A DNA stretch of 64,000 bases from Candidatus Eiseniibacteriota bacterium (GTDB taxonomy: Bacteria; Eisenbacteria; RBG-16-71-46). Location: assembly GCA_963717935.1 (NCBI GenBank), contig CAVQXP010000001.1:1-64000 (forward strand). Reading direction: 5' to 3'. Each line of letters opens with the position of its first letter. Position 1 is the first letter of the stretch. Shown one piece after another: positions 1 to 64,000 of the stretch. The notes beneath the pieces are model-generated. The model made no database searches. It was not told the DNA's origin and was given only the letters and a program-made list of their open reading frames with translations. The position numbers and the translations under genes are program-made.

Positions 1-42
1 CTAAACCGCGTGCCGCAGGTTCGACTCCTGCCGGGGCCACCA
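1..42 (+). tRNA. tRNA 3' half, probably tRNA-Arg (anticodon NCT), truncated by window start
   Basis: (N)CT-AA anticodon loop end, 5-nt variable loop, T arm GCAGG-TTCGACT-CCTGC, acceptor strand CGGGGCC-A-CCA; the short variable arm argues against Ser. Confidence 0.8.
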
Positions 43-72
43 CCGCGTGGGCGCCATCGGGCCGCTCAGCAC

Positions 73-106
73 CGGGGCGGGCGCCCTCGCGAGCGCGCCC
101 GCCCCG
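73..106. terminator. GC-rich hairpin between the convergent tRNA and serine hydrolase gene
   Basis: CGGGGCGGGCGC...GCGCCCGCCCCG 12-bp inverted repeat; no U-tract. Confidence 0.45.
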
Positions 107-125
107 TGCACCATCCACCCGTGCC

Positions 126-1850
126 CTAGTCGATCCGCTTCGCCTTGAGGTCCTGGCCGCCCTGGTGGAGGACGAGCCCCGTGGCCCTGCCGGCGGCGTC
201 CTTCTCGAAGTCGATCTGCGCGTCCACCACCTTCAGGAAGAAGCGCGTCTCCGACTCGGGGAAGATCTCGACCTTGTCCTGGCCCGTGGCCTGGGTCATC
301 AACTGATCGCCCTCGCGCGTCACGGCCAGGACGAACCCCGGCGCCAGCTCATAGCGTCCGACATAGCGGTCGTAGATCGCGGGGTCCAGCGTCATGGCCT
401 TGCGCTCGGTGGGCAGCGGCAGGTCGGTCTTCGGTGCCACCTCGGACGGGCCGTACCGCGTCCGGGACACCATCGAGACCACCTTGCCGCTGGCATCCAT
501 CTCGAACACGAAGCGGGTGAAGGAGTCCTTCAGGTAGAACTCGTTCGGGGAGAGGGCGAAGATCTCGCGCTTCGCGCCGCCGCTGCGCTGCGAGAAGAGC
601 CGGTCGCCCTCCCGCCTCACGATACGCTGGTCCTTCTCGTCGATGTGGTAGACACCGACCAGGGCGTCCATCTGCGCGGGGGCGAGGGCGAGGGGCTTCG
701 GCTCCACATAGGGCTTGCCGATGGCGATCGCCGCCAGCTGCACAGCCAGTCTGTCGAGCGAGGGTTGGTTCGCCTCCCGGTTCGCGAGGATGGCCACGTA
801 GACGTGGTCCGGGGGCAGGCGCAGGACGTACGAGGCGAATCCGTTGATGCCGCCCCCGTGCTCGATGCTCGGGTGTTCCTGCACGGTGCCCATGGTCCAG
901 CCGAAACCATAGCCTGTGGACTTACCGTCCTTCAGCGCGTACGGCCTCCAGGCGCGAGCGAGCGATGCCTGCTTCACGAGCTTCTCGGTGTAGAGCGCCG
1001 CGTCCCACTTCGCCAGGTCGTCCACCGAAGACATCAGCGAGCCCGCGGCGTAGGGCTGGCTCATGCTCAGATACGAGGCGTTCTTCCAGCCTCCGGTGTC
1101 CTTCTGGTAGCCGGACACGCGCCCGGGCACTATGCTCTCCGTGGTGTCGTAGGAGGTATGGGTCATGCCGGTCGGCACGAAGATGCGGTCGCGCACGAAG
1201 TCGGCGTAGGGCCTGCCGGAGGCCTTCTCGATGATGGCCCCGAGCAGGACGTAGCCGGAGTTGTCATAGGCCCACTTCTCACCCGGCGCGAAGTCCGCTG
1301 GCTGGTCCCGGAAGACCCCGATCAGCTCCTCGAGCGACATGTCCTTGCGCCAGAGCGGCAGCCACTCGGGCATCTCCGTGTAGGACTTGATCCCCGAAGT
1401 GTGCGTGAGCAGGTGCTCGACCGTGACGGTCTGCCCATGCGTCGGGTAGTCGGGCAGGAACTTCGTGATGGGGTCGTCGAGCGCGAGCTTGCCCTCCTCG
1501 GCCAGCATGAGCACGGCGACCGCGGTGAACTGCTTCGTCACGGAGCCGAGGCGGAAGCGCATGTCGGGCGCGATCGGCACGCCCAGCTCGAGATTCGCCA
1601 GGCCGTAGCCCCTTCGCAGCAGCACCTTGCCATCCTTCACGACGATCACTGCCGCCCCCGGCTCGCCCGCCTCGAAGGACGGCGAGAGCAGCAGGTCCAT
1701 GGCCTTCGTGACGTCGCCGGATGACTCGCCGGTGCCACCGGACCGGGTGGCCGCGAGGGAACTGGAGACGATGACGGCCCCCAGTACGAGAGCCACGAGC
1801 GAGTGGCGGGCGATGCGGTGACGGGTCATGGAACCTGCGTTCTCTGGCAT
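126..1850 (-). CDS. Secreted serine hydrolase (class C beta-lactamase/AmpC-like) with two C-terminal DUF3471-like domains
   Basis: Signal peptide; GSVTK (SxxK), LLTHTSG, YDN (YxN), HGGG motifs; two 'Y.G.Y.L...V.REGD.L..Q' repeats. Confidence 0.9.
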   Translation of the reverse strand: MPENAGSMTRHRIARHSLVALVLGAVIVSSSLAATRSGGTGESSGDVTKAMDLLLSPSFEAGEPGAAVIVVKDGKVLLRRGYGLANLELGVPIAPDMRFRLGSVTKQFTAVAVLMLAEEGKLALDDPITKFLPDYPTHGQTVTVEHLLTHTSGIKSYTEMPEWLPLWRKDMSLEELIGVFRDQPADFAPGEKWAYDNSGYVLLGAIIEKASGRPYADFVRDRIFVPTGMTHTSYDTTESIVPGRVSGYQKDTGGWKNASYLSMSQPYAAGSLMSSVDDLAKWDAALYTEKLVKQASLARAWRPYALKDGKSTGYGFGWTMGTVQEHPSIEHGGGINGFASYVLRLPPDHVYVAILANREANQPSLDRLAVQLAAIAIGKPYVEPKPLALAPAQMDALVGVYHIDEKDQRIVRREGDRLFSQRSGGAKREIFALSPNEFYLKDSFTRFVFEMDASGKVVSMVSRTRYGPSEVAPKTDLPLPTERKAMTLDPAIYDRYVGRYELAPGFVLAVTREGDQLMTQATGQDKVEIFPESETRFFLKVVDAQIDFEKDAAGRATGLVLHQGGQDLKAKRID

Positions 1851-1986
1851 CGGGACGGCCTCCGTGGGACGAGTCGGGTCAACAGTTGTAGTACGCCCTC
1901 GCAGCGCGAAATGTTACACGGACCGTCGGACACGAGCGCCGCTCCGTCGAGCGACGAGGTGCTCGCCGTCGGCCGCGGGTGAGCCG

Positions 1987-2472
1987 TCAGCCCTGGCGGC
2001 GCTCCGCGACGCGGGCCCGCGCGGCGTTGAGCGCGCCGGGCGGCAGGTCGAGCAGGCTGCCCATGCGGCGGATGAGCGACGCCTCGTGCTGCGAGAGCAC
2101 GCCATCGGCGTCCACCACGCGCCAGAGCATCTCGGCGAGCGCAGTGCGTTCCGTCACGCCGTAGTGCGCGTTGATGACCGCCGTGAACTGGTGCAGATCG
2201 ACCGCCTCGCGCAGCGACTCATCGGCTGCCGCCATCAACTCCCGGGCGCCCTGCGGCGTGACCTGGAACTCGCGCACCAGGATGTCCGCGATGTGGGCGC
2301 GCTCGACCTCCGAGAACTCGCCGTCGGCGCGCGCCAGTTCCACCAGCAGCGCGCAGGCGGCGAGGTGCAGCGGGTCCTCGACCGGGGGTGACACCGGCGC
2401 GTCCCCCGCAGCGGGATCCGCGGCGGGCACCGGGGCGAGGTAACGGCGGAGGAGGTCGAACACGGGCGACAT
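1987..2472 (-). CDS. TerB family (tellurite-resistance-like) protein
   Basis: ALLVELARADGEFSEVE and LWRVVDADGVLSQHE motifs; start taken at MSPVF (2472). Confidence 0.85.
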   Translation of the reverse strand: MSPVFDLLRRYLAPVPAADPAAGDAPVSPPVEDPLHLAACALLVELARADGEFSEVERAHIADILVREFQVTPQGARELMAAADESLREAVDLHQFTAVINAHYGVTERTALAEMLWRVVDADGVLSQHEASLIRRMGSLLDLPPGALNAARARVAERRQG

Positions 2473-2473
2473 T

Positions 2474-2990
2474 CTACCGCATGCGCACGAAGCGCGTCGC
2501 GGCCGCCCGCTCGCCCGCACTCACTCGCGCCAGGTACACGCCCGGCGCCGCCGGAGAGGTCGAACACCTCCACGCCGCCGGCCCCCGCCCCGGGCAGCTC
2601 TGGCACAAACGACATCGCGCCCGAGGACAGGTTGGGGGAGGCCGCCAGGCTCACCTCACGCGGCAGGGCGCCGGACGCCGGTGGGACGTCGACAGCGGGA
2701 TCGGAGTCGGCCACGAATTCGAGCGCGGTCAGCATGGGCGCGATCCCGGCGCTGGCCATGAAGTGACCTCATAGCAGCGCGAGGGCGGAAAGCGGACGGG
2801 TACGACGGGCAGGGGAGCCGGCTTCCTTGCCTGCAAGGGCATCAGGCCTGCGGACGCCGGACGAGCCCAGGCGCCCGCGTCCCAAGCCTCTGCGTTCGAA
2901 CCTCTTACCAGCACGAGTTCCCCGGCCAACACGTCGACCGCGGGCACGGCGGGGACGCGCAAGGCGGCGTGATGGACGCCCGCAGGCAGC
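2474..2990 (-). pseudogene. Remnant of a secreted protein with a FlgD-Ig/T9SS-like C-terminal domain
   Basis: 'ASPNLSSGAMSF...VEVFDLSG' joins out of frame to 'APGVYLARVSAGERAAATRFVRMR*'; the central WDGRD segment is missing and upstream frames are broken. Confidence 0.6.
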
Positions 2991-3171
2991 GGCCGAGCAG
3001 TCGACGCTTTTCCGTTGCCGACGCCACTTGGGCGTGCCAACATGCCGCCATCTGCTCGTCGACTGGTGCGTTCCGCCGCTGCAAGCGGTGGCGAATCATC
3101 TCGGCGTGGCCTCGTGACCCCCGATCACGGCCGCGCGACTACAGATTTCTCCTCTCAGACTCGGGGCAATC

Positions 3172-4545
3172 ATGGCCGTTGACCGCATGATTGAGTCGCT
3201 TCCGACCGCGGCCGATCGGCCTTCCTCGCCCGCGCTCTTCCGTGCCCTAAAGCTGGCTGCCGCGTGCCTCGTGTGCGTGTCCAGCGTGGCCTTCAGCTCA
3301 CCCGCCATCGCGGCCCCGGCGAGGTCAGCAGCGGTGCAGAAGCAGGTGGATGCGCTCGTAGGCGAGCTCTTCGCGGGCGCGGCAGCCGGGCCGCACGGTC
3401 GTGCGCCGGCGACGGCACTCGGTTTCGAGGGCGTTGCCTGGGAAACGGGCGAGGGCGGCGCTGCGGGGACCAGTGACCTCGGCCTGGCGCTGGACCAGGC
3501 TCTCACGGACGCGCTGACGCGGCGCCAGGTGAGCGTCACGCCCAGCTCACTGGCAGGCAGCAAGGGAATCGGCAGCACGATCCTGCGCGGGGGCTTTCAG
3601 GTCCTCAAGTCCGGCGTGCAGCTCTCGCTGTTGCTCGTGGACGCCAGCTCGGGCCAGGTGATCTCGAAGGCGCAGCGCATCATGAATCCCGCCACCTTCG
3701 CGAACCTGGCCCTGAGCGAGATGCTGCCGCCGGACGCCGCCAACGCCAAGCTGCTCGCCCGACTGACCACCGGGTGCCTCGGCGGCGCTGCGACGACCGG
3801 CGGGCTGCGGGTGAGCACCGACCGCGGGACGCAGGGCGCCTACACGGAGGGGGAGACGCTCCACGTCTTCGTCGAGTCGGACCGGGACTGCTATCTGCGC
3901 CTCTACCATGTCTCCTGGAGCAACCGGGCGCTCACCCTCGTGTTCCCCAACCGCAGCGACACGGACTCCTACCTGCCAGCGGGGACCCTCAAGTCCATCC
4001 CCGCGGAGGAGACGGGCGTCGTCTTCGAGGTCTCGAAGCCCTACGGGGTGGACGCGCTCATCGCGATCGCAAGCGCAGAGCCCTTCGAGGACGAGAGCAT
4101 GGTCGCCGCCGGCCTGCGCGGGGCGGCCACCATGCCCTGGACCGGCACGGCAAAGGGCGTCACCCGCGCGGGTGACTACCTCGCCCTGCAGGGCGTCAGC
4201 GAGGAGCAGGCCAAGGACGTGCTCGCCAAGGGGCTCCTGGTTCGCCTGCCCGAGGGCGAAGCCCCGGCCGCGGCCGGTTCGACACCGGAGCCGGTCTCCT
4301 ACGAGTACGAGCCCGCGCCGACCGCCGTCCCCGAGCAACCCGCGCCCATCGACATGGAGCCGCCGAGTCCCGTGGACGCGGTCCCCGAGCAGGTGTCCCC
4401 CGAGCAGTCAGATCCCCCGAGCACATCACCCGCACCGCCGCAGACCCTGTCACCGCCGGTGTCCCCGGGGGCCTCCAGGCGCACTCCACTCGCGAGGGCC
4501 GTATGCTATTACACGACGCTTCCCCGGCTGCGCCTCATCCGCTGA
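3172..4545 (+). CDS. Secreted DUF4384-domain protein with Pro-rich C-terminal region
   Basis: Signal-like N-terminus; 'YTEGETLHVFVESDRDCYLRLYHV...LVFPN...FEVSKPYGVDALIAIAS' matches DUF4384. Confidence 0.8.
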   Translation: MAVDRMIESLPTAADRPSSPALFRALKLAAACLVCVSSVAFSSPAIAAPARSAAVQKQVDALVGELFAGAAAGPHGRAPATALGFEGVAWETGEGGAAGTSDLGLALDQALTDALTRRQVSVTPSSLAGSKGIGSTILRGGFQVLKSGVQLSLLLVDASSGQVISKAQRIMNPATFANLALSEMLPPDAANAKLLARLTTGCLGGAATTGGLRVSTDRGTQGAYTEGETLHVFVESDRDCYLRLYHVSWSNRALTLVFPNRSDTDSYLPAGTLKSIPAEETGVVFEVSKPYGVDALIAIASAEPFEDESMVAAGLRGAATMPWTGTAKGVTRAGDYLALQGVSEEQAKDVLAKGLLVRLPEGEAPAAAGSTPEPVSYEYEPAPTAVPEQPAPIDMEPPSPVDAVPEQVSPEQSDPPSTSPAPPQTLSPPVSPGASRRTPLARAVCYYTTLPRLRLIR

Positions 4546-5891
4546 GAACCCTGCGCCTTTCGGTTGCGTTCCTGCTCGCCGCCGCCCTGACTCCGGCCCT
4601 GGCGATTGCCCAGGCTGAGCACGAGAAGGGCCTACAGTTGATTCTCGCCGACTCGACCCAGCAGCAGCTCTCGAGCTTCACCGCGCTGGCCAAGCACGCG
4701 CTCGTGATCGGCATCAACCAGTACCAGAACCAGGCGCAGGGAATCACCCCGCTGCGCTACGCGGTCGGTGACGCGCGGGCGGTCTACCAGGCGCTGGTGG
4801 ACCCGCGCCGCGGCGGCTTCCGGCCCGAGAACGTCACACTGCTGACCGACGATACGCCTGAGAAGCCCACCAACACCGCCATCGGCAAGGCGCTGAACCG
4901 CCTGATCACGGCGACGCGGGAGGGCGACCTGGTGGTCGTCTTCTTCTCGGGCCACGGCTTCGAGGACCAGGGTCGGGCCTACCTGCTGCCGGCCAACAGC
5001 GACCTCGAAGCGCTCGACTACAGCGCCATCGAGCGCGACGCCTTCGTGCGCCAGATCGACCGGATCACGGCCAAGAAGGTGATCGTGGTGCTCGATGCCT
5101 GCCACTCGGGCGGGGTGAACCGCGGTGGCAAGGGGGTGGGCAAGGACGCCGCGCTGAGCACCAAGTACTACGAGAACTTCATGGGCTCGCAGGGCAGGGC
5201 CTTCATCGCCTCGAGCGGCGGAGGGGAGCTGTCCTGGGAAGACGAGGAGCGGGGTCACGGGGTGTTCACCTCGGCCCTGGTGGACGCCCTCTCGGGCAAG
5301 GCCGACCGCCAGCCCCGCGACGGGCTGATCTCGCTGAACGAGCTACGCGGCTATGTCGAGACCGAGGTCAGCGACTGGGCCGGGCGGCGGGGCAAGTCGC
5401 AGCACCCGCAGGTGAGCCTGGAGTCCGCGTACGGCGACATCCCGCTGGCGCTCGACTACAGCTATCTCGAGACGCAGTCGCGGGACCTGGCCGAGCGGCG
5501 CGACCTCGTGAGCCGGCTCAAGTCGGGGCTGACCACGCTGGAGGGACTCAAGCCCGAGGAGTTGGCGCAGGCAGTGGCGGTGCTGGACCGCTACGGGCAG
5601 GGCGCGACGCTCTCGGAGCCGGAGGGCCAGCATGTCGAGTTCGTACGCAAGCTGGTGGACGGCTCGATCGACCTGAAGCTCTACCGGACCGGGGTGGCGA
5701 AGGTGCCACCGCTGGCGACCGCGGCGCAGATCGGCCTGCAGAAGAAGTCCTCCCCGACCCTGTGGATTCTGGGCGGCGTGGCCGCGGCCGCCGGCGTGGC
5801 CCTGGGGCTCGCGGGCGGGGGTGGAGGTGGGGATGCGACATCGGTCACACCGACCACGCTGCCCGAGCCGCCGGCTCCCCCGGTGTACTAA
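4503..5891 (+). CDS. Caspase-like (peptidase C14) protein with signal peptide and C-terminal transmembrane anchor
   Basis: ALVIGINQY, FFSGHG (catalytic His), LDACHSG (catalytic Cys), HGVFTSALVDAL, QHP; hydrophobic N-terminus and LWILGGVAAAAGVALGL tail. Confidence 0.9.
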   Translation: MLLHDASPAAPHPLRTLRLSVAFLLAAALTPALAIAQAEHEKGLQLILADSTQQQLSSFTALAKHALVIGINQYQNQAQGITPLRYAVGDARAVYQALVDPRRGGFRPENVTLLTDDTPEKPTNTAIGKALNRLITATREGDLVVVFFSGHGFEDQGRAYLLPANSDLEALDYSAIERDAFVRQIDRITAKKVIVVLDACHSGGVNRGGKGVGKDAALSTKYYENFMGSQGRAFIASSGGGELSWEDEERGHGVFTSALVDALSGKADRQPRDGLISLNELRGYVETEVSDWAGRRGKSQHPQVSLESAYGDIPLALDYSYLETQSRDLAERRDLVSRLKSGLTTLEGLKPEELAQAVAVLDRYGQGATLSEPEGQHVEFVRKLVDGSIDLKLYRTGVAKVPPLATAAQIGLQKKSSPTLWILGGVAAAAGVALGLAGGGGGGDATSVTPTTLPEPPAPPVY

Positions 5892-5901
5892 GGGAACCAC
5901 C

Positions 5902-8862
5902 ATGAGCACGCATGGAATTCACGGTACACGCGACCTCATCCGCCTGTTGATGGGGTCGTCGCTCGTCATCCGGCACGCTCGCCGAATCGCGCTGCGTGGG
6001 TGCGCGTGCGCCGGACTCGGCCTGTTGTCGCTCTGCGCCACCGCCTGGGCACAGTGGCTGCCGGCCGGCACGCCGGTCACTCCGACCCTGGGCGCTCACG
6101 AGGCCCCCGCGATCGCTTCCGACGGGAGCGGCGGCGCCATCGTGGTGTGGGGCGACATGCGGAGCACGGACAGCCCTAGGCTCTACGCGCAGCGCTTCGA
6201 CGGACAGGGGCTCGCGCTGTGGCCCCAAGGAGGCGTCCGCCTATCCACCGCTGAGGGCGAACAAATCGACCACATGGCCGTGCCCTCAGGGAACGGCGAT
6301 GTGGTCGTGCTGTGGCTGGACCTGCGGTCATCGTACTACACGGAACTCTACGCACAGAAGCTCGATGCCTCGGGCAATCCCCTGTGGGCATCCAGCGGTG
6401 CGCCGGTGCGAACCGGCCCAACGGGTCTTGTGTCGCTGCCTGCCCTGGCCGCAGACAGCGCGGGCGGCCTCATCGCAGCTTGGTCCAGCGGAGACATCTA
6501 CGCGCAGCGGCTCGACAGCAACGGTAGCGCCGTATGGGCGGGAAGCGGTGTCCCGGTCTGCACGCTGGCGGAGACCCAGTACGACCCTGTCGTCGTCGCA
6601 GACGGCACAGGAGGCGCCTTCGTGGCATGGAAGGACACTCGCGATGGCTTGCGGCGAATCTACGCACAGAGGCTGACGTCCGCCGGAGTGCCGACCTGGG
6701 CGGTGGGCGGGATCCCAGTCACGCCGGATTTTACCACCACCATGAGATTCGCCGCGACCGCGGACGGCGCGGGCGGCTTGGTGATTGCCTGGTGCGACAA
6801 CAGCGTGGCGTATGCGCAGCGTTTCGACGCCATCGGTGAGCCGCAGTGGGGCGCTGGGGGCGTGTCGCTTGGAACCGGTGCAACCGAGGTGAAGGCGGCG
6901 CTGGGCGGTTCGTGCATGCTGACGTTCGTGTTCGACGGGGCCCGCGACGGCGGCGACTGCGATGTCTTCGCGCAGAGACTGGATTCCGAGGGCATCCCGC
7001 AGTGGGCGTCCGGCGGCGTCATGGCGGTGACCTGGCCGGGCGAGGGTCAATACCCCGTGGGACTGGACGTGGATGCATCCGGCGTGACGGTCGTGCTGGC
7101 CTACTCGTGGGAGGGCACGAATCGGGTCCAGCGGATCGAGCCCGGCGGCACCGTGGCGTGGGGTGATGGGGGCGTCGGCCTCATCGTGGCCGGCAACCCG
7201 CAACTCGCTACGGACAACACGGGTGGCTGCATCGTCGCGTGGGCCCGCGATGTCCCTGCTGTGGAGGGCGTGACCCGGCGCGACTACGTGCGGCGGATTC
7301 CCGCGGCGGGGGCGCGCGAGGTCACGCTCGCGTGGAGCGCGGGAGGGCACACGGAACTCCTTGAGCCCACGCCGATCTGCGTGCCATCCGCGAACGTCAC
7401 CGAGTTCGAAGTCGCGCGCTTCCGCTTCGCACCCGACTTCGGCTACTACATCAACGACGTCACGCTGGACGGCGTGTCGCAGGGGGTACCTCCGAATCTC
7501 GAGCTGGCTGCGCCCACCACCGACCATGCGCTCTACGCCGGGTTCTCCAACGGCACGTGGTTCGAACCGTCCATCGCGACCCCGCGAGGGGCCTACGCGG
7601 GTGTGGCGTTCCCGCTTGCATTCACCGACGACAGCCTGAGCGCGGTGCTCGGGGAGCTGGGTCCGTTCGACGATACAGCGTGGCGTCTGGCGCGCTGGGA
7701 CCCGGACTCCTTGGTCTACGCGTTCGGCGGGGCAGGGCTTCAGACGCTTGAGGCCGGCGCGGGCTACTGGCTCATCACCGTCGACGGCGCGCAGATCACC
7801 GCCGACGGGAAGCCGCTCACGGCCGACACCGTCGGCGTGAAGCTGCTCGGCACGGCGACGAGCGGCTGGAACCAGATCGCCAACCCGTTCCGCTTCCCGA
7901 TCGCGGACACCGCGCTCCGGGTGCTCGGCAACGGCTTGCTCGAGCGCTTCACCGACGGGGCGAACACGCTCACCGACGCGCTCGTCTGGGAGTGGAAGGG
8001 CGGCGCCAACTACGACTCCGTCCGCACGCTGCAACCGCGCAGGGTCTATTGGGTGCGCAAGAACGTCTCGGCACCCGTGAACCTGGTCTTCCCGAACTGG
8101 TCGAGCGAGGTCGTCAGCCCCGGGCCGGCCACGCTGCCGGCCAGCGCGGAGTGGACGGTGGCGCTGACGGCGCGACAGGGCGAGGTAAGCAGCATGCGGG
8201 TGCTGGCGGGGCGCTGGGCGCGCACGGCGCAGGGCGAGGCGCTGCGCCTGGAGGCGCCGCCCGGGTCGCCGGACGGTGGCCTGAGCCTGCGGCTGGGCGA
8301 AGCCGCCAGCGGGGGAGCGGGCCGCATCGCCGACTTCACGCGGGACGACGGTCCCTGGCGCTGGGAGATCGAGCTGTCGGGGGCCGAAGCGCCGGGGGAG
8401 ATCGTGCTGGAGTGCGAGGCAAGCAGCCTGCCGGCGGGGATGCGCCTGTGGTTGTCGGATGAAGCCCGGAACTGGAGCCAGGAGCTCACGCCGGGCGATC
8501 CGGTAACGCTGGCTGCGACCGCGGGCGTGCGGCGACTGCACCTGCACGCCTCGATCGCCGGCGAGATCCCCGGCAGGCCGGGGGCGGGCGCGCGGCTTGC
8601 CGCGGCGTACCCGAACCCGTTCCGCGACCGAATCGGGCTGGTGCTCCAGCTTCCGCGCGCCTCGGCCGTCGTTGTGACCGTGTTCGATGTGCAGGGCCGG
8701 CAGGTGCGCTCGTTCGCGACGGAGACCCTGGCCCCGGGTGAGCACGTGCTGGTCTGGGACGGCCGCGATGCCGGGGGGCGCGCCATGCCCGGCGGCGTGT
8801 ACCTGGCGCGATGCGAGGCCGCGGGTGGGCGCGGAACAGCGAGAATCATGAAGCTGCATTGA
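5902..8862 (+). CDS. Large secreted protein: beta-propeller-like repeats plus C-terminal FlgD-Ig domain
   Basis: About 6-7 repeats of 'D(G)xGGxxxxW.D...IYAQR.D..G...W'; C-terminus 'AYPNPFR...VFDVQGRQVR...WDGRD..G..MPGGVYLAR'. Confidence 0.8.
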   Translation: MSTHGIHGTRDLIRLLMGSSLVIRHARRIALRGCACAGLGLLSLCATAWAQWLPAGTPVTPTLGAHEAPAIASDGSGGAIVVWGDMRSTDSPRLYAQRFDGQGLALWPQGGVRLSTAEGEQIDHMAVPSGNGDVVVLWLDLRSSYYTELYAQKLDASGNPLWASSGAPVRTGPTGLVSLPALAADSAGGLIAAWSSGDIYAQRLDSNGSAVWAGSGVPVCTLAETQYDPVVVADGTGGAFVAWKDTRDGLRRIYAQRLTSAGVPTWAVGGIPVTPDFTTTMRFAATADGAGGLVIAWCDNSVAYAQRFDAIGEPQWGAGGVSLGTGATEVKAALGGSCMLTFVFDGARDGGDCDVFAQRLDSEGIPQWASGGVMAVTWPGEGQYPVGLDVDASGVTVVLAYSWEGTNRVQRIEPGGTVAWGDGGVGLIVAGNPQLATDNTGGCIVAWARDVPAVEGVTRRDYVRRIPAAGAREVTLAWSAGGHTELLEPTPICVPSANVTEFEVARFRFAPDFGYYINDVTLDGVSQGVPPNLELAAPTTDHALYAGFSNGTWFEPSIATPRGAYAGVAFPLAFTDDSLSAVLGELGPFDDTAWRLARWDPDSLVYAFGGAGLQTLEAGAGYWLITVDGAQITADGKPLTADTVGVKLLGTATSGWNQIANPFRFPIADTALRVLGNGLLERFTDGANTLTDALVWEWKGGANYDSVRTLQPRRVYWVRKNVSAPVNLVFPNWSSEVVSPGPATLPASAEWTVALTARQGEVSSMRVLAGRWARTAQGEALRLEAPPGSPDGGLSLRLGEAASGGAGRIADFTRDDGPWRWEIELSGAEAPGEIVLECEASSLPAGMRLWLSDEARNWSQELTPGDPVTLAATAGVRRLHLHASIAGEIPGRPGAGARLAAAYPNPFRDRIGLVLQLPRASAVVVTVFDVQGRQVRSFATETLAPGEHVLVWDGRDAGGRAMPGGVYLARCEAAGGRGTARIMKLH

Positions 8863-8935
8863 GAAGCAAGGAGCGGATCTCGGTCGGAGACCGCGAAGCG
8901 GCCCGGGCGGGCCAACGACGGAATGGGGGACCACA

Positions 8936-10348
8936 ATGAACGCAAGCACGGCTACATTGCACCGCACGATACCGGCAGTCCTGCTGGGCGCGGTCGTCGT
9001 GGCAGCCGGTCTGCTCGCGCCGTTCGTCGCGGCGGCGCAGGTTTCGAGCGCGGCACGGAAGCCCGCCGCGCGGGCGAAGCTCGCGGCCCAGTCGTCATCG
9101 GCGAGGGTCCGAATCGAGGGCTGGACGGGGATCGCCGCCCGCCCGGGTGCAGGGCCCATTCGGTTCACGATCCGCGGCCAGGGCCTGTCCAACCTGCGGT
9201 CCGGTCGGATCGTCACCACGAACGGCCGCGCCGCCCGAGACATCGTGGTCTCCGTCGGCCCGGGAAGCGACATCGAGCGACAGTTGACGCTGATCGTGAA
9301 GGCCCAGGCTCTGGCGGGCCGGTACACCCTCTTGGGGCTGGGACCCTACGGGACGGGATCCATGCCACCCTTCACTGGCGCGCTCGACTTCATGGTCGTG
9401 GGTTCGAGGGGTGGTCAGGGTCCCATCTCGGCCATGATGGATCTGTTTGGCTCGAGCGGCTTCCCCGGTGCCCCCGCGAGCGGCATCGCCGGCGGCGGCA
9501 CCCCACCGGATCGTTCCGCGCTTGGCGCCAGCGTGGGGCTCACGACGACGAATCCTCGCGGCACGCTGGATGTCTCGTCGGGCAAGCCAGGTGATTCGCG
9601 CCTGATGGCGGGGGGCTCGACCCAGGGCACCGACCCGAAGACTGGCACGGACCCCGGCACCGGCACGGACACCGGCACCGGCACGGACACCGGCACCGGC
9701 ACAGACACCGGCACCGGCACCGGCACAGACACCGATGATGCGGATGACCAGACGGTGACCGTCGTGTCTTCGAGCACCGACCAGACGAGCAGCGACGGCA
9801 GCGCGAAGATCGAAAACAAGATCACGACCACCGGTTCGGATGGTAGCTGGATGGTGGACAAGATGACCTACACGAAGGACTCGAAAGGAAATGTCACCGA
9901 GACCCAGACAGTCCGAGCCGGCAATGCAAGCGGGCAGACCGGCTACAGCCACACGTGCAGCGGCAAGTGCACACCGGTCCCTGACGAGGGCGGGTGCGCG
10001 GGCAGCCAGGCCTGCGAGAAGGCCTCCGCGTTGTTTCAGGCTATATTCCCACTGCGACGCGAGATGCAGCGCGTCGTCGAGGCCCGCTTTGGGTCGCTCG
10101 GTGGGGACGCGCTGGAGCCGGGGGGCTCCGGTGTGGGCCGCACCGGGCCCCAGCGGGTGCCCGGGAGCCCCATCGAACGCGTCGCGCCGTACGTGTACCC
10201 CAACCCTGAAAAGGGCGGCTCCAGCAAGTCCGGCGCCCCGCAGGTCCGGACGACGACGCCGATCAAGAAAGGCCAGCCCGCACCGATCGATCCACCCCGC
10301 GACAAACCCAAGGAGGCGACGCCTGACCCGACGCCACAGCCGCGCTAG
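8936..10348 (+). CDS. Secreted hypothetical protein with Thr/Gly/Asp repeat linker and a Cys-containing segment
   Basis: Signal peptide; (TGTDTG)n linker; CSGKC...CAGSQAC; Pro-rich tail. Confidence 0.6.
   Translation: MNASTATLHRTIPAVLLGAVVVAAGLLAPFVAAAQVSSAARKPAARAKLAAQSSSARVRIEGWTGIAARPGAGPIRFTIRGQGLSNLRSGRIVTTNGRAARDIVVSVGPGSDIERQLTLIVKAQALAGRYTLLGLGPYGTGSMPPFTGALDFMVVGSRGGQGPISAMMDLFGSSGFPGAPASGIAGGGTPPDRSALGASVGLTTTNPRGTLDVSSGKPGDSRLMAGGSTQGTDPKTGTDPGTGTDTGTGTDTGTGTDTGTGTGTDTDDADDQTVTVVSSSTDQTSSDGSAKIENKITTTGSDGSWMVDKMTYTKDSKGNVTETQTVRAGNASGQTGYSHTCSGKCTPVPDEGGCAGSQACEKASALFQAIFPLRREMQRVVEARFGSLGGDALEPGGSGVGRTGPQRVPGSPIERVAPYVYPNPEKGGSSKSGAPQVRTTTPIKKGQPAPIDPPRDKPKEATPDPTPQPR
9626..9733 (+). 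repeat. In-frame 18-bp tandem repeat encoding GTDTGT units
   Basis: GGCAC(G/A)GACACCGGCACC repeated about 5-6 times with degenerate edges. Confidence 0.85.
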
Positions 10349-10404
10349 GAGTCGGGACACGGCCGCGCTCAGCGCTCGTCCGCGACGGAGACCTGGCCCC
10401 GGAC

Positions 10405-10555
10405 TGACGTCGTCCCAGGATTTCTCGACAGGTCAGGACTAGAGCATGCTGCCCTCCGGAGGCCTACCCGGAGGGGGAGCGATGAAGCGGTCGCGGTACG
10501 CGGAAGAGCAGGTGGCCTACGCACTGCGCCAGGCCGGAGCGGAAACGCCGGGGGG
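10405..10555 (+). mobile_element. IS3-family (IS407-like) left-end remnant
   Basis: TG-starting IR-like end TGACGTCGTCCCAGGATTTCTCGACA; SD plus ATG 10482 MKRSRYAEEQVAYALRQA (typical OrfA N-terminus), after which similarity stops. Confidence 0.75.
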
Positions 10556-10615
10556 GCGGGGCCGAGCGCGCGCAGCGTGGCGGCCGGCGCCAGCGAGCGA
10601 TCGAGATCGCCCGCC

Positions 10616-11227
10616 CTATTCCCTCACGCCCATCTTCGCCATCAGGCTCAGGATGCGCCGGTCGTTCGCCTCCACGTGGTGCAGGATCTCGTCCACCTTC
10701 GCGGCCACCTCCGCGACCGGGGGAGAGACCTTCAGCGCCTCGAGCCGGGCGATGGCGCCGAGGATCAGCCGGTCCTGGTGGGCGAGGTGTCTCATGATGA
10801 CCTCGATCTCCTCCTCGGCCTTCCGGTTGATCTCGAAGTCGCTCTCCGACATGAGCCGGTCCTTCTGGGCCTGGCGGTTCTGGCTCATCATGACCACGGG
10901 GCCGGTGTAGGCGGCCTGGAAGCTCAGCACCAGGTTCAAGAGGATGAAGGGATACGGGTCCCAGGCCCTCCACGCCCCCGGATGCGTCCTCAGGTACGCG
11001 ATCAGGTACACGTTGAGCGCGATCCAGCCGAGCAGCAGCGTGCTCTGGACGACGATGAACGGCCAGGAGCCCACCAGCGCCGCGACCCGGTCGGCGACAC
11101 GCTGGCCCAGGCTGCGCTGGCGCGCGTCCTCGACGACGGCGTTGCGCACGGGGGGGTGATCGTGCCTGTACACGGCGGCGGGGCCCAGTTGCAGCGCCTC
11201 TTTCGACACGGCGGTCCTCCTCGGCAT
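10616..11227 (-). CDS. DUF1003 membrane protein
   Basis: GQRVADRVAALVGSWPFI, DPYPFILLNLVLSFQAAYTGPVVMMSQNRQ; start uncertain (11227 or 11254). Confidence 0.9.
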   Translation of the reverse strand: MPRRTAVSKEALQLGPAAVYRHDHPPVRNAVVEDARQRSLGQRVADRVAALVGSWPFIVVQSTLLLGWIALNVYLIAYLRTHPGAWRAWDPYPFILLNLVLSFQAAYTGPVVMMSQNRQAQKDRLMSESDFEINRKAEEEIEVIMRHLAHQDRLILGAIARLEALKVSPPVAEVAAKVDEILHHVEANDRRILSLMAKMGVRE

Positions 11228-11479
11228 CCGGTCCCGGGAACTCGCAGGAGGCACCCGGCCCTCGTCGCCCGCAAGCCACCCCCTGCGGCGGGCCTTCGGC
11301 CGGCATTGTAGCCGCCGCCTGACTCCGGGTCACCGTGGTCCGCTTCCCAAACCGGCCTCCGCCCTGCTAGCGTCCGCTCTCCGACCGGCCATGCCGATCT
11401 CCCGGGAGAACCTCATGCGCAAGCCCACGACTGCCGCTGCCGAACCGCTGCTCGGACCCCGAGCGGGCGCGCGCTGACC

Positions 11480-12541
11480 ATGTCCTCCTCCTTCGGCACG
11501 CTCTTCCGCATCGTCACCTTCGGCGAGTCCCACGGGCCCGCCGTGGGCGTCGTGGTGGACGGCATGCCGCCCGCCATCCGCGTGGACCTCGCCGACCTGC
11601 AGCGCGAGTTGGACCGCCGCCGGCCGGGGCAGAGCGCGCTCACCACGCAGCGCCAGGAGCCCGACCGCGTCGAGGTCCTCTCGGGGCTCTTCGAGGGGGT
11701 CACGCTCGGCACGCCCATCGCGATGCTGGTACGCAACGGCGACGCCCGCCCGCAGGACTACGAGGCGCTGCGCGACGTGTTCCGGCCGGGGCACGCGGAC
11801 CACGCCTGGCAGCAGAAGTACGGCGTGCGCGACCACCGCGGCGGCGGGCGCTCGTCGGGGCGCGAGACCGTGGGCCGGGTCGCCGCCGGGGCGCTGGCGA
11901 AGATCGCGCTGGCCACCATCGGCGTGAGCATCGTCGGGGGCACGGTCCAGGTCGGCGACGTGGTGGCGGCCTGGCGCGACTGGGACGAGGCCGAGCGCAA
12001 CCCGGTGCGCAGTCCGGACCCCGCGGCCGCGGCCGAGATGGCCCGGGTCATCGAGGCCGCCCGCGACGCGAAGGACTCCGTGGGCGGCGTGGTCGAGATC
12101 GTCGCGCGCGGCGTGCCCGCCGGCTGGGGCGACCCCACCGGGGACCGGCTCGACGCCCTGATCGGCGCCGCCATGCTCTCGATCCCCTCCAGCAAGGGCG
12201 TGGAGATCGGCGACGGGTTCGCCCTCGCCGCGCGCCGGGGCTCGGAGACCAACGACGTGCTCGAAGGCGGCCGCTACCTCTCGAACCACGCCGGCGGCAT
12301 CTCGGGCGGCATCTCGAACGGCGCCGACCTGGTGGTGCGCGTGGCGGTGCGTCCCGCCAGCTCGATCGGCCTGGAGCAGATCGCCGCCACGAAGGAGGGC
12401 AAGTCCACACCGCTCACCATCGAGGGCCGCCACGACCCCTGCATCTGCCCGCGCGTCGTGCCGGTGGCCGAGGCGATGCTCGCCGTGACGCTGATGGATG
12501 CGTGGCTGCGCCAGCGCGCCCTGCGCGGGCGCGAGCGCTAG
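11480..12541 (+). CDS. aroC: Chorismate synthase
   Basis: TFGESHG, RPGHAD, RGGGRSSGRET, NHAGGISGGISNG, GRHDPC. Confidence 0.97.
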   Translation: MSSSFGTLFRIVTFGESHGPAVGVVVDGMPPAIRVDLADLQRELDRRRPGQSALTTQRQEPDRVEVLSGLFEGVTLGTPIAMLVRNGDARPQDYEALRDVFRPGHADHAWQQKYGVRDHRGGGRSSGRETVGRVAAGALAKIALATIGVSIVGGTVQVGDVVAAWRDWDEAERNPVRSPDPAAAAEMARVIEAARDAKDSVGGVVEIVARGVPAGWGDPTGDRLDALIGAAMLSIPSSKGVEIGDGFALAARRGSETNDVLEGGRYLSNHAGGISGGISNGADLVVRVAVRPASSIGLEQIAATKEGKSTPLTIEGRHDPCICPRVVPVAEAMLAVTLMDAWLRQRALRGRER

Positions 12542-12550
12542 GCGGATCGG

Positions 12551-13565
12551 ATGCTGCTCAGGATCCGCCGGGGCACGAGCGAGCCGGCCGTGAGCGACGT
12601 CGCGGCGCGCCTGCGCCTGGCGGGGCTCGCGCTGCACCGCACCGACCATGATGGCCAGGTGCGGCTGGCCGCCGTGGGCGACGGCGCGGCGGTGGACTGG
12701 GACGAGGTGAGGCGCTGGCCCGCGGTGGAGAGCGCCGAGCGGATCCCGGTGCCCTTCAAGCTCGCCTCGCGCGCGTTCCATCCGGCGGACACCGTGATCA
12801 CGGTCGGGCGCTGCGCCGTCGGCAGCGAGCAGCTCGCGCTGATGGCGGGCCCGTGCTCGGTCGAGGGGGAGGAGCAGGCCTTCATCATCGCCGCGGCGGT
12901 CGCGAAGGCTGGCGCCACGGTGCTCCGCGGCGGAGCCTACAAGCCGCGCACCTCACCGTACTCGTTCCAGGGACTGGGGGAGGAGGGCCTGAAGATCCTG
13001 CGGCGCGCGGCGGACGCACATGGCCTGGCCGTCGTCAGCGAGGTCATGGATCCCAAGCAGGTCGAGCTGGTCGCGCGCTACGCCGACATCGTCCAGGTCG
13101 GCGCCCGCAACATGCAGAACCTGTCCCTGCTGCGCGAGGTGGCGCGGGCGCAGAAGCCGGTGCTGCTCAAGCGCGGCATGGCGGCGACCGTCGGGGAATG
13201 GCTGATGAGCGCCGAGCACCTGCTCGCCAACGGCAACCGCCAGGTCATCCTGTGCGAGCGCGGCATCCGCACCTTCGAGAGCTACACCCGCAACACGCTC
13301 GACCTGAACGCCATCCCGGTGATCAAGGGACTCTCGCACCTGCCCGTGCTCGTGGACCCCTCGCACGGCACCGGCATGCGCGACACGGTCTCGCCCATGG
13401 CGCGCGCCGCCATCGCCGCGGGGGCGGACGGACTCCTGGTCGAGGTCCACCACGACCCGGACCACGCCCTCTCGGACGGGCCGCAGTCGCTGTACCCGGA
13501 GCAGTTCGACGGAACTCGTGCAGCAGATCCGCGCCATCGCCGGCGTGGTCGGGCGCAGGGTGTAG
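12551..13565 (+). CDS. aroF: DAHP synthase (class I-beta); 1-nt frameshift near 13511
   Basis: [39 protein letters not shown]; removing one G gives the normal end [21 protein letters not shown]. Confidence 0.92.
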
Positions 13566-13648
13566 CAGGGAGCGGCGAGCGGGGCGCCCCGCGCGCGGCC
13601 GCGGCGTCTCCCGATCGCCCCGCCACGGGCCCCGGCCCGGCACTCGCC

Positions 13649-13677
13649 TTGACAGTCTCCGCGCCTTCCGCTGTAAT
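13649..13677 (+). promoter_or_regulatory. Sigma70 promoter for tRNA-Val/thrS
   Basis: TTGACA-N17-TGTAAT, 12 nt upstream of the tRNA. Confidence 0.7.
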
Positions 13678-13689
13678 TCTCCGCTCCGT

Positions 13690-13766
13690 GGGCGATTAGC
13701 TCAGTTGGCTAGAGCACTTGCTCGACAAGCAAGGGGTCACTGGTTCAAGTCCAGTATCGCCCACCA
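13690..13766 (+). tRNA. tRNA-Val(GAC)
   Basis: Full cloverleaf GGGCGAT...ATCGCCC-A-CCA; anticodon arm CTTGC-TCGACAA-GCAAG; T loop TTCAAGT. Confidence 0.95.
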
Positions 13767-13827
13767 TCTCCATCTGCGGCTGCCCGACCGGACTCCCACC
13801 CGGCGAGGTCCCCGAAGGCGGCCCTTC

Positions 13828-13859
13828 GCCAGACCCGGGCCCCGTATGCCCGTGCTGGC
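13828..13859 (+). promoter_or_regulatory. Putative thrS translational operator (tRNA-Thr anticodon-arm mimic)
   Basis: GCCAG..CGGGC-CCCGTAT-GCCCG..CTGGC: 7-nt loop with CGU at the anticodon positions, directly 5' of SD GAGGA. Confidence 0.55.
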
Positions 13860-13873
13860 TCGAGGACCCCATC

Positions 13874-15649
13874 ATGTCCAGCACCCAGGCTCCCGAGGAT
13901 CGCCCCGACGTCGCCCAGTACCCCGGGGGCGAAGAGCTCTACCGGCTGCGGCACTCCGCCGCGCACGTGCTGGCCAGCGCCGTGACCGAGTTGTTCCCCG
14001 AGACCCGGGTGGCCGGCGGGCCGCCGGTCGAGAACGGCTTCTACTACGACTTCGCCCGGCCGACGCCGTTCACGCCCGAGGACCTCGAGCGCATCGAAGC
14101 CCGCATGCGCGAGATCATCGCCGAGGACCGGCCCTTCGAGTACGTCGAGGCCACGAAGGACGAGGCCCACGCCCGCTTCGCGGCGGCGGGCGAGAAGTAC
14201 AAGCTGCACTTCCTCACCCAGATCCCCGAGGGCGGCAAGGTCACCTACTACCGCAGCGGGCCGTTCCTCGACCTGTGCCGCGGCCCGCACCTGCCGAGCA
14301 CCGGGAAGATCAAGGCCTTCAAGGTCACCCACGTGGCCGGCGCGTACTGGCTCGGGAGCGAGCGCAACGAGATGCTCCAGCGCATCTACGGCACCGCCTT
14401 CCCGGCCCAGCAGGACCTGGACGAATACCTGAAGCGGGTCGAGGAGGCGCTCAAGCGCGACCACCGGCGGCTGGGGCGCGAGCTGGACCTGTTCTCGATC
14501 CACGAGGAGGTCGGGCCCGGGCTCGTCCACTGGCACCCCAAGGGCGGGATGCTGCGCCACCTGATCGAGGAGTTCTGGAAGGAGGAGCACCTGCGCCGCG
14601 GCTACCAGTTCGTCTACACGCCGCACCTGGCGAGCGAGAAGCTCTTCCAGATCTCCGGCCACCTCGAGAACTACGGCGACATCATGTACTCGCCGATGGA
14701 CATCGACGGGCAGCCGTACCGCGTGAAGCCCATGAACTGCCCCGGCCACATCATGATCTACCAGACCCGCAAGCACTCCTATCGCGACCTGCCGCTGCGC
14801 TACGCCGAGCTGGGCACGGTCTACCGCTACGAGCGCTCGGGCGTGCTGCACGGCATGGAGCGCGTGCGCGGCTTCACGCAGGACGACTCGCACATCTTCT
14901 GCACCCGCGAGCAGCTCCTGGACGAGGTGCTGGGCATCCTCGACCTGATGGACTTCCTGCTCAAGGCGTTCGGCTACGAGTACGTCTGCTACCTGGCCAC
15001 CCGCCCGGCGGAGAAGTACCTGGGCAGCGACGAGGAGTGGACGTTCGCCACCGAGGCGCTGCGCAAGGCGCTCGACCGGCGCGGGCTGCCCTACGAGGTG
15101 GACGAGGGCGGCGGCGCCTTCTACGCGCCCAAGATCGACGTGAAGCTGCGCGACGCGCTGGGGCGCGAGTGGCAGTGCCCGACCATCCAGGTGGACCTGA
15201 ACCTGCCCAAGCGCTTCGGGGTCCACTACACCGCGTCCGACGGCAAGGAGCACGAGGTCGTGATGCTGCACCGCGCCCTGCTGGGCTCGATGGAGCGCTT
15301 CGTCGGCATCCTCATCGAGCACACCGGCGGCGAGTTCCCGGTCTGGCTGGCGCCGGTTCAGGCCATCGTCATCCCGGCCAATTCGAAGGCCTTCGACTAC
15401 GCGGCCGACACCGCGCGGATGCTCAAGGAAGGCGGCGTGCGCGCCGAGGTCGACCTGCGCGAGGAGAAGATGAACGCCAAGATCCGCGACGCCGAGCTGG
15501 TGAAGATCCCCTACATGGTGGTCGTGGGACCGCGCGAGGCCGAGGCCGGCCTGGTCGCGCCCCGCCGCAAGGGCCAGGGGCAGCTCGAGCCCATGAGCCG
15601 CGAGGCGTTCCTCGAACGGGTGCGGACCGAGACGCGCGAGCGCAGCTAG
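13874..15649 (+). CDS. thrS: Threonine--tRNA ligase (lacks the N-terminal TGS domain)
   Basis: RHSAAHVLA, DLCRGPH, RDHRRLG, KPMNCPGH, YRYERSGVLHG, HRALLGSMERF; SD GAGGA before ATG 13874. Confidence 0.97.
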   Translation: MSSTQAPEDRPDVAQYPGGEELYRLRHSAAHVLASAVTELFPETRVAGGPPVENGFYYDFARPTPFTPEDLERIEARMREIIAEDRPFEYVEATKDEAHARFAAAGEKYKLHFLTQIPEGGKVTYYRSGPFLDLCRGPHLPSTGKIKAFKVTHVAGAYWLGSERNEMLQRIYGTAFPAQQDLDEYLKRVEEALKRDHRRLGRELDLFSIHEEVGPGLVHWHPKGGMLRHLIEEFWKEEHLRRGYQFVYTPHLASEKLFQISGHLENYGDIMYSPMDIDGQPYRVKPMNCPGHIMIYQTRKHSYRDLPLRYAELGTVYRYERSGVLHGMERVRGFTQDDSHIFCTREQLLDEVLGILDLMDFLLKAFGYEYVCYLATRPAEKYLGSDEEWTFATEALRKALDRRGLPYEVDEGGGAFYAPKIDVKLRDALGREWQCPTIQVDLNLPKRFGVHYTASDGKEHEVVMLHRALLGSMERFVGILIEHTGGEFPVWLAPVQAIVIPANSKAFDYAADTARMLKEGGVRAEVDLREEKMNAKIRDAELVKIPYMVVVGPREAEAGLVAPRRKGQGQLEPMSREAFLERVRTETRERS

Positions 15650-15722
15650 CCACGCGCCGCGCCCGAACGGAAGGTGGCCCCGCCACGCGAGTGACGGGGC
15701 CACCGGTACGTCCGGGCCGCAG

Positions 15723-16373
15723 CTAGAACTTCATCGCGATGCCGAACGCACCGTCGTGGCCGCTGGGCCACCAGGTCGCCTTCGCGCCGTGGTCCTCGGC
15801 GGAGCTCGCATAGCCGAAGTAGTGCCCGAGTTGGCAGAACCCGCCGACCTTGTCCGTCCAGGCCATGTGGATGCCCACGCGCCCCTCGAGGGCGACGCGC
15901 AGGGTGGTCTCGCTCTCCCAGTCGTAGTCCGTGGAGATGCCGCTCACGAACTTGGCGTCCCCGCTCCACACCTGGATGCCGGGCCCCGCGAACACGGTGA
16001 AGCGGTCGTTGATCTTCGCCACGCGATCGCCGCCGAGGCGGACCTGCCAGGAACTCTGCGTGTACTCGGTGTCTCCGTCGCCCGGCGCGGCGGAGGTCCC
16101 GGGCGTGTTGGTCTCGCCGAAGTAGCCGATGCCGGCACTCAGCGCGAGGGCGTAGTCCGGGCTGAAGAAGTGCCAGAACTGCACCTGCCCGCCGATCTCG
16201 GAATGTCCGTAGGCGGTCACGTAGCCTGCGGCCGACGGACTCACCAGGTCCGCCACGCCCTCGGTCAGCTGGAGCGCGAACAGGTTCGAGCCCTTCTCGA
16301 ACCCGGCGGCCGAAGCCACCCCGGTCAGGGCCACGAGCGAAGCGGTCAGCAGCGCGAGCTTCAAGGCCTTCAT
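15723..16373 (-). CDS. Outer-membrane beta-barrel protein
   Basis: Signal peptide ending ASA, alternating amphipathic strands, C-terminal Phe (GIAMKF). Confidence 0.8.
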   Translation of the reverse strand: MKALKLALLTASLVALTGVASAAGFEKGSNLFALQLTEGVADLVSPSAAGYVTAYGHSEIGGQVQFWHFFSPDYALALSAGIGYFGETNTPGTSAAPGDGDTEYTQSSWQVRLGGDRVAKINDRFTVFAGPGIQVWSGDAKFVSGISTDYDWESETTLRVALEGRVGIHMAWTDKVGGFCQLGHYFGYASSAEDHGAKATWWPSGHDGAFGIAMKF

Positions 16374-16422
16374 GACGGAACCTCCCTGGTTTCCCCGGCC
16401 GTCATGGCCGGAGCCGGACGGG

Positions 16423-16452
16423 ACGCTAGGGACGGGGCGCCCGGCCTGTCAA
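16423..16452 (-). promoter_or_regulatory. Possible sigma70 promoter for the OMP gene
   Basis: TTGACA-N18-TAGCGT on the - strand. Confidence 0.45.
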
Positions 16453-16470
16453 CCCGTCTGCCGCCGCGGC

Positions 16471-16499
16471 TTGCGTCCCGGCCGGGGCCCCTGTAGACT
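16471..16499 (+). promoter_or_regulatory. Sigma70 promoter for the infC operon
   Basis: TTGCGT-N17-TAGACT just upstream of the leader. Confidence 0.55.
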
Positions 16500-16518
16500 G
16501 CCGCGTCACATAGCCTTC

Positions 16519-16690
16519 AAGCAGAAGCTCCGCGCTTCTCACCCCCGCAGGCCGAGGTGGCCTCGTTCAAGGGTCCATGGCGTCGCCCCGGCCGGGGCTT
16601 CCGCGCAACGCGCGGGTCCGGCAGGGGACCTGCGGCTCGACGCCGGGCGGATCTTCCTGCACGGAGGGTCCGCCCGGCGTCTCTGTTTTC
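16519..16690 (+). ncRNA. L20 leader-like cis-regulatory RNA upstream of infC-rpmI-rplT
   Basis: AAGCAGAAGC-TCCGC-GCTTCT-CACCC matches the 5' hairpin of the L20 leader; correct position; 3' boundary approximate. Confidence 0.7.
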
Positions 16691-16744
16691 GGGCAGCGCC
16701 GGCGGGACGTGGACCACTGCCCGTCAGGAACGGAGGTGACCGCC

Positions 16745-17386
16745 ATTTCTGCTGTGAAACAGCCTGAAGTCCGAGTGAATGAGCGCATCCGGGTTCCGCA
16801 GGTTCGCGTGATCGGCGAGGACGGGTCCCAGATCGGCGTGCTTGCCACCCGTGAAGCGCTGGCTCTCGCGCAGTCCAAGGCTCTCGACCTGGTGGAAGTC
16901 GCCGCCACGTCGCGCCCTCCCGTGTGTCGCATCATGGACTACGGGAAGTTCAAGTACGAGCAGAACCGGCGTGCCCGGAAGGCCAAGAAGAAGCAGCACC
17001 AGATGCAGCTCAAGGAAGTGAAGATGCGCCCGAAGATCGAGGGGCACGACTACGATTTCAAGATCGAGCATGCCCGCGAGTTCCTCTCGGAGCGCGACAA
17101 GGTGAAGCTCACGGTCACCTTCCGCGGGCGCGAGATCGCGCATCAGGACCTGGGCTACAAGCTCATCCAGCGCGCCATCGCGGACCTCGCCGAGCACGCG
17201 ACCGTGGAGTCGGCGCCCCGTTCGGAGGGCCGCACGCTGACCGCGGTCCTGATGCCCAGACCCTCGAAGACCGCGGGCAAGGCCGAAGGCGCGGAAGCCC
17301 CGGCCCCGCCGGTCAAGACCAGCACCCCGAAGGCTGCGACCCCCAAGGCCGCAGTCCCGGCTGACACCATAACCCGCACCTCCTAG
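16745..17386 (+). CDS. infC: Translation initiation factor IF-3 (ATT start)
   Basis: GGAGGT SD 7 nt before in-frame ATT; VNERIR, PPVCRIMDYGKFKYE, KEVKMRPKI, FRGRE. Confidence 0.95.
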   Translation: MSAVKQPEVRVNERIRVPQVRVIGEDGSQIGVLATREALALAQSKALDLVEVAATSRPPVCRIMDYGKFKYEQNRRARKAKKKQHQMQLKEVKMRPKIEGHDYDFKIEHAREFLSERDKVKLTVTFRGREIAHQDLGYKLIQRAIADLAEHATVESAPRSEGRTLTAVLMPRPSKTAGKAEGAEAPAPPVKTSTPKAATPKAAVPADTITRTS

Positions 17387-17395
17387 GAGTCGTGG

Positions 17396-17593
17396 ATGCC
17401 CAAGCAGAAGAGCAATCGTGCGGCGGCCAAGCGCTTCAGCGTGACCGGCACCGGTAAGGCCAAGCGCGGCCACGCCAGCCTCCGGCACGGCATGATCGCG
17501 AAGAACCGCACGCGCAAGCGGCGCCTGGTGGGCGTCGTCGTCGTCGCGAGTGCCGACCAGGCCCGTGTGCTGCGCATGCTCGGCAAGCGCTAG
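17396..17593 (+). CDS. rpmI: 50S ribosomal protein L35
   Basis: MPKQKSNRAAAKRFSVTGTGK; position in operon. Confidence 0.95.
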   Translation: MPKQKSNRAAAKRFSVTGTGKAKRGHASLRHGMIAKNRTRKRRLVGVVVVASADQARVLRMLGKR

Positions 17594-17672
17594 CCGTCAC
17601 CGTCCCACCTGGAACCATCAGTCCCGGCTGCGGGCGCCTCGGATGCCGCAGCGGGAGAGGAGATAGAACGCC

Positions 17673-18029
17673 ATGCCACGCGCAAAGACCGTCGTCCCCG
17701 GACGTGCCCGCCGCCGCAAGACCCTCAAGGCGGCCAAGGGCAACATCGGTGGACGGCGCAAACTCATCAAGAGCGCGATCCAGACCGTGCAGCGCGCGGG
17801 TCAGTTCGCCTACGAGCACCGGCGCACCCGCAAGCGCGACTTCCGGCGGCTCTGGATCACGCGCATCAACGCCGCGGCCCGCATCAACGGGCTCTCGTAC
17901 AGCATGCTCATCGCGGGCCTCAAGCGCGCGCACATCGACGTGAACCGCAAGCTTCTCGCCGACCTCGCGGTCCGCGACGCGGCGGCGTTCGCCAAACTCG
18001 CGGAGGTCGCGAAGTCGGTGGCGGCCTAG
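17673..18029 (+). CDS. rplT: 50S ribosomal protein L20
   Basis: [27 protein letters not shown]. Confidence 0.97.
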
Positions 18030-18033
18030 CCAC

Positions 18034-19176
18034 GTGGAGCAGCGACTGCTGAGCGCACTCGACCCGGGGTGGGGAGCGGGGGATCCGTCCGTCCTCGTCC
18101 CGGAGCATGCCGCGCGGCGGGCCGAGCTCGAGGCGCTCGACCCCGCGCTGGCCGTGTTGTACGTGCGCGGCGCCGAGGTGCTGGCCGGAGCGGCCGACGC
18201 GGCCGCCCTCAAGGAGCGCGTCGTGGCCCTGCTCGGCCGGGAGCGCGGCGTCGTCACGCTCGCGCTGGCCGAGATCCCCGCGCTTCCCCCCGAGCAGAAG
18301 AGGGTCCGCGGCCGGGGGCTCAACCTGGCGAAGCGCTGGCTCGAGGAACTCGAGAAGGCGAAGCACGCTGCCCTGGAGCAGGCGGGCGAGTCCCGCGAGG
18401 CCCTCGACGTCACGCTGCCCGGGCGGCGGCCCTGGGTCGGGCACGCGCACGTGCTGGCCCAGATCCGCGACGAGCTGCTCGACCTGTTCCACGGGCTCGG
18501 CTACTCCGTCTACACCAGCCCCGAGGTCGAGCACGACGAGTACAACTTCGCCAAGCTCAACTTCGCTCCCGACCACCCGGCGCGCGACGCCCACGACACC
18601 TATTTCGTCACCCCCCAGGTGGTGCTGCGCACGCACACCTCGCCGGGCTGGGTGCGCGCGATGGAGGAGCGCAAGCCGCCTCTCCGGCTGGTCTTCCCGG
18701 GGCGCGTCTACCGCGCCGAGCAGGTCGACGCCAGCCACATGGACCAGTTCCACCAGCTGGACGGCCTGTTCGTGGACCGCGACGTGAGCCTGGCCGACCT
18801 GAAGAGCACGCTGAACACCTTCGCGCGCTCGATCTACGGGCCGCGCGTGCGCACCCGCATCATCCCGATCTACTTCCCGTTCGTCGAGCCCGGCGCCCAG
18901 CTCGACGTGGCCTGCGCGATCTGCGACGGCAGCGGACGAACGAACCTCGGCGCCGGCGAGCAGCGCTGCCCGGTGTGCAAGGGCTCGGGCTGGAGCGAGC
19001 TGCTGGGCGCCGGCATGGTGCATCCGAACGTCTTCCGCGCGGTCGGCTACGACCCCGAGGAGGTGACCGGCTTCGCCTTCGGGATGGGCCTCGAGCGCAT
19101 CGCGATGGCGCGCTACGGCATCCCGGAGATCCGACTGTTCCTGGAGAACGACCTGCGCTTCCTGAACCAGTTCTGA
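18034..19176 (+). CDS. pheS: Phenylalanine--tRNA ligase alpha subunit
   Basis: NF..LN...DHPAR, LRTHTS, PGRVYR, YFPFVEP, GAGMVHPNV, GFAFGMGLERIAM. Confidence 0.96.
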   Translation: MEQRLLSALDPGWGAGDPSVLVPEHAARRAELEALDPALAVLYVRGAEVLAGAADAAALKERVVALLGRERGVVTLALAEIPALPPEQKRVRGRGLNLAKRWLEELEKAKHAALEQAGESREALDVTLPGRRPWVGHAHVLAQIRDELLDLFHGLGYSVYTSPEVEHDEYNFAKLNFAPDHPARDAHDTYFVTPQVVLRTHTSPGWVRAMEERKPPLRLVFPGRVYRAEQVDASHMDQFHQLDGLFVDRDVSLADLKSTLNTFARSIYGPRVRTRIIPIYFPFVEPGAQLDVACAICDGSGRTNLGAGEQRCPVCKGSGWSELLGAGMVHPNVFRAVGYDPEEVTGFAFGMGLERIAMARYGIPEIRLFLENDLRFLNQF

Positions 19177-19243
19177 CCCGCGGGCGCGCGCGCCGGGGAT
19201 CCGCCGCAGGCGGTTCCGGGCCGCGGGCCGTGAGAAGGATCCG

Positions 19244-21724
19244 ATGAAGCTCCCGATGTCCTGGCTGCGCGACTGGGTCGAGGTGGACGTGGCCCCCGAG
19301 CCGTTGGCCGACGCACTCACGCGGCGCGGCTTCTACGTGGAGGGCATCGAGTCCCGCGGGCACTCCTACCCGGGCGTCGTGGTGGCGAAGGTGCTCGAGG
19401 TGGCGAAGCACCCCAACGCCGACAAGCTCTCGCTGTGCCGCGTGGACGCGGGCGCGGGCGAGCTCTCCATCGTGTGCGGGGCACCGAACGTCCACGCCGG
19501 CATGATCGTGCCGCTCGCCGCCATCGGGGCGAAGCTCCCCGGCGGGCTCGTGATCAAGAAGAGCAAGATCCGCGGCGTCGAGAGCCAGGGCATGCTCTGC
19601 TCGGCGGACGAGCTCGGCTTCTCCGACGACCATTCGGGCATCGTGGATCTGCCGGCCTACCTCGGCACCGATCACGGGCTCACGGCGGGCCGGCCGCTCG
19701 ACGAGTTGATGCCCCCGCCCGATGCGGTGCTCGAAGTGGAGGTGCCGTTCAACCGCCCCGACGGGCTCGGCGTGGTGGGCCTGGCGCGCGAGGTGAAGGC
19801 CGCCTTCGGACTGGCGTGGACCGCCGCGGCCGAGGAGCGCCTCGCCAGCCGCTGGCTGGGCGGCGAGGACTTCGACCTCGAGCTCGAGGACCCGGAGGGC
19901 TGCCCGCGCTACATCGCCCAGGTGGTCGAGGACGTGCGCATCGCCCCCTCGCCGGCGTGGCTGCAGCGCCGCCTCGAGGCCATGGGGCAGCGGCCCATCA
20001 ACAACGTGGTGGACGTCACGAACCTGGTGCTCTTCGAACTCGGCCAGCCGCTGCACGCCTTCGACCTCGACCGCCTGGACGGCCCCGCGATCCGCGTGCG
20101 CCGCGCCCGCCCGGGCGAGCGCATCACCACGCTCGACGGCAAGGAGCGCGCGCTCGACACCGAGGTGCTCGTGATCGCCGACCGCGCGAGACCGGTGGCG
20201 ATCGCGGGCGTGATGGGCGGGGCCGAGACCGAGGTCGCCGCCGGCACCACCCGCCTGCTGCTGGAGTGCGCGTGGTTCCAGCCGCGCCGCATCCGCCGCG
20301 GTTCGCGCGCGCTCGGCCTCTCGACCGAGGCCTCGAAGCGATTCGAGCGTCGCGTGGACCCGCTCGGCGGTACCGTGGCCACGGCCCGCTTCCTGACGCT
20401 GCTCGCCGAGGTCTCGCCCGGGCTGCGGCTCGGGCGCGCGCGGGAGCGTGCCCAGGGTCCGGCCGCGAGCGGCCCGCTCGTGCTGCGCGGCTCGCGTTGC
20501 CGGCGCATCCTCGGCTTCGAGATCCCCGTCGAGGAAGCCACCCGGCACCTCGAGTCGCTGGAGTTCGACCTCGAGCGACGCCCGCCGCGCGGTGGATCGC
20601 CGCCGGTGGCCTGGGAGCTCGAGGTCGAGGTGCCGAGCTGGCGCGCGGACATCACGATCGAGGACGACCTGATCGAGGAGGTGGCGCGCTCGCACGGGTA
20701 CGACCTCATCCCCGAGGCACCGCTCGAGACCCACGGCGCCCACGCCACGCGCAGCCCGCGCGAGCGTGGCATCGAACGCGCCCGGCGCGCCATGCTCGCC
20801 CGCGGCTTCACCGAGGCCTGGACGAGCACGCTGGTCTCCCAACGCGAGGCCCTCGAGACCGCGGGCCTGCTGGGCGCCGCGCCCGACTCGCTCGTGCGCC
20901 TGGCGAACCCCATGAGCCGGGAAGGGGAGGTGCTGAGGCCCAGCCCGGTCGCGGGGCTGCTGCGCGCCTGCGCGCACAACCTGCGCCAGGGCGTGCCGGC
21001 GGTGCGCCTCTTCGAGGTCGGTGCGGGATTCGCCGCCACCGTGGCCGGGGCGGACCGCGCGGCGCTCCCGGAGGAGACGCTGATGCTCGCCGCGATCGTC
21101 ACCGGCCCGCGCTATGCGCACGCGCACGACGCGGCGCAGCAGGCCGTGGACTTCGACGAGGCGAAGGGCCTGTGGGAGGCCTGGCTCGAGGAGATGAGCG
21201 TTGACACCCCCGAATGGCGGGCCTATGCTGCGCCCGGCTGGAAAGTCGGTGCCAGTGCGGAGATTGCGGCCGGGACTTCGCGCATTGGATGGGGTGGATG
21301 CCTGGGCCAGCCGCTGCTGCGCAGGTTGGACATCGAGGTCCCGGTGCACCTCTTCGTGGTGCGGCTCGACCCGGTGTTCCGGGGCGATCTCGCGGCGCAC
21401 CGGGTGGCACTGCCGGGCCGGTTCCCGCCGGTGAGCCGCGACCTTGCTTTCTTCGTACCGGCGTCACGCCCGCATCGCGAGGTCGAGCAGGTCCTGGCCC
21501 GCGCGGCGCAGGCGCCCGGCGGGGGAGGGTCGCGTCTCGCTTCGATCGAGTTGTTCGATGTCTACACCGGCCCCGGCACGCCCGAGGGCATGAAGAGTCT
21601 GGCGTACGCGCTTCGCTTCGAGGATCCGGAGCGTACACTGCACGAGGCCGAGGTCCGGGCCATCCAGGACCGCATGGTCGAAGCCGTCTCCCGCGAATGC
21701 GGCGGCCAACTGAGAGAGCGATGA
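19244..21724 (+). CDS. pheT: Phenylalanine--tRNA ligase beta subunit
   Basis: HPNADKL, IVCGAPNV, SQGMLCS, INNVVDVTN, GQPLHAFD, RFPPVSRDLAF, KSLAY. Confidence 0.97.
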   Translation: MKLPMSWLRDWVEVDVAPEPLADALTRRGFYVEGIESRGHSYPGVVVAKVLEVAKHPNADKLSLCRVDAGAGELSIVCGAPNVHAGMIVPLAAIGAKLPGGLVIKKSKIRGVESQGMLCSADELGFSDDHSGIVDLPAYLGTDHGLTAGRPLDELMPPPDAVLEVEVPFNRPDGLGVVGLAREVKAAFGLAWTAAAEERLASRWLGGEDFDLELEDPEGCPRYIAQVVEDVRIAPSPAWLQRRLEAMGQRPINNVVDVTNLVLFELGQPLHAFDLDRLDGPAIRVRRARPGERITTLDGKERALDTEVLVIADRARPVAIAGVMGGAETEVAAGTTRLLLECAWFQPRRIRRGSRALGLSTEASKRFERRVDPLGGTVATARFLTLLAEVSPGLRLGRARERAQGPAASGPLVLRGSRCRRILGFEIPVEEATRHLESLEFDLERRPPRGGSPPVAWELEVEVPSWRADITIEDDLIEEVARSHGYDLIPEAPLETHGAHATRSPRERGIERARRAMLARGFTEAWTSTLVSQREALETAGLLGAAPDSLVRLANPMSREGEVLRPSPVAGLLRACAHNLRQGVPAVRLFEVGAGFAATVAGADRAALPEETLMLAAIVTGPRYAHAHDAAQQAVDFDEAKGLWEAWLEEMSVDTPEWRAYAAPGWKVGASAEIAAGTSRIGWGGCLGQPLLRRLDIEVPVHLFVVRLDPVFRGDLAAHRVALPGRFPPVSRDLAFFVPASRPHREVEQVLARAAQAPGGGGSRLASIELFDVYTGPGTPEGMKSLAYALRFEDPERTLHEAEVRAIQDRMVEAVSRECGGQLRER

Positions 21725-22017
21725 CAGACACCAACACGATGACGAACGACCTTGACCGCCTGGCCGAACGTGTCGAGAAGGCCGCCGCCTTCCTGCGGGC
21801 CCAGCGCACCGAGCACGCGCGCCTGCAGCAGGAGCGCAACCAGCTCGCCGCGCGGAACCAGGAACTCGAGCAGAAGCTGCAGGGGCAGGACCCGGCCGCG
21901 CTCCTGGGAGAGTTGCAGGGATTGCGCCGCGAACAGCGTGACTGGCAGGCGGAACGCCGCGAGGTGGCGCTGCGGATCGAGGCGCTGGTGACGAAGTTGG
22001 AGCGGATCGAGGGCTGA
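21721..22017 (+). CDS. ZapB-like coiled-coil protein
   Basis: ATGA overlap with pheT; 98-aa coiled coil directly before zapA. Confidence 0.7.
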   Translation: MTDTNTMTNDLDRLAERVEKAAAFLRAQRTEHARLQQERNQLAARNQELEQKLQGQDPAALLGELQGLRREQRDWQAERREVALRIEALVTKLERIEG

Positions 22018-22037
22018 GCCCGTTCCCCGAGGACGCC

Positions 22038-22349
22038 ATGGACACCAAGACGCTGGTTCAGGTGCAGATCTTCAGCCAGAACTACACCATCCGCGGCGAG
22101 GCTGATCAGGACTACATCCTGCGGGTCGCGGCGTACGTGGACCGCAAGATGCACGAGATCACGGAGAAGCTCCCCGTGACCTCGGTTTCGAACTCGTTGT
22201 CGAAGGTCGCCGTGCTCGCCGGACTGAACATCGCCGACGAGTTGATGAAGGAGCGCGCGCAGCGCGAGTTGCTCGAGCAGCAACTGAGCACCCGCGCGGC
22301 GCGACTGAACGCCGTCCTGGACGAGATCCTCCAGGACAGCACGACGTGA
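22038..22349 (+). CDS. zapA: Cell division protein ZapA
   Basis: VQIFSQNYTIRG, VAAYVDRKMHEI, AVLAGLNIADEL. Confidence 0.92.
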   Translation: MDTKTLVQVQIFSQNYTIRGEADQDYILRVAAYVDRKMHEITEKLPVTSVSNSLSKVAVLAGLNIADELMKERAQRELLEQQLSTRAARLNAVLDEILQDSTT

Positions 22350-22376
22350 TGAGGGGGAGTCCCCAAGAGCCATCCC

Positions 22377-22594
22377 ATTCCCTGCCGTGCTCGTGATGTC
22401 TAACAGTTCTTGAACCAACTCTGATCTCAAAGGGACCCCTGGTGGCCGGTGATGCCAGGCCACGGCCCCCCGGGACACCGCCCCGCGGCGACGCGGGACG
22501 GCCGGGGACCGCGGGAGGCGGATCCGGTCGAAGAGGACCCACCTGGCTCGCCAGGTCTCAAGAACTCAACCGCACACGGCATTTCGGCGGGGAT
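22377..22594 (+). ncRNA. ssrS: 6S RNA
   Basis: Conserved zapA-6S-rny position; closing stem TCCCTGCCG/CGGCGGGGA, inner pairings GTGCTCGTG/CACACGGCA-like and AGTTCTTGA/TCAAGAACT around a central bubble. Confidence 0.85.
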
Positions 22595-22774
22595 TCCTAA
22601 GGCCCCGGCGCCCGTCGCGCGCCCCGGCCAGAGCAGGCGCCGCAGGACCACCGGTGCGCCGGACGCACCCGGACCGGCGCGCAGGCGGGTCGCAGGGACC
22701 CGCCCCGCGCAGGCTGGAAGGGGGCGGGCTCGCGCGGCCGGCCAGGTTCCCTCGACGCCCTGCCGGGAGAGACC

Positions 22775-24337
22775 ATGGACCAGACGATCTGGATCGGCGG
22801 CATCGCGGTCGGTGCCGTCGTGGCGTTTTTCGTGGGCTACATCGTCCGCGCCCGCGCGGGGCGGAATAGCCTGCAGAGCGCGGAGCACCGGGCCCAGACG
22901 CTGCTCGAGCAGGCCCAGCGCGAAGCCGACGCCGGCCGCCGCAACGCCGTGCTCGAAGGCCGCGAGGAGGCGCTCCGCCTCAAGCAGCAGGTCGAGCGCG
23001 AGACCCAGGAGGCCCGTACCACCCAGCTCGCCGCCGAGCGCGCCTTCCACGAGAAGGAGGCCGCGTTCAGCCGGCGGGTCGAGCTCATCGAGAAGAAGGA
23101 GCGCGACCTGAAGCGCTCCGAGACCGAACTGCGGGACCGCGAGACCGCCGTGCAGACGCGGGGCACCCAGCTCGACAAGCTCATCGGCGAGCAGACCGCG
23201 ATGCTCGAGCGCATCGCCAGCATGAGCGCCGAGGAGGCGCGCACCCGCCTCATGGCCGAGGTCGAGAACGAGGCCAAGGCCGAGGCCGCACGTCACGTCA
23301 CCGAGATCCGCGAGAGCGCGCACCGCAACGCCGAGCGCGAGGCGCGCAAGATCATCGGGCTCGCCATCCAGCGCTTCTCCGCCGACCACGTCTCCGAGGT
23401 CTCGGTCTCGGTGGTGCACCTGCCCAGCGACGACATGAAGGGCCGCATCATCGGGCGCGAGGGCCGCAACATCCGCTCCTTCGAGACCATCACCGGCGTC
23501 GATGTCATCATCGACGACACGCCCGAGGCCGTGATCCTCTCGGGCTTCGACCCGGTGCGTCGCGAGATCGCCCGACTCGCCCTGGAGCGCCTGGTCGCCG
23601 ACGGCCGCATCCACCCCGCCCGCATCGAGGAGGTCGTGGCCAAGGTGAAGACCGAGGTCGAGAACCGCATCCGCGAGCTGGGCGAGATGGCCTGCCTCGA
23701 GGTCGGCATCCCCGGCATCCACGCCGATCTGCAGAACCTGCTCGGCCGGCTCCACTACCGCACGTCCTACGGCCAGAACATCCTGAACCATGCGATCGAG
23801 GTCGCGCACCTGACCGGCATGATCGCCGTCGAGCTGGGGTTCGACCAGAAGATGGCCAAGCGCTGCGGCCTGCTCCACGACATCGGCAAGGCGCTCGACC
23901 ACGACCACGAGGGCACGCATCCGCAGCTCGGGATGGAGGTGGCGCAGCGTTACGGCGAGCCGCAGCCCGTGATCGACGCCATCGCTTATCACCACGACGA
24001 TTACGCCGGCGGGAGCCTGTGGCCGGTGCTGGTCTCGTCCGCCGACGCCATCTCGGGCGCGCGCCCGGGGGCGCGCCGCGAGAGCCTCGAGGTCTACATC
24101 AAGCGGCTCGAAGCGCTCGAGCAGATCGCCTGCGGTTTCCCGGGCGTGGAGAAGTCCTACGCCATCCAGGCCGGGCGCGAGGTGCGCATCATGGTCGAGC
24201 ACGGCAAGGTGGATGACGGGCGCGCCCAGGTCCTGGCGACCGAGATCGCGCGCCGCATCGAGAAGGAACTGGAGTACCCGGGCCAGATCCGCGTGACCGT
24301 GATCCGCGAGACCCGCGCCGTCGATTACGCCAAGTAG
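22775..24337 (+). CDS. rny: Ribonuclease Y
   Basis: N-terminal TM, coiled coil, KH ([14 protein letters not shown]), HD (LLHDIGK), AIQAGREVR. Confidence 0.97.
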
Positions 24338-24347
24338 GGGAGGCCTC

Positions 24348-26024
24348 CTGAACATCCTCTTCATCGCCGACGTGATCGGCGCGCCGGGCCGCGACGTGGT
24401 GAAGGCCCTGCTGCCCGCGCTGCGGCAGCGCTACGATGCGCACCTCGTCATCTGCAACGTCGAGAACTCCGCGGGCGGCTTCGGTCTCAACCGGGACTCG
24501 GGCGAGAGCCTCGCCGCGGCGGGCGTCGACGTCTTCACCGGCGGCAATCACCTCTGGGACCGCAAGGAGAGCACGGCGTACGTCGCCGGGGAGCCGCGGC
24601 TGGTGCGCCCGGCGAACCTGCCGCCCGGCACACCGGGTGAGGGCTGGCGGGTCTTCCGCGCCGCCGACGGCACGACGGTGGGCGTCGTGAGCCTGCTGGG
24701 GCGTGTCTTCATGAAGGAGGCCGACTGCCCCTTCCGCACCGCGGACCGCGTGCTCGCGGAGCTGAAGGACCGTTGTCAGGTCGTGTTCGTGGACTTCCAC
24801 GCCGAGACCACGGCGGAGAAGGTCGCCATGGGCTGGCACCTCGACGGCCGCGCCACCGTGGTCGTGGGCACGCACACGCACGTGCAGACCGCCGACGAGC
24901 GCGTGCTGCCCGGCGGCACCGCCTTCCTGTGCGACGCGGGGATGACGGGCGGCTTCGAATCCGTGATCGGCATGGACCGCCATGCGGCGCTCGCGCGCTT
25001 CCTCACGCTGCTGCCGCAGCGCCTCACACCCGCCGCTGGCGACCCGCGCCTGAACGGGGCGCTCGTCGAGGTGGACCCGGCCACGGGCCGCGCGCGCTCG
25101 ATCCGCCGCCTCGCGGTCCCGGTCCCGGCCACCGAGCCGCCGGCGGGGCTGCGCCTGCTGGGCGGGGAGGAGCCTGCCTCGACCGCCCGGATGGCCGCGC
25201 ACGCCGAGGTCCAGCGCCTGCGCGCCGGCGGGGTCGAGACCACCCTGGCGCTGGTTTCGGTCGGGGAGGATCCGGCCTCGCAGATCTACCTGAAGAAGAA
25301 GTCCGCGGCCTGCGCCGAGGTCGGGATCCGCGTCCTGGAGGCCGCGCTGCCGGCGGGTACCGGGACCTCGGCGGTGGTCGAGCGCGTGCGGGCGCTGGGC
25401 GCCGATCCGAAGGTCCACGGCATCCTGGTGCAGTTGCCCATGGTCGGGCCCGCGGATCCGCGCGCAGTCCTCGAGGCCGTGCCCCCGGACAAGGACGTGG
25501 ACGGCTTCCACCCGGTGAACGTGGGCCGTCTCGCCGAGGGGCTGCCGGGATTCGTGCCCTGCACACCGCTCGGCATCTACGAGCTGTTGCGCCACCACGA
25601 GATCCCGCTCGCCGGCCGCCACGTCGTGGTGCTGGGGCGCAGCAACCTGGTCGGGCGCCCGCTGGCGACCCTGCTCTCGCGCAAGGGCGTGGACGCCACC
25701 GTCACGCTCGGCCACAGCGCGAGCGGACCGGCTCTGAAGGAACTGGCCGCGATCGCGGACATCCTGGTGTGCGCCACCGGCCGCCCCGAGTCGGTCACCG
25801 CCGAGTGGATCAAGCCCGGCGCCACGGTCGTGGACGTGGGCGTGCACCGCATCCCCGATCCGACCCGCCGCAGCGGCACCCGGCTCGCGGGCGACGTCGA
25901 GTTCGGCTCGGTCTCGAAGGTGGCGGGCGCCCTCACCCCGGTGCCCGGCGGCGTCGGTCCCATGACCGTGGCGATGGTGCTCGCGAACACCGTGCTCGCC
26001 GCCTCGGGGACGCTCGCCCGCTAG
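24348..26024 (+). CDS. folD: Fusion: YmdB/TIGR00282 metallophosphoesterase plus FolD methylene-THF dehydrogenase/cyclohydrolase
   Basis: GGGGAGG SD plus CTG start giving MNILFIADVIG; NVEN, GNH, DFHAE, GTHTHVQTAD; then GEDPASQIY..KK, HGILVQLP, KDVDGFHP, PCTP, GRSNLVGRP, TPVPGGVGPMT. Confidence 0.9.
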   Translation: MNILFIADVIGAPGRDVVKALLPALRQRYDAHLVICNVENSAGGFGLNRDSGESLAAAGVDVFTGGNHLWDRKESTAYVAGEPRLVRPANLPPGTPGEGWRVFRAADGTTVGVVSLLGRVFMKEADCPFRTADRVLAELKDRCQVVFVDFHAETTAEKVAMGWHLDGRATVVVGTHTHVQTADERVLPGGTAFLCDAGMTGGFESVIGMDRHAALARFLTLLPQRLTPAAGDPRLNGALVEVDPATGRARSIRRLAVPVPATEPPAGLRLLGGEEPASTARMAAHAEVQRLRAGGVETTLALVSVGEDPASQIYLKKKSAACAEVGIRVLEAALPAGTGTSAVVERVRALGADPKVHGILVQLPMVGPADPRAVLEAVPPDKDVDGFHPVNVGRLAEGLPGFVPCTPLGIYELLRHHEIPLAGRHVVVLGRSNLVGRPLATLLSRKGVDATVTLGHSASGPALKELAAIADILVCATGRPESVTAEWIKPGATVVDVGVHRIPDPTRRSGTRLAGDVEFGSVSKVAGALTPVPGGVGPMTVAMVLANTVLAASGTLAR

Positions 26025-26028
26025 GTCC

Positions 26029-27393
26029 ATGGCCACCGCTCCGGCGCCCGAGGGCATCCTCTCCGTCTCGGCCCTCACGGGCCTGATCAAGGGCACGCTG
26101 GCCGAGGCGTTCCCCGCCCTCTGGGTCAAGGGCGAGCTCACGGGCTTCAAGCGTCACGGGAGCGGCCACCTCTACTTCTCCCTCAAGGACGAGGGCGCCG
26201 TGCTCGGCTGCGTGATGTGGAAGGGCCGCGCCGGGCGTCTCGCCTTCGAGCCGCAGGACGGTCTCGAGGTCGAGGCCTTCGGCGCCATCTCGGTCTACGA
26301 GCCGCAGGGCCGCTACCAGCTCATCGTGGACGAACTGCGCCCCGCCGGTGTGGGGGCGTTGCTCCTCGCCCTCGAGGAGTTGAAGAGGCGGCTCGCCGCC
26401 GAGGGGCTGTTCGACGCGGCGCGCAAGCGGCCGCTGCCGCGCCATCCCGCGCGGATCGGGCTCGTCACCTCGCCCTCGGGCGCGGCCATCCGGGACCTGG
26501 TGAAGGTGCTGCGCGCGCGCTGGCCATCGATCGGCATCGTGCTGGCGCCGGTGCGCGTCCAGGGCGAGGGCGCGGCGCGGGAGATCGCCGGCGCGATCGA
26601 GCGCTTCGACCGTTACGGCCGCGTGGATCTGCTGATCGTCGGTCGCGGCGGCGGCTCGCTCGAGGACCTCTGGGCATTCAACGAGGAGCCCGTGGTCCGC
26701 GCCATCGCCGCCTGCCGCCTGCCCGTCATCTCGGCGGTCGGGCACGAGGTGGACGTCACCCTCGCCGACTTCGCCGCCGACGTGCGCGCGGCCACACCCT
26801 CGAACGCAGCCGAACTCGCCGTGCCGAGCCGGGCCGAGGTCGCGCAGCGGGTCGCGCAGTGGCACGGCCAGCTCGAGCGCGCGGTACGGCTGGTCGCGGC
26901 GGAGCGCCGGCGCCAGCTCGAGGCCCTCACCGCGCGCTACGGGTTCCGGCGGCAGGAAGAGGCTCTGGGGCACCTCCAGCAGCGCGTGGACGAGCTGCTG
27001 GACCGGCTGCACGACGCCGTCCGGTCCCTGCTCGAGCGCGCCCGCGAGCGCCTGGAGCACATCGCTTCACGCTATGGCCTGCGCGAGTGGCCGCGCCTGC
27101 TCGGCGTCCGCCGCGGGGAGCTGGACGACCTGCGCGGGCAACTGGACACCGCGGCCGTCGAGTCGGCGCTGGCGCACCGCACGCGCGCCCTGGCGCTCGC
27201 CGACCGCCTCAGGGCGCTCTCGCCCCGGCTCGTCCTCGAACGCGGCTATTGCCTCGTGCGCCGTCCGGACGGTACCTTCGTGCGTGCCGCTGCGGCGCTG
27301 GCGGTGGGGGAGAGTCTCACGATCGAGTTCGCGCGCGGAGAAGCCGACGCACGCGTGGAGAAGACCCGCCCGGGAGGGAAGGATGGCGCGTGA
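26029..27393 (+). CDS. xseA: Exodeoxyribonuclease VII large subunit
   Basis: SGHLYFSLKD, GRGGGSLEDLWAFNEE, SAVGHE, AATPS. Confidence 0.96.
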   Translation: MATAPAPEGILSVSALTGLIKGTLAEAFPALWVKGELTGFKRHGSGHLYFSLKDEGAVLGCVMWKGRAGRLAFEPQDGLEVEAFGAISVYEPQGRYQLIVDELRPAGVGALLLALEELKRRLAAEGLFDAARKRPLPRHPARIGLVTSPSGAAIRDLVKVLRARWPSIGIVLAPVRVQGEGAAREIAGAIERFDRYGRVDLLIVGRGGGSLEDLWAFNEEPVVRAIAACRLPVISAVGHEVDVTLADFAADVRAATPSNAAELAVPSRAEVAQRVAQWHGQLERAVRLVAAERRRQLEALTARYGFRRQEEALGHLQQRVDELLDRLHDAVRSLLERARERLEHIASRYGLREWPRLLGVRRGELDDLRGQLDTAAVESALAHRTRALALADRLRALSPRLVLERGYCLVRRPDGTFVRAAAALAVGESLTIEFARGEADARVEKTRPGGKDGA

Positions 27394-27751
27394 CAGGAAG
27401 CCGGCCGTGAGCGACGCTCCGGACGCCGCCTCGCTGAGCTTCGAGGCGGCCATCGAGCGCCTGCAGGTGATCGTCGAGGAGTTGGAGGGAGGCAGCCTCT
27501 CGCTCGACGAGTCCATCGCCCGCTACGAGGAGGGCGTGAAGCTCTCGCGGCGGCTGACGCAGACCCTCGACGAGGCGGAGAAGCGCATCGAGCGCCTGAC
27601 CACTGGCGAGGACGGCGAACCCGTGACCGAGCCCATGGAGCTCGAGGGCGAGCCCGCGGACGAGCCGAAGCCCGCGCCGAAGCCGGCCCGCGAGCCCGCG
27701 AAGACCGAGCGGCGGGGCCCCGGCAGCTCCGCCGGAGAGTTGCCCTTCTGA
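27383..27751 (+). CDS. xseB: Exodeoxyribonuclease VII small subunit
   Basis: SFEAAIERLQVIVEELEGGSLSLDESIARYEEG. Confidence 0.93.
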   Translation: MARDRKPAVSDAPDAASLSFEAAIERLQVIVEELEGGSLSLDESIARYEEGVKLSRRLTQTLDEAEKRIERLTTGEDGEPVTEPMELEGEPADEPKPAPKPAREPAKTERRGPGSSAGELPF

Positions 27752-28677
27752 TGGCCGTGTCCGCCCCCAGGTCCCGCCGCCGGGCCCCGGCCAACCCCGG
27801 GTTCCCACACCTGCGCCTGGCCGAGGCCTTCGAGATCTACTTCAAGGACGCGCTCTCCGAGCGTTGCGCCGGTCCACCGAAGCTGCGCCAGGCGATGCGC
27901 TACGCGGCGCTGGGCCCCGGCAAGCGGGTGCGCCCGCTGCTCGTCCTGCTGTCCTGCGAGGCCGTCGGCGGCGACTGGTTCCGTGCCCTCCCGGCAGCGG
28001 TCGCGGTGGAGTGCGTGCACGCCTTCTCGCTGGTGCACGACGACCTGCCGGCGATGGACGATGATGACTACCGCCGCGGCCGGCTCACGACGCACCGGAA
28101 GTACGGCGAGGCCCTGGGCCTCCTGGCCGGTGACGCACTGCTCGCCTTCGGCTTCGAGGAGTTGACGATGCTCGAGGGCGCGGGGGTCCCCGCGCCCCGG
28201 GTCCTGGAGGCCGTGCGACGGCTGGCGCACGCCAGTGGCTCCGACGACCTGGTCGGCGGCCAGACGCTCGACATGGCGGCCGAAGGCCGCCGCCTGGGGG
28301 CGGTGGGCGTCGAGGCCATCCACACGCGCAAGACCGGCGCGCTCATGGGCGCGTGCCTCGCGCTCGGTGGCATCGCCGGCGGAGCGGACCCGCGCACGGT
28401 CACGGTGCTCGACGACGCCGGCCGGCTGATGGGCTTCGTCTTCCAGATCCACGACGATCTGCTGAACGCCGGCTCTTCGCTGCGCAAGCTGGGCAAGCGC
28501 ACGGGCACGGACGCGGCCCGCGGCAAGGCCACGTACCATCGCGCGGTCGGGCTGGCGGCGGCCCTGGAAAAGGAACGGTCGCTCCTGCGCTCGGCCAGGG
28601 CCATCATCGAAGTCCATTGTTCCCATCCCACGCGGCTGCTCGCACTGCTCGATGCGCTGGCGGTGAGGGAGAGGTAG
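27751..28677 (+). CDS. ispA: Polyprenyl (farnesyl/geranylgeranyl) diphosphate synthase
   Basis: GKRVRP, HDDLPAMDDDDYRRG, KTGAL, FQIHDDLLN. Confidence 0.92.
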   Translation: MAVSAPRSRRRAPANPGFPHLRLAEAFEIYFKDALSERCAGPPKLRQAMRYAALGPGKRVRPLLVLLSCEAVGGDWFRALPAAVAVECVHAFSLVHDDLPAMDDDDYRRGRLTTHRKYGEALGLLAGDALLAFGFEELTMLEGAGVPAPRVLEAVRRLAHASGSDDLVGGQTLDMAAEGRRLGAVGVEAIHTRKTGALMGACLALGGIAGGADPRTVTVLDDAGRLMGFVFQIHDDLLNAGSSLRKLGKRTGTDAARGKATYHRAVGLAAALEKERSLLRSARAIIEVHCSHPTRLLALLDALAVRER

Positions 28678-28746
28678 ACTCTGCCCCGGGCGCGCGCGGC
28701 AGGGTCCGCGCGGCAGCACGGCGGAATCCCCGGAGAACGCATCGAC

Positions 28747-31320
28747 ATGATCGCCACAGGCACGACGACGCACGACCGCAGGGGAACCGCACGAGTCGCC
28801 CTGGCCGCGCTGCTGGCGGTGGCGGCCCTGACCGTGGCCGGGGCCCTCGGCTGCAGCCAGAAGCTGCAGGGCCAGTTCATCCCGAACCAGCGCCCGACCG
28901 TGCGGCTCACCTGGGCCCCGATCGACACCACGAGCGAGTTCTTCTACGTCTACCGGATGAACTGGGTGGGCTTCGACCCGGACGGGCGCGTGACCGGCTT
29001 CCAGTACGTCGTGGACCCGCCGACGCAAGCCGGGAGCGACACGCCCTGGGTGAGCACGACGAACAACGAGCGGACCATCACGTTCACCGCCACCCAGCCC
29101 GAATCGCTGCCTACCCCGGGCCATCCTCGCATCCCCCGCAGCCAGAGCTTCCACGTGTTCGTGATCCGTTCGGTGGACAACCTGGGCGCGGTCTCCGAGC
29201 CGATCAAGCGCGCGTTCTACTCCTTCGGCGTCGCGCCCGTCGTACAGATCGAGGCGCCCCGGCCCTCGCCCCTGATCTCGCCCGCGGTGACGCCCGCGGT
29301 GCGCATCCGCTGGACGGGCAAGGACTTCGTCGATCCGAACGGGTTCGTGTTCGAGAAGCCGGTCCGGTACAAGTACGCGCTCTACAAGCGGGGCCCCAGC
29401 ATCCCGTGGAACGCCTGGCTCCAGGATCCCGATTCCCTGCGCAGGCTGGTCGCGCCGGAGTTCGCGGGCTGGGACTCGACCGGGCCCGACAGCGCGGAGG
29501 TGCAGTACACGAACCTCACGCCGAACAGCGAGTACCTGTTCGTGGTCGTGGCCATCGGGCGCTCGGGCGCGTATTCGCCGATCTTCGACCTCAACTCGAA
29601 CATGCTGCGGATGGCCGTGGGGCTCGCGGGCCAGCTCGGGCCGCGGATCACGCTTTTCAACTCGTTCTTCCAGTTCACCTACCCGAGCGGCGGTTTCCCG
29701 TCGCCACTGGATCCCTCGTGGGCGATCCAGCTCCAGATCCCCGCCGGGCAGCCTCTCACGTTCAACTGGACCGCCGAGCCCCCGGCGGGCTCGATCATGA
29801 AGCGCTATCGCTGGGTGCTGGACCTCGAGAGCCTGGACGACGAGACGCCGCGCACCAGTCAGGACGACTGGTACCACTGGAGCCCCTGGAGCCAGACGAC
29901 CACGGCGATCGTCGGTCCCTTCGCGGGGGCTGACACCGGCGAGGTGCACAACTTCTACCTCGAGGCTGAGGACATCAACGGGCTCGTGAGCCTGGGGTGG
30001 GTCCAGTTCCGGGTGTACCGGCCGACGTTCAACAAGGAACTGCTGATCGTGAATGACACGCGGTTCAACGTGGACCAGTACGTGGTGAACCGGACGGACA
30101 CGCTGCGGGCTCCGAGCGGCGTCTGGCCCACGCGCGCCGAGCTGGACACGTTCCTGTTCGCGGTCGGGGGGGTGCGCTGGAAGATGACCCCGTCGTCCCC
30201 ACTCTACGCGGTCCGGCCGAGTCCGCAGGGGATCTTCAAGGGCTACAGCTACGACACGCTGGGGACGCGCTACGGCCAGGAGAACCCCACGATCCCGCTC
30301 GGGTTCCTCGGCCAGTACCGCCACATCATCTGGATGACGGACCTGCGGGGCTCGCTGCTGGAGCTCCCGTCTACGTCTTCGACGCTGCCCACGACGACGC
30401 TGCTCTACATGTCCAGGCCCAACCGGCAGAACACGCTGGCGACCTGGGTGAGCCAGGGCGGCCAGCTGTGGGCGCTCGGCTCCGGGTTCGGCAACGCCAC
30501 GAACTCGCCCTGGAACAACCTGGGCAACGACGTCAACTCGGTCCGGGCCTACCGGTTCGACGGCACGCGACCCGACCTGACGCCGGGGCGGTTCATGTTC
30601 GACCTCGCGCACTGGCGCTCGGAGTTCCGGGTCTTCGGACCGGTCTTCGTGCGTTTCGCGCGCTATGACCAGCCGGACCCGGGGGTCGGTTACCCGTATC
30701 CGACGACCTACTGGAGGGGCGGGCACTTCACGAACCCGGACGTGGACTACACGGTGCTGCCGACGACGCTGGAGCCCCGCGATCCGTCGACGGACCCGAT
30801 CTGGCCGTTCCGCTCGCTCGGCGACTTCTACGTCGGCAACCAGATCTACAGCGCCAACGGCATCAACATCGAGTTCCTCAGCCTCCAGAACTTCATCATC
30901 GAGGAGCTCCCGGTGCCTTCGCCCACGAACCCGGACTCGACCGTCGAGCGCTCGACGCTCGACAGCCTGTACCTGGTCTACGGGAGCGCCTACCCCACGC
31001 AGATGCTGCAGTCGACCGCCGGGCAGGGCGTGAACACGGTGATGACCTACTACCACGGGCCGGAGAACGCGCCGCTGGTGTTCTCGGGGACGGACATCTG
31101 GACGTTCCGGCGGCAGGACTGCGTGGCACTGGTGGACTTCGTTCTGGGCAAGCTGTGGGGCGTGCACAGGAGCACTTCCTACGCGCCGCGCGCCGTGGCG
31201 CCCAGCCTCACGCGCCCGGCCGGATCTCCGCTGCGGTCCCAGTCACCCTCCACCGATGCGTCTCCCCGCAAGCCGCGTCCGATCGCGCCGGGCAGGGGAG
31301 CGGGACCCGGGAAGCGCTGA
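28747..31320 (+). CDS. Large hypothetical lipoprotein with tandem Ig/FN3-like domains
   Basis: Lipobox ALGC; three beta-rich W...(Y/F).Y modules; strong GC3 coding bias. Confidence 0.75.
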   Translation: MIATGTTTHDRRGTARVALAALLAVAALTVAGALGCSQKLQGQFIPNQRPTVRLTWAPIDTTSEFFYVYRMNWVGFDPDGRVTGFQYVVDPPTQAGSDTPWVSTTNNERTITFTATQPESLPTPGHPRIPRSQSFHVFVIRSVDNLGAVSEPIKRAFYSFGVAPVVQIEAPRPSPLISPAVTPAVRIRWTGKDFVDPNGFVFEKPVRYKYALYKRGPSIPWNAWLQDPDSLRRLVAPEFAGWDSTGPDSAEVQYTNLTPNSEYLFVVVAIGRSGAYSPIFDLNSNMLRMAVGLAGQLGPRITLFNSFFQFTYPSGGFPSPLDPSWAIQLQIPAGQPLTFNWTAEPPAGSIMKRYRWVLDLESLDDETPRTSQDDWYHWSPWSQTTTAIVGPFAGADTGEVHNFYLEAEDINGLVSLGWVQFRVYRPTFNKELLIVNDTRFNVDQYVVNRTDTLRAPSGVWPTRAELDTFLFAVGGVRWKMTPSSPLYAVRPSPQGIFKGYSYDTLGTRYGQENPTIPLGFLGQYRHIIWMTDLRGSLLELPSTSSTLPTTTLLYMSRPNRQNTLATWVSQGGQLWALGSGFGNATNSPWNNLGNDVNSVRAYRFDGTRPDLTPGRFMFDLAHWRSEFRVFGPVFVRFARYDQPDPGVGYPYPTTYWRGGHFTNPDVDYTVLPTTLEPRDPSTDPIWPFRSLGDFYVGNQIYSANGINIEFLSLQNFIIEELPVPSPTNPDSTVERSTLDSLYLVYGSAYPTQMLQSTAGQGVNTVMTYYHGPENAPLVFSGTDIWTFRRQDCVALVDFVLGKLWGVHRSTSYAPRAVAPSLTRPAGSPLRSQSPSTDASPRKPRPIAPGRGAGPGKR

Positions 31321-31461
31321 CCCCATTTCCACCGGGACACGACGTGCGGGCCGCGCCGATCCCGCACGCGGGGCCTCCTTGCCGCCACCCGTCCCGGCCC
31401 TTATCTTCAAGCCTCGCTTGGGACGCGCTGGCCGGCACCCGGCTGGCGTTCGCACAGGACC

Positions 31462-31909
31462 TTGAACCGGAGCCAGCGTCACGGGACCGTTCTGGATTGC
31501 CCTCATCATCGGGTTCCTCGTCCAGGGCTACAAGGGTCTGGCCTGGTTCTTCACGTATCGCCGCTGGAACCTGCGGCGCTTCGTCGAGACCGGCGGCATG
31601 CCCTCGGCGCACGCGGCTGCGGTCTCGGCGCTCACGACCGCGGTGGGCCTCGCGCAGGGGTTCGGCTCGGTCCTGTTCGGCGTGACTCTCTACTTCAGCC
31701 TCGTCATCATGTACGATGCGGCGGGCCTGCGCCGCGCCGCCGGGCGGCAGGCAGTCATCCTGAACCGGCTGATCGACGAGCACTTCGTGCATCCCGAGGC
31801 GGACACGCAGCGCCTCATGGAGTTGCTCGGTCACACGCCCTTCGAGGTCGCGGTCGGGGCGATCCTGGGCGTGACCAGCGCGTTGCTCTGGAACTGGGTC
31901 CTGGGATGA
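31462..31909 (+). CDS. Divergent PAP2 family (DUF212) membrane protein; 1-nt frameshift near 31468
   Basis: TGGMPSAH, VIMYDAAGLRRAAGRQA, LLGHTPFEV; TTG start joins the frame if one C is removed. Confidence 0.85.
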
Positions 31910-33804
31910 GCCTGCTCGAGGGCATCCACTCGCCCGCCGATCTGAAGGCGCTCTCGCGCGAGCAGATCACCGCGCTCGCCGCCGAGTTGCGCCACGTCAT
32001 CATCCAGACGGTGGCGCGCCGCGCCGGTCACCTGGCGCCGAACCTCGGCGTCGTCGAGTTGACGCTCGCGCTCCACCGGGTGTTCGACTCGCCCCGGGAC
32101 AAGATCATCTGGGACGTGGGGCACCAGTGCTACCCGCACAAGCTGCTCACGGGCCGCTACGAGCGCTTCGACACACTCCGCACCGCGGGCGGCATCGCCG
32201 GCTACCCCCGGCGCGCCGAGAGCGAGCACGACCCCTTCGGCGCCTCGCACGGGAGCACCTCGATCTCGGCCGCGCTGGGCTTCGCCGTGGCCCGCGATCT
32301 GCGCGGCGGCAACGAGCACGTCGTGGCGGTGATCGGCGACGGCGCGCTCACCGGCGGTCTGGCCTACGAGGGGCTCAACAACGCGGGCGAGCTGCAGAAG
32401 CGGCTCATCGTGGTCCTCAACGACAACGACATGAGCATCGCCCCCAACGTCGGGGCGATCGCACACTACCTGACCAAGCTCACGACCAGCCGCATCTACC
32501 GGCGCTTCGAGCGCGACGTCTGGGAGTTGCTGGGCAAGCTGCCACCCGGCTGGCGGGCGCGCGAGGGCGCGCGGCGCATCAAGGAGGGGCTGCAGAACCT
32601 GGTCGTGCCGACCGTCCTCTTCGAGGAGCTGGGCTTCAAGTACTTCGGACCGATCGACGGCCACGATCTCGACACGCTCCTGGAGACCCTGGACGACCTC
32701 AAGCGCTTCGAGGGCCCCACGCTGCTGCACGTGGTGACGACCAAGGGCAAGGGCTACGGCCCGGCCGAGCTGGACAAGACCACCTTCCACGGGGTGGGCG
32801 TCTTCGACCCCGAGACCGGGGAGGCCTCGAAGGGCGCGCGCCAGACCTACACCGGCGTCTACGGCCAGGCCGTGACCGAGATCGGCAAGCAGGTGCCCGA
32901 GGTGGTCGCGGTGACCGCGGCGATGACCGACAACACCGGCCTCAAGTGCTTCTCGAAGGAGTTCCCGGAGCGCTTCTTCGACGTCGGCATGGCCGAGGAG
33001 CACGCGGTCACCTTCTCGGCCGCGCTCGCCGCGAACGGCCTCATCCCGCTCACCACCATCTATTCGACCTTTCTGCAGCGCGCCATCGACCAGATCCTGC
33101 ACGACGCTGCGGTCCAGGACCTCTCCATCATCCTGGTTGTCGACCGCGCGGGGCTGGTGGGGGAGGACGGCGCCCCGCAGCACGGCGCCTTCGACGTCAC
33201 CTACCTGCGCATGGTCCCCGGCATGACGCTGATGGCGCCCGCCAACGGCGAGGAGCTGCGCGACATGATCTGGACGGCGGTGAAGCTGCAGCCCACCGCG
33301 AAGGGACCGATCGCCGTGCGCTTCCCGCGCGCCCCGATCCCCGAGGCGGCCCTGCCCCAGCGCCCACCGGCGCTGATCGCGCCGGGCACGGCCCAGCAGC
33401 TGCGCGCCGGGGGCGACGTCGCGCTCATCGCGCTCGGCACCATGGTGCTGCCCGCGCTGGCGGCCGCCGAGTTGCTCGCCGCCGAGGGCGTCTCCGCCAC
33501 GGTCGTCAACGCCCGCTTCGTCTGCCCGCTCGACGAGCGCGTCATCACCGGGCTGGCCCGCTCGGTCGGCCGCATCGTCACGGTCGAGGAGAACGTCCCC
33601 ATGGGCGGCTTCGGCAGCGCGGTGAGCGAATGCCTCGATCGCAACGACCTCTCGGCGACGCCGCTGATGCGCATCGCGCTGCCCGAAGGGTTCGTGTCAC
33701 ACGGCAAGCGGGACGCGCTCCTGCAGCAGGTCGGGCTCGACGGGGCCGGCATCGCCCGCCGGACCCGCGAGTGGGTCCGCGCCCAGCAGCTCCACTTCTC
33801 ATGA
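31906..33804 (+). CDS. dxs: 1-deoxy-D-xylulose-5-phosphate synthase
   Basis: WDVGHQCYPHKLLTGR, GDGALTGG, NDN, DVGMAEEHAV, YSTFLQRA, DRAGLVGEDG; ATGA overlap start. Confidence 0.97.
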   Translation: MSLLEGIHSPADLKALSREQITALAAELRHVIIQTVARRAGHLAPNLGVVELTLALHRVFDSPRDKIIWDVGHQCYPHKLLTGRYERFDTLRTAGGIAGYPRRAESEHDPFGASHGSTSISAALGFAVARDLRGGNEHVVAVIGDGALTGGLAYEGLNNAGELQKRLIVVLNDNDMSIAPNVGAIAHYLTKLTTSRIYRRFERDVWELLGKLPPGWRAREGARRIKEGLQNLVVPTVLFEELGFKYFGPIDGHDLDTLLETLDDLKRFEGPTLLHVVTTKGKGYGPAELDKTTFHGVGVFDPETGEASKGARQTYTGVYGQAVTEIGKQVPEVVAVTAAMTDNTGLKCFSKEFPERFFDVGMAEEHAVTFSAALAANGLIPLTTIYSTFLQRAIDQILHDAAVQDLSIILVVDRAGLVGEDGAPQHGAFDVTYLRMVPGMTLMAPANGEELRDMIWTAVKLQPTAKGPIAVRFPRAPIPEAALPQRPPALIAPGTAQQLRAGGDVALIALGTMVLPALAAAELLAAEGVSATVVNARFVCPLDERVITGLARSVGRIVTVEENVPMGGFGSAVSECLDRNDLSATPLMRIALPEGFVSHGKRDALLQQVGLDGAGIARRTREWVRAQQLHFS

Positions 33805-34679
33805 GCGCCCGCCTGCGCCGGATCGCGATCTCGGGCCACATCGGCCGGCCCGGCGTGCGCCGCGCCACCGCGCTCCTGTGCACGAGCCTCGCCCGCCGCG
33901 GCTGCGACGTCCGGATCGAGCAGGCCCTGGCCACCGCCCTGGGACGCGAGGGCCGGCCGCTCTCGCAGCTCGCCGCCTGGTGCCAGCTCCTGATCTCGCT
34001 GGGCGGCGACGGCAGCGTGCTCACCGGCGGGCGCGCGCTCGCCGGCCGGCGGGGAGCCCTGCTCGGGGTCAACTTCGGCGGCCTGGGCTTCCTCGCCGCC
34101 GCCGAGCAGGCCGAACTCATGCCGGCGGTGGACGCCGCGCTCGCGAGCGCCTGGCCCGTCTCCCCGCGGCGGCTGCTGCGCGCACGCGTGCTGCGCCACG
34201 GCCGCAGCCTGGCGCGCGCGCTCGCCATGAACGACGCGGTGGTGAAGGGAGCGGGCGGCTACGCCGCCATCCACCTGCAGATGCGCGCGCGCGGCCAGGA
34301 CCTCGGCCATCTCGTGGCCGACGGCCTCATCACCGCGACCGCCGCCGGCTCGACCGCCTACTCGCTCTCGGCCGGCGGCCCCGTGCTCTCGCCCGAGGTC
34401 GAAGCCATCGTGGTCACGCCGGTCTGCGCCCACTCGCTCGGCAGCCGCTCGCTCGTGCTCTCGCCGAACGAGGAGATCGCGCTGCGGCTCATCGGCTCGC
34501 TCGACCAGACCGTGCTCATGCTCGATGGCCAGGAGCACGTGCCGCTCGAGCCGGAGGATGAGATCCGCATCCGGCTCGACCGCGCGGCCGTGCGCGTCGT
34601 GCGCAACCCCGCCCGCCCCTTCGCGCACTCGCTCCAGGTCAAGCTCGGCTGGCAGGGGAGTACGCGGCGGAGCATGTAA
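33801..34679 (+). CDS. nadK: NAD(+) kinase
   Basis: LGGDGS, GVNFGGLGFL, ND, DGLITATAAGSTAYSLSAGG. Confidence 0.92.
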   Translation: MSARLRRIAISGHIGRPGVRRATALLCTSLARRGCDVRIEQALATALGREGRPLSQLAAWCQLLISLGGDGSVLTGGRALAGRRGALLGVNFGGLGFLAAAEQAELMPAVDAALASAWPVSPRRLLRARVLRHGRSLARALAMNDAVVKGAGGYAAIHLQMRARGQDLGHLVADGLITATAAGSTAYSLSAGGPVLSPEVEAIVVTPVCAHSLGSRSLVLSPNEEIALRLIGSLDQTVLMLDGQEHVPLEPEDEIRIRLDRAAVRVVRNPARPFAHSLQVKLGWQGSTRRSM

Positions 34680-34681
34680 TC

Positions 34682-36364
34682 GTGCTCGAACGCCTGGTCA
34701 TCCGCGACCTCGTGCTGGTGGAGCGGGCCGAGGTGGAATTCGGCCCGGGCCTCAACGTGGTGACCGGGGAGACCGGCGCGGGCAAGTCCCTGCTGGTGCA
34801 GGCCGTGGACCTGCTCACCGGCGGCCGCGCCGACCCGGGCGTCGTGCGCGTGGGCGCGAAGGCCGCGGTGGTCGAGGGCGAGTTCCGCCCTTCGCCGCGC
34901 GCCGCCCTGCGGGTCGGGCCGCTGCTCGCATCGTGGGGCATCGAGTGCGACGGTGAGAGCCTCATCCTCCGGCGCGAGGTCCAGACCGGCGGCAAGAGCC
35001 GTGCCCTGGTGAACCAGTCGGCGGTGACGCGAGGCGCGCTGCGGGAGCTGTGCGAGGCGCTCGCGGACCTCCATGGCCAGCACGAGCACCAGAGTCTGCT
35101 GCGCGCCGACGCGGGCCTCGAGACCCTCGATCGGCTCGCGGCGTTCGAGGGTGAGAGCGCCCGCTACGCGCAGGCGCTGTCCGCCTGGCGCGCTGCCGCC
35201 TCCCAACTCGAGGCGCTCGAGCGCTCGCTGGCGACGTACGCCGAGCGGCGCGAGTGGATGGAGCAGGCGGCGCTCGAGCTGGACGAGGCACGCCTGCGCG
35301 AGGGCGAGGACGACGAGCTCCGGCTCGAGGCCGCGCGCCGGGCCCACGCCGACCGCCTGCGCGAGCTGGTGGAGCAGGCGCTCGGGCGGCTCTCGGATGG
35401 CGAAGCGCCGGCCGTGGACGCCATCGCCCAGGCCGGGCGCGCGCTCGAGCAGGCGGCCGCGCTCGACCCGAGCCTCGCGGAGTCCCTGCCTGCGCTCGAC
35501 GAGGCGCGCATCGCCGCGACCGAGGTCGCGCGCGCTCTCGGCGAGTATGCCTCGCGCCTCGAGGCCGACCCGGCCGCGCTGGAGCAGATCGAGTCCCGGC
35601 GCGAGACGATCGCCCGGCTCGTGCGGAAGCACCGCCGCGACGTGCCCGCGCTGATCGCCTGGCGCGTGGAGCTGGGCCGTGAGCTCGCCACGGGGGAGGA
35701 CGCCGAGGCCGCGCTGTCGCGCGCGCGCGCCGCCGCGCAGGAGACGCACGCGGCCTGCCACGCCGCGGCGCGCGCCCTCTCGCGCAGACGTCAGGCGGCC
35801 GCGAAGGAGTGGGGGATGAGGCTCACGAAGGAGATGAAGCCGCTCGGGATGCAGCATGCGAGCCTCGGCTTCCGGGTCGAGCCGGACGACGGCCCGGAGC
35901 CCGCCTTCGCTGCGCACGGGCTCGACCAGGTCGAGATCATGTTCAGCGCCAACCCGGGCGAGCCTGCCCGGCCGCTGCAGCGGATCGTCTCGGGCGGCGA
36001 GCTTTCCAGGGTGATGCTGGCTCTGAAGGTAGCGCTGGAAGCCCAAGACCCCGTTGACCTTCTGCTGTTCGATGAAGTGGATTCCGGGATCGGCGGCGCG
36101 GTCGCCCAGGCGGTCGGGGAACGCCTCAAGCGCCTGGCGCGGCACCGCCAGGTCATCTGCGTGACCCACCTGCCGATGATCGCCGCCCTCGCCACCCATC
36201 ACCTGCGGGTGGACAAGTCCGTGGCGGCGGGCCGCACGGTGGCGCGCATCGTGGTGGTCGAGGACGGAGCGCGCGTCGAGGAACTCGCCCGGATGCTGGC
36301 CGGCGACCGCGTCACCGACACCACACGGCGTCAGGCCCGCGAGTTGCTGGGGGCGGGCGCGTGA
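34682..36364 (+). CDS. recN: DNA repair protein RecN
   Basis: TGETGAGKS, HGQHEHQ, SGGELSRVML, FDEVDSGIGG, THLP. Confidence 0.96.
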   Translation: MLERLVIRDLVLVERAEVEFGPGLNVVTGETGAGKSLLVQAVDLLTGGRADPGVVRVGAKAAVVEGEFRPSPRAALRVGPLLASWGIECDGESLILRREVQTGGKSRALVNQSAVTRGALRELCEALADLHGQHEHQSLLRADAGLETLDRLAAFEGESARYAQALSAWRAAASQLEALERSLATYAERREWMEQAALELDEARLREGEDDELRLEAARRAHADRLRELVEQALGRLSDGEAPAVDAIAQAGRALEQAAALDPSLAESLPALDEARIAATEVARALGEYASRLEADPAALEQIESRRETIARLVRKHRRDVPALIAWRVELGRELATGEDAEAALSRARAAAQETHAACHAAARALSRRRQAAAKEWGMRLTKEMKPLGMQHASLGFRVEPDDGPEPAFAAHGLDQVEIMFSANPGEPARPLQRIVSGGELSRVMLALKVALEAQDPVDLLLFDEVDSGIGGAVAQAVGERLKRLARHRQVICVTHLPMIAALATHHLRVDKSVAAGRTVARIVVVEDGARVEELARMLAGDRVTDTTRRQARELLGAGA

Positions 36365-37848
36365 CGGCCGCGCACGACCGTCCCGTGACTCCCGGGCGCG
36401 ACGAGTTCCGCGCGCTCGCGGCGGGCGGCAGACATGTCCCGGTCTACCGCGACGTCCCCGCCGACCACGAGACGCCCGTCTCCGCCTTCCGCAAGCTCGA
36501 CGACGGTGCCCACGCCTTCCTGATCGAGAGTCTCGAGGGTGGCGAGAAGTGGGGGCGGTTCTCCGCGCTGGGGAGCAGGCCCACGCTGGTCTTCACGGCC
36601 CGCGGCGAGCGCTGCGAGATCCTCGAGGACGGTGTCACGCGCCCCTGCGCCGGCCCGCCCCTCGATGAGTTGCGGGACCTGCTCGCGGGACGCCACGCCG
36701 TCGCCCTGCCGGGACTGCCGCGCTTCTGCGGGGGCGCGGTGGGCTACCTCGGCTGCGGCGCCGCGCGCTGGTTCGGGCGACGGACCGCGAAGGCGCCCGC
36801 CGGGCCCGGGCCGCCCGATGCCGTGTTCCTCGTCACCGGCGTCGTCACCGTCTTCGACCACGTCGCGCACACCGTCAAGGTCGTGACCCACGCGCGCGGA
36901 GGGGACGACCCCGACGCGGCGTGGGCAGCGGCGGTCGGGCGCCTCGACGCGGAGATCGCGCGGCTCGAGGCCCCGCTGGCCTGGCCTGCGACGGCGGCCG
37001 GGACCCCGCTCGGGCAGCCCGCCTCGTCGTCCACGCCCGAGCGGTTCCGGTCCGCCGTCGAACGCGCCCGGGCGCACATCCGCGCGGGGGACGTGCTGCA
37101 GCTGACGCTCGCGCGGCGCCTGAGCGTGCCCGTCCAGGTGCCCGCCTTCGAGACCTACCGAGCGCTGCGCCTGACCGCCCCGTCGCCCTACAGCCACTTT
37201 CTCAGGCTCGGCGGCCTCTGTCTCGCGGGCTCCGCGCCCGGCTCGCTGGTGCGCCGCGCGGATGACGTGGTCGAGGCGCACATCCTCTCGGGGACGCGGC
37301 CGCGCGGCCGCACACCGGAGGAGGAGCGCAGGCTGGAGGAGGAGCTGCGCGCCGGGGAGCGGGAGCGCGCGGCCCACGCTCTGCGCGTGGACCTGAGCCG
37401 CAGCGACGTGGGCTGCGTGGCCGAGCCCGGCACCGTCGACACCAGCGAGTGGATGGAGGTGGAGCGCCATTCGCAGGCCATGCACCTGGGGTCCACCGTC
37501 CGTGGCCGGCCGCGGCAGGACGCCGGCCCGCTGGACCTGCTGGGGGCCTGCTTCCCCGCCGGCGGCGACTGCGGCGTGCCCCGGCCCCGGGCCCTGGAAC
37601 TCATCGAGGAGCTGGAGCCGGCGTCGCGCGGGGTCCACGCCGGGGCGGTCGGATACTTCGACCTTCGAGGCGGCCTGGACCTGTGCAGCGCCGCGCACAC
37701 GCTGGTCCTCGCCGACGGGCGCGCCGACTGGAGCGCGGGGGCCGTGATCGCCGCGGACACCGACCCCGAGGCGGCGTGGCGCGAGACCCAGGACCAGGCC
37801 CGCGGGCCGTGGCTCGCCCTTCAGCGCGCCACGGGAGCCTCGCGATGA
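36361..37848 (+). CDS. Anthranilate synthase component I-like (TrpE/MST fold), active-site residues substituted
   Basis: D.ETPVSAF, FLIESLEGGEKWGRFS, FCGGAVGY, PSPY, GTRPRG retained; EH.MLVDLGRND, GTVSGAPK, IRT and E..ET..KA motifs altered. Confidence 0.8.
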   Translation: MTAAHDRPVTPGRDEFRALAAGGRHVPVYRDVPADHETPVSAFRKLDDGAHAFLIESLEGGEKWGRFSALGSRPTLVFTARGERCEILEDGVTRPCAGPPLDELRDLLAGRHAVALPGLPRFCGGAVGYLGCGAARWFGRRTAKAPAGPGPPDAVFLVTGVVTVFDHVAHTVKVVTHARGGDDPDAAWAAAVGRLDAEIARLEAPLAWPATAAGTPLGQPASSSTPERFRSAVERARAHIRAGDVLQLTLARRLSVPVQVPAFETYRALRLTAPSPYSHFLRLGGLCLAGSAPGSLVRRADDVVEAHILSGTRPRGRTPEEERRLEEELRAGERERAAHALRVDLSRSDVGCVAEPGTVDTSEWMEVERHSQAMHLGSTVRGRPRQDAGPLDLLGACFPAGGDCGVPRPRALELIEELEPASRGVHAGAVGYFDLRGGLDLCSAAHTLVLADGRADWSAGAVIAADTDPEAAWRETQDQARGPWLALQRATGASR

Positions 37849-38437
37849 TCGGGGTCATCGACAACCACGGCGCCTTCATCGGCAGCCTGCTGCAGTACCT
37901 GGCCACGCTCGGTGCACGCTTCGAGGTCCACGCGAACGACGCCATCACGGCCGAAGCGCTGGGCGCGCGTCCGATCGAGGGCCTGGTGCTGTCGTCCGGG
38001 CCGGGGGATCCGACGGCTGCCGGCGTGACGCCCGAAGCGATCCGCCGGTTCGCCGGCCGCGTGCCCATCCTGGGCATCGGCCTCGCTCACCAGGCTCTGG
38101 CCCAGGTCTACGGCGCGAAGCTCGCACCGGCCCCGGACCTCCTGCACGGCACGACGAGCCCCGTGCTGCACCGGGGCCGGGGCCTCTTCGCCGGTCTCGA
38201 GAACCCCTTCGCGGCAGCGCGCTATCATGCGCAGGTCGTGGAGCGCGAGTCCCTGCCCCGCACCCTCGAGATCACGGCCTGGACCCCCCAGGGGGAGATC
38301 ATGGGGCTGCGACATCGCGATCACGAGTGCTGGGGTGTACAGTTCCCGCCCCAGTCCATCCTGACCTGCCCGGGCCTCAGGCTCGTGGAGAACTTCCTTG
38401 TCGCTGTGCCGCCATCACAAGGGAGGTACCCCAGTGA
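37845..38437 (+). CDS. TrpG/PabA-like glutamine amidotransferase homolog lacking the catalytic triad; 3' end frameshifted
   Basis: IDN, GPG.P, RYH, IMGLRH recognisable; GIGLAHQ replaces GVCLGHQ and QFPPQS replaces QFHPES. Confidence 0.8.
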
Positions 38438-39442
38438 TCCGCATGGCCATCGCACGCGCGGTGCTCCGCGAGGACCTGCCGCGGGAGCTGGCGCGCGCCA
38501 GCATGGAGCAGATCCTCGACGGCGACGCCACGCCGGCGCAGATCGGCGCCCTCGCCGTGGCCCTGCGCATGAAGGGCGAGACTCCCGACGGAGATCGCCA
38601 GCATGGCCGAGGCGATGCGCGAGCGCGTGCCACCCATCCGCACCAAGCGCGCGCCGCTGCTCGACACCTGCGGCACCGGCGGCGACAACGCCGGCACGTT
38701 CAACATCTCGACCACCTCGGCCATCGTGGTGGCGTCGTGCGGCGTGGCGGTGGCCAAGCACGGCAACCGCGCGGTCTCGAGCCGCACCGGGAGCGCCGAC
38801 GTGCTCGAGGCCCTGGGCGTGGGCCTCGATCTGACCCCGGAGAGCGCCGCGCGCTCGCTCGACCTGCTGGGCATCACGTTCCTGTTCGCGCCCAACTACC
38901 ACGCCGCGCTGCGCCACGCCGCGGGGCCGCGTCGCGAGGTCGGCATCCGCACGATCCTCGACCTGCTCGGCCCGCTCACCAACCCGGCCGGCGCGCGGCG
39001 GCAGCTGATCGGCGTCTTCTCCGACCGTCTGGTGCGCCGCATCGCCGAGGTCCTGAAGATCCTCGGCAGCGAGCGGGCCTGGGTCGTGCACGGCCTCGAC
39101 GGACTGGACGAGCTGACGGTGCGGGGACGCTCTCACGTCGCCGAGCTGGACCGCGGCCAGATCCGCGAATTCGAGGTGGACCCCGGGCCCCTGGGTCTCG
39201 CGCACGCCGAGCGCAGTGGCCTCGAGGGCGGGGACGCGGCCGCCAACGCCGTGCGGATCCGCGCCGTGCTGGCGGGGGAGAAGGGGCCGGCGCGCGACAT
39301 CGTCGCGCTCAACGCGGGTGGCGCGCTGGTCGTGGCCGGCGTGGTGGGGGATCTCGCCGGGGGCGTGGCGCAGGCCCAGGAGGCGATCGACAGCGGGCGT
39401 GCCGCGCGCAAGCTCGACGACCTCACGGCCTTCCGGGACTGA
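38434..39442 (+). CDS. trpD: Anthranilate phosphoribosyltransferase; 1-nt frameshift near 38590
   Basis: GGAGGT SD plus GTG; LRMKGET; DTCGTGGD, FNISTTSA, KHGNRAVSSRTGSADVLE, GPLTNP, DGLDE. Confidence 0.9.
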
Positions 39443-39466
39443 CCTTCATCCGAGAGGGGGCCGGAC

Positions 39467-40105
39467 ATGTTCTGCATCCGCTGCGGCGCCAACCTGCCCG
39501 AAGACGCGGCATTCTGTGCATCCTGCGGAGCCCCCGTCACCAGCGGCACGGCCGCGGCCGCGGCGGCCTCACCGCCGCCCGGCGCGGTCTCCGGGCCCTG
39601 GGCGGCCGTTCCGGCCGAACTGCCCGCGGTCCGCGCGACACGGGACTACAGCGGTTTCTGGCGCCGCTTCTGGGGCCATGTGATCGACCGCTTCATCCTC
39701 GGCGTGGTGTTCGTGCCCGTGAGCTTCATGGTCCTCGTGCCGATGATGGCCACCGAATCGGCCGGATGGACGGACACCGATCTGCCGGCCGAGGCGATCA
39801 CCGCGCTCCTGGGGGCCATCCTCGCCGTGGCATTCTTCGAGCTGTTGGGCAGCTGGCTCTACAGCGCGCTCCTGCAGAGTTCGTCGAGGCAGGCCACGCT
39901 CGGCCAGCTCGCGCTCGGCATCCACGTCACGGATCTCGAGGGACGGCGTGTCTCCTTCGCCCGCGCGAGCGGGCGCCACTTCGCGACCGTGCTCACCGGC
40001 CTCACCTTCGGCATCGGCTACCTCATCATGCTCTTCACGACGAGGAAGCAGACCCTGCACGACCTGATCGGCGGCACCGTCGTCGTGCGAACCGATCCCG
40101 CGTGA
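39467..40105 (+). CDS. RDD family membrane protein with N-terminal zinc ribbon
   Basis: MFCIRCG...FCASCG; YSGFWRRF...ID; QATLG; KQTLHDLIGGTVVV. Confidence 0.9.
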   Translation: MFCIRCGANLPEDAAFCASCGAPVTSGTAAAAAASPPPGAVSGPWAAVPAELPAVRATRDYSGFWRRFWGHVIDRFILGVVFVPVSFMVLVPMMATESAGWTDTDLPAEAITALLGAILAVAFFELLGSWLYSALLQSSSRQATLGQLALGIHVTDLEGRRVSFARASGRHFATVLTGLTFGIGYLIMLFTTRKQTLHDLIGGTVVVRTDPA

Positions 40106-41712
40106 GCCGCGGGCGCCTCCCTGTTGGTGCTCCCGCCCGCGAACCCCGCCTGAGCGCGGCAGGCGGCACGGCGCGGCGCGAGGTCCTCGTGGACCTGGTC
40201 GCGATCCTCGGCGCGTGGGTCGTCTTCGCCTTCGCCCTCGGACGCGGCTCCCTGGTCACCGCCTACGACGTCTTCCGCGACATGTCCTATGCGCAGGCCA
40301 TCCTCCAGGGGCACCTCTCGCAGGACCCCTCGATCCCGGGCTTTCGCGCGTGGTATCCGCCGGGGAACCCGCTCACCTTCGCGGGGCTGGCGACCCTGAC
40401 GCGGATCTCACCGGTGGATCTCTACGCGACCAGCCTCTACTGGCTCGGCTGGATCAATCCGGTTGCCCTCTATCTTCTGGTGCGCTCCCGTTGGGGCCGC
40501 GCCACGGCGCTTGTGTCCCTGGCCACCGTCCTCCTCGGTTCGTTCTGGTGGTTCACCCACATGGCCATGCCGATGGCGAGCATCCAGGGCGTCGCGCTGG
40601 GCCTGCTCGCCCTGCTCGCCTGGACGACCGATCGCGGCCGCGGGTTCCGCCGCGCGGCCCTCACGGGCGTGCTCCTGGCGCTGGCGATCTGGCACCATCC
40701 GATCTGCGGAGCGCTGGCGATGGGCAGCATCGTCGTACACGGAGCGGTCGCCGCGTTGCTCCCGGCGAACCGTGGCGACCCGGTCGCGTCCCGCTTCGAA
40801 CTCGCGAAGAGGGCCGCGCTGGCCAGCGCCGTGGGCCTCCTGCTCGCCGCACCGCTGCTCCTGGGCCAACTCGGCCTGTCCCGGACGAACGCGGCGCCGC
40901 ACCACTGGTTCGCGCCCGAACTCCACGACCCGCGCTTCGCGTTCCACCTGCATGCGCCGCTGATCGTGCCGCTCGGCCTCGTCGGGCTGTGGCTCGCTGC
41001 GCGCCGCTGGCGCGAGGAGGGCTGGCTCGTGGCCTATTTCGGCATCGGGCTCGCCGGGCAGATCGCCGGATACCTCGGCCATGACGCCGGATGGGGGATC
41101 CCCTGGGCGCTGCCGCACGAGTTCCAGTGGCACGAGCAACTCGCCCTGATGGTCGCAGCGGCCATCGCCACCGTCCGGCTTGCCACCTGGCTCGCCGCCG
41201 GCGTGCGGGGCGCACGGCGGGACCTGGCGCGTCGAGCCGGCATCGCCACGCTCCTCGCGCTGAGCACGGGACCCGCCCTGTTCAACCTGCCGCTCGCGAG
41301 TTCCTATCTGATGCGGCTCGACGAGCGTTGGCAGGCCTCGCTGGCGACGGCCCGCTGGATCCGCGCGAACACGCCCCTCGAGGCCGTGTTCGCGTGCCCG
41401 CCGGAGACGGGCTACTTCCTCTCCGGGCTCACCGGGCGCCGCTGCCTCGCACTGCCTCCCGGGCACATGAATCCCGCACTCGACGCGGAGGCACGTTACG
41501 CCGACGTGGCCGAGCTGTTGAACACGCCCGACGAGGAAGTCTTCCGGCGCCTGGCGGCGCGGTACGGTGCCACGCATCTTCTCGTCACGCCCGCGCCGCG
41601 CTTCCTGGCCCGCGCCCGGGAGACCTACGCCCGCTGGCGGTGTCTCGAGCCCGCCGGTCTCGCGGACAGCACGGTGCTCCTCTATCGCATCCGGCGGCCC
41701 ACGGGCCGCTGA
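40102..41712 (+). CDS. Multi-pass membrane protein, probable GT-C fold glycosyltransferase
   Basis: GTGA overlap start; about 11 TM segments; first loop 'D..RD...A..I..G....DP...G...WYPPG'; C-terminal 'ARWIRANTP..AVF' periplasmic domain. Confidence 0.6.
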   Translation: MSRGRLPVGAPAREPRLSAAGGTARREVLVDLVAILGAWVVFAFALGRGSLVTAYDVFRDMSYAQAILQGHLSQDPSIPGFRAWYPPGNPLTFAGLATLTRISPVDLYATSLYWLGWINPVALYLLVRSRWGRATALVSLATVLLGSFWWFTHMAMPMASIQGVALGLLALLAWTTDRGRGFRRAALTGVLLALAIWHHPICGALAMGSIVVHGAVAALLPANRGDPVASRFELAKRAALASAVGLLLAAPLLLGQLGLSRTNAAPHHWFAPELHDPRFAFHLHAPLIVPLGLVGLWLAARRWREEGWLVAYFGIGLAGQIAGYLGHDAGWGIPWALPHEFQWHEQLALMVAAAIATVRLATWLAAGVRGARRDLARRAGIATLLALSTGPALFNLPLASSYLMRLDERWQASLATARWIRANTPLEAVFACPPETGYFLSGLTGRRCLALPPGHMNPALDAEARYADVAELLNTPDEEVFRRLAARYGATHLLVTPAPRFLARARETYARWRCLEPAGLADSTVLLYRIRRPTGR

Positions 41713-41814
41713 GCGACGCCGGGTGGGCCGGGCGGGCGCAGAGGGCACGCCACCTGGCCGCCTGCGCGCGCGTTCAGGGCCCGCCGCCCGGACCCGTTCC
41801 GACGCGCCCTCCGC

Positions 41815-41843
41815 GTGACGGAGCCTGCCCGCTGTGCTATAAA
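41815..41843 (+). promoter_or_regulatory. Sigma70 promoter for tRNA-Arg
   Basis: GTGACG-N17-TATAAA with extended -10 TG. Confidence 0.6.
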
Positions 41844-41853
41844 AGCTCGTTGC

Positions 41854-41930
<77 letters not shown>

Positions 41931-41945
41931 CCTCTTCCGCCCCCC

Positions 41946-43012
41946 ATGCCAGACGTCCCGCCCGTGACCCCCGAACCCGATCCGGAAGCTCCCGGCCTGC
42001 GCGTCTTCCCGGCCGCCCGCGATCACGCCGTCCGCGAGCTGGCGGGCATGTTCGACGACGTCTCCGGCCGCTACGACCTGCTGAACTCGATGATGACGCT
42101 CGGGCAGGACCGCGCCTGGCGCGCGGCCATGTGGCGCGCCGTGCCGGAGACCGCGGGCGTCGTGCTCGACCTGTGCACCGGCACCGGCGTCTCGCTCGAC
42201 GGACTGCGGCGCCCCGGCCGCGTCCTGCTGGGCGTGGACGCGAGCCTCCGCATGCTGGAACTCGCCGCGGACGAACATGGGCCGTGGGGCTGGGCCCCGC
42301 GCCTCGCCTGCGCCGATGCCTTCCGGCTGCCGTTCCGCGACGGCGCGCTCGACGCGGTCACGATCGCCTTCGGCATGCGCAACCTGCGCCCGCGGGCCGG
42401 GGCCCTGGCGGAGCTGGCCCGCGTGCTCGCACCCGGCGGCACGCTCGTGGTGCTCGAGGCCACGGCGCCCCGGCCGGGCCCGCTCGCGCCCCTGCACCGA
42501 TTCTACGCGCGCCGCGTCATCCCGCTCCTGGGCCGGCTCTCGCCGGACCCCGTGGCCTACCGCTACCTGAGCGAGTCCATCTTCGACTTCGGCGCGGGGG
42601 AGGAGTTCGAGCACGATCTCACCGCGGGCGGCTTCGAAATCGTCGAACGTCAGGCGTATCATGTTCGGTGCAGCCCGCTTGTGGGCCGCCCAGAGGCTGG
42701 CCGGGGGGGACGGCGGGACGTTGCGAAACGCCCGGTCCAGGGCCGCTGGTCGGGGCAATTTCACGCAGGGTGGCCGTCCCTGGGAACAGGAGTGGCGCTG
42801 GTGGACGTTCGCTCACGCGATCGTCTCCGCGATCCTGACCGGGAGCCTGGTCTGGGCCCTGGTCACCTGGGTCAAATGGCGGTCCGCCATCCACTTGGAA
42901 CCCTGGCAGGATCGCATTCTCTGGCTTCTCATCCTCGTCGGCCTGGCCGGATTCGCCCTCCGGACCCTTGCCCTGCTCCTGCGATTGCTCGGCCCGCCTC
43001 CCCGCCGCCTGA
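41946..43012 (+). CDS. ubiE: UbiE/MenG C-methyltransferase, apparently with a C-terminal 2-TM extension; frameshift near 42660, 3' end uncertain
   Basis: MFDDVSGRYDLLNSMMTLGQDRAWR, VLDLCTGTG, IAFGMRN, AYRYLSESI; continues as MFGAARLW in the next frame. Confidence 0.75.
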
Positions 43013-43026
43013 CCCGATGGGCATGG

Positions 43027-43041
43027 TGGCACACGCGTTGC
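43027..43041 (+). promoter_or_regulatory. Sigma54 (-24/-12) promoter
   Basis: TGGCAC-ACGCG-TTGC, exact GG-N10-GC spacing, about 145 nt upstream of the GGDEF gene. Confidence 0.7.
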
Positions 43042-43187
43042 GTGTTCCCAGCGGATTCTGACCCAATCGCCGAGGCCGGGGACGTCCTGGCCTCGCGGAC
43101 CTGTGTGCGGGGCAAGCCGCCCCGTCGCAGGCGCCCGGACACCGCGGGCGGGGGTCAGCAGATCGGCCCATGCTCCGGGAGCCTCCG

Positions 43188-44216
43188 ATGCTGTCGCGAG
43201 AGAAAGCCCTCGACGAACTGATCGACCTCACAGGCAGCCCGGAGGTGAACACGCGCGCCGGGCTGCTCCAGCGCGTGCTCCAGACCGCACTGAGCCTGGT
43301 GGAGGCCGACGGCACGACGCTCGTGGCACCGCACCAGGGCCGTCTCGACCGCCTGGCGGTCACCCTGGACCACTACGAAGCGCCGCTCCAGGAGACGCCC
43401 CGGCGCAGCAGCGAGTTCACTCGCCTGCTCGTGCACGTGAGCCGGCCACTGAGCATCCCGGATCTCGCCGCCGACTCGCGCGTGGAGGTCGACGACGCCT
43501 GCCCGGGCGTGGACGCGGGCCCCGCACTGTTCGTGCCGATGCGCCGCCGCGAGCACACCTCCGGCTACCTGGCCGCCTTCCGGTCACGCGGCGCCGCGGT
43601 CTTCTCGCCCACGGACGCGCGCCAGCTCTCGCTGCTCGCCGCCTGGACGGCGATGGCGCTCGAGAACCTGCGCCTCTCCGAGAGCGTCGAGAAGCTCGCA
43701 GTCACCGACGACCTGACCCAGGTCTACAACTACCGCTTCCTCAAGATGGCGCTGAAGCGCGAGCTGAAGCGCGCGATGCGGTTCGGGCAGGAACTGGGAC
43801 TCGTCATGCTCGACGTCGACAACCTGAAGGGCTACAACGACCGCAACGGGCACCTGCGCGGCTCCTACCTGCTGCGGGAGATGGCCGCGCTGCTCGCGCG
43901 GCAGGTGCGCTCCTTCGATCTCATCGCCAAGTACGGCGGGGACGAGTTCACGCTCATCCTGCCGCAGACCGGGATCGAGGGGTCGGTGGCGGTGGCCGAA
44001 CGCATGCGCCGAGCGGTGGAGGAGCACGCGTTCCCGCTGGAGGACGCCGGCGTCATCACCATCAGCCTGGGCGTGGCGATCTGCCCGCAGGACGCCGAGG
44101 ACGGCCAGACGCTCATCCGGACGGCCGACCAGGCCCTCTACGTGGCGAAGCGCCAGGGCAGGAACCGGGTACTGACGTACCGGGACGTGGCGAACCAGGC
44201 AGGCGCGCTGCGTTGA
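43188..44216 (+). CDS. GAF-GGDEF diguanylate cyclase
   Basis: TDDLTQVYN, DVDNLKGYNDRNGH, RSFD I-site (RxxD), YGGDEF, ADQALYVAK..GRNR. Confidence 0.93.
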   Translation: MLSREKALDELIDLTGSPEVNTRAGLLQRVLQTALSLVEADGTTLVAPHQGRLDRLAVTLDHYEAPLQETPRRSSEFTRLLVHVSRPLSIPDLAADSRVEVDDACPGVDAGPALFVPMRRREHTSGYLAAFRSRGAAVFSPTDARQLSLLAAWTAMALENLRLSESVEKLAVTDDLTQVYNYRFLKMALKRELKRAMRFGQELGLVMLDVDNLKGYNDRNGHLRGSYLLREMAALLARQVRSFDLIAKYGGDEFTLILPQTGIEGSVAVAERMRRAVEEHAFPLEDAGVITISLGVAICPQDAEDGQTLIRTADQALYVAKRQGRNRVLTYRDVANQAGALR

Positions 44217-44321
44217 CCCTCACGAGCGGAGAGTAAGTAGACTGGCCGACCGCGTCGTGATGGCAGGGGCGCACGCGGGCGCAACGAACCCGGTTCCATG
44301 ACATCGAGAGGAAGGAACCCG

Positions 44322-45360
44322 ATGGCGGACAGTGTCGGCATCGCGGTGGTGGGCACCGGCGATTGGGGCGCCAATCTCGTGCGCAACTTCGCCAGCCTGC
44401 CGGGCAGCCGGCTCGGCGGCCCTGCACGACAACGATGCCCAGCGCCTGAGGAAGTCCGCGGCCCAGTACCCCGAGGCCCGCGCCGTGGCCTCGCTGGAGG
44501 AGCTGGCCGCGCGGCCGGACGTGCAGGGGGTGGTCGTGGCCGCCTCGGCCGTGAGCCACTACACCCTGGCCAGGACCCTGCTCGAGGCCGGTAAGGACGT
44601 GTTCGTCGAGAAGCCCCTGGCCCTGAGCGTGGCCCACGCCGAGGAACTGGTGCGGATCGCCCGCGAGCGCGGGCGCATCCTCATGGTCGGCCACCTGCTG
44701 CTGTACCACCCGGCCGTCCGCTACCTCAAGGACATGGTCGAGCGCGGGGAGCTCGGCGACCTGTTCTACATCTACTCCCAGCGCGTCAACCTGGGGAAGG
44801 TGCGGCGCGACGAGAACGCGCTCTGGAGCTTCGCCCCCCACGATCTGTCGGTGGTCCTGCACCTGCTGGGCATGGAGCCCATCGACGTCGTGGCGCGCGG
44901 CTCGGCCTTCCTGCAGGGCGCGGTCGAGGACGTGGTGTTCGTGGACCTGCGCTTCCCGGACGGCAAGCTGGCCCACGTCCACGTGTCCTGGCTCGACCCC
45001 CACAAGCTGCGCAAGTTCACCGTCGTCGGCAGCCGGAAGATGGTGGTCTTCGACGACATGGAAGCCAGCGAGAAGGTCAGGATCTACGACAAGGGCGTGG
45101 ACCGCGCGGGCGAGGTCGTGTCGTACGGCGACGCGCTCACCGTCCGCAGCGGCGACATCCTCATCCCCAGGATCTCGCTGCAGGAGCCGCTGCGGCTGGA
45201 GTGCCAGCATTTCGTCGACTGCGTGCGCGACCACAGGCGCCGCTCACCGACGGGACGGGCGGCCTGCAGGTGGTGCGCGTGCTCGCCGCCGCACAGGCCT
45301 CGCTCGAGCAGGGCGGCATACCCGTACGCCTGGCGCCCGGCCGGGCAGGAGGCATCATGA
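44322..45360 (+). CDS. Gfo/Idh/MocA oxidoreductase (WlbA/WbpB/GnnA-like); frameshifted
   Basis: VVGTGDWGANLVRNF, VFVEKPL, MVGH, SFAPHD, VSWLDPHK; frame breaks near 44415, 45240 and 45338. Confidence 0.85.
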
Positions 45361-46116
45361 CCAGCGTCGTCCATCCAAGCGCCGTGCTCGGCGCCGGCAC
45401 CACGATGGGAGAGGGCTGCATCATCGGGGCGAACGTTCGACTCGGGACCGGCTGCCGGCTCGGGCATCACGTCGTGATCCACGAGGGCACGGTGATCGGC
45501 AACGACGTGCGCGTGGACGACCACGCCTCGCTGGGCAAGCTGCCGATGAAGGCGGCCAACTCGGCGACCACCACGGAGCAGGAGCTGCCGCCGCTCACGC
45601 TGGGCGACACCTGCATCGTCGGCACCGGGGTGGTGCTCTACCGCGGTGCCACGATCGACGCCGCGCGTGCTGATCGCCGACCTGGCCACCGTGCGCGAGA
45701 ACGTCACCGTCGGACGCGGCACCATCGTCGGGCGCGGCGTGACGGTCGAGAACGTCTGCACCATCGGCCGCTACTGCAAGCTCGAGAGCGAGTCCTACAT
45801 CACCGCCTACTCGACGCTCGAGGACCGCGTGTTCGTCGCCCCCGGCGTGATGTGCTCGAACGACAACTACGTCGGGCGCACGGCCGAGCGCTTCAAGCAC
45901 TTCAAGGGCCTGACCGTGAAGAAGGGCGCGCGCCTGGGCGTCGGGACGGTGTACCTGCCCGGCGTGACCATCGGCGAGGATGCGCTGGTGGCGGCCGGTT
46001 CGGTCGTCTCGCGCGATATCCCGCCCCGCATGATCGCGATGGGCCGGCCGGCCAAGCCGTGGCGGCCGGTGCCGGTCGAACAGTTGCTCGAGAACCAGGG
46101 CTGGGTGGACTCCTAG
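45357..46116 (+). CDS. Hexapeptide-repeat N-acetyltransferase (WlbB/WbpD-like); frameshift near 45662
   Basis: Left-handed beta-helix hexapeptides; VFVAPGVMCSND; AGSVVSRDIP...GRPA. Confidence 0.85.
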
Positions 46117-46171
46117 TCGGACGGACGGAAGAAAGGACGGAGGAATGGGCGGGGAACTCACGAAGGGCACG

Positions 46172-47275
46172 ATGACCGTGCCGTTGCTGGACCTCAAGGC
46201 ACAGTACGAGACCATCCGCTCGGACGTGGATGCCGCGGTGCGTGGTGTCATGGAGACCGCCCGCTTCATCGGCGGCCCCGAGGTGAGCGGCCTGGAGCAG
46301 GAGGTGGCGCGCTACTCGCAGTGCGCCCACGCCGTGGGCTGCGCGTCGGGCACCGACGCCCTGCTGCTGTCGCTCTGGGCGCTCGGCGTCGGTCCGGGCG
46401 ACGAGGTCATCACCAGCGCGTACTCGTTCTTCGCCAGCGCCGGGGTCATCGCCAACAATGGCGCCACGCCGGTGTTCGTGGACATCGACCCGCGCACCTA
46501 CAACCTGGACCCCCTCAAGCTCGAGGCCGCCTTCACGCCCCGCACCAAGGCCGTGATCGCGGTCTCGCTCTACGGCCAGTGCTGTGACGTCCCGGCCATC
46601 AAGGCGGTCTGCGACCGGCACCAGGCCTTCCTCGTCGAGGACGCCGCCCAGTCCATCGGCTCGGAATGGGAGGGGAAGCGCTCGGGCTCGATGAGCGACT
46701 TCGGCGGCTTCTCGTTCTTCCCCTCGAAGAACCTCGGCGGGGCAGGCGACGGCGGCATGGTGGTCGCGCAGAGCCAGGAGTTCGCCGACCGCGTCAGGTT
46801 GCTGCGCGAGCACGGCTCCAAGCCCAAGTACTACCACTCGCTGGTGGGCACCAACTCGCGGCTCGACGCGCTGCAGGCGGCGATCCTGCGGGTCAAGCTC
46901 AGGCATCTGGACCGCTGGAGCGAGGGCCGGGCGCGCAACGCGGCGCTCTACAACGGCCTCTTCGAGGGCTCGCGCGTGGTGCGGCCCCATCACGACCCGC
47001 GCACCCGCCACATCTACAACCAGTACGTGATCCGCGTCCCGAAGCGGGACGAACTGCGGAAGTTCCTGAGCGAGCGGACGATCGGCAACGAGGTCTACTA
47101 CCCCGTGCCGCTCCATCTGCAGAAGTGCTTCGACTCCCTCGGCTACAAGGAGGGCGACATGCCCAACGCGGAAGCGGCCGCGACGGAGACCATCGCCCTG
47201 CCGATCTATCCGGAACTGACGGAAGAGCAGATCCGCTACGTGGCCGCCACGGTCCGGGAGTTCGTGGACTCGTAA
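46172..47275 (+). CDS. DegT/DnrJ/EryC1/StrS aminotransferase (WlbC/WbpE/GnnB-like)
   Basis: SGTDAL, EDAAQS, SFFPSKNLG..GDGG (PLP Lys), NSRLDALQAA, YYPVPLHLQ. Confidence 0.93.
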   Translation: MTVPLLDLKAQYETIRSDVDAAVRGVMETARFIGGPEVSGLEQEVARYSQCAHAVGCASGTDALLLSLWALGVGPGDEVITSAYSFFASAGVIANNGATPVFVDIDPRTYNLDPLKLEAAFTPRTKAVIAVSLYGQCCDVPAIKAVCDRHQAFLVEDAAQSIGSEWEGKRSGSMSDFGGFSFFPSKNLGGAGDGGMVVAQSQEFADRVRLLREHGSKPKYYHSLVGTNSRLDALQAAILRVKLRHLDRWSEGRARNAALYNGLFEGSRVVRPHHDPRTRHIYNQYVIRVPKRDELRKFLSERTIGNEVYYPVPLHLQKCFDSLGYKEGDMPNAEAAATETIALPIYPELTEEQIRYVAATVREFVDS

Positions 47276-47458
47276 CGACCTTCGCTTTCCCGGCGCGTCC
47301 CGGCTCCCCGCCCTGAGCCAACGCGACCGGCCAGAGACCACCAGCCGCACCGGCCGAGCCTCGAGGCCGGGGCGGAGCGCCGGCACGCGGGCGTTCACCG
47401 CGCACCCACCCCAGGTGGGTCGCGGGCCGCCCGCCGGCCGGCCGGTGCGGCCCATCTC

Positions 47459-49438
47459 ATGTCCGAAGACCAGCGCGAGTCCCTGCGCGAGTTGATGCGC
47501 CGGGTGGACGAGGTTCGTGGCCTCTCGGGGCACCCCGAGAGCCGGCTCGCCCTTGATCCCGGCGACGCCGACGCCCTGCGGGCGACCCTCGGCGAACTCG
47601 TCGAGGAGCTCGAGCTCAGCCAGCGCCGCCTGATCGAGACCAACGTGCAGCTCGTCTCGCTGCGCGAGGTCGCGAGCAGCGTGGTGAACACGGTGGACGC
47701 GGGGGAGACCACGCGCACCGTGACCCGCTACCTCGCCCGCGCCTTCGGCTTCGAAGAGGTCTTCCTGCTGCTCCTCGATCGCGAGAAAGAGCGGCTCGAA
47801 GGCACCTGGATGCACGGCGGCCACGACCACGGCGTGGCCCTCGAGTTGCCCGTGCTGGGGGAGCAGGGCGCCATCGTCCGCGCGCTGTGGCTCAACCGCA
47901 CGGTCGCGCTCCACGCCGCGCAGCGCCATCCCGCGGCCCTGCTGCCCGACGGGCACCCGCTGCAGGAGATCCTCGCGGACCTCGGGGCCGTGGTGAGCAT
48001 ACCCCTGCAGCGCACCCACACGCTTCTGCCGGCAGTCGACACGCACGAACTGTGCGGTGCGCGCTGCATCCTCGGCGATGCCTCGGTGCTGGCCCCGCCC
48101 CCCGGCCCCGCGGCCGCGACCTGGGCCACCGACCGGGAGCAGCGTCAGCGCCACTGCCTGCACTGTGAGTTCATGCCACTGCTGGGCGTCCTCGGTGTGG
48201 CACGCGCCGGCCACGGGCGACGCGACGGGGCCCCGCGCCCGTTCGCCGTCTCCGAGATCACCATGCTCGAGTCCATCGCGCTCTCCATCGCGCCGATGGT
48301 CGAGAACGCCAGCCTCACCCAGGAGCTGCGCCGCAGCGAGCGCTTCCGCGAGCACGTGCTGGACAGCATGGCCGGCGCGCTGGTCGCTGTGGATCTGCGC
48401 GGCGCCGTGCTCACCTTCAACCGCGCGGCCGCGGACCTGCTCGGCTTCCGCGAGGACGAGGTGCTCGGCCACCCCTTCGGCGAGCTGGTGGGAGTGGACG
48501 GCGAAGCGGCCCTCCACGCCACGCTCGAGCACGGCCACGAGGCGGTCCGCGAGGAGGTCCTGCTGCGCGCGCGCGAGGGCTCGCCCGTGCCGGTGAGCCT
48601 CACGACCTCCCTGCTGCGCGATGAGAAGCGCGCCGTGTACGGCGCCATCGCGACCTTCGTGGACCTGACGCCGCTCAAGCGCGCCGAGGAGCACGCCCGC
48701 CAGCTCGACCGGCTGGCCGCGCTCGGGCGCTTCACGTCGAGCGTCGCGCACGAGATCCGCAACCCGCTCACCGGGATCGCGGCGGGCGTGCAGTACCTGT
48801 CGCGGGGGATCCCGCCCGCGGACCCGCAGCGCGAGAATCTCGAGTTCATCCTGAACGAGATCCGACGCCTCGACCGCATCGTGCAGGATCTCTTCGACAT
48901 CACGCATCCGCGGCGCCTCCAGTTGCTGGTGCGCCCCATCGAGGAGACGGTGCAGCGCGCCGTACAGTGCCTCGAGGCGCTCTCCGGCGCCCGCGGCGTC
49001 ACCGTGACCCTCGAGCTGCCGCCGCGCACGCCGCCGGTGCCGCACGATCCCGACCAGCTCGAGCAGGTGCTCATCAACCTCCTCAAGAACGCGGTCGAGG
49101 CTTCGGCGGCGGGCACCACGGTCCGCGTGCGGATCTCGTCCCTGCCGGCCCCCGCCGCACGGCGCGGACGCGCCACCACCCGCCCCGGTCCCGCTCCGGG
49201 CCCGCCGGGCGTGCAGATCCAGGTGGAGGACGAAGGCTGCGGCATCGCCCCCGAGGCGCAGCAGACCCTGTTCGAGCCGTTCTTCACCACCAAGCCGGGT
49301 GGGACCGGGCTCGGACTCTACATCAGCCACGACATCGTCAAACGCCACGGCGGACGCCTGGCGGTCAGCAGCGACCCGGGGCGGGGCACCACCTTCGCGG
49401 TGGAACTGCCCCTGGAGAACCACGGAGGGACCCCATGA
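47459..49438 (+). CDS. GAF-PAS sensor histidine kinase
   Basis: VAHEIRNPL H-box, QVLINLLKNA, DEGCGI, FEPFFTTK..GTGLGL; PAS (FNRAAADLLG). Confidence 0.93.
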   Translation: MSEDQRESLRELMRRVDEVRGLSGHPESRLALDPGDADALRATLGELVEELELSQRRLIETNVQLVSLREVASSVVNTVDAGETTRTVTRYLARAFGFEEVFLLLLDREKERLEGTWMHGGHDHGVALELPVLGEQGAIVRALWLNRTVALHAAQRHPAALLPDGHPLQEILADLGAVVSIPLQRTHTLLPAVDTHELCGARCILGDASVLAPPPGPAAATWATDREQRQRHCLHCEFMPLLGVLGVARAGHGRRDGAPRPFAVSEITMLESIALSIAPMVENASLTQELRRSERFREHVLDSMAGALVAVDLRGAVLTFNRAAADLLGFREDEVLGHPFGELVGVDGEAALHATLEHGHEAVREEVLLRAREGSPVPVSLTTSLLRDEKRAVYGAIATFVDLTPLKRAEEHARQLDRLAALGRFTSSVAHEIRNPLTGIAAGVQYLSRGIPPADPQRENLEFILNEIRRLDRIVQDLFDITHPRRLQLLVRPIEETVQRAVQCLEALSGARGVTVTLELPPRTPPVPHDPDQLEQVLINLLKNAVEASAAGTTVRVRISSLPAPAARRGRATTRPGPAPGPPGVQIQVEDEGCGIAPEAQQTLFEPFFTTKPGGTGLGLYISHDIVKRHGGRLAVSSDPGRGTTFAVELPLENHGGTP

Positions 49439-50862
49439 GCAAGGCCAACATCCTCGTGGTGGACGACCAGGAGTCGATCCGCCACTTCGTCAGCAAGGCG
49501 CTCGGCGACGAGGGCTACACGGTGCAGACCACCGGCTCGCTGCGCGAGGCCCGCCAGGTGCTCGAACACGACGCGCCGGACCTCGGCATCTTCGATCTCA
49601 AGCTCCCGGACGGGACCGGCATCGACCTGCTGCGCGAGGTCAAGCGGGCGCACCCGGAGATCCCGATCATCCTGATGACCGCCTTCGGCGAGATCGAAAC
49701 CGCGGTCGAGGCCATGAGTGCGGGGGCCTACTGGTTCGTGAAGAAGCCCTTCCAGAACGAGGAGCTGCTGGCGCTGGTGGGCCGCGCGCTGGAGTCGCAG
49801 AAGCTGTGGCTCGAGCTGCGGCGCCTGCGCAATGCCGCCTTCACGGACGAGGACTACCTGCACTCCTCGAGCCCGCGCATGCAGGAGTGCTACGCCATCG
49901 CCGAGCAGGTCGCGCGCGGTGACACCACCAGCGTGCTGATCGAGGGCGAGAGCGGCACCGGCAAGGAGTACTTCGCCAATCTCATCCACCGCATGAGCGG
50001 CCGCCACGACAAGCCCTTCGTCGAGATCAACTGCGCGGCCATCCCCAGCGAGCTGCTCGAGAGCGAGCTGTTCGGGCACGAGAAGGGCGCCTTCACCGAC
50101 GCCCGCTCCCAGAAACAGGGGCTGCTCGAGCTGGCGAACAACGGCACGCTCTTCCTGGACGAGATCGGGGAGATGAGCGCCATGCTCCAGGTGAAACTGC
50201 TGCGCGTCCTCGAGCGGCGCATCTTCAAGCGGGTCGGCGGGATGAAGGACATCTCGGTCAACGTGCGCGTCATCTCGGCCACGAACCAGGACCTCGACCG
50301 CTCGGTGCAGGACGGCAGGTTCCGCGAGGACCTCTACTACCGGCTCAAGGTCGTGCCCCTCTTCGTGCCGCCCCTGCGCGAACGCAAGGAGGACATCCTG
50401 CCGCTCTCGCGCCTGTTCATGGACCGCTTCGCGCGTCAGTTCAAGAAGCCCTTCCACGAGATCGGGGCCCCGGCCGAGCGTCTCCTGCTGGACTACCCCT
50501 GGCCAGGGAACATCCGCGAGCTCAAGAACCTCTTCGAGCGCACCGTCCTGCTGGAGACCGGCGAGCGGCTCGAGCCGCACCACCTCAAACTCAGCGCGCG
50601 CTCTCACGCGGACGCCGAGCTCACCGTCGGACAGAAGCTGGACGAGTTCCTCAACGGCTCGATGATGCCGGGGAGCATCCCCTTCGAGGCCCTGATCGAG
50701 CAGGCGGAGCGCGCCTTGATTCTGCGTGCCTCGTGTGCTACGAACTGGAACCAGTCGAAGACGGCGGAGCTTCTCCAGCTCAAGCGTGACAAACTGCGCT
50801 ATCGCATGAAGCTCTACCAGATCAACGGTCGGAAGGAAGGAGCCCTGGCTCCAGCGGAGTAG
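49435..50862 (+). CDS. Sigma54-dependent NtrC-family response regulator
   Basis: Receiver VVDD/D/KPF; GESGTGKE, ELFGHEKGAFTDA, FLDEIG, WPGNIRELKN; Fis HTH. Confidence 0.95.
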   Translation: MSKANILVVDDQESIRHFVSKALGDEGYTVQTTGSLREARQVLEHDAPDLGIFDLKLPDGTGIDLLREVKRAHPEIPIILMTAFGEIETAVEAMSAGAYWFVKKPFQNEELLALVGRALESQKLWLELRRLRNAAFTDEDYLHSSSPRMQECYAIAEQVARGDTTSVLIEGESGTGKEYFANLIHRMSGRHDKPFVEINCAAIPSELLESELFGHEKGAFTDARSQKQGLLELANNGTLFLDEIGEMSAMLQVKLLRVLERRIFKRVGGMKDISVNVRVISATNQDLDRSVQDGRFREDLYYRLKVVPLFVPPLRERKEDILPLSRLFMDRFARQFKKPFHEIGAPAERLLLDYPWPGNIRELKNLFERTVLLETGERLEPHHLKLSARSHADAELTVGQKLDEFLNGSMMPGSIPFEALIEQAERALILRASCATNWNQSKTAELLQLKRDKLRYRMKLYQINGRKEGALAPAE

Positions 50863-51393
50863 ACCTCCACGTCGGTTTCCCTGCGTTCCCGGGCGGGCCT
50901 GCTCGCCCTGGCAGCCTCGCTGCTCGGCGCTGGCTCGTGTGGCTACACCACGAGCCCGGCCTTGCTGCCCGCGCACCTGAAGACCGTGGCCATACCGGTC
51001 TTCGAGAACTCCACGACGGAGTACACGCTCGAGCAGGACGTCACGAACGCGGTCATCGAGCGCTTCGTGAAGGACAACCACCTGCGGGTGGTGGACGAGC
51101 GCTCGGCGAACGCCGTCATCCGCGGCAAGCTCACCGGCTACAAGAACGCGGTCTTCGGCTTCTCCGCCGCCAACCGGGCGCAGGAGTACCGCGTCACGCT
51201 CACCTGCTCCGTGGTGTTCAAGGACCTCGTGAAGAACCGCGAGATCTGGAACGAGTCCGACCTGGTCAAGACGGCCAACTATTTCGTGGTGGACGTGCCG
51301 GGGCAGCCGGCGCGCACGGAGCTCGATGGACGCAAGGAAGCCATCACCAAGATCGCCGACGAGATCCTCACCCGCTCGGTCGAAGGCTGGTAG
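50863..51393 (+). CDS. lptE: LptE family lipoprotein (start codon unresolved)
   Basis: Lipobox GS-CGY, 'LPAHLKTVAIPVFENST', C-terminal W; next to holA and leuS. No canonical start in frame; removing A50861 creates a GTGA overlap. Confidence 0.75.
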   Translation, partial: TSTSVSLRSRAGLLALAASLLGAGSCGYTTSPALLPAHLKTVAIPVFENSTTEYTLEQDVTNAVIERFVKDNHLRVVDERSANAVIRGKLTGYKNAVFGFSAANRAQEYRVTLTCSVVFKDLVKNREIWNESDLVKTANYFVVDVPGQPARTELDGRKEAITKIADEILTRSVEGW

Positions 51394-51439
51394 CCCGCCC
51401 GCAGCCGGGGCGGAGCGCCCCGGCCCCGTCCGGCCCGCC

Positions 51440-52457
51440 GTGCCCGCGCTGAAGCGCTCCGCCGCGGTCCGCGGGAGCGCTCCACCGTCGGCGCGCCGTG
51501 CGCCCGCGGATGGGCTCGAGCTGATCGAGCGCTTCCGCCGCGGCGACTTCCCGGCCATGCTCTACCTCGAGGGGCCGAGCGAGTCCCTGAAGGCCGCGCT
51601 GCTCGCCGAGTTGCGCCGCGCCTGGGCCCGGGCCTGCCCCGAAGCCCCCCTGGCGCGCGTCTTCCGCGCGGCCGAGGCCGGCATCGAGGAGATCCTCGCC
51701 GCCTTCCAGGGGGCCTCGCTCTTCAGCCCGCGCGACCTCATCCTGGTGCTCGAGGTCGAGGACCTGGGCCGCAGCGAGAAGCGCGTGGCGGCCCTGGCCG
51801 CCGGGCTCGCGACTCCGGGCGGCGGCTCGTGCCTGGTGCTTCACGAGTCCGAGGCCGACGCGCCCCGCAAGTCGCTCGAGCCGCTGCGCGCCGCCTCGTC
51901 GCTGCGCTGGGTCGCCGAGGTGCCCGCGCGGCCGGAGTTGCTGCGCTGGGGCCATTGCCGGCTGGCCGACGACGATCTCGACCTCGAGCCGGGCGTGGTC
52001 GAGGCCGTGGCCGACGCCTGCGAGGGCGACCCGCTCACGTTCTTCAACGAACTCGAGAAGCTCGACGTGATCGCCCCGCTCGTGGACGGCCGCCGCCGCA
52101 TCACGCGCCAGGCCGCGGACACGATGCTCAAGCCCGTGCTCGGCGCGGACCTGCCCGAATACCTCTCCGCCGTGGCGCTGGGGCGTTCGCGAGTTCGCCG
52201 GCCGGGCGCTCGCACGCCTGCTCACGGCCGGCGTGGGGGAGGGCACCGTGCTCTTCGCCCTGTCGAACCTGGTGGGTGGCGCACTGGGGGGCTGGGCGCG
52301 GAACAAGGAGCTGAGCGCGGCGCTCGCACGCCGTCGCACGCCACGCGAGCTGGCTCGCTCGCTCGACGCCATCTATCGCGCCGAGGCCGCCTGGAAGGGC
52401 GGCCGCGCCGACGTGGTCGCGGTGCTCGAGCAGGCCACCCGGGCGGTGTGCGGGTAG
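51440..52457 (+). CDS. holA: DNA polymerase III delta subunit-like (divergent); frameshift near 52200
   Basis: 'LYLEG', 'SLFSPR.L', '[13 protein letters not shown]', C-terminal 'AEAAWKGG'; lptE-holA-leuS linkage; start uncertain. Confidence 0.65.
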
Positions 52458-52644
52458 GAGTGGTCAGGCGGCACGGCGGGAAGCTCGCAGCGAGGGTCCG
52501 GGCCCCGGCCGGCGCAGGATGCGACGGCCGGGGAATTGCCCGGGAGCGAGCACGGCCAGGATGGCCGCGCGCAGCGTCCTCGCGCAGGGCTTCCCGCCGT
52601 GCCGCCTGACCACTCGCGCGCTTGCGGGCGCCCCGCGGTCCGGC

Positions 52645-52673
52645 GTGACTCCGCCCGCCCCATGCCGTAATCT
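52645..52673 (+). promoter_or_regulatory. Possible sigma70 promoter for leuS
   Basis: GTGACT-N17-TAATCT. Confidence 0.35.
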
Positions 52674-52719
52674 TCGCCGTCCCGAGTCGCACCGAACCCC
52701 TCACCCCTTCCAAGAGGCC

Positions 52720-55186
<2,467 letters not shown>

Positions 55187-55208
55187 GCGCGCCCTCTTCG
55201 CCTCTGAC

Positions 55209-55244
55209 GCTGAAGCCCGCGGGGGAGACCCTGCGGGCTTCAGC
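55209..55244. terminator. Strong hairpin after leuS (terminator or REP-like)
   Basis: GCTGAAGCCCGCGGGG-GAGA-CCCTGCGGGCTTCAGC, 16-bp stem with GNRA loop. Confidence 0.6.
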
Positions 55245-55300
55245 CCGTCGGGGGCCGGCGGCGGCGGGCGGTTTCGCGGTGGCGACGGGCCAGGGCTGTA

Positions 55301-55328
55301 GGTTGACATAATAGGTCTTATGCGCCAT
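55301..55328 (-). other. dif-like XerC/XerD recombination site
   Basis: - strand ATGGCGCATAA-GACCTA-TTATGTCAACC versus E. coli dif GGTGCGCATAA-TGTATA-TTATGTTAAAT; intergenic, AT-rich, at the gene-orientation switch. Confidence 0.85.
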
Positions 55329-55450
55329 ACGGCCCATTTGCCCCTCCGGCCCCGATCCACCCGGCCGGAGGCCTGCTCCGGGCCCCTCCACACCCCGACT
55401 CCCGCCGCCCGCAGTCGGCACCTCGGCAGCGAGCGGCGCCGCTCTTGCCC

Positions 55451-56131
55451 CTAGTCCCGGAACCGGTACTTCAACAGCGTCCACAGCGCCGACACGCCGT
55501 CCGTCCAGCGGATCTTCTTGCCCTCCGCCGCACTCCGTCCCGCGTAACGGATCGGCACCTCGTGGATGCGCACGCCCCGTTTGCGGACCCTGGCCGTGAC
55601 CTCGGGGCAGAACTCGAAGCGGTTGCACCGGAGCGGCAGGCTGCGGATGAGATCCGTGCGGAACGCCTTGTAGCACGTGGCCTCGTCGGTGATCCGGGCC
55701 GTGTAGAGCAGATTCGCCGCCCAGGTCAGCAGGTAGTTCGCGAGCCGGTTCGCCGGTTGCATGCCCGTGATGGTCCCGCGGAAGCGCGAGCCGTACACCG
55801 CCTGCGCCTCGCCCCGGACGATGGGTCCGATCAGCTCGTGGAACTGCTCGGGATCGTACTCGAGGTCGGCATCCTGGATGATGACGATGTCACCGGTCAC
55901 GAGCTCGAGCCCGCTCCGGATGGCGGCGCCCTTGCCCTCGTTGACGGGCTTGTAGAAGGTCACGAGCGGGTGCAGCTTCTTCTGCTCCTCGAGGAGCTCG
56001 CGGGTCCGATCCGTGGAGGCGTCGTCCACCACGATGATCTCCTTCTCGATGTCCACGTGCCGGACCGCATCCAGGACCTGCACGATGTGCCGGGCCTCGT
56101 TGAAGCAGGGGATGATGATGGAGAGCTTCAA
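55451..56131 (-). CDS. GT2 glycosyltransferase (DPM1/ArnC-like)
   Basis: TTG start LKLSIIIPCFNE, VVDDASTD, NEGKGAAIRSG, QDADLEYDP, EGKKI. Confidence 0.92.
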   Translation of the reverse strand: MKLSIIIPCFNEARHIVQVLDAVRHVDIEKEIIVVDDASTDRTRELLEEQKKLHPLVTFYKPVNEGKGAAIRSGLELVTGDIVIIQDADLEYDPEQFHELIGPIVRGEAQAVYGSRFRGTITGMQPANRLANYLLTWAANLLYTARITDEATCYKAFRTDLIRSLPLRCNRFEFCPEVTARVRKRGVRIHEVPIRYAGRSAAEGKKIRWTDGVSALWTLLKYRFRD

Positions 56132-56399
56132 ATGAGCCTCAGGGATGGCATCCGTGGACTGCTGCGCTCGATTCGTCCAGGCGGGCACGGGAGTCGTCCG
56201 TCGGCCCGAGATTACCCTCCACCCGCCGGGGCCGCAACGCGCGCTCCCCCTGGCGGACTCCGCCCCCCGGCTGCGGTTCACCTGCGGCGCCCACCCCCGC
56301 GCCTGGATCCCCCCCGCCCGGGTCGCGCGGGCTGCGCGCGACCGCGATGCGTGGTAATGCTCTCCTGCGACCCCAACCACCGCAGGAGGTGACTGACCG

Positions 56400-57758
56400 A
56401 TGAGAGCCGTCGACCCCGCGACCGGGAAGCTCATCCGCGACTATCCGGAGCACACCGGGAACGAGGTCACCGCCCGGCTCGAGCGCGCGGGCGCGGCCTT
56501 CCACGCGTGGAGCCTGCGCCCCGCGGGCGAACGGGCCGCCTTGCTGCGTTCCCTGGCGGGCGTCCTGCGCGCCGGCCTTCCCTCCCACGCCGCGCTCATG
56601 ACCCTCGAGATGGGCAAGCCCATCGCCCAGGCCGAGGCCGAGGTCGAGAAGTGCGCGATGACCTGCGACTGGTTCGCCGACCACGCTCCGGCCCTGCTCG
56701 AGCCCGAACCCGCGGCCACCGAGGCGGCCGCGAGCTACGTGCGCTTCGACCCGCTGGGCGTGGTGCTCGCGGTCATGCCGTGGAACTTCCCCTTCTGGCA
56801 GGTGATCCGCTGCGCCGCGCCCGCGCTGGCCGCGGGGGACACGGTCGTGCTCAAGCACGCCTCGAACGTCCCGGGCTGCGCACTCACCCTCGAGAGCGCC
56901 TTCCGCGCCGCGGGCTTCCCGGAGGGCGCGTTCACCACGCTGCTGGTCCCGTCGCGTGCGGTCGGCGAGATCATCGCGCACCCGGCGGTGCGCGCGATCT
57001 CGCTCACCGGCAGCGAGTCCGCGGGGCGGCAGGTGGCCGCCCTCGCGGGCGCTTCGCTCAAGAAGACGGTGCTCGAGCTGGGCGGCTCGGACGCCTTCGT
57101 CGTGCTGGCGGACACCGACGTCGTCCACGCAGCGGCGCAGGCGGCGCTCGCCCGCACCCTCAACAACGGGCAGAGCTGCATCGCCGCCAAGCGCTTCATC
57201 GTCGAGGAACCGGTCGCCGCGCGCTTCGAGGACGCCCTGGTCGAGCACCTGGCGGCACTGCGGGTGGGCGACCCGCGGGACCGCGCGACCCAGCTGGGCC
57301 CGCTCGCGCGCCCGGACCTGGTGGACGAGCTGGAGGACCAGGTACGGCGCACCGTGGCCGCGGGCGCCACACTGCGCCTGGGCGGCACGCGGCGGAAGGG
57401 CCCCGGCTGCTTCTTCCCTCCCGCCGTCCTCACCGGCGTCCAGCCGGGCATGGCGGCCTTCGACGAGGAGACCTTCGGTCCGGTCGCGCCCGTGACGCGC
57501 GCGCGCGACGCGGAGCACGCGCTCGAGCTGGCGAACCGTTCGCGCTACGGACTCGGGGCGAGCGTCTGGAGCGCCGACCTCGAGCGCGGCCGCGCGCTGG
57601 CGGCACGGCTCGAGGCAGGCGCCGTGTTCATCAACGAGACGGTCAAGTCCGACCCCCGGCTGCCCTTTGGCGGCGTCAAGTGTTCGGGCTACGGCCGCGA
57701 GCTCGCGGCCTTCGGCCTGCGGGAGTTCGTGAACGTCAGGACGGTCTGGGTGAGATGA
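56400..57758 (+). CDS. NAD(P)-dependent succinate-semialdehyde dehydrogenase family aldehyde dehydrogenase
   Basis: MPWNFP, LKHASN, TGS, LELGGSD, NNGQSC, EETFGP, FGGVKCSGYGRE. Confidence 0.92.
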   Translation: MRAVDPATGKLIRDYPEHTGNEVTARLERAGAAFHAWSLRPAGERAALLRSLAGVLRAGLPSHAALMTLEMGKPIAQAEAEVEKCAMTCDWFADHAPALLEPEPAATEAAASYVRFDPLGVVLAVMPWNFPFWQVIRCAAPALAAGDTVVLKHASNVPGCALTLESAFRAAGFPEGAFTTLLVPSRAVGEIIAHPAVRAISLTGSESAGRQVAALAGASLKKTVLELGGSDAFVVLADTDVVHAAAQAALARTLNNGQSCIAAKRFIVEEPVAARFEDALVEHLAALRVGDPRDRATQLGPLARPDLVDELEDQVRRTVAAGATLRLGGTRRKGPGCFFPPAVLTGVQPGMAAFDEETFGPVAPVTRARDAEHALELANRSRYGLGASVWSADLERGRALAARLEAGAVFINETVKSDPRLPFGGVKCSGYGRELAAFGLREFVNVRTVWVR

Positions 57759-57819
57759 GACCGCACGCCCCCGGGCCGGGCAGCCAGGGGGCGTACGGGA
57801 CCGCGGCTGGGGGAGCCTC

Positions 57820-59961
57820 TCACGCGCTCCACATGTACGCCCCGTACGAGGCATCGGGCACGGAGAAGCGCACCAGGTCCGCGGCGGGCAGGCTCTCGAC
57901 GGGCACGCCGCCCTGCATGAGCTGCACCAGCAGGTCCACGTTGTCCCCCGCCTTCAAGCCCAGGCTGGCGAAGGACAGCCCCAGCTCGAGCACGGTCCCG
58001 ATGTGGCATTCGCCGCCCGGCACGGGCGTGGCCGCGGCGTCCTCCGAGCGGCGCACGACCGGCCGCGCGCCCGTCTCGAGTCCCTGGACCGTGACGCGGA
58101 TGGGGTGCGGCGCGAGGAAGTCGAGCAGCAGGTCGTACTCCGCGCCCGGGGGCGCGTTCGCGAGGAAGTCGAGCCGCACGTAGAAGCGGGCGTCGTCGTA
58201 ACCGAAATACAGGTCGCGCCCGACCCCCGCATCGCGGTGCATCGAGCCGCCACCCGCACCCAGGACGTGACGCCCGGCCGCGTACCACTCGTAGAAATGG
58301 GTCGGCCGGCCGTCGATCGTCGGGTGCACGAAGCCCAGCGGCTGCGTGGCCAGGTCGGGGCGGTGGGTGAAACGCGCCACCGCGACCTGCAGCCAGCTCG
58401 GCGCGGGCAGCCCCGCGCGCTCGTAGACGGCCTGCAGGTGCTCGCGGAAGATGCGGTCGAAGAGCCCCTTGTCCTCGGTGTAATGGTCGTCGCCGAACCA
58501 CCAGAACCAGTCCGAGCCTTCGGCTGCGTAGAGCGATTCCCACGCGGCCGGGCAGTTCTCGGGCGTCTTGCGCGCCTCGACCAGCGCGCGGCGCGCCCGT
58601 GCCAGCAGTTCCCAGGCCCGGTTCTTCTCCGGATGCCCGATCCAGATGTGGAAGTCGGCATCGATCCAGGAGCCGGAGTGGAGGTCGTGCAGCTCGGCCG
58701 AGGGCGGCGTCTTCGCCAGGACCTCGGAAGGCGTCACGGTGCGGATATCGGGCGCCGCCTCGAGCGCGGCATACAGCGCCTCCAGGAACGGTCCACCGTC
58801 GGCCGGGTAGTTCTCCCAGCAGTTCTCGCCATCGAGGATCACCGAGACCAGCGGGCGCCGCCCCGGGATGGCCTGCTCGCGGGCGATGCGGCGCACCCGC
58901 CCGATGAAGTCGGCGACCGCTTCCAGGGTCTCCCAGTGGTAGTAGACGAATCCGATGCGGTCCGAGAGCTCGCGGTCGCGGAAGAAGAAGTCGACCGCCC
59001 CGGCTGCCGTGCGGTAGCGCCACGGCTGGTAGAGCACGGGGTGGTGACGCTCACCCGCCGGCAGCGACTGCCACAGCACGCCCTCGTCGGTGGCGAGCCA
59101 GCGCACCCCCGCGCGCGCCGCCAGCTCCACGGCCTCGGGGCTCACGCCGCCCTCCGGCGGCCACATCCCCGCCGGGCGTGCGCCGAAGGCGAGCGCGTGC
59201 CGGTCGGAGGCGCGCTCGATCTGGCGTTCGGCGTCCTCGGGCACGGCGAACAGCTCGCTCGGCAGCGCGATCTCGGGGCGCGCGCGCCGCGCGACGCGCG
59301 TGTCCACCAGCAGCGGCAGGATCGGATGGTAATAGGCCGACTCGGACAGTTCGACCTGGCCGCGCTCGGCCAGCGCCCGGTAGGCCGGGATCACCCGGGC
59401 GACGATGCGACCGTAGAGCGCCAGCAGGCCGTCGCGGTGCTCCTCGAGGAAATCACCTCCGGTGGCCATGGCCGCGGCTGCCTCGGGCTCCCCGAGCAGC
59501 ACCGGGTCGAGCCAGGCGAGCAGGAACCAGCACTCGATGGCCAGGATCTCCGCGACCGTGGGCTCGTTGACGCCGGAGCCGCGCGCGCGGGCGACCCGCA
59601 GGCCGAGCGCCCGGTAGCGAGGCCAGCGCTCCAGCGCGTGCCGCGGGGCGGCCACGCAGCGTGACAGCACCGCGGCGCGCTCGCCATCGGTCAGGCTCTC
59701 GACGGGTCTCGCGAGCAGGTCGAACAGGGTCTCGTGGCCACCGGCCGCCGCCTCGTCGAGCTGATCCAGCAGCGCGGGAACGAAGTTGAACGTGGCATGC
59801 ACACCCGGGTGGCCCTCGAGGTGCAGAGCCATGTCCAGATAGTCCTTGGCGGCGTGCAGGCGCACCCACGGCAACAGGGCGCGACCCTCGCGGGGGCTGC
59901 GATAGTCCGGCTGGTGGTGATGCCAGAGGAAGAGCAGATCGACCGGGGACTGATCGCTCAA
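57820..59961 (-). CDS. Glycoside hydrolase family 57 (amylopullulanase-like)
   Basis: LWHHHQP, WVRLHAAKDY, YYHPILP, GMWPPEG, LDGENCWE, AEGSDWFWW. Confidence 0.92.
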   Translation of the reverse strand: MSDQSPVDLLFLWHHHQPDYRSPREGRALLPWVRLHAAKDYLDMALHLEGHPGVHATFNFVPALLDQLDEAAAGGHETLFDLLARPVESLTDGERAAVLSRCVAAPRHALERWPRYRALGLRVARARGSGVNEPTVAEILAIECWFLLAWLDPVLLGEPEAAAAMATGGDFLEEHRDGLLALYGRIVARVIPAYRALAERGQVELSESAYYHPILPLLVDTRVARRARPEIALPSELFAVPEDAERQIERASDRHALAFGARPAGMWPPEGGVSPEAVELAARAGVRWLATDEGVLWQSLPAGERHHPVLYQPWRYRTAAGAVDFFFRDRELSDRIGFVYYHWETLEAVADFIGRVRRIAREQAIPGRRPLVSVILDGENCWENYPADGGPFLEALYAALEAAPDIRTVTPSEVLAKTPPSAELHDLHSGSWIDADFHIWIGHPEKNRAWELLARARRALVEARKTPENCPAAWESLYAAEGSDWFWWFGDDHYTEDKGLFDRIFREHLQAVYERAGLPAPSWLQVAVARFTHRPDLATQPLGFVHPTIDGRPTHFYEWYAAGRHVLGAGGGSMHRDAGVGRDLYFGYDDARFYVRLDFLANAPPGAEYDLLLDFLAPHPIRVTVQGLETGARPVVRRSEDAAATPVPGGECHIGTVLELGLSFASLGLKAGDNVDLLVQLMQGGVPVESLPAADLVRFSVPDASYGAYMWSA

Positions 59962-59988
59962 GGCGTCCTTCTCGAACGGCCGGCCGCG

Positions 59989-60654
59989 TCAGCGCGGCGC
60001 GGCAGCCAGCTCTACCCGCAGGATGCGGGCGCGATTCGCGTACGAGGTCTCCCCATACTCGTCGAGCAGGCGCTTCAGCACCGGATCGGCTTCCTTCGGC
60101 TGGTTCATCTGCCGGTAGCAGCGCGCGGCCGCGTAGAGGAACTCGGCCGACGATTCGCGGTCGAACCTGCCCACCAGGCCCTCGTAGACGGGTGCAGCAT
60201 CCTTGAACTGGTGGTCGCTCTCGAGCGCATAGGCGAGGCTGCGGCGCACGGCGTCGGCGACCAGCCCGGACTTCTTCCTGGCAAGGTAGAGCTGGTACTC
60301 CGCGGCCGACTCCTTGAACTTCCCGAGCCAGAACTGGGCGTCGCCCGCCAGCCGGTGTGCGTCGATGCCGCTCGGGCTGTTGGGCCACTGCTCGGCGACC
60401 TGTCGCGCCACCGGGAGCGAACGGTCGTAGGCGCCCTGCCAGAAGTACAGGTTCGCCTCGGCGAGCTTCCCGGCCGCCTGCTCCTCATCGGCCGCGCGAG
60501 CGCGCAGGATGAAGAACGCGCCCATCGCGATCACCGCGATCACGCCCAGACCGATCAACGACATCCGCCCGTACCGCGCCCAGTGGGCGGAAATCGAGTC
60601 CAGAAGCTTTGCTCCCGGATCTTCCAGTCGAGCCGACTCTCGCTCTAACGTCAA
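59989..60654 (-). CDS. Membrane-anchored TPR protein (YfgM-like)
   Basis: Single N-terminal TM followed by TPR helices; GGAGG SD before TTG. Confidence 0.8.
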   Translation of the reverse strand: MTLERESARLEDPGAKLLDSISAHWARYGRMSLIGLGVIAVIAMGAFFILRARAADEEQAAGKLAEANLYFWQGAYDRSLPVARQVAEQWPNSPSGIDAHRLAGDAQFWLGKFKESAAEYQLYLARKKSGLVADAVRRSLAYALESDHQFKDAAPVYEGLVGRFDRESSAEFLYAAARCYRQMNQPKEADPVLKRLLDEYGETSYANRARILRVELAAAPR

Positions 60655-60723
60655 GACACTCCTCCGGTTCGAAGGACAGGCTCGACCTCGGTCCGAGGTC
60701 GACTGAACGGCGACAGACGGGGA

Positions 60724-60752
60724 ACCTTATCCCGTGGCCGGGTGACCGTCAA
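60724..60752 (-). promoter_or_regulatory. Sigma70 promoter for TPR-GH57
   Basis: TTGACG-N17-TAAGGT on the - strand. Confidence 0.5.
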
Positions 60753-60974
60753 GCCACGCCGGGATATCCGTACTTAGCCGGCTTCCGGTCCGTGCGAGCC
60801 CCGCCGCCCACGGCCAAGCTCCGAAGGCGTGCCCCGGGGAGTCGGAGGGCGGCTAAGTACGGACACGCTCGCCCTCCGACTCCCCGGGGCACGCCACGCC
60901 GCAAGGGACGCGGCGGGGACGAGCGCGCGCCGAGCCCGGCAGCAAGCGCGGCGCGGACAGGGGCCGCCCGTCGG

Positions 60975-62120
60975 TCACGGCGCGCAGCGCACGCACGCCA
61001 CCGCCCCGTGCGCGCGAACCAGCATCTCCGCTCGCGTCCCGCACGAGGGGCACCTCGGCAGGTCCGGGCACCCGCGCGCCACGTCCACCAGGCTCTTCAG
61101 CCGCACGTGCACCGCCCCCGAGCGCAGCTCCTGCTCCAGGTCCGCGACCGGCCAGGCCCACTCCGAGAGCCCCCAGACCCGCATCTCCGTCCGGATCGCC
61201 CAGCGCCCGCGCACCTCGGCCGCGCGCCGGTCCCACTCGAGCTTGATCGACGTGCTGTCGCCCTGTTCGAGTTCCACCTCGTCGCCGTTCGACGTGCGGC
61301 GCCGCAGACGCTCCTGCTCCTCCTCGAGCCGGGCCGTGAAGAAGGCGCCCAGACGCTCGAGCTCGGCGTCGCGCAGCCGGCCCATCTGCCGCTCCCACTC
61401 CTGCTCGCGCTCCTCGAGCAGCCGCTCGAAGTGGGCGCGCGTGACCTCCATCCAGCGCGCGCGCTGCTCGGGCTCCAGCTCCTCCTCCATCTGGTAGAGC
61501 CCGTCGCGCGAGCGCACGCCCGGCACCTCGGGGGCGCTGTGCCACTCCAGCAGCTCGCCGGTGGGCCCGATCAGCACCACCCAGGGCTCCTGCCAGGGCA
61601 GCCCGCCCCAGCGCGTCGCCACCGCGTGGAACGAGACGCGGCGCTCGTAGCGCACGGGCCCCAGGCGCGCCGGCCCCCACGACAGGCCCCGCACCTTGCA
61701 GACCGTCGCGAGCCCTTCCTCGCTCACCCCGGGCACGTGCGCCAGCGCCGTGCGCCGCGTGAGCACCGGCTCCTCCATCGCGGCCTCGAGGATGCGCCGC
61801 CCGGCACTGCTGCCGGGTGCCGTGAACCAGGCGCCACGCGGCAGGGTCGCGCGCAGCGGATCGAAGACCAGGCGCACGCGCTGGCGGCGCCAGCGGCGGC
61901 GCAGGGCGGCCGCCAGGTCCACCTCCCAGTCGCCGCGCGCCGCCGGCTTGACCGTGCAGCCATCGGCCTCGAGCCAGCGGCCCACGAACTCGCGCCACGC
62001 GGGCGGCAGGCTGGGGGGCGGCGCGGGCGACATGCCGGTCCCGCCGTCACTGCCCGGCCCCCGCCGCGCGTCAACGCGCCGGGCTGCCGCGCTCTTCGTG
62101 GTCGACCGCGGGGGGCTCAC
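60975..62120 (-). CDS. Hypothetical protein with coiled coil and C-terminal zinc ribbon, coupled to the SNF2 helicase
   Basis: GTG start overlaps helicase TGA, GAGGAGG SD; E/R-rich coil; CPSCG..H..CVRC. Confidence 0.65.
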   Translation of the reverse strand: MSPPRSTTKSAAARRVDARRGPGSDGGTGMSPAPPPSLPPAWREFVGRWLEADGCTVKPAARGDWEVDLAAALRRRWRRQRVRLVFDPLRATLPRGAWFTAPGSSAGRRILEAAMEEPVLTRRTALAHVPGVSEEGLATVCKVRGLSWGPARLGPVRYERRVSFHAVATRWGGLPWQEPWVVLIGPTGELLEWHSAPEVPGVRSRDGLYQMEEELEPEQRARWMEVTRAHFERLLEEREQEWERQMGRLRDAELERLGAFFTARLEEEQERLRRRTSNGDEVELEQGDSTSIKLEWDRRAAEVRGRWAIRTEMRVWGLSEWAWPVADLEQELRSGAVHVRLKSLVDVARGCPDLPRCPSCGTRAEMLVRAHGAVACVRCAP

Positions 62121-64000
62121 GCCTCCTCCTTCTCCGTCACCGAGGGGAACAGCCAGTCCTCGGAGTCCTTCTGCTGCTGGTAGAGCCGGCGCGCCACCAC
62201 CAGGTGCTGGGCCAGTTCGGCGAACTTGCGCTTGCGCACACGCGGGTTGGTGGACTCGGTCCAGCGCCGGAAGACCTCGTCCTCGAACGAGCCCGAGATC
62301 TGCCAGGTCCCGAGGATCTCCTCCATCTCGCCCACCACCAGCTCGAACATGCGGATCTTGCGCTCGAGGATCTCGAGCACGTAGGCCTCGATGGTGCCGC
62401 GCGCGACCAGGTTGATGACGCGCACCGGGTGGCGCTGCCCGAGGCGGTGCACGCGCCCGATGCGCTGCTCCACGCGCATCGGGTTCCACGGCAGGTCGTA
62501 GTTGATGACGATCCGCGCGAACTGGAGGTTCCGCCCCTCGCCGCCGGCCTCGGTGCTCACCAGCACCGGCGAGACGGTGCGAAAGTGCTCGAGCGCCTCC
62601 TCCTTCTCGCGCCAGCCCAGCTCCCCGTGGAAGACCGACGGCTCCACGCCCGTGGCCTCCAGGGCGGAGACGATGGCGTCCTGGGTGGAGCGGAACTGCG
62701 TGAAGATGATGGCCTTCTCCCCCGCGAGCCCGCCCAGCACGCGCTGCAACGTGCGCAACTTCGACGGACTCGCCGAGACCGCCTCCGCGCGCGCGGCCAG
62801 CAGCTTCAGGCGCCGCTGGTCGAGCCCGTCCGGGCGATGCGTCAGGCGCTCGAGCGTGGCCCGCGCCGCGGCCCAGGACGAGCCCATCTCCTTCTGCAGA
62901 ACCATGAGGGTGAAGTAGTGCGGGCGACCGGGCCCGCCGTGCTCGCCGTGGACGGCCTCGGCCACGAACTCGCTCACCTGCCGATAGAGACCGCGCTCCG
63001 GCGCGGTCTGCGTCACCCAGCGGGTCTCCACCTTGCGCGGGGCGAAGACCAGGTCGGTGTCGCCGCGCCGCGTGCGGATCATGACCACCTTGAGCAGGTT
63101 GCGCAGCCGGGGCGTGTTGCGCGGCGTGCGCTTGTCGTGCCCCGAGAGGAAGTCACGGCGGAACTGCGAGAAGGTGCCCACCGTCCCGGGGCGCGTCAGC
63201 GTCACCAGGTTGTAGAGCTCGCGCATGTCGTTCTGGACCGGCGTGGCGGTGAGCAACAGCAGGTAGCGGGGGTTCAGGTCGTTCACGAACCTCCAGCCCA
63301 GCGTGAGGTGGTTGCGCAGGCGGTGCGCCTCGTCCACCACCACCATGTCGTAGTTGGCGCCGCGCACCCGACGGCGATGGCGCTCGTGCCGCGCGGTCTC
63401 GAGCGAGGAGATGACCAGCGGATGGCGGCCCCACTGCCCCGCCGGGCCACGGGAGACCACGAAATCGAGCTCGAACTTCTCCCACAGCTCGGCCCGCCAC
63501 TGCTCGCACAGCGAGGCCGGCACCAGCACCAGCACCGTCCGCGTCGCGCCCCGCAGCAGATACTCCTTGATGACGATGCCGGCCTCGATGGTCTTGCCCA
63601 GCCCCACCTCGTCGGCCAGGATGCAGCGCCCGTTCAGGTCGCGCATGACCTTCACGCAGGCCGCGATCTGGTGGGGGAAGCGCTCGACGCCGCGCAGGGA
63701 GTCGAGCGAGATGAGCCGGTCCGTGCCGGCCCAGCCGGACCAGCGCTCGGCCTGCGAGTGCAGCTCGAAGCGCGTGGCCGGCACCGCCCGGCCACGCTGC
63801 CAGGACTCCAGCAGCCGGTCGCCCTGCGCGTGCCAGACCCGTGCGGGCGACACGGCCTCGCCCGCCGCCGGCGCGGGCGCGCCCGCCTCCACGACGACCC
63901 ACTCGCGTTGCGCCGAGAGGCGGCGCAGCCGGCCGTCGAAGACCACCTCCAGCACCTCGCGGCCGCGGTCGGTGTGGACCTCGACCACGAGGCCCTCGCC
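62117..64000 (-). CDS. SNF2-family helicase (YqhH/RapA-like), 5' end outside window
   Basis: ILADEVGLGKTIEAG, DEAH, LTATP, STEAGGEGRNLQF, NYDLPWNPMRVEQRIGRVHRLGQ. Confidence 0.93.
   Translation of the reverse strand, partial: GEGLVVEVHTDRGREVLEVVFDGRLRRLSAQREWVVVEAGAPAPAAGEAVSPARVWHAQGDRLLESWQRGRAVPATRFELHSQAERWSGWAGTDRLISLDSLRGVERFPHQIAACVKVMRDLNGRCILADEVGLGKTIEAGIVIKEYLLRGATRTVLVLVPASLCEQWRAELWEKFELDFVVSRGPAGQWGRHPLVISSLETARHERHRRRVRGANYDMVVVDEAHRLRNHLTLGWRFVNDLNPRYLLLLTATPVQNDMRELYNLVTLTRPGTVGTFSQFRRDFLSGHDKRTPRNTPRLRNLLKVVMIRTRRGDTDLVFAPRKVETRWVTQTAPERGLYRQVSEFVAEAVHGEHGGPGRPHYFTLMVLQKEMGSSWAAARATLERLTHRPDGLDQRRLKLLAARAEAVSASPSKLRTLQRVLGGLAGEKAIIFTQFRSTQDAIVSALEATGVEPSVFHGELGWREKEEALEHFRTVSPVLVSTEAGGEGRNLQFARIVINYDLPWNPMRVEQRIGRVHRLGQRHPVRVINLVARGTIEAYVLEILERKIRMFELVVGEMEEILGTWQISGSFEDEVFRRWTESTNPRVRKRKFAELAQHLVVARRLYQQQKDSEDWLFPSVTEKEEA

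Follow-up and report, generated by a model that had tools for sequence, protein, structure and literature searches.

The adjacent trpE- and trpG-like genes in a 64,000-nt stretch of Candidatus Eiseniibacteriota DNA (the window) encode pseudoenzymes and are not pseudogenes: their products lack catalytic residues, and both are held by purifying selection. The reading favored here, at a probability of roughly 0.55, is that they are a clade-wide pair maintained by selection for a non-catalytic role in the tryptophan branch, with the anthranilate for TrpD coming from elsewhere. Retention under selection implies that the pair probably has some role other than catalysis, and that its annotation as working enzymes in this group of soil bacteria (Candidatus Eisenbacteria) is wrong.

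Gene order and coupling

The features of the window referred to below are:

34682..36364, + strand: recN, the upstream neighbor (ORF; SMC_N/AAA Pfam hits)
36361..37848, + strand: trpE-like pseudoenzyme gene, 495 aa (Anth_synt_I_N and Chorismate_bind domains)
37240..37242, + strand: codon G294, the Glu of the SPE motif in 95/95 canonical Eisenbacteria TrpE
37372..37374, + strand: codon A338, where canonical TrpE has the Glu of its AEH motif
37564..37584, + strand: codons G402-D403-C404-G405-V406-P407-R408 (canonical T-V-S-G-A-P-K)
37774..37797, + strand: codons A472 to Q479, AWRETQDQ (canonical E-W-x-E-T-x-N-K)
37845..37848, + strand: ATGA overlap of the trpE-like stop and trpG-like start (same overlap in loci L001 to L004)
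37845..38437, + strand: trpG-like pseudoenzyme gene, ATG at 37845 (GATase domain; 196 aa in relatives)
38079..38081, + strand: codon G79, in place of the nucleophile Cys (PILGIGLAHQ vs. PILGVCLGHQ in solved PabA/TrpG chains)
38346..38354, + strand: codons P168-P169-Q170, in place of the triad His-Pro-Glu (QFPPQS vs. QFHPES)
38419..38426, + strand: Shine-Dalgarno-like site AAGGGAGG, 7 nt upstream of the GTG of trpD (also conserved in L001 and L004)
38434..39442, + strand: trpD, coding for anthranilate phosphoribosyltransferase (HMMs class it as canonical; unbroken in L001 and L004)

The order dxs-nadK-recN-trpE-trpG-trpD-RDD is also found at two loci, from independent assemblies, that share the catalytic losses (L001 and L004). 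Of two canonical loci, L003 has the same order from dxs to trpD, with no RDD match, and L002, a 6-kb contig, has it from the 3′ part of recN to RDD. The pair are positional orthologs of trpE and trpG, at the ancestral locus. All three junctions from recN to trpD have 4-nt overlaps, conserved in L001 and L004: a GTGA at 36361-36364, in which the recN TGA stop overlaps the trpE-like GTG start; the ATGA listed above; and, in L001 and L004, a GTGA that includes the trpG stop. Domains of trpC, trpF, trpB, and trpA were found in none of the 48 coding segments of the window that were scanned, in keeping with the initial annotation, which had them as not adjacent; kynU was likewise found in 0/48.

The initial annotation described an open, coupled gene pair beside a motif-intact TrpD. 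This holds for the trpE-like frame and its ATGA overlap, but trpG as assembled is not closed: relative to L001 and L004 it carries one extra nucleotide at each of two points, near 38401 and 38417, so that its frame overruns the proper stop (38435-38437) and extends to 38834. Similarly, a 1-nt insertion near 38589 breaks trpD in two, although both pieces still match TrpD models. TrpD itself is canonical, with TIGR01245 scores of 403 and 396 (cut-off 199). None of the three insertions occurs in L001 or L004. They are most likely assembly errors, resembling those that break leuS into at least four frame segments; rplT and infC are truncated as well. Alternatively, this one genome may have undergone a recent genuine disruption of both trpG and trpD, as the three insertions lie within 190 nt of one another and the 6 kb upstream contains no others. 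The further point that indel errors in the contig do not explain the substitutions discussed below was right.

Loss of catalytic residues

Every substitution that had been listed for the two proteins is present at its position. In the trpE-like protein, aligned to the solved TrpE chains 7bvd_A, 5cwa_A, and 5kck_A, the general-acid Glu (here G294) and two Mg-ligand Glu (A338, A472) are missing, and further invariant pocket residues are also lost: GSSPE has become GSAPG; ERAEH..VDLGRND, ERAAHALRVDLSRSD; GTLSGAPK, GGDCGVPR; AIAIRT, CSAAHT; GGGVVADS, GAVIAADT; and E..E...K, AAWRETQDQ. Of 11 key active-site positions, nine are changed. Among 149 proteins representing other TrpE clusters, 135 have the canonical residue at every one of the 11, and each position is at least 98% conserved across 95 canonical Eisenbacteria TrpE; judged from these alignments, the losses are more than chance. 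In the trpG-like protein the whole class I GATase triad is gone, as the initial annotation had it, with Cys, His, and Glu replaced by G79, P168, and Q170 (codons starting at 38079, 38346, and 38352), and DNYDSF has become DNHGAF.

The N-terminal LIES and PSPY motifs, which form the Trp feedback site of known anthranilate synthases, are indeed both kept in the window protein, and conservation of the trpE-like protein in its clade peaks at the LLES segment. Residues beside PSPY that are conserved in canonical enzymes have nonetheless changed (N273A, M278G/S, and Y279H, in the NPSPYMY part of that site). For the Trp-sensing scaffold that the initial annotation gave as an example, a putative regulator of TrpD with anthranilate obtained by salvage, the support is indirect: it comes from LLES, with the NPSPYMY part altered. 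The fold is predicted to be retained: an AlphaFold model of the trpE-like protein (pLDDT 83.9, pTM 0.87) matches the TrpE structures 5cwa and 7bvd with TM 0.87-0.89, and the trpG-like model has pLDDT 74.7.

Conceivably the pair still works as an anthranilate or aminodeoxychorismate synthase by means of unconventional residues. The pair matches trpE and trpG in domain architecture, fold, and operon position, the strongly selected downstream TrpD requires anthranilate, and members of the clade carry the name anthranilate synthase in databases. Set against this are the nine altered residues of 11 and the failure of the trpE-like protein to reach any TrpE or PabB equivalog cut-off (358.7 vs. 517.7), which the canonical protein of L002 passes at 545.6. 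We take Glu252 of the homolog MbtI to be equivalent to the Glu of the TrpE SPE motif, which is Gly here. Glu252 is described as the residue that protonates the leaving hydroxyl in MbtI (the consulted part of PMC8008425). Among the 33 trpG-like proteins of the clade, moreover, the glutaminase Cys is Gly in 32 and Asp in one. A working synthase seems hardly credible.

Distribution in the clade

The same catalytic losses occur in 25 of the 120 closest TrpE relatives, at 64-88% identity; the other 95 are canonical, all with Glu at position 294. Similarly, the triad Cys is missing in 33 of 121 TrpG sequences, which form the close group, while the triad His position varies among them (P, T, A, L, or H). 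Every close relative found shares the losses of the window pair. The TrpE sequences lacking catalytic residues (the dead clade) group as one clade, nested within canonical Eisenbacteria TrpE (SH-aLRT 100, stem 0.27), and the window protein is about 60% identical to working-type Eisenbacteria TrpE. These genomes are MAGs of free-living type, including one 3.6-Mb chromosome.

Selection on the pair

Codon tests (GY+F3X4) on three genomes gave omega values of 0.154 for the trpE-like and 0.144 for the trpG-like gene, with omega=1 rejected for both (2dlnL 220 and 89). The initial annotation had suggested looking in relatives for recurrence of the active-site losses with dN/dS below 1, and both are found. 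No indels were seen among the three genomes in the 1485 nt of the trpE-like gene, at synonymous distances of 0.2-0.36, or in the first 552 nt of the trpG-like gene, and internal indels are absent from 22 of the 25 clade proteins. GC3 is 0.92-0.97, with its periodicity intact.

These observations bear on early decay, the other explanation initially offered, by which these would be pseudogenes whose frames are open only because stops are rare at 72-75% G+C. Chance ORFs can be long at such G+C: in this window of about 72% G+C there is a 455-aa ORF antisense to trpE, so openness of a frame counts for little as evidence on its own. In the window, trpG is without its stop, trpD carries a frameshift, and the pair evolves faster than its other neighbors except RDD. 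However, neutral evolution is rejected, GC3 periodicity persists, and the losses are common to a clade whose members have diverged as far as 64% identity, at the ancestral locus, almost without indels. Early decay is thus refuted as far as these data go, with very little probability left to it, and the pseudoenzyme proposal is supported, in the sense of proteins without catalytic residues under purifying selection.

The level of constraint needs care. Omega for the pair is higher than the values for dxs, nadK, recN, and trpD by a factor of 2-5 (0.030 for trpD, the strongest constraint in the neighborhood), and similar to that of the hypothetical RDD-family neighbor (0.175), so such constraint by itself is no proof of an important role. 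Relative to TrpD, divergence of the trpE-like protein is 3-5 times faster within the dead clade; for the canonical pair the factor is 0.8. Conservation at the former active site has fallen to the average for the protein: over 24 positions, mean entropy is 0.68 vs. 0.70 for the whole protein, compared with 0.06 vs. 0.61 in the canonical clade. Per-site variability nevertheless tracks that of the canonical clade (Spearman 0.45 for the TrpE and 0.43 for the TrpG alignment), and of the 280 positions with at least 95% conservation in canonical TrpE, 188 are unchanged in the dead clade, down to 64% identity.

One possibility is that the pair has no function of its own, its frames being kept open and foldable merely through their position in a tightly coupled operon: stops or frameshifts would uncouple or polarize expression of trpD, and expressed variants prone to misfolding would be costly. 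The conserved 4-nt overlaps, the strong constraint on trpD, the relaxed active sites of both proteins, and constraint down to the level of a hypothetical neighbor would all fit. On the other hand, trpD has its own strong Shine-Dalgarno-like site and need not rely on coupling; constraint at omega 0.15, with rates among sites patterned as in the canonical enzyme, exceeds what frame-keeping alone predicts; 188 of the 280 canonical-invariant positions are unchanged; and deletion of the genes would end the cost, yet the pair is present in all clade members seen. This explanation is considered unlikely.

As a further possibility, the remodeled pocket might have a new activity or ligand, such as a Mg2+-independent chorismate reaction or another small molecule or metal. 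At 39 canonical-invariant TrpE positions a different residue is at least 80% conserved in the dead clade, among them V403D, K408R, E472A, N348S, and several His; S404C narrowly misses the invariance cut-off (95% of canonical sequences have Ser, and 96% of the clade Cys). The new function would use the newly fixed D403, C404, and R408, and His at 167, 279, 307, 426, and 446. The chorismate mutase activity of the related MbtI appears without Mg2+. MbtI is described, in the part of the source consulted, as promiscuous, having this activity (PMC8008425). A pocket no more conserved than the whole protein argues against such a role, however, as do its variable positions (T402, Y426, R446, G460, A310, and T312) and its altered canonical-invariant glycines and Arg (G462V, R446H). 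At 75-88% identity conservation is expected at most positions anyway, and the triad His of the TrpG partner is plainly lost, not replaced. A new activity or ligand is accordingly quite improbable.

Proposed history and role

The favored reading, a selected non-catalytic pair, runs as follows. The common ancestor of one Candidatus Eisenbacteria subclade lost catalytic residues in both subunits, at the chorismate/Mg2+ site of TrpE and in the Cys-His-Glu triad of TrpG, after which purifying selection retained both genes as folded proteins. These would produce no ammonia and no anthranilate. The two proteins probably still associate, given that catalysis was lost together in both, that omega is the same, and that translation is coupled via the ATGA overlap. 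Their putative non-catalytic role would be linked to the tryptophan branch, for example as ligand binding via the still-conserved N-terminal LLES region, or as stabilization or regulation of a partner. Anthranilate for TrpD might then come from a second synthase elsewhere, or from salvage.

Comparison with known systems

Canonical TrpE:TrpG structures have been solved from Serratia marcescens (1i7q/1i7s), Salmonella (1i1q), and Sulfolobus solfataricus (1qdl), and TrpE structures from Mycobacterium tuberculosis (5cwa) and M. smegmatis (7bvd). The dead pair resembles these in the two Pfam domains of TrpE and the GATase domain of TrpG, in the predicted TrpE fold (TM 0.87-0.89), and in preceding trpD with the same coupling. 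It differs in lacking the Glu that serves as general acid, two of the three Mg-ligand Glu, and the Thr and Lys of GTxSGAPK, in replacement of the carboxylate-site Arg and Gly and of the whole TrpG triad, and in TrpE scores below all equivalog cut-offs.

Chlamydia offers two partial parallels, as far as the consulted part of one account goes (PMC3937554). In C. trachomatis, TrpA (TrpEa) is catalytically inactive, yet the full-length protein is required for TrpB function (PMC3937554, citing Fehlner-Gardiner 2002). A dead subunit of a two-subunit tryptophan enzyme is thus retained there too, apparently to support its partner; that partner works, whereas here both subunits are dead, and C. trachomatis, an obligate intracellular pathogen, has a reduced genome, unlike the free-living-type genomes here. 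In C. caviae and C. felis as well as C. pecorum, the trp operon is described as lacking anthranilate synthase, anthranilate being made from kynurenine via kynU (PMC3937554). Here too TrpD is retained, and with the step from chorismate to anthranilate non-functional, anthranilate would have to come from another source. By that account these species have deleted trpE and trpG, kept here as dead proteins, and also keep the steps after TrpD; their kynU route has no counterpart among the 48 window segments.

Prozymes, dead paralogs that activate an enzyme partner, are described for Trypanosoma AdoMetDC and deoxyhypusine synthase (in the parts consulted of PMC5201418 and PMC3663545). Like the pair here, these are dead homologs under selection, and they act through complex formation. 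As described there, they are eukaryotic, extra paralogs beside an active copy, while the dead pair is bacterial and occupies the ancestral locus itself.

Loss of Active-Site Residues

The trpE-like and trpG-like genes of the window lie in a run of genes on one strand:

Genes from dxs to the RDD-family gene (window coordinates)
31906-33804, + strand: dxs (ORF/Pfam)
33798-34679, + strand: nadK (ORF/Pfam)
34682-36364, + strand: recN (ORF/Pfam)
36361-37848, + strand: trpE homolog, 495 aa (Pfam Anth_synt_I_N and Chorismate_bind)
from 37845, + strand: trpG homolog (Pfam GATase)
38434-39442, + strand: trpD (Pfam Glycos_trans_3N and Glycos_transf_3)
39467-40105, + strand: RDD-family gene (ORF/Pfam)

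There are 4-nt overlaps at the recN/trpE (GTGA), trpE/trpG (ATGA), and trpG/trpD (GTGA) junctions, and the trpD start is preceded by AAGGGAGG. The initial annotation described active-site substitutions in both products; all of these were found, at the codons it named, on alignment to solved TrpE (7bvd_A, 5cwa_A, 5kck_A) and PabA/TrpG (6qur_A, 8rp1_AAA) chains.

For TrpE, eleven key positions were picked as pocket or catalytic residues, with the individual roles described for this enzyme family. Nine are changed in the window homolog (G294, A338, S348, G402, R408, H426, H446, A472, and Q479, in its own numbering), leaving H375 and E475; the TrpE active-site set (SPE Glu, AEH Glu, ExxE, GTxSGAPK Thr/Lys, Tyr, IRT Arg, and the Lys after ExxE) is not intact. 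In 135 of 149 representatives of other TrpE clusters every one of the eleven is canonical, and among 95 canonical Eisenbacteria TrpE proteins (those with the usual catalytic motifs) none is less than 98% conserved. The window protein falls short of the equivalog cut-offs of all NCBIfam TrpE and PabB models, scoring 358.7 against 517.7 for TIGR00564 and 388 against 693 for NF010086. Its ortholog at L001, a related locus with the same losses, scores 353 and 367; the TrpE of a canonical Eisenbacteria locus, L002, passes TIGR00564 at 545.6. The domain architecture is that of TrpE (Anth_synt_I_N, E-value 6.9e-22; Chorismate_bind, 2.8e-60), and an AlphaFold model (pLDDT 83.9, pTM 0.87) has the MST fold, with TM 0.87-0.89 to 5cwa and 7bvd.

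In the TrpG homolog, the Cys, His, and Glu of the glutaminase triad are replaced by G79, P168, and Q170. Cys is missing from 34 of the 121 TrpG sequences listed, 33 of which form a close group (70-90% identity); the other, P0167, has Gly at this position but keeps His and Glu. The remaining 87 have Cys-His-Glu. Of the close group's members, 32 have Gly and 1 has Asp in place of Cys; the His position holds Pro in 25, Thr in 3, Ala in 2, Leu in 1, and His in 2; and at the Glu position 32 have Gln and 1 has Glu. The DNYDSF and GHQ positions are also relaxed. The window protein passes the TrpG/PabA subfamily model TIGR00566 (159.2 against 121.05; 163 for L001). The TrpG equivalog models are not discriminating, since canonical L002 fails them all as the window protein does. 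Its AlphaFold model has pLDDT 74.7.

Judged by these alignments, the residues needed to hydrolyze glutamine, aminate chorismate, and eliminate pyruvate are missing from the pair, which would not make anthranilate. Residual synthase activity would have to come from a protein of TrpE architecture holding two of eleven key residues, with a partner holding none of its triad, and is very unlikely.

Distribution and Origin of the Losses

The same substitutions occur in 25 of the best 120 TrpE matches (P0001-P0024 and P0031), at 64-88% identity to the query, with lengths of 494-495 aa for 20 of them. The other 95 (mostly 488 aa long, at roughly 58-64% identity), some of them named Candidatus Eisenbacteria, carry canonical motifs; all 95 have Glu at position 294. 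In a 60-row tree (a quick LG+G4 search) the 25 form a single clade (SH-aLRT 100, stem 0.27), here called the dead clade, nested within canonical Eisenbacteria. One outgroup row (L030), with 12 stops and a branch of 4.2, was ignored, its placement inside the dead clade being an artefact. Sequencing error as the source of the substitutions was ruled out, as they are common to independent assemblies.

Among the 80 loci listed in a genome scan, two belong to the dead clade (L001, JANXPZ010000141.1; L004, OY970178.1, a 3.62-Mb chromosome) and two are canonical Eisenbacteria (L002, L003). The remaining 76 are TrpE genes of other groups, mainly Desulfobacterota-type MAGs, at 37-45% identity. All four Eisenbacteria loci have the trpE-trpG-trpD core, flanked as in dxs-nadK-recN-trpE-trpG-trpD-RDD as far as their contigs reach (there is no RDD match in L003, and the L002 contig begins within recN). 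Because dead and canonical loci share this core and flanking gene order, the dead genes are the orthologs, by position, of working trpE and trpG rather than additional paralogs. The L003 trpG (11461-12051) is garbled in mid-gene, with approximately residues 68-110 out of frame and the rest back in frame, which suggests two indel errors in that assembly, one offsetting the other; L003 was excluded from the trpG codon analysis.

Heavy change at the key positions was found in three of the 149 other cluster representatives. P0241 (339 aa, partial, Eisenbacteria-like; 71% identical to canonical P0025) has 5 of 11 changed, and has N348S, K408R, E472A, and the AAWRET stretch in common with the dead clade while keeping the SPE Glu, AEH Glu, Tyr, and Arg; it is possibly an intermediate form, hinting at stepwise degeneration. 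P0263 (7 of 11 changed, 38% identity to the query) and P0381 (5 of 11, 34%) belong to unrelated lineages and may be independent cases. Degenerate TrpE homologs are thus rare among these representatives but may recur, since two unrelated clusters are comparably degenerate.

Reading Frames and Assembly Quality

At this G+C content (68-76% in the window, with reading frames sharply marked by third-codon-position G+C), an open frame is weak evidence of a gene, since a 455-aa antisense ORF exists as well. The initial annotation took both members of the pair to be open, coupled genes; this holds for trpE, but trpG as assembled runs without a stop until 38834. Likewise, the TrpD it described as motif-intact is canonical by HMM, but its frame in the window is shifted near 38589.

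Nucleotide alignment of the dxs-to-RDD region with L001 and L004 found exactly three non-triplet coding indels, each a single extra nucleotide in the window sequence (near 38401, 38417, and 38589); there were none in dxs, nadK, recN, or trpE. The trpE-like gene is intact in all three genomes. Two of the insertions fall at the 3' end of the window trpG; the L001 and L004 copies are intact, each encoding 196 aa that end ...ENFL(A/S)LCRQPREVPQ at the GTGA overlap. The insertion near 38589 breaks the window trpD and is absent from L001 and L004, where trpD is one frame. The C-terminal piece of the window TrpD scores 349.7 on TIGR01245 (cut-off 199; L001 403, L004 396), and its amino-acid divergence is not raised (dN 0.018 to L001).

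Other window genes are also affected. The leucyl-tRNA synthetase gene leuS, which is essential, is in at least four frame segments (52702-53346, 53658-53810, 53821-54186, and 54188-55174); the infC segment (16931-17254) encodes only the IF3 C-terminal domain; and the rplT segment (17763-18020) begins at profile position 30 of 107. The N-terminal parts of the last two probably lie in other frames through further indel errors. This assembly is thus prone to indel errors that come in clusters, as the split leuS and the missing N-terminal parts show. The three trpG/trpD insertions are probably errors of this kind, although a very recent real break in the window genome is conceivable.

Other Features of the Window

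In an Rfam search of the whole window the only matches were two tRNAs and a 6S RNA; none was a leader, T-box, or riboswitch close to the trp genes. The 6S (SsrS) gene (22376-22597; 68.8 bits, cut-off 46.4) lies between zapA and rny. A tRNA-Ala(cgc) called by ARAGORN at 42270-42355, within a ubiE-like coding region, is probably a false positive, since it is absent from the matches to the Rfam tRNA model. The genes for chorismate synthase (aroC) and a DAHP synthase at 11474-13510, 23 kb upstream of the pair, look intact, which suggests that chorismate is made by this organism; about 90 N-terminal residues of the DAHP synthase lie beyond the Pfam domain. A single 557-aa frame at 24345-26015 encodes a YmdB-like phosphoesterase and, after it, both FolD domains, and is either a natural fusion or the result of a lost stop or frameshift joining two genes. 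Coding segments at 28795-31167 (791 aa) and 40180-41712 (approximately 500 aa) have no Pfam match; the second, downstream of the RDD gene, is membrane-protein-like.

Selection on the Pair

Under a GY+F3X4 codon model for the window, L001, and L004, omega is 0.154 for trpE-like and 0.144 for trpG-like; values for the neighboring genes are 0.040 (dxs), 0.047 (nadK), 0.084 (recN), 0.030 (trpD), and 0.175 (RDD). Omega = 1 was rejected for both members of the pair (2dlnL 220 for trpE-like and 89 for trpG-like) in an approximate test, with kappa fixed on a 5-point grid around the free estimate. NG86 values for the pair (0.35-0.45) were set aside in favor of these, since that method inflates omega at 95% GC3 (dxs falls from 0.18 to 0.04 under GY+F3X4).

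Across the three genomes, trpE and the first 552 nt of trpG are free of indels, and 22 of the 25 dead-clade TrpE proteins align to the query without an internal indel. Of 280 TrpE positions at least 95% conserved in canonical proteins, 188 are unchanged in the clade, 39 have a newly conserved residue, and 53 are relaxed. Site variability is correlated between the dead and canonical clades (Spearman 0.45 for TrpE, 0.43 for TrpG).

Omega below 1, the near-absence of indels, the conserved sites, the site-rate correlation, and the predicted fold exclude neutral decay. Early decay, one of two explanations offered in the initial annotation, is contradicted by the rejection of omega = 1, the near-absence of indels, and the shared losses. 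The check that the annotation proposed, whether the same losses recur in relatives with dN/dS below 1, came out positive, in line with its other reading, pseudo-enzymes. Apart from the two insertions in the window trpG, the pair has neither the disrupted frame nor the neutral evolution of a pseudogene. Conserved catalytic residues are gone, and both proteins, to judge from their codons, are nevertheless kept by selection, as in a pseudoenzyme.

What is conserved differs from the canonical pattern. Mean entropy at 24 former pocket positions is 0.68 in the dead clade, against 0.70 for the whole protein; in the canonical clade, it is 0.06 against 0.61. Most of the extra variability is in residues 341-480, the catalytic half, while variability is lowest at 41-60 (the LLES segment, with entropy 0.31), 161-180, 281-300, and 381-400. 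The divergence rate of TrpE-like within the dead clade is 3-5 times that of TrpD (identities of 74-82% vs. 93-96%); for the canonical pair L002/L003, the figures are 80% for TrpE and 75% for TrpD. The picture suggested is one of catalytic constraint lost, with fold-level and some surface constraint kept. A new activity in the remodeled TrpE pocket is an unlikely rival reading, to be weighed between the 39 newly conserved residues and the pocket positions that vary like the rest of the protein.

Possible Roles

The two proteins probably still associate, since their catalysis was lost together, their omega values are equal, and their genes are coupled by the ATGA overlap. The pair would probably act non-catalytically, in some link to the tryptophan branch. 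TrpD would have to be supplied with anthranilate from another source, as it is canonical by HMM and the most constrained gene nearby.

One possibility is that the only synthase resident at this locus has been converted, in both subunits, to a non-catalytic sensor or regulator complex of the tryptophan branch, in a free-living lineage obtaining anthranilate by salvage. The complex, its N-terminal allosteric region retained, would for example bind Trp or chorismate and control or stabilize TrpD or another partner. We regard this as unlikely, with a probability of about one in five. The PSPY of the feedback site is kept, as the initial annotation reported, but three adjoining canonical residues are altered (N273A, M278G/S, Y279H). 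In enteric enzymes, changes in the NPSPYMY-type motif lead to feedback resistance, which makes retention of Trp binding uncertain. If the sensor reading is correct, an enzyme became a sensor at its ancestral locus, not by way of a spare paralog.

As another possibility, the frames might be maintained only for operon coupling and to avoid the cost of misfolding; the 4-nt overlaps can be read in this way, the site-rate correlation with the canonical proteins less readily.

Implications and Comparison with Known Systems

Whatever its role, the pair is a natural experiment in what an enzyme scaffold is retained for after catalysis is lost. The dead-clade proteins are annotated in their sources as "anthranilate synthase component I/II," so metabolic reconstructions would wrongly credit these Eisenbacteria MAGs with the first step of tryptophan synthesis. 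TrpG/PabA may be shared with pABA synthesis, a role that could likewise be mis-scored. A residue-level check would catch such cases, by looking for Gly in place of the SPE Glu, Ala in place of the AEH Glu, and Gly in place of the GATase Cys.

The pair is a case of a known phenomenon: pseudoenzymes are familiar among eukaryotic kinases and proteases, and as trypanosome prozymes. Among the papers listed by full-text literature searches on the enzyme and the chorismate-utilizing family, none describes a dead anthranilate synthase, or a bacterium in which a core biosynthetic enzyme has lost catalysis in both subunits while the two stay conserved at their ancestral place in the operon; the Eisenbacteria papers among the matches listed have nothing on trp genes.

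Two precedents are chlamydial. According to PMC3937554, the TrpA of C. trachomatis is a dead yet required subunit of the tryptophan pathway, a precedent for the status proposed here for the pair; and in C. caviae, according to the same paper, the pathway is supplied with anthranilate from kynurenine, a precedent for anthranilate from elsewhere feeding the pathway, as proposed for TrpD.
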